Source: Nitrososphaera viennensis EN76
GTDB lineage: Archaea > Thermoproteota > Nitrososphaeria > Nitrososphaerales > Nitrososphaeraceae
Length of the DNA: 32,000 nucleotides
Assembly: GCF_000698785.1 (NCBI RefSeq)
Contig: NZ_CP007536.1
Location: forward strand, 90,001 to 122,000
Reading direction: 5' to 3'
Every line of letters starts with the position of its first letter. The first letter of the stretch is position 1. The position numbers and the translations under genes are program-made. The notes under the pieces are model-generated. The model saw only the letters and a program-made list of their open reading frames with translations, was not told the DNA's origin and ran no database searches. Below are positions 1 through 32,000 of this stretch, piece after piece.

Positions 1-1
1 A

Positions 2-3000
2 ACTTGGGCTGTTGGTACCATAAATTGGGTTAGGCTCGTCCCTGACCCACGTAGTACTTCAAACGCGATATTTCTAGCAGGCTCAGGATCTTCTAACGAC
101 CTTGATTCTGCATACTGGAGCGGAAGCGCATGGACCGATCACGCTGAGCACGATGCGGGAATCTCTGGTAACGCAGCACGCGTCTTTGACTTTGCATGGG
201 ATGGCAGCAGCTCTAACGGCGTACTTGCGTGGTCCACGGCTTCAAACAGCATATCATTTACAAGAGGAGATCCGTCGTCTGGAACATTCGGCACCGATGG
301 CACATTCACCGTAGATGCAGACGCTTCTACTACTTCGTGGATTAGACTTGCCTCCAATCCAACTACTGCTGATACAGTTGCAGCCTTGGGTCTTGAAGAC
401 GATGGCAATAGTGACATTGGTGGCATCCGGTGGGACGGAAGTACAAATGCTCCTGTTTCAACTGGAACCGATGACATTTCGACTACTTCGACCAATAACA
501 GTTGGGAGCCATTCAGCATAGACTTTCAAAAGGTGGTAGCAATAGCAACAAAGAACATTTCAGATACCATTGCGACAAGCCCTAGCATCGTCGCGGCCAA
601 GTTCAAGGTAGCATCCATACCCCAAACCATAACAATAACTCCAACAATAGTCAAGAAAGTCACGCGCTCGCTTCCAAACACAGTAACAGTAAGTGATTCT
701 ATTGCAAGGTCGGTCACCGTAACGCCTGACACCACCCCGGCGGCCATGGCTTACAGGTCTGACGACGGAACCAACGGAAGCAGCTCGCCCAAGTACAGAG
801 AGTGGAACCCGACGACAAAGACGTGGGGCTCGCAGGTAGAGCTTGAAAGCGCGGGCAGCCCCATACGCAACGCCTGGATAGAGTTCAGCCCTGTGTCGAC
901 CAAGCGCGTGATAATCGTGCTGAGCGAAGACGGCACGCTAGACTCGTACGCCTGCGACTTTGGCTGCACCATTCCGAGCAGCTGGACAGTCACGCACGAC
1001 ATCGTGGACCTGTGGAACGTCGTCACGCCTGCCGCGCAAAAGCGCCCGTTTGACATCGAGTTTGAAAAGACAAGCGGCGACCTGATGCTAGTTTATGACA
1101 AGGAGGACGGAGGCGACCCTGCCACCGACCTGTTCTACAGGATAATGCCCGACTCTAGCCACACGTTTGGAAGCGAGAGCGTCATTGACGACACTGACAC
1201 TGCCGCTCCTGACAACGTGTACAGTTTCATCCGCCTCGACTCTAGGAGGACCCCCGGCTCTAACGACCTTGGCTTGGTGGCAGAATCAGAGACCAACCAC
1301 CGCGCAGTGGCCTGGTACTGGAACGGCTCCACTGACACGTTTGGCAACATGATCACACTCACGACATCTGTTTCCACCGACGTCGACTATGAGGGAGTCG
1401 GCATAGGCTTTGAAACAAGCACAGGCGACCTCGTCGCTGTGGCCGCGGAAGGCGCAAACGTGGTGTACGCGCAGTTCAGCGGCGGCTCGTGGAGTACGCC
1501 GGCAAACGTCGGGACGCTCAACGTGAGCACTGTAAGGTGGGTGCGGTTTGTGCCAAACCCCAACGCCGGCACTGACGGCATACAGCTTGTCGTGAGCGGC
1601 TACACCGGCAGCGCGCACCAGCTCAACAGCGCGTACTGGAACGCAACAGGATGGAAGATTCACGCCGGCGAGACCCGGCACGACGCCTCAATCGACGATT
1701 CTGCGACCAGAGTGTTTGACTTTGCATGGGACAACGCCGGCGACGCGACTAGGGGCATACTGGTGTGGGGAAACGGCAACAACAACATGGTGTTCAAGAG
1801 GTACACTGTGCCTGACACGTGGACAACGATAGACTTTGGCGCCGGCGCCATCAGCGACGACGGCACGCACCCGTGGGTCTCGCTCAACGAGCACGGCAAC
1901 CCGATATCTGCCGACGCGGTGTCAGTGCTCGGAGCCGCGATCGACAACGGCGCAGACATAGGTCAGCTCCGCTGGGATGGAAGTGCCAGCAGTGTGGCTT
2001 CATGGACCGACGACGGCGCCACCGCCGTTGGCAACACTTCTTCTGAATCGTTCCACGTCGATTTCAGGAGGTCGCCTGTGCTGAAAAAGTTCCCGTCAAT
2101 AGCGCTCACCGTGGCAGACACGCTTGCCGCCAAGATAAAGACCAAGGTGTTCTCCGAGACGGTGACTTTCACTGTCTCGCTTGAAGCAGAAAAGGGCTCG
2201 CCGACCGACTCGGCTAGGTCTGCCGCAGTCTACCGCTCCAACACCGGAACTGCGCTTCTCAACTCGCCCAAGTACAGGGAGTGGAACCCGGCAACGCAGG
2301 CATGGAGCGCGGAGGTGGAGCTTGCCAACACCGGAAGCCCGGTCAGGGACGCGCTCATACGCTTCAGCCCCGACTCGTCGCTCCGGGTGGTGGTCAGCCA
2401 CAGCGACGACGGCACACTCAACCTGTTCAAGTGCGACAGTAGCTGCACCTCTGCCAGCAGCTGGACGCTTGTTGCGGCCGACTTTGCCGACACGGGCACG
2501 ACAAACTCTGCTAAGCCGTACAGGCCGTACGACATACTGTTCGAGACGACGGGCGAGCGGCTGGTAATAGTGTACGACAAGGAGCTGACCGAGGACGCAG
2601 ACTTTTACTACAGGACGTTTGACGGCACCACGCTTTCCGGAGAAACCGGAGTCAACCTTGGCGGGGCTGCCGATGCGGAGGAGCTTCGCTACCTGCACCT
2701 TGCGGCCCACCCGACAACGAACGAGATGACGGTGGCAATCCTCGACGCCACGAACTTGAGGTCGTACGGCGCAGTCTGGAGCGGCTCGGCGTGGGGCAAC
2801 GTGCAGACCGTCTCCTCGTCGCTTTCCATCGAGAACGCAGACGGCGACTCGGTCGACGTCGCGTACGAGACTCTTACCGGCGCGTCACTTGTATTCTCCG
2901 GCAACGGCGGCAACAGCGCGGCATACGCAAGGTGGACCGGAAGCTCGTGGACGACTGGCACGACAAACCCCAATCCTGGCGTGACGTCAGAGGACGTCAA

Positions 3001-3490
3001 GTTCGTCAGCCTGAAATCCGACCCGCTTTCATCGTCGAACAAGGTGATGGCCTGCCAGGGGGACGACGAAAGCGACCTTTCGTGCTCGCAGTTTGCGGCA
3101 GGCACGCCAGGCGCATGGACCTTGATAACAACCAACACCGGCACTGCCGCCGGCAGGGCGTTTGACTTTGCGTACAACCCCGCTGGCACGACCGGCCTGC
3201 TCGTGTCGTCGTCTGGAGCAAGCGGGACGCTTGACTACAGGGCGTTTAACGGCACCGGCTTTGGAAACGCGTCGACGCTGTCGGCCGCAGGCACGCACAA
3301 GTGGGTCCTCGGCGCGTCTGCGATTTCCGCGACGGACGTGGTCAACTCGATGTTCCTGAAATCAAATTCGAACTTTGACACCGGGGCGATAAGGTCCAAG
3401 GCCGGCACGACCGCCCTGATAGGCGACGCCTCGCTCACAGGCGATTCCGGCAACGACACGTACGAGAGCATGCACATCGACTTTCAAAAG
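2..3490 (+). repeat. Tandem ~430-aa protein modules (A partial 2-529; B 740-2074; C 2219-3490), each beta-propeller-like, separated by short linkers built from the 18-aa unit
   Basis: Collinear motifs recur in B and C: 'SPKYREWNP..W...VEL...GSP.R.A.I.FSP', 'DGTL....CD..C', 'FDFA(W/Y)', and a terminal '(H)(I/V)DF(Q/R)(K/R)'. Module A shows only its last third: 'RVFDFAWDG...IGGIRWDGS...FSIDFQK'. Confidence 0.85.
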
Positions 3491-6400
3491 TCCAAGAGGG
3501 TCAAGCGCGCATCGGCCGACACGATAACAGTCGCGCCGGCAGTCACAAGGGGCCTCGGCAAGAGCCTCTCTGACACCGTGACGATCGCGCCTGCCGTGTC
3601 AAAGGCAGTCGGAAAGCCGGTGAGCGACACAATCACCGTGTCGGCAGTAGCAGCAAAGAATCCGACAGTCACAATACCTCTCTCCATAACGGTAACCGAC
3701 TCGGTCAGGAAGAGGGTCACCCGTTCTGTCACAGACACTATAACGGTAGGCGACTCGATAACAAAGCACATAATCTACTCGCCGTCAGTAGCGCTGTCAA
3801 TCAACGACTCTGTCGCCAGGCACGTGAGCGCCACCCGGTCCGTCGCTGACACTGTGGCTATCGGAGTCTCTGCTGGTGGGGCGTACCACGCGTCGCGCCC
3901 TGTATCTGACACCCTGTCCGTGTCTCCTGATGTGGCCCGGGCCTACCACGCCACCAGATCCGCGTCGGTCTCGCTTTCCGTATCTGACGCCATAGCAAAG
4001 AGCATCACGAGATCCCTCTCTGACACGGTGACCGTAGCACCTTCCATCGGCAGGGCATATTCGCCATCGCGCTCGCTGTCTGACACGGTGACAGTGGCGC
4101 CAGAAGTGGCCAGGGCGTACCTCGCATCCCGGTCTATGGCAGAAACGCTTTCAGTGTCCGACGCGGTGGCAGGGACCAGCGCGTTTGCAAGGGAAATTGC
4201 AGACAGCGTTTCATTTGCGACCGCGGTTAGCAGCTCGGCCTCGCGCTCGCTGCCCAACACAATATCCATCACTGACTCTATCTCGCCCACCACAGGGCGT
4301 TCACTTGCAAACACCATATCGCTGGCAGACGCCATAACCACAAGAACGTCGCGCTCTGTATCTGACTCTGTCGCGGTGACAGACTCTATAGCAAGGAGGG
4401 CATCGCGCTCGCTCGCAGACTCGCTGTCTGCGACAGACTCTATTTCAAGAAGGGCGTCAAGGTCGGCGGCAGAAACAGTGTCGGTAACTGACGCCATAGC
4501 CACTACTGCAAAGCGCTCCCTCGCAGACACCCTGTCAGTTGCCGATGCCATATCGACTTCGGCCATCCGCGCTCTTGCCAACACTGTATCACTTACAGAC
4601 GCTATAAACACCAGGACATCCCGCTCCCTGTCTGATTCGATCAGCGTCGCCGAGACTTTGAGCGGCATCGCAGCCCGCCCGCTGTCTACCACGATAACCG
4701 TGACGGACGCGATCTCGATACTGAGCACAAGAAACATCTCTGACACGGTGACCGTGATGGCCGAGATCTTGCAGGAAGGCCGGCGCTCGGTTGACAGCAA
4801 CGTGTCGATTTCAGACTCTATCTCGACCAAGGTAAGCAGGACGCTCTCTGACTTGCTGTCCTTGGCTGACTCTGCCAAGCCAAACGTAAACCGCCGGCTC
4901 TTGACCTCGCTGACCGTCACAGACGCAATATCCCAAACGGTCTCCCGCTCCCTCGCAGACTCGCTGTCTCTTTCAGACGCCGTCTCTACGGCAGTGACGC
5001 GCTCGCTCTCTGACGCGCTGGACCTGACAGACGCAATCGCCAAGTCGGTTTCAAGATCAACGTCTGACTCGATAGGCATTGCGGACGCCATCTCGGCTAG
5101 GACATCGCGCTCGCTGTCCGACTCGATCGCAGTGACAGACTCGGTGGCGACAAGGACATCGCGCCCGGTATCTGATGCGCTTGCAGTGACAGACGCCGTC
5201 CGCACCTCTGTCAGCCGTTCAATATCTGACTCGCTTTCGGTCGATGCCGCTGTATCAACATCCGTTTCCCGCTTCCTGTCAGATTCGCTGTCAGTCACCG
5301 ATGCAATCGCCAAATCCGTCTCCCATTCGCTGTCTGACAGCATAGCCGTAGCAGACGCCATTGCCAAATCCGTCTCCCGCTCTGTCTCTGAAACAGTCGG
5401 CGTGACAGACGCAATAACAAGGTCGGCATCCCGCTCGCTATCTGACCCTGTTGTGCTTGCGGACGCAATAACAACTGCCGTCAGCCGCTCGATAGCCGAC
5501 ACGATACCTGTCACCGATGCTATCGTGCCCAACAGTCGCCGCTCCATGTCTGATACGCTGACACTTGCAGACTCGATAAGCCATACTGCATCTCGCTCTG
5601 TCTCTGAAACGCTGTCCCTCACGGATGCAGTCTCGACCACCGCGTCGCGCTCAATGGCAGATTCTGTCGCGGTGACAGACGCCATCGCCAAGTCCGTCTC
5701 GCGCTCTATTGCTGACTCGGTGACAGTCGCTGCGACGGCAAACAGCGGCCCGTCGCGCTCGTCCTCTGATAGCATATCACTGTCAGATGCAGTCTCTGTA
5801 AAGGTATCAAGGAGCATCTCTGACTCTGTGACCGTAATCTCAGAGATCCTGCAAGAGGGCAAGCGCTCGGCTGATGTCAGCATCGCTATTTCTGATGCCA
5901 TAACCATCGCTGTTTCCCGCTCGCTGGCGGACTCTGTATCGCTGGCTAGCAACATAACCACTGCTGTTTCCCGCTCGCTTTCTGATACCGTCACAGTGGC
6001 AGACTCTATCAGCCGCTCTGTTTCCCGCTCGCTGTCCGACTCGATCTCGGCAACGGATGCCATATCTACCACCGTCTCGCGCTCGCTTGCCGACTCTCTG
6101 TCAATTACGCCTGCGATCAACAGCACAACAAGCAGGTCTCTGGCGGACTCTGTGTCAATAGCTGACGCCATAATCACGTCAGCATCGCGCTCCCTGTCAG
6201 ACAACATCGCGCTCGCAGACAGCATATCGACCTCTGTCAGCCGCTCACTTGCAGACACGGTATCTGTTGCAGACGCAATCGCCAGAGCGGCTGCGGATTC
6301 AAGGTCCCCCTCCGACAGCATCGCGGCAACAGACGCCATAGCCACTACAGCCAGCAGGTCGATATCTGACGCCCTGTCGGTGACTGACGCCCTGTCTTCA

Positions 6401-9400
6401 AGAGCGATCCGCTCGCTGTCAGAAACGCTCTCTGTGACAGACATAGTCGCTTCTAGGACATCGCGCTCGCTGTCTGATGCGATAACCGTGGCAGATGCCA
6501 TCGCCAAGTCCGTCTCGCGCTCTATGTCTGAAACAGTCGGCATAACGGACGCGGTATCAACCTCTGCCTCGCGCTCGGCTTCCGACTCGGTCGCAGTGGC
6601 CGACAGCATATCCACGGCCACCAGCCGTTCGCTGCAGGATGCCCTGTCAATCACCGATGCCGCCTCGCCAACAGGCGTCCGCTCGCTGTCTGAAACAGTC
6701 GCGATAGCAGATTCTATCAGCCGCTCTGTTTCGCGCTCTATATCCGACACGCTCACGGTTGCAAGCGCAATCGTGCCGACCACGTCCAGCGGGCTTGCAG
6801 ATGCGCTAGCAATCACGGACGCAATCGGCAGGTCTATATCGCGTTCCATCGCCGACACGCTGACAGTCACCCCAAGCGCAAACAGCGGCGCAACACCTGC
6901 GGTATTTGACAGCGTGGCCGTTACAGCATCGGTATCTATCGGCGTGTCAAGGAGCATCTCTGACTCTGTGACCGTAATCTCAGAGATCTTGCAAGAAGGC
7001 GCCCGCACGGCTGACGTCAGCATTATAGTGGGAGACGCAATAACCACTAGGGTCTCGCGCTCTATATCGGATGCGCTGTCAGTCACGGCTGATGACATGC
7101 TGAAATCCATGTCGCGCTCGCCAAGCGACACGGTAACAGTGGCCGACGCAATCACCGGCAAGACAAGCCGCTCCCTATCTGACGCGCTATCGCTCGCTGA
7201 CGGCATATCCACCTCTACAAGCCGCTCCCTTGACGACGCAGTATCGATGACAGACTCCATCAGCCGCGCCGTCTCGCGCTCTATCGTAGACGCCCTGGCG
7301 CCAGCAGACTCTGTATCCACCGCGGTCACGCGCTCGCTTGCAGACTCTGTGGCAGTCGCCGACACCGCCTTGGGCAAGTCCGTCTTCCGCTCTGCATCTG
7401 ACACAATTGCCCTTGAGGACAAGATCAGCATGGCGGTGACAAGGTCGGTTACAGAGGCAGTTACCCTTGCAGACTCGGCAGTTCAGTCTACAGGCAGCAA
7501 GCTCTTTGACTCTGTAGCGGTTGGCGACCACATTTCGACGTCTGTGTCGCGTACAGTGTCCGAAGTGCTGTCGATGGCAGACGCCGCGTCCGAGTCGACG
7601 TCGCGCCCAGTCGCAGACGCGCTCTCTGTCACGGACGCCGTAAAGATATCGGTCGCCGGCGCAGTGTCTGATTCGGTGGCAGCCAGCGACGTCATAAAGA
7701 TGTCAGTCAGCCGCAGCGTCGCCGACTCTGCAACAGTTTCAGATGCAATGGCAACTTCCGGCGACAGGTCGCCGGCAGAAACCGTGTCCGTTACAGATGC
7801 AATATCAATGTCTGCAAGCCGGTCAGTCTCTGACGCACTGGCGGTTTCAGACAACGCTTCAAGGGCGCCTGCCCTGGCAGTCGCCGACACGCTTGCAGTG
7901 GCCGACGCCATCTCTACCAGCAACAGCTACTCTGTAACAGTCTCTGACACTGTGTCTGCGGCCGACTCGATGACAAGGGCGCTGGGGGCATCGAGGCTTG
8001 CAGGCGACGCGCTTGCAACAACAGACGCGATAGGCACGCCTGCCTCGCTTGCAAGGGCGATATCTGACACGCTGGCCGTTGCTGATGCCGCCCTGGCTGG
8101 AGGCTCGATCAACGTGCCGATATCTGACTTGCTGACAGTCTCTGACGCGATAGCAAAGGCGGGCTCCGGGCCGTTCAGCGATGCCGTGGCAGTGACCGAC
8201 GCGGTGTCGATAGGCATAAGCCGCTCGATAGAGGATGCGATGTCGATGGCTGACTCGGTGGTGCCTCCAGTCATGCGCGCCATGGGCGACGCAGTTGCAA
8301 TAGCCGACCAGGTGTCCGCGATGATGGGCACTGCGGTGTCAATAGCCGACTCGGTTGGCATCAACTCGCAGATAACAAACGTGTCGGTGCACTGGAACAG
8401 GGTCTTTGAAGAGGGAGTCAATCTGGCAGACTGCACGCCGTTCTCGTGCAACCAGTCGCTGCACTTTGATGAAGGCCTGAGCCTGGCCGACGACGACTTC
8501 TTTACCTCGCCGCCTGGCCGCGTACTGCCCGCAAGCATCGCAGTAACGGACAGCATAGGAGTCAACAGGCCCCAGACCTTCATATCGCTTGCCGACTCGG
8601 TGGAAGTGTCTCCGGCAGTCAAGCCGCTCCTGCCAATCCTCGTCAACAACCACGCGGACGACCATGGCAGGCCGCCGAACTTTTCCGTTCCAGGCAACTA
8701 CACCTGGGACGGGACCCCTGCATCCCTGAGGGATGCCCTGGAGCTTGAGCCGCTCTACTTCAACACGACGGTGAACCGGGACAACCTGCCAAACCAGATA
8801 ATAACGCTCCGGCTCTGGGACGTGGCAATAGTGCCTACTGCTAACCTGCCTGCAAACAACACGCTCATATCTGATCGCGCCGCAAACATCCCGGCAGGCG
8901 TGCCCGTGCAGGTGCGCGTCAACTTTATGGACACTCCGTCTCTGTCCAGGCACTCTGACTTTATCCGCTCGCTGGACGTGCAGTTCACTCCTGCCATGCT
9001 CACCACAGACTTTGGCCTGATAGTGACTCCTATGGATGCCCCGCCTGCAGGGGCAAGCGTGCCGCCAGAAGAGCTTAGGCCGCTGTACATCGACGTCCGG
9101 TGGTGGGGCAACGTCCCCGGCGGGTCCGATCCTAGCGTCCAGAGCTACTACCAGAACCCGCCCACGTTCACCTTCACGGTAACCGACGAGTGGGCAAGAT
9201 CAGAGTCTGCCGTGAGGGATGCAAACGGGGTGCCTCTCATAAAGCTCAGGCTGCTCAACGAGGCTACGAACCAGTGGGAGGAGATAAACACGGTACAGAG
9301 GCCCACATCGTCTGCAAATGACGGGACGTACACCTTTACTGCAACCCTGCCCCACTTCTCTGACTATGTGATAACTGCGGTCAAGAGTGCGACTTCAGGA

Positions 9401-10498
9401 TCCGGCTCGTCCTCGTCTACACCGCCCGTCAAGCCGCGGATCTTTGCAGTGAACTTGGTCGACTCGATAGCGCTTGCAACATCGTCAAGCAGCAAGGCAG
9501 TCGGCGAGATAATAGAGTTTGTGAACGAAAAGTTCTCCGCCAACCTCCTTGACTCCGTCGTGGTATCCAGCAAGCCGGTGGCGTACAACACGTTCAAGAT
9601 ACTCAAGGACGTCGAGGTGTCGATAACGGTGGTCGATGTCAGGCAGGAAAGCGTGGCTCCTCCAAGCGCGACAGCCGTAATCCAGACCGACATCACAAAC
9701 GCCGGCGACCTGGCCGAGAAATTCACCCTCAACTTCTGGTACAACGACCAGACTGGCAAGCGCGCCTTTGACCTGTCGCAGCAGGTGGATGTAGAGGCGC
9801 ACGGATTCAAGACGCTGCAGGTGACGATACCGTTCACAGAGCCGGGCACTTACCGCGTCACGGCCGAGGCAAGGTCCGTGCCTGAAAACGATCTGCTGGA
9901 GTCGACGCAGCTGACAGTCGTCGTCCCGTGGCTCTCCGTCTACCTCTATGTGCTCATGACGGTGGCAATAGCCATACTTGGAGGGTCGGCAATCGCAATA
10001 GCGCTGTACATGGCAAGAAACGGCATGGCGATTGCAGCAGGCGCAGGAGCAGCAGGCGCCTTAATACTGCTACTTGGACGCAAGCGCAAGCCACGTGTGA
10101 GAGTGGCAGAAAAGAGACCTGTAGATTATGATTATGATGATGGCGATGGTAATGGTAATGGTGGTGATGACGACTATGACCTGCTGGTAAACGTCAAGCT
10201 CGCAAACGGCTCTGAAGGCAGACTCGCGCCGGGTGAGCGCATGGCGCTGTTTGACTTTGAGATAATCAACAAGTCAAGGAGGAAGCAAGAGTTCGTCCTG
10301 GCCTATCACTTGGTGGACATGGCCGGAGCGGCGATGATGCCCGAGTCAGTGGCAGAGGTAAAGATAGCCAAGCACAAGACGCAGCTGCGCAACGCCAAGC
10401 TAGAGCTTCTCGCAGGCGCCTACGTGCTCCACGTGGAGGCACGGACTGCAAGGGGTGAGGTCCTCAGCAGCGACCGCGTCAGCGTGAGGACCGCTTGA
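2..10498 (+). CDS. Giant modular cell-surface protein, 5'-partial (>=3,499 codons in window): beta-propeller-like modules, ~90 x 18-aa repeats, unique domain, CARDB/Ig-like domain, TM anchor, acidic linker, C-terminal Ig-like tail
   Basis: Frame 2 is open from nt 2 to TGA 10496-10498, so the track start (TTG 386) is internal. Codons 2-385 are collinear with the ends of the downstream modules. A hydrophobic segment at 9929-10078 is followed by RKRKPR. The S/T/D/A/V-rich composition and non-repetitive termini support the plus strand as coding. Confidence 0.9.
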   Translation, partial: TWAVGTINWVRLVPDPRSTSNAIFLAGSGSSNDLDSAYWSGSAWTDHAEHDAGISGNAARVFDFAWDGSSSNGVLAWSTASNSISFTRGDPSSGTFGTDGTFTVDADASTTSWIRLASNPTTADTVAALGLEDDGNSDIGGIRWDGSTNAPVSTGTDDISTTSTNNSWEPFSIDFQKVVAIATKNISDTIATSPSIVAAKFKVASIPQTITITPTIVKKVTRSLPNTVTVSDSIARSVTVTPDTTPAAMAYRSDDGTNGSSSPKYREWNPTTKTWGSQVELESAGSPIRNAWIEFSPVSTKRVIIVLSEDGTLDSYACDFGCTIPSSWTVTHDIVDLWNVVTPAAQKRPFDIEFEKTSGDLMLVYDKEDGGDPATDLFYRIMPDSSHTFGSESVIDDTDTAAPDNVYSFIRLDSRRTPGSNDLGLVAESETNHRAVAWYWNGSTDTFGNMITLTTSVSTDVDYEGVGIGFETSTGDLVAVAAEGANVVYAQFSGGSWSTPANVGTLNVSTVRWVRFVPNPNAGTDGIQLVVSGYTGSAHQLNSAYWNATGWKIHAGETRHDASIDDSATRVFDFAWDNAGDATRGILVWGNGNNNMVFKRYTVPDTWTTIDFGAGAISDDGTHPWVSLNEHGNPISADAVSVLGAAIDNGADIGQLRWDGSASSVASWTDDGATAVGNTSSESFHVDFRRSPVLKKFPSIALTVADTLAAKIKTKVFSETVTFTVSLEAEKGSPTDSARSAAVYRSNTGTALLNSPKYREWNPATQAWSAEVELANTGSPVRDALIRFSPDSSLRVVVSHSDDGTLNLFKCDSSCTSASSWTLVAADFADTGTTNSAKPYRPYDILFETTGERLVIVYDKELTEDADFYYRTFDGTTLSGETGVNLGGAADAEELRYLHLAAHPTTNEMTVAILDATNLRSYGAVWSGSAWGNVQTVSSSLSIENADGDSVDVAYETLTGASLVFSGNGGNSAAYARWTGSSWTTGTTNPNPGVTSEDVKFVSLKSDPLSSSNKVMACQGDDESDLSCSQFAAGTPGAWTLITTNTGTAAGRAFDFAYNPAGTTGLLVSSSGASGTLDYRAFNGTGFGNASTLSAAGTHKWVLGASAISATDVVNSMFLKSNSNFDTGAIRSKAGTTALIGDASLTGDSGNDTYESMHIDFQKSKRVKRASADTITVAPAVTRGLGKSLSDTVTIAPAVSKAVGKPVSDTITVSAVAAKNPTVTIPLSITVTDSVRKRVTRSVTDTITVGDSITKHIIYSPSVALSINDSVARHVSATRSVADTVAIGVSAGGAYHASRPVSDTLSVSPDVARAYHATRSASVSLSVSDAIAKSITRSLSDTVTVAPSIGRAYSPSRSLSDTVTVAPEVARAYLASRSMAETLSVSDAVAGTSAFAREIADSVSFATAVSSSASRSLPNTISITDSISPTTGRSLANTISLADAITTRTSRSVSDSVAVTDSIARRASRSLADSLSATDSISRRASRSAAETVSVTDAIATTAKRSLADTLSVADAISTSAIRALANTVSLTDAINTRTSRSLSDSISVAETLSGIAARPLSTTITVTDAISILSTRNISDTVTVMAEILQEGRRSVDSNVSISDSISTKVSRTLSDLLSLADSAKPNVNRRLLTSLTVTDAISQTVSRSLADSLSLSDAVSTAVTRSLSDALDLTDAIAKSVSRSTSDSIGIADAISARTSRSLSDSIAVTDSVATRTSRPVSDALAVTDAVRTSVSRSISDSLSVDAAVSTSVSRFLSDSLSVTDAIAKSVSHSLSDSIAVADAIAKSVSRSVSETVGVTDAITRSASRSLSDPVVLADAITTAVSRSIADTIPVTDAIVPNSRRSMSDTLTLADSISHTASRSVSETLSLTDAVSTTASRSMADSVAVTDAIAKSVSRSIADSVTVAATANSGPSRSSSDSISLSDAVSVKVSRSISDSVTVISEILQEGKRSADVSIAISDAITIAVSRSLADSVSLASNITTAVSRSLSDTVTVADSISRSVSRSLSDSISATDAISTTVSRSLADSLSITPAINSTTSRSLADSVSIADAIITSASRSLSDNIALADSISTSVSRSLADTVSVADAIARAAADSRSPSDSIAATDAIATTASRSISDALSVTDALSSRAIRSLSETLSVTDIVASRTSRSLSDAITVADAIAKSVSRSMSETVGITDAVSTSASRSASDSVAVADSISTATSRSLQDALSITDAASPTGVRSLSETVAIADSISRSVSRSISDTLTVASAIVPTTSSGLADALAITDAIGRSISRSIADTLTVTPSANSGATPAVFDSVAVTASVSIGVSRSISDSVTVISEILQEGARTADVSIIVGDAITTRVSRSISDALSVTADDMLKSMSRSPSDTVTVADAITGKTSRSLSDALSLADGISTSTSRSLDDAVSMTDSISRAVSRSIVDALAPADSVSTAVTRSLADSVAVADTALGKSVFRSASDTIALEDKISMAVTRSVTEAVTLADSAVQSTGSKLFDSVAVGDHISTSVSRTVSEVLSMADAASESTSRPVADALSVTDAVKISVAGAVSDSVAASDVIKMSVSRSVADSATVSDAMATSGDRSPAETVSVTDAISMSASRSVSDALAVSDNASRAPALAVADTLAVADAISTSNSYSVTVSDTVSAADSMTRALGASRLAGDALATTDAIGTPASLARAISDTLAVADAALAGGSINVPISDLLTVSDAIAKAGSGPFSDAVAVTDAVSIGISRSIEDAMSMADSVVPPVMRAMGDAVAIADQVSAMMGTAVSIADSVGINSQITNVSVHWNRVFEEGVNLADCTPFSCNQSLHFDEGLSLADDDFFTSPPGRVLPASIAVTDSIGVNRPQTFISLADSVEVSPAVKPLLPILVNNHADDHGRPPNFSVPGNYTWDGTPASLRDALELEPLYFNTTVNRDNLPNQIITLRLWDVAIVPTANLPANNTLISDRAANIPAGVPVQVRVNFMDTPSLSRHSDFIRSLDVQFTPAMLTTDFGLIVTPMDAPPAGASVPPEELRPLYIDVRWWGNVPGGSDPSVQSYYQNPPTFTFTVTDEWARSESAVRDANGVPLIKLRLLNEATNQWEEINTVQRPTSSANDGTYTFTATLPHFSDYVITAVKSATSGSGSSSSTPPVKPRIFAVNLVDSIALATSSSSKAVGEIIEFVNEKFSANLLDSVVVSSKPVAYNTFKILKDVEVSITVVDVRQESVAPPSATAVIQTDITNAGDLAEKFTLNFWYNDQTGKRAFDLSQQVDVEAHGFKTLQVTIPFTEPGTYRVTAEARSVPENDLLESTQLTVVVPWLSVYLYVLMTVAIAILGGSAIAIALYMARNGMAIAAGAGAAGALILLLGRKRKPRVRVAEKRPVDYDYDDGDGNGNGGDDDYDLLVNVKLANGSEGRLAPGERMALFDFEIINKSRRKQEFVLAYHLVDMAGAAMMPESVAEVKIAKHKTQLRNAKLELLAGAYVLHVEARTARGEVLSSDRVSVRTA
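3497..8370 (+). repeat. Coding tandem array of 54-nt (18-aa) units, roughly 90 copies, with a ~1.1 kb higher-order period
   Basis: Consecutive units have the form SRS[LI][SA]D[ST][LIV][SA]V[TA]D[AS][IV][SA]xxx, for example 'SRSLSDSIAVTDSVATRT SRPVSDALAVTDAVRTSV SRSISDSLSVDAAVSTSV'. Insertions 'SEILQEG(K/R/A)R' occur at 4763, 5843 and 6983. A 42-nt stretch at 5807-5848 is perfectly identical to 6947-6988. Confidence 0.9.
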
Positions 10499-10575
10499 AC
10501 GCCATTCCAGTCTTCTGCTCTCTGCATATATCATGTGAAAAACATAACTGTGAGGCGCAGCATGGGAAGGGTGCC

Positions 10576-11154
10576 GTGAAGAGGAACAAGCTCGCACTGC
10601 TTGCAGCCGTGCCTGTCTTTCTTCTTCTTCTGCTGCTATGGTGGCATATTCCTGCCTCTGCCCAGGAAACAAGAGGGCAGGCCGAACTGTCGCTAGAGCG
10701 CCACGTGCAGTCGAAGGGGTTGTTCCCGGCCGCCGGCGACTATGTCCGCTATGATGTCACTGTCAAAAACATCGGCTCGTCGTCCATAGAGGAGCGCTCG
10801 CTATGGGCAAACTTTGTGCCGGTGCAGAATGGGGGCGGCGGAGATGTGGAAGAAGGGTCAAGCGCCAGGTTTGAGGTGCCATCGCTTGCGCCGGGCGCCA
10901 GCGCGCAGCTGCACCTCGGGCCGTTCAAGCTGCATGGCGCCGGCGAGCACGTGCTCTATGTCGGAATCAACAGGGAAGGCGACGCCAAAAGCCCAGACGA
11001 CGTGGCGCTCAACACCAGGCCCGGAGTACCTGTGGATTCTGTCTCCGCCCTTGATCCTGCGGCTGCAGCCGCGCTTCCTGCCGGCATGGGCATCGCCGCG
11101 GCCGGCGTGGCGCTCCTTGCGTGGCTCTTTTATGCGAGGAAAAGGCGCAGCTGA
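10576..11154 (+). CDS. Small secreted, C-terminally anchored CARDB/Ig-like protein
   Basis: The ORF spans 10495-11154. The most plausible start is GTG 10576, giving (M)KRNKLALLAAVPVFLLLLLLWWHIPASAQE, a signal-peptide-like N-terminus. The segment 'GDYVRYDVTVKNIGSSSIEERS' follows a CARDB-like pattern. The C-terminus has a hydrophobic helix 'GMGIAAAGVALLAWLFY' plus an ARKRRS tail. Confidence 0.7.
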   Translation: MKRNKLALLAAVPVFLLLLLLWWHIPASAQETRGQAELSLERHVQSKGLFPAAGDYVRYDVTVKNIGSSSIEERSLWANFVPVQNGGGGDVEEGSSARFEVPSLAPGASAQLHLGPFKLHGAGEHVLYVGINREGDAKSPDDVALNTRPGVPVDSVSALDPAAAAALPAGMGIAAAGVALLAWLFYARKRRS

Positions 11155-11196
11155 TACTCCTACTCGAATATCCTTATATAACAAACTGCGATACAA

Positions 11197-12978
11197 ATGA
11201 ATCAAATGAGCAGCTGGGGCAATATTGGGCGCCCCCTTGTCATAATAATAACGGTCGCGCTTGCCAGCATGACTGCGGTGTCCTCATTTCTCGTGTACAC
11301 GGCACAGCAGACCACACAGTCAAACATCGCACTGGCGGCGTCTCAGGCGCTCAGGAGTAACTTGGCAGAGGACAGCGAGGAGGTGTCAAGCAGGGTATCC
11401 GTCACTCTTGGCAATGCAGAGCGCCTCCTTGCCGCGTCTGCTCTTGCAATTGCAGGCAAGGACCCTGCAAGCGACTCCGTCCGGCAGGCGCTTCTGCTGA
11501 TAGAATCTGCACTTGGCCCGTACGCGGACAACATCATCTGGATATCTGGCGAAGGCAAGCTCCTCTATGCCGCAAGCGCGGGCACGTCCCTCACGATAGG
11601 CTCTGATCTCTCGGACAGGCGCTTTTACGAGCTGCCGCTTGCCACCAACCGCCCGTACATAAGCCCGTTGCTCTCAGACATGGGAAGCGTGCCAAGCTTT
11701 GCCATTGCGGTCCCTGTCCCGCAATCTGCCGCAAACAGCTCTTTTAATGGAGTGCTTGCGGCCATCGTGCCTGTCAGCTCCGCTAGGAACGTTTTCCTTG
11801 CGCCGTACGCGTCTACTGACAAGTCGCTGATGCTGGTTTCAAACGACGGGACGATCCTGATTCACTCGTCAGACGAGCTGATGGGTAAGAGCATCGCAGA
11901 AAATGGCGCCCTCCTCAGCCTGGTGTCGGACGATACAAAGGAGATGGTGCAACAGAGCCTGCAACTCATGGCGCAGGGCAAGTCCGGCGTACTGGAATAC
12001 AAGGACAGGGACGGGAACGAGACATTGATGGCGTACGCGCCGGTGATGGTAAACAGGACGCACGTCTTGACCGTCGCGGTATCCCAGGCTATGTCTGTGG
12101 TGCAGAAACCTTTTGTGGACGTTTTTGCAGAACGCGAAAACTTTAGCCTCATCGCGACGGTCCTGATAGCCGCCATTTCCGCGATATTCATCACGTTCAT
12201 ACTCGCGCTTAACAAGCGCCTCTTTACCACCGTGAGCAAGCAGGACGAAAAGATCTCAAACCAGCTGGCCGAGCTCACCGCTGCCAATGAGCGGCTGAAG
12301 GAGCAGGACGTAATCAAGGACGAGTTCATCAACATAGCCGCGCACGAGCTGCGCACCCCCGTGCTACCTATAGTCCTCAGCGCCGAGAACCTTGCCGACA
12401 GCATGCCTGACAACGACAACATCAGGATAATCCTGCGCAACGCAAACCGCATCACGAAACTTACAAACGACATCCTTGACGTAAGCAGGATAGAGAGCAA
12501 CACCTTCAAGCTCCAGAAGCAAAAGACCAACATCAAGAGGCTGATAGAGGAAGTAATCCAGGACGCGCAGCTAAAGATACCAAAGGGCCAGGATGTCGAG
12601 ATCGTCTTTGAGGAAAAGGTGCCCCCTGCGATGGAGGATCTCATGATAGACCGGGGAAGGATAAGCCAGGTGCTGGTAAACCTGGTGGACAACGCCGTCA
12701 ACTTTACCGAGTCCGGGGTAATACGCGTCGTGCTGGAGCCGGACACTGCGGCAGGGCGTGTAAAGGTGAGCATCACCGACAGCGGCAAGGGGATCGATCC
12801 CTCGGTCATGCCCAAGCTGTTCGGCAAGTTCGTGTCAAAATCAGACAGGGCCAAGGGAACGGGCCTTGGGCTCTACCTGTGCAAGGCAATAGTAGAGTCG
12901 CACGGGGGCACGATATACGGCGAGAACAACGCCGCCGGCACGGGAGCGACATTCTCGTTCACTCTGCCAGTGAATTAA
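11197..12978 (+). CDS. Membrane sensor histidine kinase with an extracytoplasmic Cache-like domain
   Basis: There are two TM segments ('VIIITVALASMTAVSSFLVY' and 'FSLIATVLIAAISAIFITFILAL') flanking a ~280-aa loop. H-box 'FINIAAHELRTPV'. N-box 'LVNLVDNAVNF'. G1 'DSGKGI'. G2 'GTGLGLYLCKAIVESHGG'. Confidence 0.95.
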   Translation: MNQMSSWGNIGRPLVIIITVALASMTAVSSFLVYTAQQTTQSNIALAASQALRSNLAEDSEEVSSRVSVTLGNAERLLAASALAIAGKDPASDSVRQALLLIESALGPYADNIIWISGEGKLLYAASAGTSLTIGSDLSDRRFYELPLATNRPYISPLLSDMGSVPSFAIAVPVPQSAANSSFNGVLAAIVPVSSARNVFLAPYASTDKSLMLVSNDGTILIHSSDELMGKSIAENGALLSLVSDDTKEMVQQSLQLMAQGKSGVLEYKDRDGNETLMAYAPVMVNRTHVLTVAVSQAMSVVQKPFVDVFAERENFSLIATVLIAAISAIFITFILALNKRLFTTVSKQDEKISNQLAELTAANERLKEQDVIKDEFINIAAHELRTPVLPIVLSAENLADSMPDNDNIRIILRNANRITKLTNDILDVSRIESNTFKLQKQKTNIKRLIEEVIQDAQLKIPKGQDVEIVFEEKVPPAMEDLMIDRGRISQVLVNLVDNAVNFTESGVIRVVLEPDTAAGRVKVSITDSGKGIDPSVMPKLFGKFVSKSDRAKGTGLGLYLCKAIVESHGGTIYGENNAAGTGATFSFTLPVN

Positions 12979-13197
12979 TTATATGTTAAACTACGCTTTT
13001 TCATGCGTGCTATGCAACAAAAGCGTTGCATAACTCGTTGCATAGACACTGAACCGTCAAAACATCACTTCTGCTAAACATTTCGACCCAAATAAATCAA
13101 GTAAGACTATAATATTTTCCGACTTTATTATTTGTTATATGGTATATCTATCCCCCTACCACGTCAGTGTCAAGCAATCATCCGAATGTTTGGAAAG

Positions 13198-13629
13198 CTA
13201 TTTCTTTTCTGCATGCCAGAGGGCTTCGTGCTCGCTTCTTTCCTTTTCAGAATTGTAAGATAGCATGCAGAAGTGACACTTCAAAAGCGGCTTAGGCTTT
13301 GTTCTTTTTACCCGTTTTCTTTTACCGTTGTTAATGGAGGCGTCACCTGGCAGGTCCATCCAGTTGACTGTGACAGGTGATTCTCGTCTATCTTCTATAT
13401 CTAAAATCCTGATGCTTCCATTTTTCACGCCGGCCCAATGTTCCAGCAAGAATTTCCAGTCATACTCCATATCGTCAAAGTACTCTGCCTCCTCGACCAA
13501 CTTGGTATATTGTGCAGCAGGATTGGAAACTGCTCTAAAGTCCTGCTCGTTTGAAAGCCGGATGGCAAAATCTTTGCCATGTGCATCAGACCAGAGCTGC
13601 AGCCTGCGAAAGCCTGAACCTGAAAACAA
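13198..13629 (-). CDS. Hypothetical protein with a C-terminal classical C2H2 zinc finger and a basic KRKRVKRTKPK linker
   Basis: 'CHFCMLSYNSEKERSEHEALWH' fits C-x2-C-x12-H-x4-H (nt 13213-13278). The start is uncertain: TTG 13629 is the first start codon after an in-frame stop, and the first ATG is codon 45. Confidence 0.55.
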   Translation of the reverse strand: MFSGSGFRRLQLWSDAHGKDFAIRLSNEQDFRAVSNPAAQYTKLVEEAEYFDDMEYDWKFLLEHWAGVKNGSIRILDIEDRRESPVTVNWMDLPGDASINNGKRKRVKRTKPKPLLKCHFCMLSYNSEKERSEHEALWHAEKK

Positions 13630-13821
13630 TGACCTTGCACCCTTGTATCACTTGACAGGGCGATCACTCAGGCCATGACAGGCATCCTGATGCCCTTTCA
13701 GCAGAAAATTCAGCAGCTCTTGCCTTTCTCTTTCGCCTTTTGTGTTACATAGCTCGATTTCCTTCTGCAAAGCAGAACAAAGGCGACATGGTTGCAAGGG
13801 CGGTTTTCTAACGCCTGCCAT

Positions 13822-13983
13822 TCATCGAACCACTTTTTTTGTCCCAAGTTTTCCATGCAGCCTACGATATTCCTGGATGGCCAGCCTTACCGCATGACTC
13901 AAAGAGGCAGCTTTGCCCGATTCCTTCATTTGCTTCAAAAATTGATAATTGTCATCATCGACAGTCAGGTTGATTCGTGGCAT
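13822..13983 (-). CDS. Ribbon-helix-helix (CopG/Arc/MetJ-type) DNA-binding protein
   Basis: 'MPRINLTVDDDNYQFLKQMKESGKAASLSHAVRLAIQEY' follows the strand-helix-helix pattern. The track ORF starts at 14004, but ATG 13983 places a TATA-like element about 32 nt upstream. Confidence 0.7.
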   Translation of the reverse strand: MPRINLTVDDDNYQFLKQMKESGKAASLSHAVRLAIQEYRRLHGKLGTKKVVR

Positions 13984-14087
13984 AGGTAATACACAATCAT
14001 ACACACTAACTGTATAATATAAAGATACTGTATAACAACGCCTTTATGATACAATCATACACAAATATACACAGAGCGACAAGGGAG
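13984..14087. promoter_or_regulatory. Divergent control region of the RHH gene pair, with A/T-rich TATA-like core and direct repeats
   Basis: The 13-bp direct repeat ACAATCATACACA occurs at 13993-14005 and 14051-14063. The 9-bp direct repeat ACTGTATAA occurs at 14009-14017 and 14027-14035. 'TGTATAATATAAAG' (14011-14024) lies midway between the two start codons. Confidence 0.55.
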
Positions 14088-14228
14088 ATGAAAAGATTGC
14101 AGATAACACTGGAGGACGAGCTGTATCAGTGGGTTACAAAGGAAATCAAGGCATTGCGATTTGGAAGCTATTCGCACGCGATAAACTATGCGTTAAAGCA
14201 GCTGAAGAACGAATCAGAAAAAAGTTGA
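14046..14228 (+). CDS. Ribbon-helix-helix DNA-binding protein (alternative start ATG 14088)
   Basis: 'KRLQITLEDELYQWVTKEIKALRFGSYSHAINYALKQLK' follows the RHH pattern. The gene is divergent from the RHH gene at 13822-13983. Confidence 0.7.
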   Translation: MIQSYTNIHRATREMKRLQITLEDELYQWVTKEIKALRFGSYSHAINYALKQLKNESEKS

Positions 14229-14415
14229 ACCGCGCATAGCGAGGTCCATGAGAATATTATTTGCATGTTTTGACTAATCCGCGTAAACAAGTACGCAGAA
14301 TAATTCATTGATTGTTTTGTATGGCGGACAGCAGTAAGACTAAGGCAATAACATGTGCAAAAAACTGTTATTTAGCTCCACAGCAGCAGGTCCAAATTCT
14401 TGGGGCCCATTATGA

Positions 14416-14817
14416 TTATTTATCGACTGTCAGCAAGTTGGCATCGCGTGCGAGTCGCCATTGCCCATCAGGCCCCTTGCGAAATATTGTGAGGGTATAG
14501 CCAGATCGGCTCACGGGCGAACCACCCTCAGGCGGAACCGTCCTTACCTTGAGATGACTTCGCATGTAAGCCCAGTTGCCAAGTACTTTAATTTCTTTAA
14601 TGTCGGAAGTTCCCTCATATCTAACATTTTTCATTTCCTCCGTGGCAGACTTGAATACTTCTTTTCCGAATGGTTCCAGACCAGGAACCATAAACACAAC
14701 ATCGTCCGTCATCAAGTTCAGTATCGTCTGTACATCTCCAGCCTTGGTGGCGACCATCCAAGTATCGACTAATTCGCGAATTGCGCTCTCATCATCCATC
14801 ATGGTATTATTTTTCAT
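14416..14817 (-). CDS. SnoaL-like / DUF4440 (NTF2-fold) protein
   Basis: 'ESAIRELVDTWMVATKAGDVQTILNLMTDDVVFMVPGLEPFGKEVF...GYTLTIFRKGPDGQWRLARDANLL' matches my recollection of the NTF2-like SnoaL_3/DUF4440 pattern. Confidence 0.75.
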   Translation of the reverse strand: MKNNTMMDDESAIRELVDTWMVATKAGDVQTILNLMTDDVVFMVPGLEPFGKEVFKSATEEMKNVRYEGTSDIKEIKVLGNWAYMRSHLKVRTVPPEGGSPVSRSGYTLTIFRKGPDGQWRLARDANLLTVDK

Positions 14818-15005
14818 GGTGAATGTATTTACTTTTTTCGCTAATCAACAAGATGAAAGCCAGTGCATATGAAATTACCCCCAGTCTAACGGCCTCTCCT
14901 TATGCACCAAAATACCAGTTATACTTCATCGACGCTACACCGCCTAGCTAGAGTCATCTACACGGTGCTTAAGCCATATCTGTAACTGTTCATCATACAA
15001 TATCT

Positions 15006-15284
15006 ATGAGTGTAGCGACTGACATCTTTTGTGCATTAGGACAATGCTGGATAGGGGAGGGCATAGATGGCATTTACGTTGTCGCAACAACCCTTCTGGA
15101 CATTGCAATAAAGCTGTCGCCGATGTTCGGTGTCATGTACTTTGGCTACTGGCTGTTCCTGATAATTCGGACAGTAAGGGAAGGCAGCCCTGAGCCGATA
15201 ATGAACCATGTGATGTTTGCCTGGCAGGTGATAACCGGCATAGTCCACGCCTTCATGAGCTTTATCAAGCTCTTCATACCGTGA
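15006..15284 (+). CDS. Small integral membrane protein (2-3 predicted TM helices)
   Basis: The protein is 92 aa and hydrophobic. It is the first gene of a run of overlapping or abutting plus-strand genes (15006-16884). Confidence 0.5.
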   Translation: MSVATDIFCALGQCWIGEGIDGIYVVATTLLDIAIKLSPMFGVMYFGYWLFLIIRTVREGSPEPIMNHVMFAWQVITGIVHAFMSFIKLFIP

Positions 15285-15295
15285 GGCGAGAAAAG

Positions 15296-15877
15296 ATGGC
15301 AGAACCTGAAATCATCTTCCAGATCCTGAACAGCGAAGTCGTTGTGTTTGGAATAATCATGGGTGTCGTAGCTTTGCTTTCAAAAGTGATTGTCCCAAAG
15401 GTGCTGCCTGTCCTAAAAAAGATTCTGGACAAGCGGCAGCGCAAGGACGGCGATATGCCTGAGAGCCTTGGCACCCTCAAAGTGTTCATCAGAAGCGGCG
15501 ACCTGATAAAAGAAACGCGGGGCAGGATACTCAAGGACGGCTCGATAGCAGCCGACGGCAAGACGTGGGTAATTGAGCGGATCAGGCCGTACCTGCTAAC
15601 AAAGGGACGGAATTCAAGGCCGGCCGTAATTCTGGACGCAGACAAACAGGTGGAATACAGGTTCAAGGATGCCGTTGAAAGTAACAGTACTGATAAGCAG
15701 CAAGACATTGCCGGACAGGCCACAAACCCTCACCTGCTAAAGCAATTCTCAGACAGTATCGTGATCCAGAAACTGGCAGCCGCCAAGCCTGACAAAACAA
15801 TGATGTTCATGATGTTTATGATGGGGATGTTTGCGCTTATGATGCTTCAGCAATTCATTCCTAAAGGAGCGCCTTGA
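15296..15877 (+). CDS. Bitopic/two-TM membrane protein with a Met-rich C-terminal helix (track start GTG 15281)
   Basis: N-terminal TM 'VVVFGIIMGVVALLSKVIV'. C-terminal 'TMMFMMFMMGMFALMMLQQF'. The track start overlaps the stop of the upstream gene. Confidence 0.6.
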   Translation: MAEPEIIFQILNSEVVVFGIIMGVVALLSKVIVPKVLPVLKKILDKRQRKDGDMPESLGTLKVFIRSGDLIKETRGRILKDGSIAADGKTWVIERIRPYLLTKGRNSRPAVILDADKQVEYRFKDAVESNSTDKQQDIAGQATNPHLLKQFSDSIVIQKLAAAKPDKTMMFMMFMMGMFALMMLQQFIPKGAP

Positions 15878-15881
15878 AGGT

Positions 15882-16241
15882 ATGAGCGAGCCAAAGAAGG
15901 AGCTGAAAGACACAGAGCCCTGGACATCGGTAGTACTGGCAACAAAGGCCCTGACAAACCCGCAGGGCAACGAGATATTCACCCTGACTGAGCTGAACGA
16001 AAGCGAGATCAGATACGGTGTTCAGGCGTTAATTCTGGCGGACGCGTTCAAGACGGACCTTTTGACAAATGTGGTAGTCAACCTCGCAGTACTGAAAAGA
16101 AGCCGCGACAGAAAGGGAGAGTCCAGCGTCATCAAGCTTGTAAGGAACGCAAGTATGAAGATGATGCAGAATGTTCAGATGAGCAGGTTCAAGCGGGTCA
16201 TGTCAAACAGGGACGATTTCACCGACTATGACAAGGATTGA
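15882..16241 (+). CDS. Hypothetical soluble protein
   Basis: The ORF is 119 aa. It starts 5 nt after the upstream stop and overlaps the next gene by 14 nt, which suggests translational coupling. Confidence 0.6.
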   Translation: MSEPKKELKDTEPWTSVVLATKALTNPQGNEIFTLTELNESEIRYGVQALILADAFKTDLLTNVVVNLAVLKRSRDRKGESSVIKLVRNASMKMMQNVQMSRFKRVMSNRDDFTDYDKD

Positions 16242-16884
16242 CCAGCTGAGGGGTCAGGAGCGGCAGCTGACCAAGCTAATACGCAAATGGCACAAAGAAG
16301 GCGAGTTCAGGCTGGTTCTGATATATGGCACCGGCGGCATAGGCAAGACTAGCTACGCCATGCAGTGCGTCAAGCAGGTAGACCCTGACAATTACAGGCA
16401 GCGGTTCATCTTCCCGCCAAGGCAGTTTGTAGACACTGTGTCATGGCTGAAAAGCAACCGATTGAGAATACCTGCACTAGTATGGGATGACATGGGCTTT
16501 TGGATGTATACGCTGGACTATAACGACCCTTTTGTCAAGTCGGCTGTCAAGTTCTTTAATGTGGCAAGGACCGTTGTATCCTGCATTATTGGAACGACTA
16601 CAAGCATGAAGATGCTGACAAGCTCTGTCAGGAATATGGATGCCTTGACGGTCAAGGTCGTAGCAGCAAGGGATAATCCTTACACATCGTTGGCTAAAGG
16701 ATACAGAACATCATTGCAGCCAAACCTTATGCGGCTGGTCAAGACGGTGTTTGAAGACGAATACCCAAGGTACATGGAAGAGGATGACTACCTATGGTAC
16801 AAACCAGTTCGAGACAGCTACGTGAACGAGGCTATCCGCCTAATGCAAGAATCCTTGGATAAGAGGTCTGAAATTAGCAGTTAA
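16228..16884 (+). CDS. P-loop NTPase (Walker A/B; spacing reminiscent of DnaC/IstB-type AAA+ proteins)
   Basis: Walker A 'GTGGIGKT' (nt 16327-16350). Walker B 'ALVWDD' lies 47 residues after the P-loop lysine. Confidence 0.8.
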   Translation: MTRIDQLRGQERQLTKLIRKWHKEGEFRLVLIYGTGGIGKTSYAMQCVKQVDPDNYRQRFIFPPRQFVDTVSWLKSNRLRIPALVWDDMGFWMYTLDYNDPFVKSAVKFFNVARTVVSCIIGTTTSMKMLTSSVRNMDALTVKVVAARDNPYTSLAKGYRTSLQPNLMRLVKTVFEDEYPRYMEEDDYLWYKPVRDSYVNEAIRLMQESLDKRSEISS

Positions 16885-16890
16885 CGTTGT

Positions 16891-16915
16891 AGGCTGTTTT
16901 TTGTTATTACAGCCT
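16891..16915. terminator. Hairpin plus T-tract between convergent genes (possible bidirectional terminator)
   Basis: AGGCTGT (16891-16897) and ACAGCCT (16909-16915) are separated by the loop TTTTTGTTATT. The hairpin sits between the stop at 16882-16884 (+) and the stop at 16907-16909 (-). Confidence 0.45.
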
Positions 16916-18937
16916 GAGATGAATCTTAATTCTCTTGTAATTTGCGTAAAGACTGACAGGATTGATTTCAGCTGCTCGTGCAATCTCCTTGGCACTGCTG
17001 CGATGTGCTTCTCCAGACATTATCACTGCCACATGAACGGCGGCGGCTGCCGTGGCTTTTGGGCTGCGACCTCCAAGCAAATTTGCATTATTTAGCCTGT
17101 CAACAATCTCTCTAGCTTTCTGTTTTGCGTGTTCTGAAAGACCCAGTTTTATCGAAATACTGTCTACAGATTGGATGGCCTTCTCGTAGGTGCTCAGCTG
17201 AGCGTTACTTGGTATATTGAGAACTATGCGTTCTTTTGGATCCAGATACACTTCATTTCCTTGCTTTTTCTTCTTCAGGAATCCTTTCTTTTCCAGATAA
17301 TCTACTCTGTTGCGGATCATTTTTTCCGTAATGTCTCCGCCATGCAGTGCAGATATCACATCGGTCAGAGTCTTGCCACCATCACGTATCTGCCTTCCTA
17401 TTTCATAATCAAGGACGTGTCTGAGCAGCTTTCTGTAAAATGGAGCGCGTATCCCGGTCTGCTCATAGAGGTAGTCTAGACTTTCCAGCAGGACTACAGA
17501 GAACCTTTCAAATCTATCTTTCTCCTGTCTCTCCATTTCATCCCATACAACCTGCCAGTCAAACCCTGAGCTCTGTGCAAGCCGGGCCATATCCTGTACG
17601 TCTCCTTCCCGGAGCGTTAGCCCTTTCATGAGGAATACATCTTCGTTTGCCATGATTCCAAGTTTCACCTTGCCGTGTACTTCGATCTTGGCTCGCTTTT
17701 TCATCCTGCCTGAAAGCGCAAGCTTGCGTGCAACGATTCTTGTAAAGATATCCACCCTGCTTCTTGCAGGATGCTCCAAGATATCTGATGCAGCTATTCT
17801 CTGATCGTCTGCTGACAGCCTTGATTTGTTAACAGATGTATAGCCCAGCTTCTTCAGTGTCTCTACGATGTGATTGAAAGACCTCTCATCCTGGACTACC
17901 AAGTCGCAATCCTTGGTTCGCGGCTTCAAGCCCTTGAGCCGCATGTTTTCGCCACCCAGCAGGTACGCTTCGGTCTCTGAAGGGATGTTTTGACCTATGT
18001 CTTTAAACAGGTCCGGGTAGGCTACAGGAAGCGTGTAGCTCTCTGTCGGAATGTCATAGAGCCTTGCCTTCTCTTCAAATTCTTGCCAGGGCAGAAACAG
18101 ATTCTGGTTTTTCACAGGTGTGTTCCGTAGGTAGCCTTCTATGTCCACCCACACGTCTGATATCATGTAATCTCTGGCTACCTTGCGGAGGGCCAGCGGG
18201 TCGAGTTTCTGCTTGTTCTTCAGATAGAATATCATGGCCATTACGATGCCGTGCTTGTCCTGCTCTTTGCTCGCCGCAAGCACGGCGTGTATAAGAGCTT
18301 CTGCAAGCTGAAGTGGCGTGTCCTGCTCGATATAGTAGTCATGCGTTGTGTGATATTCTACGCCGTAATCGGGAAAAAGCGAAAAACCGGTGAGCTCTCC
18401 ATCTACCCGCTTGCCTTTTGGAACCTTCTTTAAGGTCCTAGCAAGATCTTGATAGATTATTTCCGCGTACGGCTCGACGTGTTTTTTTTCGCTTTCTGTC
18501 TTCAGATATTCCGCATATAGGTAAAGCGGCTCAAAATACCTGTTCAGATTTACTTTGCCCTTTTCATCCCTTCGGACCACACCAATGGATTCCAGCTCGG
18601 ATATTGCTCTTTGAACAGTCCTAAGCGACAGGCCAGTCAACCTCTGAATATTATTGATCGTTTTTGGCTCGGTCAGATTCTGGAACACCAGCTCATTTGA
18701 ATCGTGGAGCAGCTTTTCGACATCGAACTTGGACGCAACATCCCTGAAGAGGATTGTTTTTGAATTCGCCTTGAAGGTTATGGACGAGTCAGTCTTTTCT
18801 ATGTAATCCTGATTAGCAAGATCCCTTACCAAGTTGTTAAACTGCCATTCCCTGATCCCAATAATGTTCATTAGCTCTTTTGGATTAGATGCTCCATCCC
18901 TTACTGCCTTGAGCAGTGCTATTGCCGAAGGGTTCAT
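16907..18937 (-). CDS. Multidomain fusion: wHTH x2, Pol-beta-type nucleotidyltransferase domain, wHTH, C-terminal TFB/TFIIB-like cyclin fold
   Basis: NTase signature 'LLGGENMRLKGLKPRTKDCDLVV' fits hG[GS]-x13-D-x-D (nt 17894-17962), followed downstream by 'LMKGLTLREGDVQDMARL'. The C-terminus 'AKQKAREIVDRLNNANLLGGRSPKATAAAAVHVAVIMSGEAHRSSAKEIARAAEINPVSLYANYKRI' (nt ~16910-17170) matches the TFB cyclin-repeat pattern (G[RK]SP...AAAA.Y.A...GE...T..E.A....V...T.RNRYK). wHTH-like segments lie at aa 5-55, 84-132 and 517-567. Confidence 0.85.
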   Translation of the reverse strand: MNPSAIALLKAVRDGASNPKELMNIIGIREWQFNNLVRDLANQDYIEKTDSSITFKANSKTILFRDVASKFDVEKLLHDSNELVFQNLTEPKTINNIQRLTGLSLRTVQRAISELESIGVVRRDEKGKVNLNRYFEPLYLYAEYLKTESEKKHVEPYAEIIYQDLARTLKKVPKGKRVDGELTGFSLFPDYGVEYHTTHDYYIEQDTPLQLAEALIHAVLAASKEQDKHGIVMAMIFYLKNKQKLDPLALRKVARDYMISDVWVDIEGYLRNTPVKNQNLFLPWQEFEEKARLYDIPTESYTLPVAYPDLFKDIGQNIPSETEAYLLGGENMRLKGLKPRTKDCDLVVQDERSFNHIVETLKKLGYTSVNKSRLSADDQRIAASDILEHPARSRVDIFTRIVARKLALSGRMKKRAKIEVHGKVKLGIMANEDVFLMKGLTLREGDVQDMARLAQSSGFDWQVVWDEMERQEKDRFERFSVVLLESLDYLYEQTGIRAPFYRKLLRHVLDYEIGRQIRDGGKTLTDVISALHGGDITEKMIRNRVDYLEKKGFLKKKKQGNEVYLDPKERIVLNIPSNAQLSTYEKAIQSVDSISIKLGLSEHAKQKAREIVDRLNNANLLGGRSPKATAAAAVHVAVIMSGEAHRSSAKEIARAAEINPVSLYANYKRIKIHLRL

Positions 18938-18966
18938 TGCCTTTCAGTGTCATATAATCACGTACA

Positions 18967-18978
18967 TTTATATAAATA
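18967..18978 (-). promoter_or_regulatory. Archaeal TATA-box-like element for the 16907-18937 gene
   Basis: The minus strand reads TATTTATATAAA about 30-40 nt upstream of ATG 18937. No Shine-Dalgarno site is present, which is consistent with a short or leaderless 5' end. Confidence 0.5.
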
Positions 18979-19059
18979 TGTGCTTGGATGACACTGAAAC
19001 TACTAAAGCCGGAACGAGTGGACCGACAGCATTCGCTCCGAACATAGAAATGAATTGAT

Positions 19060-20400
19060 TCAGGAGGGTTTATTCCTGACCAAAGTTTCTATCTTTCTCC
19101 AAAAATCATCTGCAAAAGACAATACTTCTTCATCCTCCCATCCTCTGCCATGTAACCTTAGCTTCACATCACTGTATACCCTTTTTCCTTCCGTGGTATC
19201 ATAACCTATAAAACACGTCCTCCTTTTCTCGTCTCTGGCTACAATTGTACTTGACAGTTCATTGACCTTGAATCCTTTCGACCTCAGCCACTCGTTTACT
19301 CCAGGAATTATTTGCCCAATCTCTGATAATTTCTTCTTGAAAGATTTTGTTTCAACCTTCTTCACCGGCTCATTATAGTATTCCTCTTCCCAGTCATGCA
19401 GGATTAGTGCATCACCGTACTTTCTTATTAGTTCGTCCTGCAGGCTCTTGAGCTCATCAATAATATCTGTCACTCTATTGAAATTGTTAAAGGATAGAAC
19501 AGCTTCATCCAGACCTATTTCTGTAATTGTCTTTAATCCCTTAATGACATCTCTTCTAATCCTGAACTGCCTTACTGCTTCATTCAATTCCTCTGCTGTA
19601 TCGCCAGTGTATTTTCCGTAGTCATATTCGGAGTATCTATAGCTCATATTGCGTGTTATGCTCTCAAGACCCCGTCCTAGATTCTTCATTCTTTCTGGCC
19701 CTATTGCTTTGTGTTTTAACAGAACCTCTCTCAGAACTCTTGGATTGTCTTTGCAAATTCTTCTAATCGCGTTTTTCGCATAGTCGAATAACGACTTTTT
19801 CTGGTCGTCAAGAAGGTTCTCAAGTGCCGGAATATGCATTACGCTACCTTGCCTTTCTATGATATCTATTGCATATTCTTTTAGGTCATCATCGGTACTC
19901 TTGGCAAGAGTATCCAGAGCTGCTGTGATGGCATCCGGAGATGGAATACCCCGTAATGTATCCAGTATGTACATTACAAGGATTACATTGTCTTGGTTTT
20001 GATGCAATGCCTCTACGAGCATAGGAACCGCCGCCGTTCCAATTTTTTGGAGCGAGGATACCGTATGTTCTCCGATACTATCATCAAATTCAACCTTGAA
20101 CAGCTTGATTAGTTCGGGCACAGCACTAGGATCTTTGATTTCTCCAAGAATATCAACAATAAACTGAGCGTACAATTCGTAGGATTCATTCTTTTGGTAA
20201 TCCTGGAGTTCTTGTGTCAGTTTGGGAACTGCTTGTTTACCTAACGCGATAAGGCCCTCTATTGATTTTTGTGGGATGAGTGAAGCGTCCATATCCTTGA
20301 TATCGGATATATCGTCATCTACATGAAGACCTGCTATGAGTTCGCTAATGGACCAATCCTCTTTCATGACGCAGAAATTTGTGCGGTTGTTAAAGAACAT
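19060..20400 (-). CDS. HEAT-repeat (PBS-lyase-type) protein with an uncharacterised C-terminal half
   Basis: Repeated 'AVPxL...L.......V....IL..LG.I.D' units occur: 'AVPKLTQELQD', 'DPSAVPELIKLFK', 'GTAAVPMLVEALHQNQD', 'SPDAITAALDTLAKSTDDD'. The gene lies 122 nt upstream of the NTase-TFB fusion gene and is co-directional with it. Confidence 0.75.
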   Translation of the reverse strand: MFFNNRTNFCVMKEDWSISELIAGLHVDDDISDIKDMDASLIPQKSIEGLIALGKQAVPKLTQELQDYQKNESYELYAQFIVDILGEIKDPSAVPELIKLFKVEFDDSIGEHTVSSLQKIGTAAVPMLVEALHQNQDNVILVMYILDTLRGIPSPDAITAALDTLAKSTDDDLKEYAIDIIERQGSVMHIPALENLLDDQKKSLFDYAKNAIRRICKDNPRVLREVLLKHKAIGPERMKNLGRGLESITRNMSYRYSEYDYGKYTGDTAEELNEAVRQFRIRRDVIKGLKTITEIGLDEAVLSFNNFNRVTDIIDELKSLQDELIRKYGDALILHDWEEEYYNEPVKKVETKSFKKKLSEIGQIIPGVNEWLRSKGFKVNELSSTIVARDEKRRTCFIGYDTTEGKRVYSDVKLRLHGRGWEDEEVLSFADDFWRKIETLVRNKPS

Positions 20401-20506
20401 TTTTCTATGGACTTAAGTTTTCAAAGTCGATGTATATAACACTGTGTATCGCTTCAACATGCACCGTGCTAAAGTCTTATTCTGAACTGTTCTTGCATTA
20501 TTATTC

Positions 20507-20722
20507 ATGGCTACAAAACCAAACAAGCAAACCAAGCGGGCAGCCATGATGGGATTTTTGGCAGCACTTGGAGCGATTGCAGCCTACCTGATGCCGACGC
20601 CGGCGTATGCCCAGACTACGGGAACGATGGACATGACGCCGCTGGTGTCGGTGATAGTTGCAATCATCCCGGTGTTCATCATGATAGCCTTGCTTGACAA
20701 GCTGATGGGGAAGTTCCGGTGA
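20507..20722 (+). CDS. 71-aa hydrophobic protein: signal-peptide-like helix (AYA|Q) plus one TM helix and a basic C-terminus
   Basis: 'MATKPNKQTKRAAMMGFLAALGAIAAYLMPTPAYAQTTGTMDMTPLVSVIVAIIPVFIMIALLDKLMGKFR'. It is the first gene of a co-directional secretome cassette. Confidence 0.6.
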   Translation: MATKPNKQTKRAAMMGFLAALGAIAAYLMPTPAYAQTTGTMDMTPLVSVIVAIIPVFIMIALLDKLMGKFR

Positions 20723-20728
20723 CAGACT

Positions 20729-21409
20729 ATGAACCGAGACAGCATAATGACAGCAGCATTTGTGGTGCTTGTCCTCCTGACAGCCACATCGCAAGTTGCA
20801 TATGCATTGCCAAGCCCAATACAGTTCCAGCGCAGCATCCCCTTCTCCGTGTTCAACACTACGTCGGCAACGGTCTACACGGCAGACAAGCCTATCTCGC
20901 CGCCCTTTGAGATAGATATCGTGAACCAGCTGACCTACAACTCGACAGGGACTAAAGCGGCGGGAGTAAAGTTCCAAGACGCGACTACGGGTTCCATGAA
21001 TGCGCTGGAGATAAAGACGTACAACAACAAGGCAATCGACATACTGTGGACCGACAAGACCACCGGCTCAACTACAAAGATAGGCGGGATGGCAGGTGAA
21101 GAGCAGCAGTCATTTCCAAAGGAGATTATAATCGAGAACCAAGGCTCGTCTCTCAGCATAAAGCTTGCAGACGGCACAGTCATCATCGACAGCTTTGTGC
21201 TGCCAAGCAACTTCAAGATACTGGCAGTAAGTGCCTTTGGAAATGAAGCTAGCGTTGCGTCTGACGGCTTTATCACTGTCTACGTAGGAGGATTAAGCCC
21301 GACAAAGATGGTCAGCGTCAGCGTGAACGTGATGGTGCCGCTGCTAACCGCAATAGTGACAATAGGAATAGTTTTCACCCTCTTCAGCAAACTAAAGAAC
21401 AAGATATGA
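20729..21409 (+). CDS. Secreted protein with a C-terminal TM anchor
   Basis: N-terminal signal 'MTAAFVVLVLLTATSQVAYALP'. C-terminal 'VMVPLLTAIVTIGIVFTLFSKLKNKI'. The stop overlaps the next start (ATGA at 21406-21409). Confidence 0.7.
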   Translation: MNRDSIMTAAFVVLVLLTATSQVAYALPSPIQFQRSIPFSVFNTTSATVYTADKPISPPFEIDIVNQLTYNSTGTKAAGVKFQDATTGSMNALEIKTYNNKAIDILWTDKTTGSTTKIGGMAGEEQQSFPKEIIIENQGSSLSIKLADGTVIIDSFVLPSNFKILAVSAFGNEASVASDGFITVYVGGLSPTKMVSVSVNVMVPLLTAIVTIGIVFTLFSKLKNKI

Positions 21410-22317
21410 TGGCAGCGCACCACCACTCCTCTTTTTTGTTAATCGCATTGGTCGCAATTGTGATTGCAGCTGTAGCAGGTCTAACTGACTCTGCCACCGG
21501 CGCAAACCCTGTTTTCAATTCTACCCGTGCTTACGATTACATTGCCAGCAACTACAATTCCACCTACGGCTTGGTGAGAGAAAATGAGAATATTGACAGG
21601 TACTGGCTGTGGACTGATAACCTGCTTGCAAGTCACGTCTTGAAGGAATATGATTATGCAAAGTCAGCAAACATGACTGCCACAATCAGGCACTACAACG
21701 AGCTTTATGACTTGGATTTCAGACATCCTGTAGGTTCACTGCTGGACCAGGTAGCCTACTTTAATTCTGTCACGGACAAGAGCGTGACAGGAAATGTATG
21801 GATCTCAGATTCTGATGGCTCTGTCGAGCTTGAATGTAGCGACTATGGAGACATTGCCTTTTACAAATCGATTTACTACTACAGGGCAGGTATGACGGAT
21901 AAAGCAAAGTCCTGTTACGAGATGGGTGCTGCAATGTTTGACGGCATCGGGATAAGGGACAAGGCGTTTGAGCCTGATGGCCAGAGGTACAGCACCTACA
22001 AGATGGCTCTCTGGCAGATAGCCAGCAACATGACTGGCTTTGGAGAAGCAAAGGAGGCCATGACAATCATTTCGTACATGCAAGACTCCACAACCGGCGG
22101 GGTGTATACACACTATCGCGCAAATATACTGCCTGACAGCCAGACCAATGTTGAAACTACTTCGCTTGCAATACTGGCAGACAAAGGAATGTCTTTTCCT
22201 CCGACTTCAAAGCAGACTGACCCTACAACAACAAGTGCACCACCCATTGAATTGTTGGTGGGAGTGTTCGTTGCAGCAGGACTGGCCGTGATCTTGGTAA
22301 AACGGTTTTGGCGTTAA
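21406..22317 (+). CDS. Membrane-anchored extracellular protein, probably alpha-helical repeat
   Basis: N-terminal TM/signal 'SFLLIALVAIVIAAVAGL'. C-terminal TM 'LLVGVFVAAGLAVILVKRFWR'. Several N-x-S/T sequons are present. 'RYWLWTDNLLASHVL' and 'YKMALWQIA' look like helical repeats, but the fold is not established. Confidence 0.7.
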   Translation: MMAAHHHSSFLLIALVAIVIAAVAGLTDSATGANPVFNSTRAYDYIASNYNSTYGLVRENENIDRYWLWTDNLLASHVLKEYDYAKSANMTATIRHYNELYDLDFRHPVGSLLDQVAYFNSVTDKSVTGNVWISDSDGSVELECSDYGDIAFYKSIYYYRAGMTDKAKSCYEMGAAMFDGIGIRDKAFEPDGQRYSTYKMALWQIASNMTGFGEAKEAMTIISYMQDSTTGGVYTHYRANILPDSQTNVETTSLAILADKGMSFPPTSKQTDPTTTSAPPIELLVGVFVAAGLAVILVKRFWR

Positions 22318-22367
22318 AAATGAACGGTTATCAAATGTAATATTGAACTGTTACCAACTAGGTCTGT

Positions 22368-23879
22368 ATGCGTGAAAACGCATACAACGCAAAACCAAAA
22401 GTCGCACTAGCCTTCGCGGCTATTGCGCTGGTTCTGTCAGCCTCACTTTTTGTACCTGTACAACAGGCGGAGGCTGCCAAGCCAACACACAGCGACATCC
22501 AGACGGCGCTGAACCTGGCAAACGGCTACATCAACTCCCTGTACAAGGACGCGTCACCTGATGAAGTGGGATCTAGCACCCATGCGGTAATGGCAGAGTA
22601 CCCGTCCATACCTATCCGCGTCGTTCAGTCTGACGGTCGCGTGATAAGGGCGGGCGAGGACGTGGACATCAAGGTTGGCTGGAAAACAAACTACATCTCT
22701 GACCTAACCGAAGTCTCGAGCGACACTATCAAATACAGACTACGGTTCCGCGCTCTTGACATAGGTGGTGCTGCTGTAGACAAAGCCCCGATGCTTGAGA
22801 TAACCGTCGATTATGTCTATGGAGCAAACAATAACGTCAAGGTAGACATCAAAAACTATCTCTGGGAGACCACCGCGAACATCTCTTGGGCAGACATCTA
22901 TCTCGGTAGCACCTACATAGGCCGCGCAACCCCGTCCAACGTTGGAACCACATGGACATACACCTCAAGCGTGAATCACGGCAACGATGTCTTCTTCAGG
23001 TCGTTCCGTTACATCGAGAGGCACGGCACACAACTAGGTCGCGAATACTACAATGCAATAGGACAGACAAGCAAGGGCACAGAGTTAGCGAGCAGGCTGA
23101 CGGCTGAAGGCTATACTCTGGGCAAAGACATCTACTCTCCAATGTTTGGCAGTGGAACCTCGCAGTCAAACAACTTCCTGTATGAATCAGGGTCCAGCGG
23201 AGTATACCGGGACTGCTATACCGAGCCTGCTATGAGGAACAGGTCGTACCAGTACCATAGCAAGGTCTGCAATGGCGTCGACGCGTACATCATCTACAGC
23301 AGGTCAAGCGACTGGCTCGTTCCTACGCTGTGGGCTATCCACCTGCTTAACAAGGGCGTAGGCGCGGACGTTCCGGTATACGATGGCTACAACACATGGT
23401 CCCCGCGTCAAGTGGCTAGATTCGCGGAGAGCAAGTGGATCGCAGACATCGGCATCCAGTCGCCGGCAAGCAGCAGCCATGCAAGCGCAGTCAGGACAGC
23501 CGCGTTCTTGGTTCTTGAAACCAAGTTGGGCTACGGGTCCGTGAACGACGCGACAAGCAGGACATATGCAGACAAGGCCGCAAGTGCACTGCTGAACCCG
23601 CAGGTCAAGGCTAACGGCAACGTCATTCGCGAGAACGAAAACGGCTCGCAGACCACGCTGATAAGGCCGGTGCATGAGGGCGGATTCTATACCGCATGGA
23701 ACGGCTTTAACTACGTGGCAAAGAAGTCAGTCCTGCAAAACATAGCAGATGCCTTCAACCAGTCCGACGAGACCATAGACATCAAGCCGTCAAATGCGGA
23801 ATCGACTATCACTATAGCGCAGGCCCTCCGCGTGTTTGACTGCTACAACTATGGGTACAACTGCACAAACGTTCCATAG
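22368..23879 (+). CDS. Large secreted protein of unknown function
   Basis: Signal peptide 'KVALAFAAIALVLSASLFVPVQQAEAAKP'. The ORF is 503 aa and I recognise no motifs in it. Confidence 0.8.
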   Translation: MRENAYNAKPKVALAFAAIALVLSASLFVPVQQAEAAKPTHSDIQTALNLANGYINSLYKDASPDEVGSSTHAVMAEYPSIPIRVVQSDGRVIRAGEDVDIKVGWKTNYISDLTEVSSDTIKYRLRFRALDIGGAAVDKAPMLEITVDYVYGANNNVKVDIKNYLWETTANISWADIYLGSTYIGRATPSNVGTTWTYTSSVNHGNDVFFRSFRYIERHGTQLGREYYNAIGQTSKGTELASRLTAEGYTLGKDIYSPMFGSGTSQSNNFLYESGSSGVYRDCYTEPAMRNRSYQYHSKVCNGVDAYIIYSRSSDWLVPTLWAIHLLNKGVGADVPVYDGYNTWSPRQVARFAESKWIADIGIQSPASSSHASAVRTAAFLVLETKLGYGSVNDATSRTYADKAASALLNPQVKANGNVIRENENGSQTTLIRPVHEGGFYTAWNGFNYVAKKSVLQNIADAFNQSDETIDIKPSNAESTITIAQALRVFDCYNYGYNCTNVP

Positions 23880-23910
23880 GGAAGGCTTTTTACCTTCCTT
23901 TTCCTTTTTT
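23880..23910 (+). terminator. Hairpin followed by an oligo-T tract, immediately after the 503-aa gene
   Basis: GGAAGG (23880-23885) and CCTTCC (23893-23898) are separated by the loop CTTTTTA, followed by TTTTCCTTTTTT (23899-23910). Oligo-T tracts are the known archaeal termination signal. Confidence 0.6.
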
Positions 23911-24025
23911 AATAATCGTGCGAGCATCTTTCAAGGCCATCATTGCCGGCATAGGCATTCTTGTTGCCTTTGGTATGTTCTACTGGAACGTGCTGATCGC
24001 AGGCGCGGCTCCGCCGTAAAGCCTG

Positions 24026-24403
24026 TCAAGCTGCAATCTTGGGCTTCTTTATCTCGCCGGCAAGCATCAGCTTCTTGACTTCATCTATGCTGAGGGCAAA
24101 GCCCACGTGTATGCACTCGTCGCTCTCGCAGCTCAGGCACTGCAGCACGCCATTTTTGATCTCCACTTCGATTATCCTCTGCTTCTTGCTATCAAAGATT
24201 GCGATCTTGTTGTCGTACAGCCCGAACTTTGAAAGGCGGGGCATCTTCTTTGCCCACTCTTTGTGAAGCTGTATCAGGTATTCCAGGAACACATTTAGCC
24301 CGACGTCCATCTTTGACGACGTGGAAAGCTTCTGCCTCTCCTGCATTATCTCTTCAAAGACTTTCTCGCTTACTGTTAATGACTTCTGTCCTGTTCGTGG
24401 CAT
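24026..24403 (-). CDS. RHH-like N-terminus plus SWIM-like zinc knuckle protein
   Basis: N-terminal 'KSLTVSEKVFEEIMQERQKL...GLNVFLEYLIQLH' follows the RHH pattern. 'LQCLSCESDECIHVGFA' fits C-x2-C-x4-C-x-H (nt 24107-24139). TTTAAATA on the minus strand lies 26-33 nt upstream of the ATG. Confidence 0.7.
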   Translation of the reverse strand: MPRTGQKSLTVSEKVFEEIMQERQKLSTSSKMDVGLNVFLEYLIQLHKEWAKKMPRLSKFGLYDNKIAIFDSKKQRIIEVEIKNGVLQCLSCESDECIHVGFALSIDEVKKLMLAGEIKKPKIAA

Positions 24404-24570
24404 CCACTTAACTATGAACAGTGCACAATATTTAAATTGAACGGTTACCTTTCTAGTGAATATTGTTCTATTTTTGCTCGTTTTGGTAACTAATAGTAAC
24501 CGTGCACATACGTGTTAGGACACCGTGTATTTATATAGCTGGGCACCATTAACAGTATTGGAGATGCACT
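24404..24570. promoter_or_regulatory. Divergent promoter region of the integrase operon and the 24026-24403 gene, with a repeated GTAACCGT motif
   Basis: TTTATATA (24530-24537) lies 34 nt upstream of GTG 24571. The minus-strand TATA is at 24429-24436. The motif occurs as ACGGTTAC at 24441-24448 (inverted), GGTAAC at 24485-24490 and GTAACCGTG at 24496-24504, and again at 24595-24603 inside the small ORF. Confidence 0.5.
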
Positions 24571-24744
24571 GTGCCAAGATATAACCAGAAGTCGGTAACC
24601 GTGTCGATCAGCCTGAAGAACAAGATAAAGGAGTACATGAAGGACTATGGCTTTCACAGCCAGCCGCAGGCAATTGAAGATGCACTGACTCTGGCAAGAG
24701 GGGTTAGGGCTGTCGTGACGAAAAAGGAGGCCGCGGTTGAATGA
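24571..24744 (+). CDS. 57-aa ribbon-helix-helix protein (absent from the ORF track), translationally coupled to the integrase; possible excisionase or regulator
   Basis: My translation from GTG 24571 is 'VPRYNQKSVTVSISLKNKIKEYMKDYGFHSQPQAIEDALTLARGVRAVVTKKEAAVE*', which follows the RHH pattern. The stop TGA at 24742-24744 overlaps the integrase ATG 24741 (ATGA). Confidence 0.6.
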   Translation: MPRYNQKSVTVSISLKNKIKEYMKDYGFHSQPQAIEDALTLARGVRAVVTKKEAAVE

Positions 24745-26150
24745 TGGTACAGTCTGATGCAGTATCTGAAAAGGCCGGCAACATTCAGAAGTTCGACCAT
24801 CCGAGGATTGAAAGAAAGAAGAGCCGCCTTCGCGTCAAAGGCATCAAAGTCAGCGACAAGGACAAGATCAGAGAGGCAATAATGATCAGCGTCCAGAAGG
24901 GCAACTACACCACGCGCGAGATCGGGCTTGACATAGGCAAGGACTACAGCACAGTTTCAAGGTATCTCTCAGAGATGGAAGGAGATACAAGGTGGGGAAT
25001 AAAGCGCGATGCAAACGGCAGCATCGTAATGTCGCTGCAGCAACAGCTAGCCCACGAATACGCCAAGCTGCAGAACGAGAAATTCTCGCAGCTTCCGTCC
25101 ATACAGAAGTGGATAACGTACTTAAAGTCAGCTGGCATACCCGCAAGGCGTATCCAGTATATGTTAAACATCATTCATGGGATCGCGGATCAGCTGCTGG
25201 TGATGCCGGAGACCTTAGTCAGCTACGGAGTACCCATCGACACTGCAAAGAGGAAAGAGATAGCCATAGAGTACTGGCAGAATTTTCTTGCATGGTTCAA
25301 TACCGCGTACCCGCAGATGCAAAAGACAAACACCATCAACGCTTATCGAAGCTTTCTGTCTTCCCACAGCGTTAACTTTGCTCACGGCGAAGGCAAGAGA
25401 TACGGACTCTCAACAACGCCGGAGAGGCTTGGGGAGTACAAGGAAATCATGCTCACGCCTGAGCAGATTGCCATCATAAACAAGCGTCTTGAGAATGAGG
25501 GCGACTGGGAATCCTGGTCGTTTATGAACATCGATCTACACAGTGGAGCTAGAGCATTTGCTATGGCGTCCATGAGCTGGGATAGAATAGTGATGTCTCC
25601 TGCCTTCAGGGTAGAGCAGTTTGAACCCAAGATCAAAAAAGGTGCATGGTACCTTACAAAGGAAGGCAAGTGGTGGGTCAAGTACCCGACTGAGGAGTGC
25701 AGAGCGGTAGTCGAGACCGCTTATGACAGGTTACCAAAAAGGGATTTTGTGTTCTTTGATGATTCGGGAAGTGACAAGGCTAACTGTCTGCAGGTTAGCT
25801 ATTTCATGCACACGATGGCAGTCAAGTTCAAGAAGATATTCTTGGATCTTAACAAAACAAGCTGGCTCAACGAAAAGACTAGGATCTATGCGCTAGGCGA
25901 TGGGTTGTACTTTAACGGTCATCCATTACACCTGTTCAGGCATACGATGGCTCAATATTACCTGGCGGCTACAAACTGGTCTCTTGCTTACGTGGCAAGC
26001 TTAGGCGGATGGGAAAACACGGAAGTACTGAACAAATGCTATGGCGGAATACCCGAGCATATCAAGGTGCAAGTAGCAAAGTCTATACACGTCAGGTTTG
26101 ATAGCATACGTCTCAATGCCTCAATAGCCAACATTGACAGACATTTTTAG
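24741..26150 (+). CDS. Tyrosine recombinase/integrase (intact) with an N-terminal HTH region
   Basis: C-terminal catalytic motifs are present: 'HSGARAFAMASMSWDRI' (box I Arg), 'HLFRHTMAQYYL' (H-x-x-R-H) and 'LGGWENTEVLNKCYGG' (W...Y nucleophile region). N-terminal HTH: 'TTREIGLDIGKDYSTVSRYLSEME'. Confidence 0.9.
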   Translation: MMVQSDAVSEKAGNIQKFDHPRIERKKSRLRVKGIKVSDKDKIREAIMISVQKGNYTTREIGLDIGKDYSTVSRYLSEMEGDTRWGIKRDANGSIVMSLQQQLAHEYAKLQNEKFSQLPSIQKWITYLKSAGIPARRIQYMLNIIHGIADQLLVMPETLVSYGVPIDTAKRKEIAIEYWQNFLAWFNTAYPQMQKTNTINAYRSFLSSHSVNFAHGEGKRYGLSTTPERLGEYKEIMLTPEQIAIINKRLENEGDWESWSFMNIDLHSGARAFAMASMSWDRIVMSPAFRVEQFEPKIKKGAWYLTKEGKWWVKYPTEECRAVVETAYDRLPKRDFVFFDDSGSDKANCLQVSYFMHTMAVKFKKIFLDLNKTSWLNEKTRIYALGDGLYFNGHPLHLFRHTMAQYYLAATNWSLAYVASLGGWENTEVLNKCYGGIPEHIKVQVAKSIHVRFDSIRLNASIANIDRHF

Positions 26151-26202
26151 CTTGTAAGATATTGCACTTGTTCTAGCCATGATATCAACAGACCTGTGAG
26201 GT

Positions 26203-26343
26203 CTATGACTTACGATAATATTGTATCAGGTGCTTGATAACGTCATCCATGGATCTTCGTTTGCCGTCTTTTGCCGCGAGTTCTGCCCCGATTTTTACAA
26301 CAGCTTTCTTCGTTTCCTCACTTATTCGCATGGACGTTACCAT
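26203..26343 (-). CDS. 46-aa ribbon-helix-helix protein (absent from the ORF track)
   Basis: My reverse-strand translation is 'MVTSMRISEETKKAVVKIGAELAAKDGKRRSMDDVIKHLIQYYRKS*', which follows the RHH pattern. The gene is convergent with the integrase and divergent from the methyltransferase across the AT-rich inverted-repeat region. Confidence 0.55.
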   Translation of the reverse strand: MVTSMRISEETKKAVVKIGAELAAKDGKRRSMDDVIKHLIQYYRKS

Positions 26344-26384
26344 CGGCGATCTATGAAAATAGAATAGATGTTCTGTCTCTTAAA

Positions 26385-26452
26385 CATATATGACATATAC
26401 ATAATATGCACAATGTACATATACTACATATGCATGATATATGTCATATATG
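26385..26452. repeat. AT-rich alternating purine-pyrimidine inverted-repeat structure
   Basis: A perfect 15-bp inverted repeat pairs CATATATGACATATA (26385-26399) with TATATGTCATATATG (26438-26452). The 38-nt spacer contains the palindrome ATGTACAT (26413-26420) and the direct repeat ATATGCA (26404-26410, 26428-26434). Confidence 0.85.
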
Positions 26453-26599
26453 AAAGTGCAGGGTTTTCATGCGGAAGGAAGCTATATTGATTGTGGTACA
26501 GCTCGGGTATATCTACATCCCACCGCCGTCGAGCGCGCTTATTCGGCGCGCCGGGGTTCGACCTTCTACATAAACGATATATTGAACCTGCGGGGTGTT

Positions 26600-26611
26600 G
26601 CAACTAGTTGC
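26600..26611. promoter_or_regulatory. Perfect 12-bp palindrome GCAACTAGTTGC spanning the in-frame TAG and the TTG start of the methyltransferase (possible operator)
   Basis: The palindrome was read directly. It is flanked by GGGG (26592-26595) and CCCC (26611-14). An A/T-rich 'CGATATATTG' lies about 30 nt upstream. Confidence 0.35.
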
Positions 26612-27756
26612 CCCTGACTGCAATCTCACTGTTTTCTGGGGCCATGGGCCTCGATCTTGGATTTGAAAAGGCGGGATTCGATATTAGGGTCGCTTGCGAA
26701 TTAAGGGAAGAGGTCTGCAAAACCATATCCTTGAACAGGCCTGCCCTGCAGGTACTGCCGGGAGATATAGCAAAACACAGTACAACTGATATCCTGAAAA
26801 GAGCCCGCCTTAGAGTGGGCGAAGCCACCGCCGTGATTGGCGGTCCAGCATGTCAACCTTTTTCTACCGCTGGCGGCAGGCAGTCGTTTAATGAAAAGAG
26901 GGGAGAGGTACTCTTTGAATATATCAGGATAGTTAACGAGGCCAAGCCACAGTTCTTTATCTTCGAAAATGTTAAGGGCCTGACCAGTGCCGCACTTAAG
27001 CATATTTCATTCTACGAGCGCGTCAAGAAGAAAGAACATGAGTTACATGAAGAATACCGACTAGGTACTGCGTATCAGTATATGATGGAAAAGCTCAAAG
27101 GAACCGGCTATAAGATACACTCAAAGATACTCAACGCTGCAGACTATGGTGCCCCTCAGAAAAGATTACGGCTCATAATTATAGGATCCCGCGATGGCGT
27201 CGACGTCGATTTCCCAGAGCCTACACACGCTGCACCTGATTCAGAAGATGTTGTAAGTGGCAGAAAACAGCGATGGGTCACATTACGAGAGGCACTAAAA
27301 GGTTTGAAAGAAAATGAGCAAGAGTATGTGAAATTCCCGTCATGGGGCAGGTATATGAAGTATATCAAACCTGGCGGCGACTGGCGTGATCTGCCCGCGA
27401 GGATCCAAAGGAGAGCAATGAAAGAATCATATTTTTCACAAGGAGGTAGAACGGGATACTTTAGACGACTCAGTTGGGACAAGCCTAGCCCGACACTGGT
27501 GACATTGCCGATATTCAAGAGCACGTGCCTGGCACACCCCAAATCCAATAGGCCACTGAGTGTCCAAGAATATTCCCGATTACAGGGTTTCCCGGATGAA
27601 TGGAAATTCTATGGCACAGTAAAGCAACGCTATAGGATGATAGGCGAAGCTGTGCCGGTCCCGCTTGCCTATGCGGTAGCACTAGCGGTCAGGAATAAAT
27701 CAACTGAATTGTTGGGAATTGAGGAAGGAAATAGACAAAGAAAAAGAAATAGTTAA
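26608..27756 (+). CDS. DNA (cytosine-5)-methyltransferase, M.HaeIII-like family
   Basis: Motif I 'ISLFSGAMGLDLGF'. Motif IV 'GGPACQPFSTAG' (catalytic PCQ). Motif VI 'ENVKGL'. Motif VIII 'QKRLRLIIIG'. Motif IX 'RRLSWDKPSPTL'. Motif X 'GEAVPVPLAYAVA'. The TTG start is forced by an in-frame TAG at 26605-26607. Confidence 0.95.
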   Translation: MPLTAISLFSGAMGLDLGFEKAGFDIRVACELREEVCKTISLNRPALQVLPGDIAKHSTTDILKRARLRVGEATAVIGGPACQPFSTAGGRQSFNEKRGEVLFEYIRIVNEAKPQFFIFENVKGLTSAALKHISFYERVKKKEHELHEEYRLGTAYQYMMEKLKGTGYKIHSKILNAADYGAPQKRLRLIIIGSRDGVDVDFPEPTHAAPDSEDVVSGRKQRWVTLREALKGLKENEQEYVKFPSWGRYMKYIKPGGDWRDLPARIQRRAMKESYFSQGGRTGYFRRLSWDKPSPTLVTLPIFKSTCLAHPKSNRPLSVQEYSRLQGFPDEWKFYGTVKQRYRMIGEAVPVPLAYAVALAVRNKSTELLGIEEGNRQRKRNS

Positions 27757-28390
27757 CACAGTTCTGCATTGGAGCAGAAGAAATATCCGGGATTTTCCTT
27801 GGCGCAATGGTTTCTCTCCGTACAGGGTACTTATCGCGGAGCTTCTTCTAAGGCGCACGACGGCTCAAGCAGTACAGCGCGTTTACGATGAATTTATAGA
27901 GACCTATCCCGACCTCCAGCATCTTTCGAAGGCATCTATCGGGGAACTTGAAGACCGTCTTAAAACACTAGGATACCATAGACTAAGGGCAATATTGATC
28001 AGGGAAGTCGTCTCTGAAATGCTATCCAAATACAAGGGGATCCCAGACACACTAGAGGAATTATTATCGATCAAGCATATTGGCCTATACACAGCAGCCG
28101 CTATCATATCACTAGGCTACAATAAGCCATTACCTATGGTCGACACTAATGTACTACGGATATTGGGAAGAGTATATGGTCGGTCGATGACACAACAACA
28201 GGCCTTTGAGCTTTTGAAAGGAAAACTACCAGTTGACTCCAGACGGTTTAATTTATCTCTGCTCGACTTTGGAGCGCTTGTATGCAGGTATAAGAATCCG
28301 TTGTGTCATGTTTGTCCACTAAATGACTCATGTACATATTACCAAATCAAGGTAAAAAATACGAAGTATAGGGAGCAGGGGCCTAGCTAG
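27719..28390 (+). CDS. HhH-GPD / Nth-MutY-family DNA glycosylase with a 4Fe-4S cluster loop (Mig-type T:G mismatch glycosylase candidate)
   Basis: 'FPWRNGFSPYRVLIAELLLRRTTAQAV' is a MutY/Nth-like N-terminus. HhH 'LLSIKHIGLYTAAAII'. Catalytic-Asp region 'VDTNVLRILGRV'. 'CRYKNPLCHVCPLNDSC' fits C-x6-C-x2-C-x5-C. The gene overlaps the MTase 3' end by 38 nt and has a TTG start. Confidence 0.85.
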   Translation: MRKEIDKEKEIVNTVLHWSRRNIRDFPWRNGFSPYRVLIAELLLRRTTAQAVQRVYDEFIETYPDLQHLSKASIGELEDRLKTLGYHRLRAILIREVVSEMLSKYKGIPDTLEELLSIKHIGLYTAAAIISLGYNKPLPMVDTNVLRILGRVYGRSMTQQQAFELLKGKLPVDSRRFNLSLLDFGALVCRYKNPLCHVCPLNDSCTYYQIKVKNTKYREQGPS

Positions 28391-28416
28391 CAAACATATT
28401 TGCAGAAAGACAATTA

Positions 28417-29772
28417 TCATTTTGGAGTCCCTGATTGTTTAAGGGCCTTTTCAACAATAAACACTCTTTGAGGATCTGCTTTTGCAATCCCTGTCTTCAC
28501 TTCATTTAACCATCGTCTTAGAGATTCGGTTCGTTCCGTGGTGTTGATGATGCTAGGCACAAACGCTCTTTCGCTGTTGTAATATTTTATGACACAGTCC
28601 ATAAGAAACTCAAGATCTGAAGGAGTAATTAGTGGCCAGTACTGGATCACAACCTTTTCCATGTCGGAACTGTTCAGGCCTGTTTTATGCTGCAACATTT
28701 GTAAGAGCTCCGATAGCTTCGAAGGGTCTGACAATACATCAAGAGCGACATAGATTGTACCTCCCTCAGTATGACTCCTCTTCCTTTCTACAAAGTATAG
28801 TTTCGCGGAACCTTTGCTGCCGCTGATTACTACGTGATCCTGCTGCTCGTTTGTATGGCCCCCCATCTCCTTAAGCATCAGCAGCAAGGAATGCAAACGA
28901 CTGTTAAACACATCATCTTTTTTCAGTTCTCCTATAGTCACTACGGGTGTTCCATGTAACTTGTCCTTATCGCCTGGGAGTTTGACTACTTCAGAAGACT
29001 CTACTAGCTCCGTCCTTATCCATGATAGAACCTCCTTGACAAGTTCAAAGTCATCTATTTCAAATGCTAGTGTATCTTTTATGTGGCCCTCGTCTGGCTT
29101 AAACCGGACGAGCGTGTTGAAAATAAGGTCAGGTATGTTCTTGAGGTAAGTCCTCTGTATTATCGCTACACCCTTGTCCTTGAAAGGTATCCAATAAGCC
29201 TGCGACGACTCAAACATCCTACCTATGATATCATATGCCGCTACCTTACGAACTCTCATGACGCTAGGCTTATTGTCGCGAGAAGTGAAGACTACAAAGT
29301 AGCTGTCTCCCCGTTTATTGCTACATTTCAACACTGACCGGTTTTTTGTATTAGCGCCGATCCCTCCTTCCCTTTTGTAGGTATAGAGGTGCGCCCATAC
29401 CCTCTTCTCTGGATCGAACTGAAACCACGAGCCGTAGAAAGGGAGGTTTATGAAAACAGGGTGGCCCACAGTCCTAATACTTTGGCCATATCGCGATTTT
29501 AGAATCACTACGTGATCCTCGAGCGTGTGGATTGTAACACCGATATCCCTAAGCTCTCGCACGATACTTTTACGCTGCGCCGACACCACCGCAAAACCCC
29601 AGAACCTACCGATCGCTCCGAACTGGACATCAGATCTCAGCAGTATCCTTTCTATTAGTTGCTTTTTGAGTGATGGCATATCTTTGACTTGAACGAAACA
29701 ATTACGAATCATCTCACAGAGGTCAGGCTTACCATGGGCAAAACAATCTTCACAGCTCGCAAGTGGATCCAA
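28417..29772 (-). CDS. Uncharacterised 451-aa protein: N-terminal Cys cluster, internal duplication; no recognised catalytic motif
   Basis: 'CEDCFAHGKPDLCEMIRNC' fits C-x2-C-x8-C-x5-C (nt 29698-29754). The motif '(D/E)(I/M)G-x7-(E/Q)DHVVI-x2-S-x2-G' occurs twice, with DHVVI at nt 29503-29517 and 28825-28839 and a 13-nt identical core ACTACGTGATCCT. The TTG start lies 1 nt after the upstream gene's stop. Confidence 0.75.
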   Translation of the reverse strand: MDPLASCEDCFAHGKPDLCEMIRNCFVQVKDMPSLKKQLIERILLRSDVQFGAIGRFWGFAVVSAQRKSIVRELRDIGVTIHTLEDHVVILKSRYGQSIRTVGHPVFINLPFYGSWFQFDPEKRVWAHLYTYKREGGIGANTKNRSVLKCSNKRGDSYFVVFTSRDNKPSVMRVRKVAAYDIIGRMFESSQAYWIPFKDKGVAIIQRTYLKNIPDLIFNTLVRFKPDEGHIKDTLAFEIDDFELVKEVLSWIRTELVESSEVVKLPGDKDKLHGTPVVTIGELKKDDVFNSRLHSLLLMLKEMGGHTNEQQDHVVISGSKGSAKLYFVERKRSHTEGGTIYVALDVLSDPSKLSELLQMLQHKTGLNSSDMEKVVIQYWPLITPSDLEFLMDCVIKYYNSERAFVPSIINTTERTESLRRWLNEVKTGIAKADPQRVFIVEKALKQSGTPK

Positions 29773-29773
29773 G

Positions 29774-30742
29774 CTATGTCACCGCCAACTTCCTAGAAAG
29801 CTCTTCGAAGTTTTGCAATATCTGGATTAGCGCCGCCTCTTCTTGCTGCTCTTGCGACAGAACCTCTCCAATCCTCTTACGCATACCAAATGTCACCCGA
29901 GCATACAGATGTCCGAGTGGTGTTAGCCTAAAGTTATGATCACTGCTTACTACACGTTTGAGCAGTCCTTCTCTTTCCATATCAAAACTTACGTTCTTAA
30001 GTGACTTCTTGATACCTTCGAATGATCTGTTGGTGCCTCTCTGGGGAGGCATATACTCGGACATGCCAAGTGACAAAACCTTGGTTGTAATCCCCGATAC
30101 ATTAAGCGCGGGATGCTGGTTATCCGGGTAAACGGAAGGATGTATGAAGAAATGGCACATTAGCAGTACAAAGGTTTCAGGGCTCAGTAGGTTTAATGTT
30201 GAATTAAAGGCAGGCAACTCTCTTATTGTCGGTAACATAGCGTCACCAATCAGCCTGTTGTATGCCATGAAAATCCTTATCGTGTCGACCCCCAGGGCTC
30301 CCAAGATGTTAGCAACATAAAACGGCAGCGGATCCGGGCTTTGCCCGTTTATAACGACTAGGCGCACCTCTGTTTTCTTTATGTGCTGTTGTAGGCATTC
30401 ATTCAGACCCTTGATCCATCGCTCTTTGGCCAGTTCAAAACCCTTGTCCGACGGCTCATCTCCCATGTAGTGGGCTACAACATCAGAATGTGTCTCAAAA
30501 GTCGTCCGGCCGGCTAGCATAGGCACGAGGTTGTCATCCGGGTAGGCAGCCATTACTGGTAGGATGTCTCCCCTCAAGTGCTCAGGGACGAGCGGTACTA
30601 TCTTTTGAAGCTCTGTCTCATCTGGCACAAGTTCCGGTTCACTAATGCGTCTTTCATGTATGAACAGGGCGGAGTCGTTGCTATACTGTGACAGTGCATA
30701 GGAGAGAAGACGTTTGTCGGTGGACCGCCATAGTAATAGCAT
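29774..30742 (-). CDS. Uncharacterised 322-aa protein: N-terminal alpha/beta-like domain plus C-terminal winged-HTH-like region
   Basis: The C-terminal 'LSPETFVLLMCHFF...GITTKVLSLGM...SFEGIKKSLKNVSFDMEREGLLKRVVSSDHNFRLTPLGHLYA' follows a wHTH-like pattern. 'VRLVVINGQSPDPLPFYVANILGALGVDTIRIFMAY' looks like a Rossmann-like strand-helix-strand. The gene is tightly coupled to the downstream 451-aa gene. Confidence 0.75.
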   Translation of the reverse strand: MLLLWRSTDKRLLSYALSQYSNDSALFIHERRISEPELVPDETELQKIVPLVPEHLRGDILPVMAAYPDDNLVPMLAGRTTFETHSDVVAHYMGDEPSDKGFELAKERWIKGLNECLQQHIKKTEVRLVVINGQSPDPLPFYVANILGALGVDTIRIFMAYNRLIGDAMLPTIRELPAFNSTLNLLSPETFVLLMCHFFIHPSVYPDNQHPALNVSGITTKVLSLGMSEYMPPQRGTNRSFEGIKKSLKNVSFDMEREGLLKRVVSSDHNFRLTPLGHLYARVTFGMRKRIGEVLSQEQQEEAALIQILQNFEELSRKLAVT

Positions 30743-30854
30743 AACCTCTTGGTCTTGTTCTTTATATTAAACTTTTCATAAAATGACGTATTTAGTAATG
30801 ACTAACTTCGTCATTTAGAAACAGTTCTTAAGCATCGATCCCGCTTTACGCCCT
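30743..30854. promoter_or_regulatory. Divergent control region with TATA-like element and an 8-bp perfect inverted repeat
   Basis: TTTATATT lies at 30761-30768, 20-27 nt from ATG 30742 on the minus strand. AAATGACG (30781-30788) and CGTCATTT (30809-30816) are separated by 20 nt that contain a third ATGAC copy. Confidence 0.5.
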
Positions 30855-32000
30855 ATGACACAAACCGCTGTCCAAAAGGCAGCAACTGAAACCATATCAC
30901 ACCAAGTCAAGAGCAACGCTTCTCCTGAGATGAAGGTAGTTGATGAGATTACATCTGCAGTACTAACAGCTTCGATGTTTGACCACGGAAGAGATATCAG
31001 GTATGCAGGTATCACTGATGTCTTGTTCCCAGAGGGCTATACATTTGTCCGGCGGAAGCTGGGAAGGAATATCACCGTACCATCAGTGCATACAACAGAG
31101 TTCATCGTAGACGGGGACGACGGCGAGCTCGTGGTCGAGTTCCGTTTTATCCAGCCACGAATCCGCGGGCTTAGGCAGAAGTACCCGGACGGGAGGTGGA
31201 TCCGTTTATCCTCAAGACCATTTGTGCTTGATGGTAACACCTACCAAGCTGGGAACGAAGAACCATCGGAGAAAATGATAACGACTGGTCCACTGAAGTT
31301 AAAAGACCTGTTGTCAAAGAAATACAAGAAAGTATTCGCCGCCAAGAAGGAAAGGGTAGAAGAGCTCATCAAGGACAGCAAGGATAAGGCACAGGCAATG
31401 TTTGTCCGTGAGGTAGCCGAGTCAAAAATCGAGGTAAATGTTGCCTGTAGGCGGCTAGGCGACAAAGAGGGCAGGTACAAAGTCTCTATCAGGATCCAAA
31501 ATGTGATTCCAATAAAGCTCTCAGGGGTCAGGCCATATAATGCCGAGGAAGTGATGAAGAAGTCGCTTTTTGGCGCGTATACCTTAGTCAAATCTTCTAA
31601 GTGTACTCTGCTAGACACCGGCAATGAGGAGGCGATGAGAGAGTGTGCTAACCTGAGCACCTACCCTGTCAAATCCAGTAAGAGTTCCGACACACTTTTT
31701 TCTTCGCCGGTGATTGTCTACGACTATCCATGGTTCGAGCCCATCAACATGACAACCTCTCTGAAGGAGATAGTTGCCGACGATAAGACACTCCTATCCC
31801 ACATGCACCTGCTCGATAAGAACGAGGTCTCCGTACTGAAGAAGTCCGGCAAACTCGCGAAAATCCTAAAGGTATTCAGAGCACTTGCCGAAAGTACAGA
31901 GGGTAAGGTAGATCGTCTCTACCAATTCCAGTGGGACGCTATACAGAAATTCATCAAAAGCCTCCTAAAAGACGACCCCGGAGTATTGATTATCAGGGCA
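30855..32000 (+). CDS. 3'-partial ORF (382 codons in window, absent from the ORF track): unknown ~350-aa N-terminal region followed by the beginning of an SF2 (DExH/DEAD-type) helicase-like core
   Basis: I translated codon by codon from ATG 30855 (the first start after stop 30816-30818) to nt 32000 and found no stop. The last residues, 'DRLYQFQWDAIQKFIKSLLKDDPGVLIIRA', fit the Q-motif/beta-strand that precedes Walker A (PTGSGKT) in SF2 helicases. Walker A itself would lie beyond the window, so the helicase call is tentative. Confidence 0.6.
   Translation, partial: MTQTAVQKAATETISHQVKSNASPEMKVVDEITSAVLTASMFDHGRDIRYAGITDVLFPEGYTFVRRKLGRNITVPSVHTTEFIVDGDDGELVVEFRFIQPRIRGLRQKYPDGRWIRLSSRPFVLDGNTYQAGNEEPSEKMITTGPLKLKDLLSKKYKKVFAAKKERVEELIKDSKDKAQAMFVREVAESKIEVNVACRRLGDKEGRYKVSIRIQNVIPIKLSGVRPYNAEEVMKKSLFGAYTLVKSSKCTLLDTGNEEAMRECANLSTYPVKSSKSSDTLFSSPVIVYDYPWFEPINMTTSLKEIVADDKTLLSHMHLLDKNEVSVLKKSGKLAKILKVFRALAESTEGKVDRLYQFQWDAIQKFIKSLLKDDPGVLIIRA

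Follow-up and report, generated by a model that had tools for sequence, protein, structure and literature searches.

The window analysed here is a 32,000-nucleotide stretch of Nitrososphaera viennensis EN76 (NZ_CP007536.1:90001-122000), with positions counted from its first letter. An open reading frame on the minus strand (16907..18937) encodes a protein of 676 aa, exactly as placed in a preliminary description of this DNA, whose quoted sequence strings are also present. Read from the N-terminus, its predicted architecture is wHTH, wHTH, HVO_2833_C-like domain, nucleotidyltransferase (NTase), wHTH and TFB cyclin repeat, and the AF2 model of the whole protein has a pLDDT of 89.8 and a pTM of 0.72. 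The domain content proposed earlier, namely wHTH segments, an AbiEii/DUF6036-like NTase with intact catalytic residues and a TFB-type cyclin repeat, was confirmed; the present analysis adds the fourth globular domain (HVO_2833_C-like, about residues 135-300), split-gene counterparts of the protein, and a palindrome in its promoter.

All three wHTH-like segments are supported by the helix and strand pattern of the AF2 model, and by Pfam matches that are sub-threshold in the target and above threshold in homologs. wHTH 1 (residues 1-57; 18767..18937, minus strand) shows an H-H-H-E-E pattern, with sub-threshold matches to MarR_2 and wHTH-PRTase_assc; the equivalent part of haloarchaeal gene A, described below, matches MarR_2 at 50 bits. 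wHTH 2 (residues 78-132; 18542..18706, minus strand) shows the AF2 wHTH pattern, and matches TrmB at 25.0 bits against a cutoff of 25.6 along with many other HTH families; 21 of 30 family members also match TrmB. The middle alpha/beta and helical domain (residues ~135-300; 18038..18535, minus strand) is assigned through homologs: 7 of 30 align with the whole of PF24271 (HVO_2833_C) at scores under its cutoff, the profile is absent among the matches listed for the target itself, and it reaches 164 bits in haloarchaeal gene A, whose alignment with the target spans residues 63-300 (E=8e-11). Because Foldseek returned no significant PDB fold match for this domain, an antitoxin-like role for it is a guess. 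wHTH 3 (residues 501-567; 17237..17437, minus strand) again has the AF2 pattern, with matches to the Penicillinase_R, PaaX and MCM_C wHTH families, and distant homologs show TrmB or ArsR matches at their C-terminus. An AbiEi-like (COG5340) N-terminal half was rejected: Pfam and NCBIfam gave no AbiEi match, and none of the 50 fold matches listed was to an AbiEi structure.

The central region (residues ~305-500; 17438..18025, minus strand) is a predicted Pol-beta-superfamily NTase of the DUF6036/MenT1-like kind, as judged from invariant residues, DUF6036 matches in homologs and Foldseek. Motif I, G328-G329 ... T341-K342-D343-C344-D345 (17903..17956, minus strand), lies within LLGGENMRLKGLKPRTKDCDLVV (residues 326-348), where G328-G329, 13 residues and D343-x-D345 follow the Pol-beta pattern hG[GS]-x9-13-D-x-[DE]. 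Its residues are invariant or at least 90% conserved across 77 sequences, and the pattern is kept in the haloarchaeal homolog, a DUF6036 protein in which it reads GGG...TKDID. The downstream helix reported earlier as 'K..L..R..D..D...L' is present as KGLTLREGDVQDMARL (residues 438-453), although that spacing was approximate and the actual one is K-x4-R-x2-D-x2-D. Across 77 homologs, down to 38% identity, G328, G329, E330, N331, M332, R333, T341, D343, D345, K438 and D449 are invariant; R380 and D446 are also conserved in the NTase alignment, as is D396 (at least 90%), which the haloarchaeal homolog also keeps and which we infer to be the third carboxylate.

Evidence for the NTase is weak for the target alone and solid at the level of the family. 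DUF6036 (Pfam PF19502) matches the target at E=0.035 and 14.4 bits, under the cutoff of 23.6, and exceeds that cutoff in homologs P0026 (24.7), P0170 (37.1) and haloarchaeal gene B (34.3), so that the DUF6036 membership of the target holds by transitive homology (gene B against target, E=3e-30). Foldseek searches with the AF2 model returned, for the NTase, the whole MenAT1/MenT1 toxin, a tRNA-modifying enzyme of M. tuberculosis (8an5_B, E=6.3e-5; 8an4_B, E=4.6e-4; TM 0.56-0.57 over ~185 columns) and TM1012 (TM 0.61); the likeness to MenT1 is moderate, with a TM of 0.57 and an rmsd of ~6 A from a predicted model. By these matches the predicted domain resembles the two-lobed MenT fold and its [S/T]-x-D and K...D active site, and T341-K-D343 together with K438/D446/D449 match the active-site layout of MenT1 by pattern, not by superposition. 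In MenT1, where T39-R40-D41 is the pattern counterpart of T341-K342-D343, residues D41, K137 and D152 are required for toxicity and T39 is a regulatory phospho-acceptor (PMC10435456, PMC11375011). DUF1814/AbiEii (PF08843) was not among the best 25 of 28 Pfam matches to the target at E<=10, and no AbiE model matched in PADLOC at E<=0.1 or in NCBIfam. A PDB sequence search with a central-region profile gave uL10/Mrt4 matches at chance level only (E~0.03), which were rejected.

The C-terminal tail is a single TFB/TFIIB-type cyclin repeat (residues 583-676; 16910..17191, minus strand), and the earlier assignment of the last ~85 aa to the second cyclin repeat of archaeal TFB is far above chance by profile, PDB and fold matches. 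Pfam PF00382 matches residues 585-671 at E=1.1e-10, its 41.8 bits exceeding the gathering score of 23.6, and also matches 19 of 30 family members. The match to the NCBIfam TFIIB profile is confined to positions 219-306 of 312, and the best PDB match is the second repeat of Pyrococcus TFB (1D3U/1AIS; E~2e-10, or 5.6e-19 with the family profile). Residues 583-673 form five helices in the AF2 model, for which the top Foldseek matches are TFB/TFIIB (1ais_B and 1d3u_B, E~1.5e-4), with a TM normalised to the target of ~0.45 and an rmsd of 13-15 A. There is one PF00382 stretch in place of two tandem repeats, the upstream sequence being wHTH and the helical lobe of the NTase; no Zn-ribbon match was obtained in the target, whose N-terminus is a wHTH, and the B-reader/B-linker is absent. 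TFB and TFIIB rely on the Zn ribbon, the B-reader/linker and the first cyclin repeat to recruit RNAP and for most of their contact with TBP. In the target, Tyr occupies the position that aligns with the Arg by which the HTH recognition helix of TFB contacts the BRE, and this helix is variable within the family. Homologs that are 80-84% identical lack the tail, as do all relatives outside Nitrososphaeria; it is an accessory feature of one subfamily, restricted to a single clade of ammonia-oxidiser proteins and sporadically lost within it. A word-indexed search for the origin of the repeat gave only two split-ORF fragments. The alternative tail of sister paralogs was rejected as a divergent cyclin (hhalign probability 0.65%).

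Directly upstream of the gene lies a candidate palindromic operator and promoter (18942..18999, minus strand), identified from sequence, family conservation and arm covariation. A perfect 12-bp outer inverted repeat, TTTCAGTGTCAT (18988-18999) and ATGACACTGAAA (18942-18953), surrounds the TATA box in the format TTTCAGTGTCAT-N34-ATGACACTGAAA, with the right arm 4 nt from the ATG; between the arms lie a central palindromic TATA-like element, TTTATATAAA (18967-18976), and an inner partial repeat, CACAT..ACGTG. A palindrome score of at least 9/10 was found in 26 of 51 family promoters compared to 3 of 433 controls (p=1e-25). Paired cells of the arms are complementary in 79% of cases, against 28-44% when slid, and double-sided changes number 94 compared to 38+-6 in shuffles, a value that 0 of 500 shuffles reach. 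The operator is kept in close relatives with unrelated flanks, and in haloarchaeal loci too a palindrome of this layout adjoins the start codon, in most cases with a TATA box inside it. An RNA hairpin reading is disfavoured by the scarcity of G:T cells and by the left arm, which precedes the TATA box. Exact half-sites within the window occur only at the gene's own promoter. Regulation of the whole element by this operator is not supported, with five one-mismatch half-sites and a total of seven matches compared to 2.3 expected, which 2 of 100 shuffles reach.

Conserved blocks on both sides mark the gene as opposite-strand cargo in a fusellovirus-like integrated element, as predicted from sequence comparison. 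The left backbone block (15006..16884, plus strand) comprises ORFs of 92, 198 and 119 aa and a DnaA-like AAA+ ATPase (16228-16884; phrog_5484, E=5.9e-27) with tblastn matches to the DnaA-like genes of APSV1 and SSV, and has syntenic homologs in N. evergladensis and Nitrosocaldaceae. The right block (20507..26150, plus strand) comprises a 71-aa hydrophobic ORF and ORFs of 226, 303, 503 and 80 aa, with a 125-aa ORF on the minus strand inside it and a tyrosine-integrase-like ORF at 24741-26150 (phrog_1, E=1.6e-9); it is syntenic with one or both of the elements L077 and L078 at 31-73% amino acid identity. Capsid genes were not identified in the element, and searches for att sites yielded short direct repeats at chance level only. 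Searches of IMG/VR with the target, the family profile and the ATPase gave no confirmed relatives, tblastn gave no match for the target in annotated phage or archaeal-virus records, and BFVD gave per-domain matches only. A 446-aa HEAT-repeat protein (19060..20400, minus strand; HEAT_2, E=1.4e-10) is co-inserted cargo upstream on the same strand and absent from L077 and L078; it was rejected as a functional partner because the gene is absent beside all close homologs of the target. The target gene itself is entirely absent from the syntenic element copies in N. evergladensis and Nitrosocaldaceae, and is therefore not needed for replication of the element. The earlier term 'MGE-encoded' is thus accurate for this locus, with the gene as cargo in a conserved integrated-element backbone, and does not extend to the family, which has orthologs in housekeeping regions.

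In ammonia-oxidising archaea the family counts at least 154 homolog clusters, and PF00382 is present in roughly half of these. A search of the literature on a TFIIB and NTase fusion, HVO_2833 and DUF6036 found no paper on the haloarchaeal gene pairs and none describing the fusion, in agreement with the preliminary description, which knew of no such protein; the architecture is nevertheless not rare. It is common, in other words, and carries no functional annotation. Databases label family members as regulators, and JGI auto-annotation labels some 'TFIIB/Brf1'. Up to three paralogs occur per genome, and neighbourhoods differ even among relatives at 70-87% identity; most members are chromosomal with unrelated neighbours, and some orthologs lie in housekeeping regions, for example upstream of NurA-HerA-Mre11-Rad50. 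Sister paralogs with an alternative tail are followed by a DO-GTPase gene in 14 of 38 loci and by GAP1-N2 in 10 of 38, compared to DO-GTPase/GAP1 neighbours in 0 of 9 TFIIB-tailed loci, and such genes are absent around the window gene. DO-GTPase and GAP1 are central to a set of predicted conflict systems whose effectors vary (PMC7159879); the main text of that study does not use the word 'Thaumarchaeota', and neither of its two mentions of 'nucleotidyltransferase' concerns these systems.

Direct counterparts of both halves were detected as separate genes. A tblastn search returned 100 haloarchaeal plasmid records with a gene pair for a 'MarR-type' regulator and a 'DUF6036 nucleotidyltransferase'. 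Gene A encodes 308 aa (MarR_2, TrmB-like and HVO_2833_C, or wHTH-wHTH-HVO_2833_C), and gene B encodes 267 aa that match DUF6036 at 34 bits and share 35% identity with target residues 311-500 (E=3e-30). The two genes overlap by 4 bp at their start and stop codons. Residues 1-300 and 305-567 of the target are by these alignments colinear with the two genes of an overlapping haloarchaeal operon. Fused haloarchaeal forms exist too, as do stand-alone DUF6036 NTases that lack the regulator half. Features generic to toxin-antitoxin (TA) operons are seen in the 4-bp overlap of the split form and in the conserved, co-varying operator; as the halves are fused in the window, only the operator bears on the window gene.

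With a DNA-binding regulator, a toxin-like NTase, a TFB repeat and its own palindromic operator, the protein therefore looks like a previously undescribed fused relative of AbiE/MenAT modules, not a takeover factor. The explanation that we prefer, with middling confidence, is an autoregulated AbiE/MenAT-like toxin-regulator module in one polypeptide, with a variable sensor or adaptor tail. The wHTH domains would bind the gene's own operator, probably as a dimer, and occlude TATA/BRE in negative autoregulation, and the NTase would be kept inactive through intramolecular contacts. Once triggered, it may nucleotidylate RNA 3' ends (tRNA acceptor ends, by analogy with MenT1) and cause growth arrest, by which the carrier element would be stabilised or rival viruses excluded. 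The variable C-terminal tail would act as the sensor or adaptor: a TFB repeat might contact TBP/BRE on the palindromic promoter or recognise a TFB-targeting factor of an invader, and the unrelated tail of sister paralogs could couple the protein to DO-GTPase/GAP1 systems. The earlier suggestion of an abortive-infection-type effector agrees with the MenT1-like fold, the TA-like split haloarchaeal operon and the paralogs in DO-GTPase/GAP1 operons. Against this explanation, covalent fusion is not the classical TA arrangement, the AbiEii/DUF1814, AbiEi and PADLOC AbiE sequence models do not match, and the TFB repeat is dispensable in close relatives. Orthologs in housekeeping regions, such as beside NurA-HerA-Mre11-Rad50, mean that a cellular role fits as well.

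A rather unlikely alternative is a non-toxic transcription regulator whose NTase senses a nucleotide, modifies the protein itself or makes a signal, and so adjusts its DNA binding, perhaps through auto-nucleotidylylation or the synthesis of a second messenger. Covalent fusion suits an allosteric regulator, and the four HTH-type modules, the conserved autoregulatory palindrome, the stable housekeeping contexts of some orthologs and the database labels all accord with it, as do the many nucleotide-related components of DO-GTPase/GAP1 systems (PMC7159879). The fold comes closest, however, to MenT1, which is a proven toxin, and to TM1012, and not to CD-NTases or sensor domains, and the split form is an overlapping operon enriched on plasmids, a typical TA layout. 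A patchy, multi-copy and context-hopping distribution and the stand-alone DUF6036 NTases also speak against it.

The cyclin repeat gives rise to two further proposals. That it is a functional TFB decoy or sensor, by which the state of the pre-initiation machinery gates the MenT-like NTase, is distinctly unlikely. Here two wHTH-anchored protomers would sit on the operator, with the repeat engaging TBP/BRE at the TATA box or capturing an invader protein that targets TFB, and the whole would serve abortive infection or addiction by sensing the transcription machinery, in a module that travels as viral cargo and is conserved throughout the ammonia-oxidising archaea. The preliminary description proposed, as a hypothesis, a TFB-like protein that would dock on TBP/DNA or RNAP and bring nucleotidyl transfer, so that the element takes over host transcription. 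The repeat is genuinely of the TFB type, the gene lies on an integrated element here, thaumarchaeal ICEs carry TFIIB homologues (PMC6563490), and since a TATA box lies at the centre of the family operator, contact with TBP there is conceivable. We nevertheless consider this TFB mimic improbable, and neither TFB-like docking nor takeover finds support: the repeat is a lone one with Tyr in place of the BRE-contacting Arg, and with neither Zn ribbon, B-reader/linker nor first cyclin repeat, the tail is absent in 80-84%-identical homologs and beyond Nitrososphaeria, exact operator sites lie at the gene's own promoter only, and orthologs occur in non-MGE contexts too.

A replication or maintenance factor of mobile elements, such as an origin-binding or copy-number control protein acting with the element's initiator, is likewise very doubtful: the gene adjoins the DnaA-like initiator ATPase in the window, the pair or fusion adjoins Orc1/Cdc6 in the same arrangement in 4 of 7 sampled haloarchaeal plasmid loci (two of which also adjoin PolB) and PHROG wHTH matches include replication-initiator families, but those matches are limited to the generic wHTH at residues ~92-140, the plasmid synteny may merely mirror related backbones, TA modules commonly sit beside replication genes, syntenic element copies do entirely without the gene, and the mostly chromosomal family has unrelated neighbours.

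Regulator and NTase modules of the AbiE/MenAT kind are abundant bacterial defence and addiction systems. The fused toxin-regulator module preferred here would be a candidate for their broad, unstudied archaeal counterpart, consisting of an HVO_2833-type regulator and a DUF6036 NTase, split on haloarchaeal plasmids, fused in Thermoproteota and conserved in operator architecture across phyla. It offers testable parts in a defined operator, catalytic residues and natural tail variants (TFB repeat, DO-GTPase/GAP1-associated tail, or none). Few defence or addiction modules are, to our knowledge, known for ammonia-oxidising archaea, which would gain one if this is confirmed. It would also mean that a general-transcription-factor domain was recruited as a sensor or adaptor, and would place DO-GTPase/GAP1 conflict systems in archaea with a concrete effector. 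That the gene is cargo in a fusellovirus-like element not yet catalogued is relevant to competition between viruses in soil nitrifiers.

Among known systems, archaeal TFB and eukaryotic TFIIB have in common with the protein a five-helix cyclin repeat that bears the GRxPxxxAAA signature. The protein lacks the Zn ribbon, the B-reader/linker and the second of the two repeats, its recognition helix has diverged, its repeat is joined to an enzyme, and it is not a general transcription factor. In DO-GTPase/GAP1-N2 systems (Kaur et al. 2020, PMC7159879), alternative-tail paralogs lie directly upstream on the same strand in the variable-effector position, whereas the window gene has a different tail and no GTPase/GAP1 neighbours. 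The haloarchaeal HVO_2833-type pairs (PGAP names) are direct homologs of residues ~1-300 and ~305-567 and share the palindromic promoter layout abutting the start codon, differing in being two separate genes, plasmid-borne in Halobacteria, with no C-terminal tail. In CapRel(SJ46), a tRNA-modifying toxin domain is linked to a fast-evolving autoinhibitory or sensor C-terminal domain that recognises an invader protein; the analogy is mechanistic only, with a RelA/SpoT-like fold there and a Pol-beta NTase here. AbiE/MenAT modules differ in their NTase, which is DUF1814 and not DUF6036, with none of the AbiEii, AbiEi or PADLOC AbiE models matching here; the present regulator carries an HVO_2833_C domain, its halves are fused in Thermoproteota, an extra wHTH and a variable tail follow the NTase, and the family is archaeal. 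The NTase fold is nevertheless nearest to MenT1, with conserved [S/T]-basic-D and K...D...D motifs (PMC10435456, PMC11375011). Both kinds of module combine a wHTH-containing regulator with a Pol-beta-type NTase, which in the haloarchaeal form make up an overlapping two-gene operon. AbiEi autoregulates through inverted repeats in its promoter, and the gene described here likewise has an inverted-repeat candidate operator in its own.

The combination of winged-helix (wHTH) segments, a nucleotidyltransferase (NTase) and a TFB cyclin repeat proposed in the preliminary description was borne out by Pfam scoring, by invariant NTase residues and by AlphaFold2 modelling with Foldseek searches. The ORF listing of the window places the 676-aa protein at 16907-18937 (-), and an AlphaFold2 model built on the homolog alignment (pLDDT 89.8, pTM 0.72) divides it into three wHTH units (residues 1-57, 78-132 and 501-567), a middle alpha/beta and helical domain (residues ~135-300), a bi-lobed NTase (residues ~305-500) and a five-helix C-terminal repeat (residues 583-673). 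Residues 585-671 match the Pfam TFIIB repeat (E=1.1e-10; 41.8 bits vs a curated cutoff of 23.6), which places the protein in the TFIIB-repeat family by score. The second cyclin repeat of Pyrococcus TFB (1D3U/1AIS) aligns with this tail at E~2e-10, or 5.6e-19 with a family profile, and Foldseek against the PDB matched the tail of the predicted model to TFB/TFIIB. The DUF6036 match of the protein by itself is weak (E=0.035, below the Pfam cutoff). When residues 135-510 were modelled separately (pLDDT 91.4), Foldseek matched the predicted NTase fold to the M. tuberculosis toxin MenT1 (8an5_B, E=6.3e-5, TM 0.57 over ~185 columns) and to TM1012 (TM 0.61). Across 77 homologs with identities down to 38%, G328, G329, E330, N331, M332, R333, T341, D343, D345, K438 and D449 are invariant, and conservation reaches 90% or more at K342, D378, R380, D396, R443 and D446.

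The make-up of the N-terminal and central regions is best seen in haloarchaeal plasmids, 100 records of which matched residues ~1-549 in a tblastn search. A few of these (Halalkaliarchaeum, Halovenus) carry one fused gene labelled 'ArsR family regulator', and most of the records listed or inspected carry two neighbouring genes, a 'MarR family transcriptional regulator' of ~310 aa (gene A) and a 'DUF6036 family nucleotidyltransferase' of ~270 aa (gene B), whose stop and start overlap by 4 bp. Gene A consists of two wHTH units and HVO_2833_C (PF24271, 164 bits) and aligns with residues 63-300 (E=8e-11), the alignment stopping where the NTase starts. Gene B, a DUF6036 protein (34 bits, above cutoff) with a wHTH-looking C-terminal stretch, is 35% identical to residues 311-500 (E=3e-30) and keeps the motifs GGG...TKDID, RxDIF and K...R..D..D. 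Because genes A and B align colinearly to the two halves, residues 1-567 are a Rosetta-stone fusion of a toxin-antitoxin (TA)-like two-gene operon, and transitive homology would place the protein in the DUF6036 NTase family. A profile of the central region, searched exhaustively, returned 1028 relatives, including tail-free fused forms of ~510-570 aa as well as DUF6036 NTases that stand alone (216-280 aa). Those fused forms that were looked up belong to Bathyarchaeia and other Thermoproteota and are annotated only as 'MarR family' or 'wHTH protein'. One relative from this search (P0241, 637 aa) carries the DUF6036 NTase C-terminally to a Na+/H+ exchanger transmembrane domain, which is unexpected for this NTase family. 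A separate 318-aa MarR and HVO_2833_C gene (L072:1-231, -), corresponding to the regulator half of the split type, lies on the same Nitrososphaera contig as a fused tail-less homolog (P0007), so split and fused forms may coexist in one genome. On Halalkalicoccus jeotgali plasmid 2 (L071:1-5556), a TFB (Zn-ribbon) gene and spt4 are immediately followed by the MarR and DUF6036 pair, with a second 'TFIIB cyclin-related' gene nearby; the presence of TFB genes beside the split pair in another phylum could be meaningful or mere chance.

Immediately 5' of the ATG of the Nitrososphaera gene is the arrangement TTTCAGTGTCAT-N11-TTTATATAAA-N13-ATGACACTGAAA-ggca-ATG (window 18942-18999), in which the arms match perfectly as a 12-bp inverted repeat and a palindromic TATA-like box lies at the centre. 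Family promoters share this geometry: arms of 9-12 bp flank a spacer of 33-38 nt with a TATA box at its centre, and 0-6 nt separate the right arm from the start codon. In a constrained palindrome test, a score of at least 9/10 was reached by 26/51 family promoters vs 3/433 regions upstream of the other genes at these loci (Fisher p=1e-25). Subfamilies differ in their arms (AGTGTCA, ATTATCA, AGTATCA, AGTCTCA), and when 43 promoters were aligned, complementarity held for 79% of paired cells, vs 28-44% with the partner slid. Two-sided changes occupy 94 cells vs 38+-6 in shuffles, a value reached in 0/500 with relatedness ignored; the slide control carries more weight because the shuffle control disregards kinship among the sequences. 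The inner repeat (CACA..TGTG or TGC..GCA) also co-varies in these 43 promoters. As G:T cells are infrequent and the TATA box comes only after the left arm, the pattern argues for a palindrome of the DNA and against an RNA hairpin. A like layout precedes the haloarchaeal gene A or fused gene, as GTTGTCTCA-N36-TGAGACAAC|ATG, as TGTAACAT-N34-ATGTTACA with an inner CGAAAC..GTTTCG around TTTATA, and as a 14-bp repeat in Halovenus. The window has exact half-sites at this promoter and nowhere else, and the operator is kept in close relatives with wholly different neighbours. One-mismatch half-sites at 13044-13053 (-) and 13163-13172 (+), ~110 nt apart in the intergenic region after a histidine-kinase gene, differ from the operator in geometry, and the number of such matches is near chance. 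The simplest interpretation would be that the protein represses its own gene by placing its wHTH domains across the TATA/BRE, with a leaderless or near-leaderless transcript.

The fold and the split relatives are consistent with an autoregulated TA/Abi-like module, a reading to which we give an even chance and with which the abortive-infection-type effector of the preliminary description is compatible. In such a module the N-terminal wHTH-HVO_2833_C half would be the cognate regulator or neutraliser that autorepresses the promoter, and the NTase would be the effector. CapRel is a fused TA defence protein with a sensor or adaptor tail, and by analogy with proteins of this kind the C-terminal tail would act as sensor or adaptor. 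By analogy with MenT1, the NTase would extend the acceptor ends of tRNA with nucleotides, blocking translation, tRNA being a tentative choice of substrate. MenT1 toxicity needs D41, K137 and D152, with T39 a regulatory phospho-acceptor (PMC10435456, PMC11375011), and T341-K-D343 ... K438 ... D446/D449 fits these residues by pattern only, without superposition. A rival reading, a non-toxic regulator whose NTase serves in sensing or self-modification, we consider unlikely.

An identical protein is encoded in two complete 2.52-Mb genomes (CP103305 and CP104300), and its gene lies within a backbone spanning window 15006-26150, with counterparts in N. evergladensis (L077:8800-16745) and a Nitrosocaldaceae MAG (L078:9002-15059). 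The backbone comprises three small ORFs, a DnaA-like ATPase of fusellovirus type, a 71-aa hydrophobic ORF, 226-, 303- and 503-aa ORFs and an integrase. For nine ORFs (15006-16884, 20507-24078), one or both of these genomes have a syntenic homolog of 41-78% identity, and a tenth (24026-24403, -) is 31% identical to its Nitrosocaldaceae counterpart. Over its full length, the 218-aa ATPase next to the fused gene is matched by the PHROG 'DnaA-like replication initiation protein' (E=5.9e-27); DnaA-like genes from Aeropyrum spindle-shaped virus 1 and from Sulfolobus fuselloviruses match it too, and a 469-aa ORF matches integrases (E=1.6e-9). In the sister genomes a ~75-aa gene comes after the ATPase gene, either directly or past one small ORF, and at that junction in the window the fused gene and a HEAT-repeat gene (19060-20400) are inserted on the opposite strand. 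The two genes are cargo of the integrated element. The element is absent from the published thaumarchaeal iMGE tables for either Nitrososphaera genome (coordinates assumed comparable); no att repeat was found, and no capsid gene was identified. The syntenic N. evergladensis element also carries a Rep_1 rolling-circle Rep and a resolvase. Just past the integrase, a C5 cytosine DNA methylase gene (PF00145, E=6e-63) overlaps one for an HhH-GPD/EndoIII-like glycosylase (26608-28390, +), a pair that may be a methylase with its companion mismatch-repair glycosylase. A giant ORF (386-10498, +) of >3370 aa, part of a ~4047-aa product in the complete genomes, has a GC content of 57-61%, compared with 41-53% between 13 and 32 kb of the window. 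Four haloarchaeal plasmid loci (L069, L070, L075, L076) share the order Orc1/Cdc6, a small divergent ~107-aa ORF, then the regulator and NTase (split or fused), with PolB upstream in two; this may be a common plasmid backbone or a functional replication link. A role in replication or maintenance would agree with the adjoining Orc1/Cdc6 in 4/7 haloarchaeal loci, but the gene is missing from the sister elements, and we regard this role as improbable.

The TFB repeat is an accessory tail of the family. Among Nitrososphaerota family members in the genome sample, 9 loci have the TFIIB repeat (none with DO-GTPase downstream), 38 have an alternative tail of ~120-130 aa (DO-GTPase downstream in 14, GAP1-N2 in 10), and 7 have no tail (DO-GTPase not scored). 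The alternative tail was rejected as a relative of the TFIIB tail (hhalign probability 0.65%). In an NJ core tree without support values, the TFIIB-tailed proteins of Nitrososphaera and Nitrosopumilus form a single clade, nested within the alternative-tail diversity and containing three tail-less members. In one of these three (L014) the repeat is encoded in another reading frame just past the end of a 574-aa ORF, and in two metagenome cases it was called as its own small ORF; it is truly missing from L072 (84% identical) and L011 (80%). This distribution points to a single ancient gain of the repeat, which was then long retained and lost now and again. For a TA/Abi-like module, the most economical idea is that the repeat would contact TBP/BRE at the palindromic promoter or recognise a factor targeting TFB. 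In the Pyrococcus TFB alignment, a Tyr occupies the position of the Arg of the HTH recognition helix that contacts the BRE in TFIIB-BRE structures. Takeover of host transcription by TFB mimicry, the other idea of the preliminary description, has the cyclin repeat in its favour but does not hold up well and is improbable for a protein that has no Zn ribbon, B-reader/linker or other cyclin repeat of TFB and covers only positions 219-306 of 312 in the NCBIfam TFIIB model.

The family is not confined to MGEs. One Nitrosopumilus-type ortholog has NAD-biosynthesis genes on one side and NurA-HerA-Mre11-Rad50 on the other. Homologs that are 70-87% identical lie among unrelated genes (a restriction enzyme, IS605 OrfB, small ORFs), and genomes carry up to three paralogs. 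In a subset of the 14 alternative-tail loci with DO-GTPase downstream, all from Nitrosopumilus (L010, L021, L023, L026, L027, L030, L037, L043, L044, L050 and L064), DO-GTPase and GAP1-N2 genes come next (+1/+2) on the strand of the family gene. GTPase-centric conflict systems with a variable-effector position have been described (Kaur et al. 2020, PMC7159879), and the operon with DO-GTPase and GAP1-N2 puts the alternative-tail paralogs in that position. These conflict systems would thereby extend to ammonia-oxidising archaea, with a wHTH-NTase protein in the effector position.

In total, the new findings that tell most are the counterparts encoded as split genes, the cross-phyla operator, the modularity of the tail with its link to DO-GTPase/GAP1, and the gene's place as cargo of a virus-like element that is uncatalogued; all functional assignments of the protein are predictions. 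The architecture is common in ammonia oxidisers and hitherto undescribed: database names of family members are generic, and a literature search for HVO_2833, DUF6036 or a wHTH-NTase-TFIIB fusion found no paper. The protein is not a TFB, and the DUF1814/AbiEii, AbiEi and PADLOC AbiE models do not match it. It is likened to AbiE and MenAT in its predicted mode of action, but lies outside these families at the sequence level.

What the first reader, a model, noticed from the sequence alone, without database searches (positions are those of the whole stretch)
26608..32000. Candidate undescribed defence-type locus: m5C MTase + Mig glycosylase + two novel genes + N-terminally extended helicase-like gene
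This locus sits directly beside the putative att site of an integrated element, which is a typical defence-island position. It combines a self-marking enzyme (C5-MTase) with a dedicated repair enzyme for the damage that marking causes. It also has a coupled pair of unknown proteins, one wHTH-bearing and one Cys-cluster/duplicated. Divergently transcribed from a shared palindrome-containing promoter is a large ORF that appears to begin an SF2 helicase core. The MTase-plus-helicase logic recalls DISARM class 2, BREX and type I/III R-M systems. None of the signature partners of those systems (DUF1998, PLD, PglZ, HsdS, Mod-type N6 MTase) is visible in the window. The unknown pair matches nothing I can name. 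The locus continues beyond the window, so the full gene set is unknown.
Basis: inference. Interest (0 to 1): 0.8.

Follow-up and report, generated by a model that had tools for sequence, protein, structure and literature searches.

The report
Archaeal DISARM system with unknown partners
The locus is not an undescribed defence system but a DISARM anti-virus system of the soil archaeon Nitrososphaera viennensis whose hallmark genes lie just past the window end; the modest novelty is that two uncharacterised genes and a T:G-mismatch repair gene travel with it instead of the usual DrmE gene.

Summary
The C5-methyltransferase matches PADLOC DrmMII (E 1e-212). The truncated helicase-like ORF matches the first 382 of 1018 positions of a DrmA model (E 1e-270). 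In 100%-identical contigs, which protein look-ups assign to Nitrososphaera viennensis EN76, DrmA is followed by DrmB (DUF1998) and DrmC (PLD). The locus is therefore a class-2-type DISARM system, and the scores suggest it is already in PADLOC's training set.

Some things are less ordinary. No DrmE is detectable. In its place is a divergent, translationally coupled pair, X (322 aa) and Y (451 aa). The pair lies beside this DrmA clade in 9 distinct loci and co-diverges with DrmA. One further locus has Y without X.
- X has a weak C-terminal wHTH signal. Clade-specific palindromes lie in the DrmA–X intergenic region and are absent from the locus that lacks X. X is therefore probably the operon regulator.
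- Y has a confident AF2 model (pLDDT 84) but no sequence or Foldseek relative. It also occurs alone in 29 Nitrosotalea/Nitrosopumilales genomes.
- The glycosylase is Mig.MthI-like (PDB 1KEA, 2.4e-37). One relative has Vsr in its place.

Verdict: a known system in a new variant. Interest is modest.

The parts
26608..27756 (+). DrmMII: the C5-cytosine DNA methyltransferase (382 aa, TTG start) that marks self DNA.
   Evidence: PADLOC DrmMII model PDLC02650, E 1.3e-212, 704 bits. Pfam DNA_methylase 5.7e-63. NCBIfam dcm 7e-61. Motifs FSGAMGLDLGF, GGPACQPFS, ENV and QKRLR are present. Deposited as AIC14305.1.
27719..28390 (+). Mig-type T:G mismatch thymine-DNA glycosylase (223 aa). It overlaps the MTase gene by 38 nt, so the two are probably translationally coupled.
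   Evidence: Best PDB match is 1KEA (Mig.MthI, 'possible G-T mismatches repair enzyme'), E 2.4e-37 over residues 7-209, ahead of MutY at 1e-31. Pfam HhH-GPD 2.3e-13 plus the EndIII 4Fe-4S loop. The Cx6Cx2Cx5C motif CRYKNPLCHVCPLNDSC and the VDTNV motif are read from the translation. There is no MutY C-terminal domain. PADLOC 'type II nicking endonuclease' PDLC03398, 5e-37. The MTase-glycosylase overlap recurs in L011 and L043.
28417..29772 (-). Y: a 451-aa uncharacterised multi-domain protein, second gene of the X-Y operon. It accompanies this DrmA clade in every locus examined.
   Evidence: No Pfam, PADLOC or NCBIfam family. The AF2 model has pLDDT 83.8. Foldseek finds nothing at E<0.08 in PDB or BFVD. 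Homologues lie next to DrmA in L009, L011, L041, L042, L043, L046, L047 and L049 and on the P0003 contig. Invariant residues include H82, T83, H87, R124, D241, K271 and D386.
29774..30742 (-). X: a 322-aa uncharacterised protein, first gene of the X-Y operon. It is the probable wHTH regulator of the divergent promoters.
   Evidence: No family hit at threshold. The C-terminal region gives weak PadR-type wHTH matches, and one member gives Csa3 at 0.028. In all 9 distinct loci that hold an X homologue, it lies between DrmA (divergent) and Y. The AF2 model is unusable (pLDDT 44).
30743..30854 (.). Divergent intergenic control region. It holds the palindrome AAATGACG (30781-30788) / CGTCATTT (30809-30816), a third half-site GTCATT between the arms, and an AT-rich TATA-like box, TTTAATATAAAG when read in the direction of X (about 30761-30772).
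   Evidence: Sequence; inverted-repeat scans. Related loci carry palindromes at the same place with clade-specific half-sites: TGAC/GTCA in L001, L009 and L041; GACAAT/ATTGTCCGGAC in L011, L043 and L047. None is found in L046, which lacks X.
30855..32000 (+). DrmA: the first 382 of 1018 residues, comprising the N-terminal extension up to the residue before Walker A. The ORF is cut by the window end.
   Evidence: PADLOC DrmA model PDLC02573, E 1.1e-270, model positions 1-382 of 1018. The full protein in L001 scores 2468 bits. It carries Walker A APTNSGKS, DEIH and two Cys4 zinc motifs in RecA1. Downstream genes in window-equivalent coordinates: DrmA ends about 33911, DrmB about 33911-35665, DrmC about 35674-36534.

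Best explanation
The window holds the left two-thirds of a class-2-type DISARM anti-virus system of Nitrososphaera viennensis EN76. The system sits on a ~24-kb low-GC island.

**Established for DISARM in the literature, inferred here**
- DrmMII methylates cytosines of the host genome.
- The DrmA helicase and the DUF1998 protein DrmB form a complex. It loads on incoming DNA and is held back by the methyl mark.
- DrmC is the associated PLD nuclease.

**Local additions**
1. A Mig.MthI-type glycosylase is translationally coupled to DrmMII. It removes the T of T:G mismatches left by 5-methylcytosine deamination and so pays the mutational cost of the mark.
2. A divergent two-gene operon, X-Y, stands where bacterial class 2 systems have DrmE.
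   - X most likely binds the palindromic operator between the two promoters through a C-terminal wHTH. It would set the balance of X-Y and DrmABC expression, in the manner of an R-M controller protein.
   - Y is a co-evolving partner of DrmAB of unknown biochemistry. I take it to be the functional stand-in for DrmE.
For: **Shown: the DISARM core**
- PADLOC calls all four core proteins at near-self scores.
- The gene order DrmA-DrmB-DrmC lies immediately beyond the window in contigs 100% identical over 12,227 nt.
- The split between helicase and DUF1998 protein, the PLD gene after DrmB, and two zinc motifs in RecA1 match the DISARM hallmarks listed in PMC12458937.
- NCBI annotates DrmB as a DUF1998 protein and DrmC as PLD-like.

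**Shown: the repair gene**
- 1KEA is the best PDB match for the glycosylase.
- HhH-GPD genes overlap the MTase gene in L011 and L043, and Vsr takes that place in L009.

**Shown: X and Y belong to the system**
- Nine distinct X-bearing loci all show DrmA divergent from X, followed by Y. All three loci sampled from the DrmA side have Y, and two have X.
- Pairwise identities of X and Y track those of DrmA:

| Locus pair | DrmA | X | Y |
|---|---|---|---|
| L009 / L049 | 76% | 68% | 58% |
| L011 / L047 | 80% | 72% | 65% |
| L011 / L043 | 64% | 39% | 42% |

**Inferred: X is the regulator**
- Weak wHTH matches.
- Operator-like palindromes change with the X clade and are missing where X is missing.

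**Mechanism.** The DrmAB mechanism is taken from PMC9142583.
Against: - DrmE, which PADLOC requires for type II DISARM (PMC9252829), is not detectable in X, Y or 21 of their relatives, even at E<=10.
- Nothing shows what Y does.
- Y has solitary homologues in 29 Nitrosotalea/Nitrosopumilales genomes with no X or DrmA within 10 kb. It can therefore function, or at least persist, outside DISARM.
- The HTH of X rests on sub-threshold matches, and its structure model failed.
- DrmMII has Ala-Cys instead of the canonical Pro-Cys in motif IV, so its activity is not guaranteed.
- No functional data exist for any archaeal DISARM in the papers I could search.
- Ofir et al. 2018 could not be read.
Confidence: 0.8

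Rival explanations
1. One reading: a previously undescribed defence system built from an m5C MTase, Mig, two novel genes and a helicase, distinct from DISARM, BREX and type I/III R-M.
For: X and Y match no Pfam, PADLOC or NCBIfam family. DrmE is absent. Within the window alone, no DUF1998 or PLD gene is visible.
Against: DrmA, DrmB, DrmC and DrmMII are all called by PADLOC with E<=1e-205. DUF1998 and PLD genes follow directly after the window end. The very high bits per residue (about 2.4) suggest these proteins were in the set from which PADLOC built its DISARM models.
Confidence: 0.03
2. X and Y together are a split, highly diverged DrmE. Their combined length is 773 aa, and from memory DrmE of Bacillus paralicheniformis is about 780 aa. 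On this reading the locus is a canonical class 2 DISARM.
For: The combined length, the position next to drmA, the tight coupling (1-nt gap in N. viennensis; 17-nt overlap in L011 and L047), and the fact that something takes DrmE's place in every locus of the clade.
Against: No DrmE model hit for any of 23 family members at E<=10. X-Y is transcribed divergently from drmA. One locus (L046) has Y without X. Y exists alone in Nitrosotalea. I could not obtain a DrmE sequence or structure for a profile or fold comparison.
Confidence: 0.12
3. X-Y is a separate two-gene cassette, such as a regulator plus an unrelated mobile-element or housekeeping gene. It merely sits between two halves of a defence island and has no role in DISARM.
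For: Solitary Y genes occur in conserved chromosomal neighbourhoods of Nitrosotalea. There is no biochemical link to DrmAB.
Against: The same DrmA-divergent-X-Y arrangement is seen in 9 distinct loci spanning DrmA identities down to about 30-45%. Divergence is congruent across DrmA, X and Y, whereas the MTase was exchanged in two lineages. The X family was found nowhere else in an exhaustive HMMER search of 1.84 billion representatives; only 10 hits were returned.
Confidence: 0.1
4. The MTase-Mig pair is an independent orphan or type II R-M remnant (as M.MthTI-Mig on pFV1) that happens to abut DISARM, and is not the system's own DrmMII.
For: The N. viennensis MTase belongs to a different lineage from the MTases of six related loci (about 30% versus 55-81% among them). 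Some relatives have REase-like genes near the MTase. Motif IV is atypical.
Against: A C5 MTase is present in every locus with enough sequence (L001, L009, L011, L041, L043, L046, L047, L049). The best PADLOC model is DrmMII at 704 bits, versus 325 bits for generic type II MTase models. No REase gene accompanies it in N. viennensis.
Confidence: 0.1

Closest known systems
Class 2 (type II) DISARM, as defined by Ofir et al. 2018 and PADLOC (drmE-drmA-drmB-drmC-drmMII; Bacillus paralicheniformis prototype)
   Same: SF2/YprA-like helicase DrmA; a separately encoded DUF1998 protein DrmB; PLD nuclease DrmC directly after DrmB; C5-cytosine MTase DrmMII. No SNF2 DrmD or N6 DrmMI is present.
   Different: No detectable DrmE. 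A divergent X-Y operon sits in that neighbourhood. A T:G repair gene is coupled to the MTase. The host is archaeal (Nitrososphaerales). The ~350-aa N-terminal region of DrmA has no assigned domain.
Class 1 DISARM (Serratia DrmAB cryo-EM, PMC9142583)
   Same: The DrmA-DrmB core. This is the only part with a known mechanism: loading on ssDNA with a 5' overhang, and ATPase activity damped by methylation.
   Different: Class 1 has DrmD and the N6 MTase DrmMI, and PMC12458937 describes an EVE-like N-terminal domain in its DrmA. None of these is seen here.
M.MthTI/Mig.MthI of plasmid pFV1 and Dcm/Vsr of E. coli (m5C MTase coupled to T:G mismatch repair)
   Same: An m5C MTase gene overlaps or abuts a gene for an enzyme that corrects T:G mismatches from 5mC deamination. 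The glycosylase is the closest sequence relative of Mig.MthI (1KEA). A sister locus uses Vsr instead.
   Different: Here the pair is embedded in a DISARM system rather than a type II R-M or a solitary Dcm.
Controller (C) proteins of type II R-M systems
   Same: A putative HTH protein encoded at the head of an operon, next to a palindromic operator in a promoter region. The operator sequence changes with the protein clade.
   Different: X is 322 aa with a large N-terminal domain of unknown fold. The HTH is only weakly detected. Binding is untested. The promoters are presumably archaeal TATA/BRE type.
DISARM-like cassette associated with McrBC (mentioned in PMC12458937)
   Same: Related locus L046 has DrmA-DrmB followed by an AAA_5 (McrB-like) 889-aa protein and a 557-aa protein in place of PLD DrmC.
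   Different: That is a sister locus, not the N. viennensis one. It keeps Y but lacks X.

Membership tests
DISARM (any class) | SF2/YprA-like helicase DrmA | tested here: met
   PADLOC DrmA model PDLC02573: 1e-270 for the window fragment and 2468 bits for the full protein, plus 9 other DrmA models. Pfam DEAD 2.4e-11 and Helicase_C 4e-9. Walker A and DEIH motifs present.
DISARM (any class) | The OB-CON-DUF1998 protein (DrmB) is encoded by a separate gene directly after the helicase | tested here: met
   A 584-aa gene overlaps the DrmA stop codon. PADLOC DrmB models PDLC02581 at 1427 bits and PDLC02582 at 7.8e-8. tblastn hits to plasmid genes annotated as DUF1998. NCBI names it 'DUF1998 domain-containing'. 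Pfam PF09369 is recorded for orthologues, although Pfam gave no hit for the N. viennensis protein itself. A C-terminal Cys cluster is present.
DISARM (any class) | PLD-family nuclease DrmC following DrmB | tested here: met
   A 286-aa gene. PADLOC DrmC model PDLC02600 at 1.4e-205, plus 20 other DrmC models. Pfam PLDc_2 at 2.2e-8. HKD motif HAKIVLAD at residue 213.
DISARM (any class) | Two zinc-binding motifs embedded in RecA1 of DrmA (PMC12458937) | tested here: met
   CPNPAC...CEEC (residues 476-503) and CKKCPNC...CRGC (550-577) lie between Walker A and DEIH. The cysteines are invariant in 4 relatives. Sequence evidence only; no structure.
DISARM (any class) | Protects against viruses, with self-protection by the system's methylase | not testable with these tools
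   Needs a virus or plasmid challenge and a methylome.
DISARM class 2 / PADLOC type II | C5-cytosine MTase DrmMII, with no DrmD or DrmMI | tested here: met
   DrmMII model PDLC02650 at 1.3e-212. No SNF2 or N6-MTase gene lies between the integrase-like gene and the response regulator.
DISARM class 2 / PADLOC type II | DrmE present (required by the PADLOC type II definition, PMC9252829) | tested here: not met
   No DrmE model hit for X, Y or 21 relatives at E<=10. Fold-level homology to DrmE could not be tested because no DrmE sequence or structure was available.
Mig.MthI-type T:G thymine-DNA glycosylase (HhH-GPD superfamily) | HhH-GPD fold with a 4Fe-4S cluster loop, no MutY C-terminal domain, and Mig rather than MutY or Nth as the closest relative | tested here: met
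   1KEA at 2.4e-37 over the full length, versus MutY at 1e-31 and Nth at 1e-18. Cx6Cx2Cx5C motif present. The protein is only 223 aa. GLYT aligns with the GKYT of Mig in the alignment.
Mig.MthI-type T:G thymine-DNA glycosylase (HhH-GPD superfamily) | Removes T (or U) opposite G | not testable with these tools
   Requires an enzyme assay.
R-M controller (C) protein-like regulators (considered for X) | HTH DNA-binding domain | tested here: inconclusive
   Only sub-threshold matches: PadR-like PDB chains at E 0.35-1.4, all on profile positions 232-281; Pfam PadR at 0.063 in one member; PADLOC Csa3 at 0.028 in one member. The AF2 model reached only pLDDT 44.
R-M controller (C) protein-like regulators (considered for X) | Palindromic operator in its own promoter region | tested here: met
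   Palindromes lie in 8 of 9 DrmA-X intergenic regions and have clade-specific half-sites. None is found in the X-less locus L046. L049 is unclear.
   No such PADLOC or Pfam hits in the locus. There is only a marginal BrxHI hit (6e-6) to the helicase core of DrmA.

The most novel reading that the evidence does not exclude
X-Y is an unrecognised, obligatory module of a distinct archaeal DISARM subtype, found so far in Nitrososphaera and in unassigned metagenomic contigs.
- Y would be a protein of new fold that replaces DrmE as the partner of DrmAB, for example in target or methylation sensing.
- X would be a ligand-responsive wHTH switch that controls the divergent promoters.
- The solitary Y genes fixed in Nitrosotalea would then be an exaptation of a defence component, or the host gene from which DISARM recruited Y.
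Probability: 0.4. Interest if true: 0.5.

Novelty: new variant of a known kind. Interest (0 to 1): 0.3.

Why it matters
- **For the scan.** This is mainly a corrective. A locus flagged at 0.8 as a possible new defence system is a DISARM system that standard classifiers recognise once about 5 kb of downstream DNA is added.
- **For DISARM biology.** There is a small but concrete gain.
  - The least understood class 2 component, DrmE, is replaced in one clade by a conserved pair that co-evolves with DrmA. This gives a comparative handle on what the 'fifth function' of DISARM is.
  - The recurrent recruitment of either Mig or Vsr next to DrmMII shows that the mutational cost of the m5C mark is actively managed inside the system.
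- **For archaea.** It documents a complete DISARM-type system in a cultivated ammonia-oxidising archaeon, where methylome and expression experiments are feasible.

Tried and rejected
- **Reading Ofir et al. 2018.** The paper is not held under its DOI or under PMC5739279. The class 2 and DrmE definitions come from PMC9252829, PMC9142583 and memory.
- **Obtaining a DrmE sequence for a profile comparison.** tblastn of DrmB and DrmA against plasmids found only haloarchaeal, Chloroflexota and Streptomyces DISARM-like or ARMADA-like loci with no DrmE candidate. I abandoned this route.
- **Fold searches for Y.**
  - Foldseek against PDB and BFVD gave nothing better than E 0.08.
- **Structure of X.** AF2 with 5 sequences gave pLDDT 44, which is unusable.
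- **Collection scans.**
  - Metagenome contigs with DrmA patterns found no clade members.
  - Viral contigs with DrmA and Y found none.
  - Alignments A3 and A6 were too diverse to seed a scan.
  - The genome scan with Y returned only solitary Nitrosotalea-type genes, and did not even return N. viennensis.
- **att site.** No convincing direct repeats link the island edges and the integrase-proximal region; only 11-12-nt chance-level matches turned up. There is no tRNA in the window.
- **Bacterial promoter and terminator scan.** Not informative for an archaeon, and counts were at shuffle level.
- **Literature.** No paper found mentions DISARM in Nitrososphaera or the NVIE_0012xx genes. Krupovic et al. 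2019 on thaumarchaeal integrated elements does not mention DISARM.
- **Internal duplication in Y.** Only marginal.

Full report
**1. What is in the window**

| Gene | Coordinates | Strand | Length |
|---|---|---|---|
| C5-MTase | 26608-27756 | + | 382 aa |
| HhH-GPD glycosylase | 27719-28390 | + | 223 aa |
| Y | 28417-29772 | - | 451 aa |
| X | 29774-30742 | - | 322 aa |
| Open-ended ORF | 30855 to beyond 32000 | + | 382 aa within the window |

- The glycosylase gene overlaps the MTase gene by 38 nt. The stop codon of X lies 1 nt from the start of Y.
- The open-ended ORF was read.
- The 112-nt region between X and the last ORF holds an 8-bp inverted repeat, AAATGACG (30781-30788) and CGTCATTT (30809-30816), with a third half-site between the arms.
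- GC content drops from about 0.60 to about 0.45 at about 12.9 kb and stays low to the window end. There is no tRNA in the window.

**2. Identity of the organism and the missing downstream DNA**

- An exact-protein look-up of X returned 17 contigs.
- L001 is 100% identical to the window over 12,227 overlapping bases.
- Protein look-ups assign the genes to Nitrososphaera viennensis EN76. The proteins are AIC14305.1 to AIC14311.1; X is NVIE_001260 and DrmB is NVIE_001280.
- Downstream of the window, the open ORF continues to 1018 aa. It is followed on the same strand by a 584-aa gene that overlaps its stop codon, and then by a 286-aa PLDc_2 gene.
- After these come a 165-aa ORF and a response-regulator gene at host-like GC.
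- The low-GC island therefore spans about 12.95-37.2 kb in composite coordinates. It is flanked by a histidine-kinase gene (11197-12978) on one side and a response-regulator gene on the other.

**3. Classification**

PADLOC-DB models give:

| Protein | Model | Result |
|---|---|---|
| DrmMII | PDLC02650 | E 1.3e-212 |
| DrmA (window fragment) | PDLC02573 | E 1.1e-270, model positions 1-382 of 1018 |
| DrmA (full protein) | PDLC02573 | 2468 bits |
| DrmB | PDLC02581 | 1427 bits |
| DrmC | PDLC02600 | E 1.4e-205 |

- At about 2.4 bits per residue and identical model lengths, these models appear to have been built from this protein or a near-identical one. This is my inference. It implies that the N. 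viennensis locus is already in the DISARM catalogue PADLOC uses.
- Independent hallmarks agree. According to PMC12458937, DISARM is the only YprA branch in which helicase and OB-CON-DUF1998 are consistently separate genes, a PLD nuclease follows DrmB, and two zinc-binding motifs sit in RecA1.
- Here DrmA has Walker A APTNSGKS, DEIH, and two Cys4 motifs between them. DrmB has a C-terminal Cys cluster. DrmC has HAKIVLAD.
- NCBI names DrmB 'DUF1998 domain-containing' and DrmC 'phospholipase D-like'.

**4. The glycosylase**

- The best solved-structure relative is 1KEA, the Methanothermobacter T:G mismatch glycosylase Mig.MthI. The match is E 2.4e-37 over the full length, ahead of MutY (1e-31) and endonuclease III.
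- The protein has the 4Fe-4S loop Cx6Cx2Cx5C and lacks a MutY C-terminal domain.
- In related loci the same overlapping MTase-glycosylase pair recurs in L011 and L043, and the pair is also present in L047. In L009 a Vsr endonuclease takes its place.
- Two unrelated enzymes with the same job, correcting T:G from 5mC deamination, occupy the same slot.

**5. The two unknown genes**

*Family searches.* Neither X nor Y matches any Pfam, PADLOC or NCBIfam family. PADLOC requires DrmE for type II DISARM (PMC9252829). No DrmE model hits X, Y or 21 relatives, even at E<=10.

*Homologues are few.*
- Y returned 15 proteins from 5.8 billion.
- X returned 5 close proteins, plus 7 distant ones from an exhaustive HMMER pass over 1.84 billion representatives.

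*Genomic context is conserved.*
- Nine distinct loci hold an X homologue: N. viennensis, the P0003/P0020 contig, L009, L011, L041, L042, L043, L047/48 and L049/50.
- All nine show the same arrangement: DrmA transcribed divergently, then X, then a Y homologue immediately downstream.
- Sampling from the DrmA side (13 clade members; three contexts read) gave Y in 3 of 3 and X in 2 of 3.
- The exception, L046, keeps Y but lacks X. It replaces PLD DrmC with an AAA_5 protein plus a 557-aa protein.

*X and Y co-diverge with DrmA.* Pairwise identities follow:

| Locus pair | DrmA | X | Y |
|---|---|---|---|
| L009 / L049 | 76% | 68% | 58% |
| L011 / L047 | 80% | 72% | 65% |
| L011 / L043 | 64% | 39% | 42% |

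- The MTase, by contrast, has been exchanged in the N. viennensis and L046 lineages.
- X and Y are therefore integral, faster-evolving members of this DISARM clade, not chance neighbours.

**6. What X and Y may do**

*X*
- The C-terminal part (profile positions about 232-281) repeatedly but weakly matches the recognition helix and wing of PadR-type wHTH proteins (Pfam PadR 0.063). One member touches a Csa3 model.
- The DrmA-X intergenic regions carry palindromes whose half-sites follow the X clades. L001, L009 and L041 have TGAC/GTCA. L011, L043 and L047 have GACAAT/ATTGTCCGGAC, including a perfect 22-bp palindrome in L043. L042 has its own palindrome.
- No palindrome is found in L046, which has no X.
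- I infer that X is the operon's DNA-binding regulator, analogous to an R-M controller protein, with an extra N-terminal domain of unknown role. AF2 failed for X (pLDDT 44).

*Y*
- Y gives a confident model (pLDDT 83.8). It has a conserved N-terminal Cys triad, an invariant HTxxxH motif, a beta-rich middle and a helical C-terminus.
- The claimed internal duplication is marginal.
- I take Y to be the functional stand-in for DrmE. This is inference from position and co-evolution only.

*A complication*
- Y has solitary homologues of 26-36% identity (mostly 31-34%) in 29 Nitrosotalea/Nitrosopumilales genomes. They sit in a conserved chromosomal setting with no X or DrmA within 10 kb, and are fragmented in two genomes.
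- Y's activity is therefore not strictly DISARM-bound.

**7. Mechanism, with status**

- *Established for class 1 DrmAB (PMC9142583).* The complex loads on ssDNA with a 5' overhang, its ATPase is reduced by 5mC, and DrmC is dispensable.
- *Transferred here by homology.* DrmMII marks self DNA. DrmAB acts on unmarked incoming DNA. DrmC is the nuclease.
- *Supported here by comparison.* Mig repairs deamination damage. X regulates the divergent promoters.
- *Unknown.* The biochemistry of Y, the methylation motif, and whether the Ala-Cys variant of motif IV (GGPACQPFS; relatives have NPCQGFS) is fully active.

**8. Other reader claims**

- The 469-aa neighbour at 24741-26150 is only weakly integrase-like (Pfam E 0.0026, below threshold).
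- I found no att repeats.
- 'Defence island' is fair in the sense of a low-GC island. However, PADLOC finds no other defence gene in the 13-24.5 kb part, only wHTH hits in a TFIIB-fusion protein.

**9. Novelty and score**

- The system kind is known, and this very locus appears to be catalogued.
- The variant is apparently undescribed. It lacks DrmE and has a conserved X-Y module and a Mig or Vsr companion. Searches on DISARM with Nitrososphaera or Thaumarchaeota, on the NVIE locus tags, and of the YprA survey PMC12458937 found nothing on it.
- I rate it a new variant of a known kind, with interest 0.3.

Noticed in passing
window 11197-12978 and about 12950-32000 (continuing to about 37.2 kb in L001 coordinates 3500-8742): The ~24-kb low-GC island (GC 0.40-0.50 against about 0.58-0.61 in the host flank) lies between a Cache/HisKA/HATPase histidine-kinase gene and a response-regulator gene. 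It looks as if the island split a two-component gene pair. The integrase-like gene sits in the middle of the island, not at an edge, so the island may consist of two adjacent elements.
   Followed up: partly
window 26608-27756 (residues 78-86 of the MTase): Catalytic motif IV of DrmMII reads GGPACQPFS, with Ala-Cys instead of the nearly universal Pro-Cys. MTases of five related loci (L009, L011, L041, L043 examined) have NPCQGFS. The N. viennensis and L046 MTases are a different lineage (42% identical to each other, about 30% to the rest), although DrmA, X and Y co-diverge.
   Followed up: partly
L012-L040 (Nitrosotalea/Nitrosopumilales genomes), L007, L008: Solitary homologues of Y (26-36% identity, mostly 31-34%, about 440-455 aa) occur in 29 species-representative genomes. 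These include Ca. Nitrosotalea devanaterra and Ca. N. bavarica. The genes sit next to an ABC/MacB transporter cluster, and in L007 next to a Vps4/CdvC gene. No X or DrmA lies within 10 kb. The gene is fragmented in L035 and L038.
   Followed up: partly
L049 311-1492 and L050 239-1420; L046 10557-14901: Sister loci vary the effector side. L049/L050 carry an AspBHI_N + Mrr_cat (m5C-dependent type IV-like) nuclease directly after the C5 MTase. L046 has an AAA_5 889-aa protein plus a 557-aa protein (McrBC-like) in place of the PLD DrmC, and a guanylate-cyclase-domain gene beside Y.
   Followed up: no
window 28417-29772, 29774-30742, 30855 onward: Later public annotations shorten these genes: Y to 420 aa, X to 284 aa and DrmA to 993 aa. 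The longer N-termini are conserved in homologues, including the Cys triad of Y and the MLLLW start of X. The longer EN76 GenBank calls appear to be the correct ones.
   Followed up: yes
window about 26395-26470: An AT-rich tract of imperfect CATATA/TATATG repeats, partly palindromic (CATATATGACATATAC...GTCATATATG), lies between the integrase-like gene and the MTase. It could be a promoter region, an origin-like element or a recombination site.
   Followed up: partly
window 16907-18937 (-): A 676-aa protein combines several wHTH domains (TrmB, MarR and Csa3-like hits) with a C-terminal TFIIB cyclin repeat. TFIIB genes are among the commonest cargo of thaumarchaeal integrated elements (table 1 of PMC6563490).
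   Followed up: no
window 386-10498 (+): A single 3370-aa ORF in the high-GC host part of the window. A 1162-aa ORF on the opposite strand (3943-7431) is probably a shadow ORF. Neither was analysed.
   Followed up: no
window 24026-24403 (-) and 24571-24744 (+): Two small divergent ORFs sit upstream of the integrase-like gene. Their N-termini are similar (MPRTGQKSLTVSEKVFEEI and MPRYNQKSVTVSISLKNKI). The second overlaps the integrase start by 4 nt. They may be paralogous DNA-binding regulators of the element. Not tested.
   Followed up: no

Follow-up and report, generated by a model that had tools for sequence, protein, structure and literature searches.

The right end of the analysed window (32,000 nt of Nitrososphaera viennensis EN76, positions 90,001 to 122,000 of contig NZ_CP007536.1) is, judged from profile matches, a DISARM system of class-2 type, and two of its genes, here called X and Y, are the conserved fourth and fifth, lineage-specific components of the system. 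What might the two proteins do there? The explanation to which we would give an even chance is that X is the regulator and Y an accessory factor of a class-2-type archaeal DISARM. X would bind a 36-bp palindrome placed about 9 nt from each of two divergent TATA-like boxes and would in this way control how strongly drmA-drmB-drmC and the X-Y operon itself are expressed; through its sensor domain this control would probably follow a small ligand or the state of the cell. Y would be a non-catalytic, multidomain protein, probably stabilised by zinc at C7, C10, H82 and H87, and would work with DrmAB in the role that DrmE has in bacterial class 2 systems.

Genes and linkage of the locus

The locus was recognised as DISARM because the products of two of its genes were matched in PADLOC. 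The gene drmMII (26608..27756, plus strand) encodes a C5 cytosine methyltransferase matched over its full length by the DrmMII model PDLC02650 (E 1.3e-212) and also by Pfam DNA_methylase (E 6e-63). The gene drmA (30855..32000, plus strand) is present with its N-terminal 382 codons before it runs off the window end, and these match positions 1-382 of the 1018 of the DrmA model PDLC02573 (E 1.1e-270). The drmMII gene overlaps by 38 nt with a gene for a HhH-GPD/MutY-like glycosylase with an Fe-S motif (27719..28390, plus strand; Pfam HhH-GPD and EndIII_4Fe-2S), which was also matched by the PADLOC model 'Type II nicking endonuclease' (E 5e-37) and, below cutoff, by NCBIfam mutY (E 6e-43). This glycosylase is presumed to repair T:G mismatches arising from deamination of 5-methylcytosine. 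While the window stops within drmA, an 88%-identical locus (L003) has the entire cassette, drmC-drmB-drmA / X-Y / glycosylase-MTase, with drmB and a PLDc_2-type drmC after a full-length drmA; the same two genes follow drmA in L006, L008, L009 and L012. The preliminary description had assigned X and Y to a defence locus, with which the DISARM identity agrees. It had also expected in them the restriction or effector component missing at the methyltransferase, and here it was mistaken, for DrmABC would supply the restriction side.

X (322 aa, ATG start, 29774..30742) and Y (451 aa, TTG start, 28417..29772) lie on the minus strand, convergent with the MTase-glycosylase genes and divergent from drmA. 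Both open reading frames were proposed earlier and proved real, Y by its family alignments and X by homologues (P0016-P0020, P0100-P0107). The stop of X is separated from the start of Y by 1 nt, with the Shine-Dalgarno-like run GGCGGTGA upstream, and coupling of this kind, by 1-nt spacers or overlaps, is found in nearly all loci. Such tight translational coupling would equally suit two subunits of one complex. The public annotation starts the proteins later, leaving 284 aa for X and 420 aa for Y. Because homologues with as little as 21-32% identity still conserve the residues upstream of the annotated starts, the long N-termini are real coding sequence, and the annotation of both genes is N-terminally truncated.

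Is the pair a constant part of such systems? Some 20 other loci, metagenomic or from MAGs, have relatives of X-Y, and in them X invariably points away from drmA-drmB-drmC. A C5 methyltransferase and a T:G-repair enzyme adjoin the pair almost everywhere the contig extends, the latter being a HhH-GPD glycosylase or, in L004, L008 and L012, a Vsr in its place. The layout is alike even where X homologues are only 21-36% identical (P0100, P0102, P0105, P0107; Bathyarchaeia MAG, L012). A second, deeper DISARM clade of 10 loci, with DrmA 28-31% identical, has proteins Y' and X' at the corresponding positions (hhalign 99.4% for Y/Y' and 94.6% for X/X', E 7e-8). Gene order is not fixed: Y comes after drmC in L008, where it is transcribed with drmABC and X is coupled to the MTase, and it stands directly before drmA in L013, which has no X. 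These placements indicate that Y travels with drmABC. Outside Nitrosotalea, 21 of 21 Y loci adjoin drmA, in two clades with 14-31% identity in Y, and a scan of 185,579 species genomes gave X in a single one, again in a DISARM locus. The preliminary description was to be given up if homologues were never linked to methyltransferases or helicases; in the gene-neighbourhood survey the linkage to both held in every related locus examined, so this is not the case. Hosts known for these systems are the archaea Nitrososphaera and Bathyarchaeia. No occurrence was recovered by scans of viral contigs with X and with DrmA, by a metagenome scan with X, or by tblastn of plasmids with X and Y.

Against the main reading, neither X nor Y matches the PADLOC DISARM models. 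As for DrmE, its model did not match X, Y or 20 of their homologues (E<=0.01 to 10), and no DrmE was recovered by plasmid searches with two DrmA queries. Comparison by hhalign of X and of Y with DrmA, DrmB, DrmC, the MTase and the glycosylase was likewise null.

Protein X and the X/drmA intergenic region

The fold class of X is that of a Rossmann-like domain followed by a winged helix, as shown by its AF2 model (pLDDT 85.5, pTM 0.83). The alpha/beta N-terminal domain and the C-terminal winged-helix region had been anticipated from sequence, and the reading of a sensor joined to a wHTH holds up, with a weak CARF-like fold signal. In the model, the winged helix consists of helices 215-224, 241-257 and 275-286 with strands 261-263 and 270-273, that is, a helix-turn-helix with a beta-hairpin wing; Foldseek on this part gave MukE and MarR/MepR (probability 0.6-0.98), and weak PadR matches came from the HMM search of PDB sequences (residues 232-281, E 0.35-1.4). 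For the whole protein, the best Foldseek matches are the CARF proteins Sso1389, Csm6 and Csx1, and these are weak (E~0.01, TM 0.27-0.35), with nothing at E<=0.001. No entry of Pfam, NCBIfam, PADLOC or PDB matches X convincingly.

How far does the likeness to CARF go? The CARF domain is reportedly a six-stranded Rossmann-like fold in which strands 5-6 form a hairpin. At the end of strand 1 of X, where CARF proteins have Ser or Thr, at least 90% of the 12 aligned sequences keep S7. After strand 4, the same 12-sequence alignment reads G-[QRMKSN]-[STR]-x-[DI]-P, without an invariant K/R and without the CARF [DN]x[ST]xxx[RK] signature. Among CARF and Csa3 profiles, a Csa3 match was obtained in only one of 12 X family members (E 0.028), and none from Pfam.

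Between X and drmA lies a 36-bp near-palindrome, AAATGACGTATTTAGT-AATG-ACTAACTTCGTCATTT (30781..30816), found by a repeat search, with 16-nt arms that are 88% complementary around a 4-nt spacer (shuffle p=0.004); it is the proposed operator for X. Between the window and L003, 35 of its 36 bases are the same, compared with 26 of 38 in the flank. A TATA-like box stands on each side, about 9 nt away, with the palindrome halfway between the two. One, TTTAATATAAA (30761..30771, minus strand), precedes the start codon of X by 19-29 nt and is conserved in L003; the other, TTCTTAAGCA (30825..30834, plus strand), precedes that of drmA by 21-30 nt, with CTTAAGAACTGT conserved in L003. Both may act as promoter elements. 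Every X/drmA intergenic region has a palindrome specific to its lineage, with analogous ones in L004, L012, L006, L007, L008, L009 and L022. For six independent regions the Fisher combined p is 5e-7, while those of L006 and L008 are not significant singly. Related lineages have half-sites in common, ATTGTCC in L006/L009 and GTTACT in L007/L008. X thus has in its own promoter region a palindrome that co-varies with its lineage, as an autoregulator that binds there would. Because the model combines wHTH and Rossmann-like domains and such palindromes recur in X/drmA intergenic regions, X is most likely a winged-helix transcription factor of dimeric type, with a CARF-like sensor domain, that regulates the locus.

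Protein Y

The AF2 model of Y is confident (pLDDT 87.4), and against PDB and BFVD Foldseek gave nothing at E<=0.001, only weak matches without a common theme. No match to Y was found in Pfam, PADLOC, NCBIfam or PDB sequences, and an HMM search of the PDB sequences with X and Y gave only noise (Kelch, PadR, PseH, E>0.07). The earlier statement that no nuclease or Walker motif could be recognised is borne out for both proteins, which no profile of a nuclease, ATPase or other family matches. Its suggestion of a nuclease in the pair finds nothing in its favour: in Y, no profile or fold of PD-(D/E)xK, HNH, PLD, GIY-YIG or any other nuclease appeared in Pfam, PADLOC, NCBIfam, PDB sequences or Foldseek PDB/BFVD. 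Profile and structure searches, as proposed at that stage, named no family or fold for Y and a weak CARF-like one for X.

Two features had been described in Y from its sequence, and both need to be revised. The cysteine string C-x2-C-x8-C-x5-C is present, and family alignments show C7 and C10 to be near-invariant; C19 is kept in part of the family, C25 is not conserved, and the invariant partners are H82 and H87. Together C7, C10, H82 and H87 form a putative zinc site. The second feature was an internal duplication. Both DHVVI pentapeptides (residues 86 and 312) are there, and the 13-mer ACTACGTGATCCT does occur twice in the gene, but a duplication is not supported. A 13-mer repeat arises in 4 of 300 shuffles, and so this one is regarded as a small codon coincidence and no domain repeat. 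Homologues do not keep the second copy (the paralogues have KDSLTIS), and in the model copy 1 is a helix (84-94) while copy 2 is a strand (313-317). The N-terminal and C-terminal halves share only a 33-residue BLAST match (E 0.013), and hhalign of the two gives a probability of 3.3%.

A solo paralogue of Y, without X and without DISARM, is conserved in Nitrosotalea (about 90 clusters) in a chromosomal setting with ABC transporter and CdvC genes. This argues against a toxic effector, and it implies that the activity of Y does not require DrmAB. In the DISARM loci, Y is probably an accessory factor in the position of DrmE, as we infer from its adjoining drmC or drmA in some loci.

Alternative readings and known systems

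How well do other explanations account for the pair? X and Y may be stoichiometric subunits of the DISARM effector, a split equivalent of DrmE in which the wHTH of X reads target or self DNA (e.g. its methylation status) and the palindromes are promoter architecture. This is unlikely, though it deserves serious weight: both clades keep the start/stop coupling between X and Y, DrmE is essential in class 2 DISARM, and together the two proteins have 773 aa, close to the ORFs of ~760 aa that precede drmA in L021 and L026 and that align weakly to the Y core (12-16 bits, hhalign probability 18%), the sole hint of a tie to proteins in the DrmE position. However, hhalign of X with these ~760-aa proteins is null (E 0.87), the palindromes differ between lineages of X and are better conserved than the sequence beside them, as operators are, and the pair comes apart in L008 and L013. 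The latter two loci also weigh on the idea of a two-protein switch like CapH/CapP, ImmR/ImmA or DdrO/IrrE, with X as the repressor and Y as a metal-dependent sensor that inactivates it on a danger signal. CapH/CapP modules do have this topology, upstream of and opposite to a defence operon, with DISARM among the examples, and the invariant His and Cys residues of Y would fit a metal site. Yet Y has no HExxH motif, its sequence being H82-T-L-x-x-H87 with an intervening E85 that is not conserved, and it matches no peptidase profile (M78-type tested); moreover it occurs without X in L013, solo in Nitrosotalea, and transcribed with drmABC in L008. We consider such a switch quite unlikely. A further reading, which we rate as very unlikely, takes X as a CARF-class receptor that would place DISARM under nucleotide-signal control (e.g. 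by cyclic oligoadenylates of type III CRISPR) and Y as a new fold active on DNA; such an activity of its own would explain both the DrmE-like position of Y and its stand-alone occurrence in Nitrosotalea.

It is highly improbable that X and Y together form a new restriction nuclease or effector that belongs with the C5 MTase and is independent of DISARM, X being a C-protein-like controller and Y the R subunit. In favour of this, the X-Y operon converges on the MTase-glycosylase genes; a controller gene, an upstream palindrome and a tightly coupled second gene recall C-R operons; and a gene with a faint likeness to EcoO109I comes after the pair on the P0003/P0020 contig. On that same contig, however, X-Y lie beside drmA/drmB with no MTase in view, and Y tracks drmABC where the gene order changes. 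The failure to find nuclease motifs or folds in Y speaks against this reading too, as does the conserved Nitrosotalea paralogue without an MTase, which would be unlikely for a restriction enzyme. The stable neighbourhood of that paralogue might instead suggest that Y, perhaps with X, is a housekeeping or DNA-metabolism factor merely beside defence genes. We can give this hardly any credence in view of the constant adjacency of Y to drmA outside Nitrosotalea and of the single DISARM-borne X in the species genomes.

What does the preferred reading, with X as regulator and Y as accessory factor, mean for DISARM? Class 2 systems contain DrmE, an essential component without known function (bioRxiv 10.1101/2021.12.28.474362), and X and Y bear on this unexplained part. 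They are two protein families without an entry in Pfam, NCBIfam or PADLOC, and archaeal-type DISARM has them in place of DrmE in no fewer than two deep clades. The PADLOC definition of type II requires DrmE (PMC9252829), and detection tools that do so will miss or misclassify such systems. Should Y be a partner of DrmAB, the problem of the fifth component could be approached through a smaller and better-conserved protein. A response of X to a ligand would mean that DISARM is inducible and not constitutive, and the proposed 36-bp operator with its sensor-wHTH protein is a regulatory element that can be tested.

In restriction-modification systems with C proteins, a controller gene with an upstream palindrome is tightly coupled to the restriction gene. 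The locus resembles these in the palindrome upstream of a DNA-binding gene, in a stop abutting the next start, and in the separately transcribed methyltransferase. It differs in that X is 3-4 times larger and has a sensor domain, Y has no nuclease features, and the restriction side would be DrmABC. With Csa3-type CARF-wHTH proteins, X shares an N-terminal Rossmann-like sensor domain, which may end in a beta-hairpin as theirs does, the C-terminal winged helix and the Ser kept where strand 1 ends, and its top fold matches are CARF proteins; unlike them it lacks the conserved basic residue after strand 4 and a convincing profile match, is longer by about 100 residues and carries a helical insertion (44-76), and has no source of cyclic oligoadenylates linked to its locus. 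Divergent regulators upstream of defence operons, DISARM included, have been described as CapH/CapP and BrxR/CapW (bioRxiv 10.1101/2022.04.27.489752). By analogy, X would be such an HTH protein, encoded ahead of a defence operon in the opposite direction and acting on an intergenic palindrome, and X-Y is a two-gene module as CapH/CapP is; X, however, has neither a WYL domain nor the form of the small HTH protein CapH, and Y does not have the HExxH of its counterpart.

The closest relative is class 2 DISARM itself, given as drmE-drmA-drmB-drmC-drmMII by Ofir et al. 2018, as relayed in bioRxiv 10.1101/2021.12.28.474362 and PMC9252829. The system of N. viennensis has in common with it the DrmA helicase, the C5 methyltransferase DrmMII, an extra component beside drmA whose function is not described and, to judge from the orthologous locus L003, probably DrmB and the PLD-type DrmC. 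It differs in that no protein matches the PADLOC model of DrmE, the place being taken by X and Y, divergent from drmA, and in the T:G-repair enzyme that is constantly found near the methyltransferase here.

DISARM identity of the locus and gene calls of X and Y

The methyltransferase gene at 26608-27756 matches the PADLOC DrmMII model PDLC02650 over its full length (E 1.3e-212), and the gene cut short by the end of the window (30855-32000) aligns with the DrmA model PDLC02573 over model positions 1-382 (E 1.1e-270). The methyltransferase gene overlaps by 38 nt with the next gene, whose HhH-GPD/MutY-like glycosylase product carries an Fe-S motif. The complete cassette is seen in the metagenomic locus L003, 88% identical, as drmC(PLD)-drmB-drmA, divergent X-Y and convergent glycosylase-drmMII. 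These matches identify the locus as class-2-type DISARM, and not as a methyltransferase with a missing restriction enzyme, as the preliminary description had proposed. The window is Nitrososphaera viennensis DNA, this being the source name given for the identical protein P0017. Near 13 kb its G+C content falls, from about 0.58 to a level of about 0.45, and a 469-aa ORF just upstream of drmMII (24741-26150) has an N-terminal HTH and a weak tyrosine-recombinase match; the two together suggest that the DISARM locus sits within an integrated element. The window contains no tRNA genes. The low-GC region also encodes a 676-aa protein (16907-18937, minus strand) in which several winged-helix segments (Csa3/TrmB-like matches) are joined to a C-terminal TFIIB cyclin repeat, an unusual fusion. 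The high-GC part carries a 3370-aa ORF (386-10498, plus strand) and after it, at 11197-12978, a gene for a histidine kinase with a Cache domain.

The two ORFs on the minus strand stand as first described: X at 29774-30742 (322 aa, ATG start) and Y at 28417-29772 (451 aa, TTG start), with 1 nt between the stop of X and the start of Y and GGCGGTGA just upstream of the latter. Public annotation gives shorter products, 284 aa for X and 420 aa for Y. Which forms are real? W5 and S7 of X, and C7, C10, F11, P16, L18, C19 and E20 of Y, all lie upstream of the annotated starts and are kept in homologues down to 21-32% identity. Thus the long forms are, on this conservation, the true gene products. The annotated starts lie too far downstream, so that Y loses its conserved CxxC element and X the first two strands of its sensor domain.

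Distribution and linkage of the pair

Close homologues of X number only 5 among 5.8 billion proteins, and an exhaustive profile search added 7 distant ones. X is divergent from drmA in every readable context (L004, L006, L008, L009, L012, the contig carrying homologues P0003 and P0020, and the partial L005 and L007), a layout confirmed by local HMM maps; L012, from a Bathyarchaeia MAG, is the sole match among 185,579 species genomes. The expected defence linkage of the pair is therefore borne out, as X and Y adjoin DISARM genes in all these contexts. The T:G-repair gene differs between loci: some have an HhH-GPD glycosylase, others Vsr. L008 has a changed order, with Y relocated to follow drmC and X coupled to the methyltransferase gene; in L013, where X is absent, Y directly precedes drmA in the same orientation. 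No copies of X or Y were found on the viral contigs or plasmids scanned. On the P0003/P0020 contig (JGI 3300056388) X-Y adjoins drmA-drmB, and the genes that come next are not the methyltransferase and glycosylase but a faint EcoO109I-like gene, a 404-aa ORF, an SNF2 helicase and a NOV_C protein.

A scan with the DrmA alignment gave 26 further loci, 10 of which (L015-L020, L022, L024, L028 and L035) group as a second clade, with DrmA at 28-31% identity. Their gene content includes a C5MT, an HhH-GPD gene and a homologue of Y (HMM E 1e-12 to 1e-20); the X position is held by a 271-370-aa ORF, also divergent from drmABC. Profile-profile comparison supports homology of both proteins across the clades (99.4% for Y; 94.6%, E 7e-8, for X). 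Related DISARM loci are also flanked by further genes of defence type, among them an ORF matching the TIGR-Tas RNA-guided endonuclease model (L016:120-1019, E 5e-17) and an MmeI-like type IIG enzyme (L009:13985-17155).

Other DrmA-type loci are without X and Y; their upstream gene is a ShosT-like phosphoribosyltransferase or an ORF of about 760 aa. The former (256-262 aa) lies directly upstream of drmA in three drmA-drmB loci (L010:4089-4877, L030:2962-3735 and L034:7036-7803); L032 and L038 have ORFs of equal size. Vsr and C5 MTase genes also occur in L032, L034 and L038, and a C5 MTase only in L010, while L030, bacterial as judged by a neighbouring GyrB, ends inside drmB.

Predicted structures and the X/drmA spacer

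The AlphaFold model of X (12-sequence alignment; pLDDT 85.5, pTM 0.83) has four beta-alpha units with a helical insertion at 44-76, then a beta-hairpin at 154-176, a winged helix (H215-224, H241-257, wing 261-273) and C-terminal helices, in agreement with the earlier sensor-wHTH reading. Foldseek against the PDB gave nothing at E<=0.001. The top matches, at E 0.009-0.03, are all CARF proteins (Sso1389 (2i71), Thermus and Thermococcus Csm6, Csx1-Crn2), and the winged helix is matched by MukE and MarR/MepR. As in CARF domains, strand 1 of X ends in a conserved serine, S7. A basic residue is not conserved after strand 4, and CARF profiles gave no convincing match; X is thus CARF-like, not a CARF member. 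Residues 81-92 of X (TFETHSDVVAHY) resemble residues 80-91 of Y (TIHTLEDHVVIL) at near-equal numbering (hhalign E 0.06), probably by chance.

What might X act on? The 112-bp spacer between X and drmA holds a palindrome, AAATGACGTATTTAGT-AATG-ACTAACTTCGTCATTT (30781-30816; 16-nt arms, 88% complementary). It is flanked by two TATA-like boxes, that for X (30761-30771) at a distance of 9 nt and that for drmA (30825-30834) at 8 nt. Between the window and L003, 35/36 positions of the palindrome are conserved, against 26/38 of the adjacent flank. Other lineages have differing palindromes at the equivalent place: TTTAGTCATGACTAAA in L004 and L012, AAACATTGTCCGGACAATGTTT in L009, ATTGTC/GACAAT repeats in L006, AGTTACTT..AAGTAACT in L007, GTTACT..AGTAAC in L008 and GGTTTGGAAG-N14-CTTCCAAACC in L022. 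Loci with related X proteins have half-sites in common (L006 with L009; L007 with L008). Shuffle tests gave p 0.001-0.22 per locus, and a Fisher combined p of 5e-7 over six independent lineages. A dimeric regulator that recognises a specific sequence and acts on divergent promoters leaves such a pattern, and X probably binds the palindrome.

The model of Y (42 sequences) is confident (pLDDT 87.4), with a loose inter-domain arrangement (pTM 0.56). The N-terminal element is small and contains C7, C10 and C19. Next comes an alpha/beta unit that closes with the invariant turn I-H82-T-L-x-x-H87, then a beta region of eight strands (105-175) in which the motif F-D-P-x2-R124-x-W126 is conserved. The remaining segments are two more alpha/beta units, one with P214-D-x-I-F-x2-L-x-R223 and the other at 280-345, and a helical bundle. 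When the two DISARM clades are taken together with the solo paralogues, H82, L84, H87, R124 and P214 are invariant, and C7, C10, E20, T83, W126, F218, L221, R223 and D241 nearly so. The simplest reading is a putative Cys2-His2 metal site.

Proposed roles and comparison with known systems

Is Y a nuclease, as had been suggested? The proposal found no support: Y has no nuclease, peptidase or NTPase motif, profile libraries gave no match to 23 diverse family members, and the model resembles nothing in the PDB or BFVD. A toxic effector is also argued against. A paralogue of about 32% identity (about 90 clusters) stands alone in Nitrosotalea and related MAGs, for example at 10001-11335 in both L001 and L002. 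Its surroundings are stable and contain ABC transporter genes, joined by CdvC/Vps4 in L001; X, DISARM genes and methyltransferase genes are all absent from the vicinity. This argues that Y would be non-toxic and self-sufficient in biochemical activity. As for the internal duplication claimed for Y, the shared pentapeptide and 13-mer are present, but the second copy is not conserved in homologues, predicted secondary structure differs between the copies, and a family-level comparison of N-half with C-half was null (probability 3%); the repeat is a coincidence.

We give about an even chance to the combined reading, in which X would respond to a ligand or state and control the divergent DISARM promoter pair, and Y, as an accessory factor of zinc type, would work together with DrmAB.

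How does this compare with known systems? Regulators adjoining DISARM have been described as CapH-CapP fusions (bioRxiv 10.1101/2022.04.27.489752), and the YprA/DrmA family is treated in depth. No description of the X and Y families was found in the literature searched on DISARM regulators and YprA/DrmA. Kinship with DrmE may be considered from two sides. Neither X nor Y matches the PADLOC DrmE models. Three loci have an ORF of about 760 aa in the DrmE position, immediately before drmA (L021:1723-4011, L026:283-2565 and L027:2-2068). These ORFs have no PADLOC or NCBIfam match and align weakly with Y around 113-260, a stretch that takes in the motifs W-x2-F-x-P-x2-R-x-W and P-x3-F (12-16 bits, hhalign probability 18%); a possible kinship is a lead, not a result. 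Class 2 DISARM was defined with drmE, of unknown function and essential in the Bacillus system (bioRxiv 10.1101/2021.12.28.474362), and in the window locus it is X and Y that fill the drmE slot.
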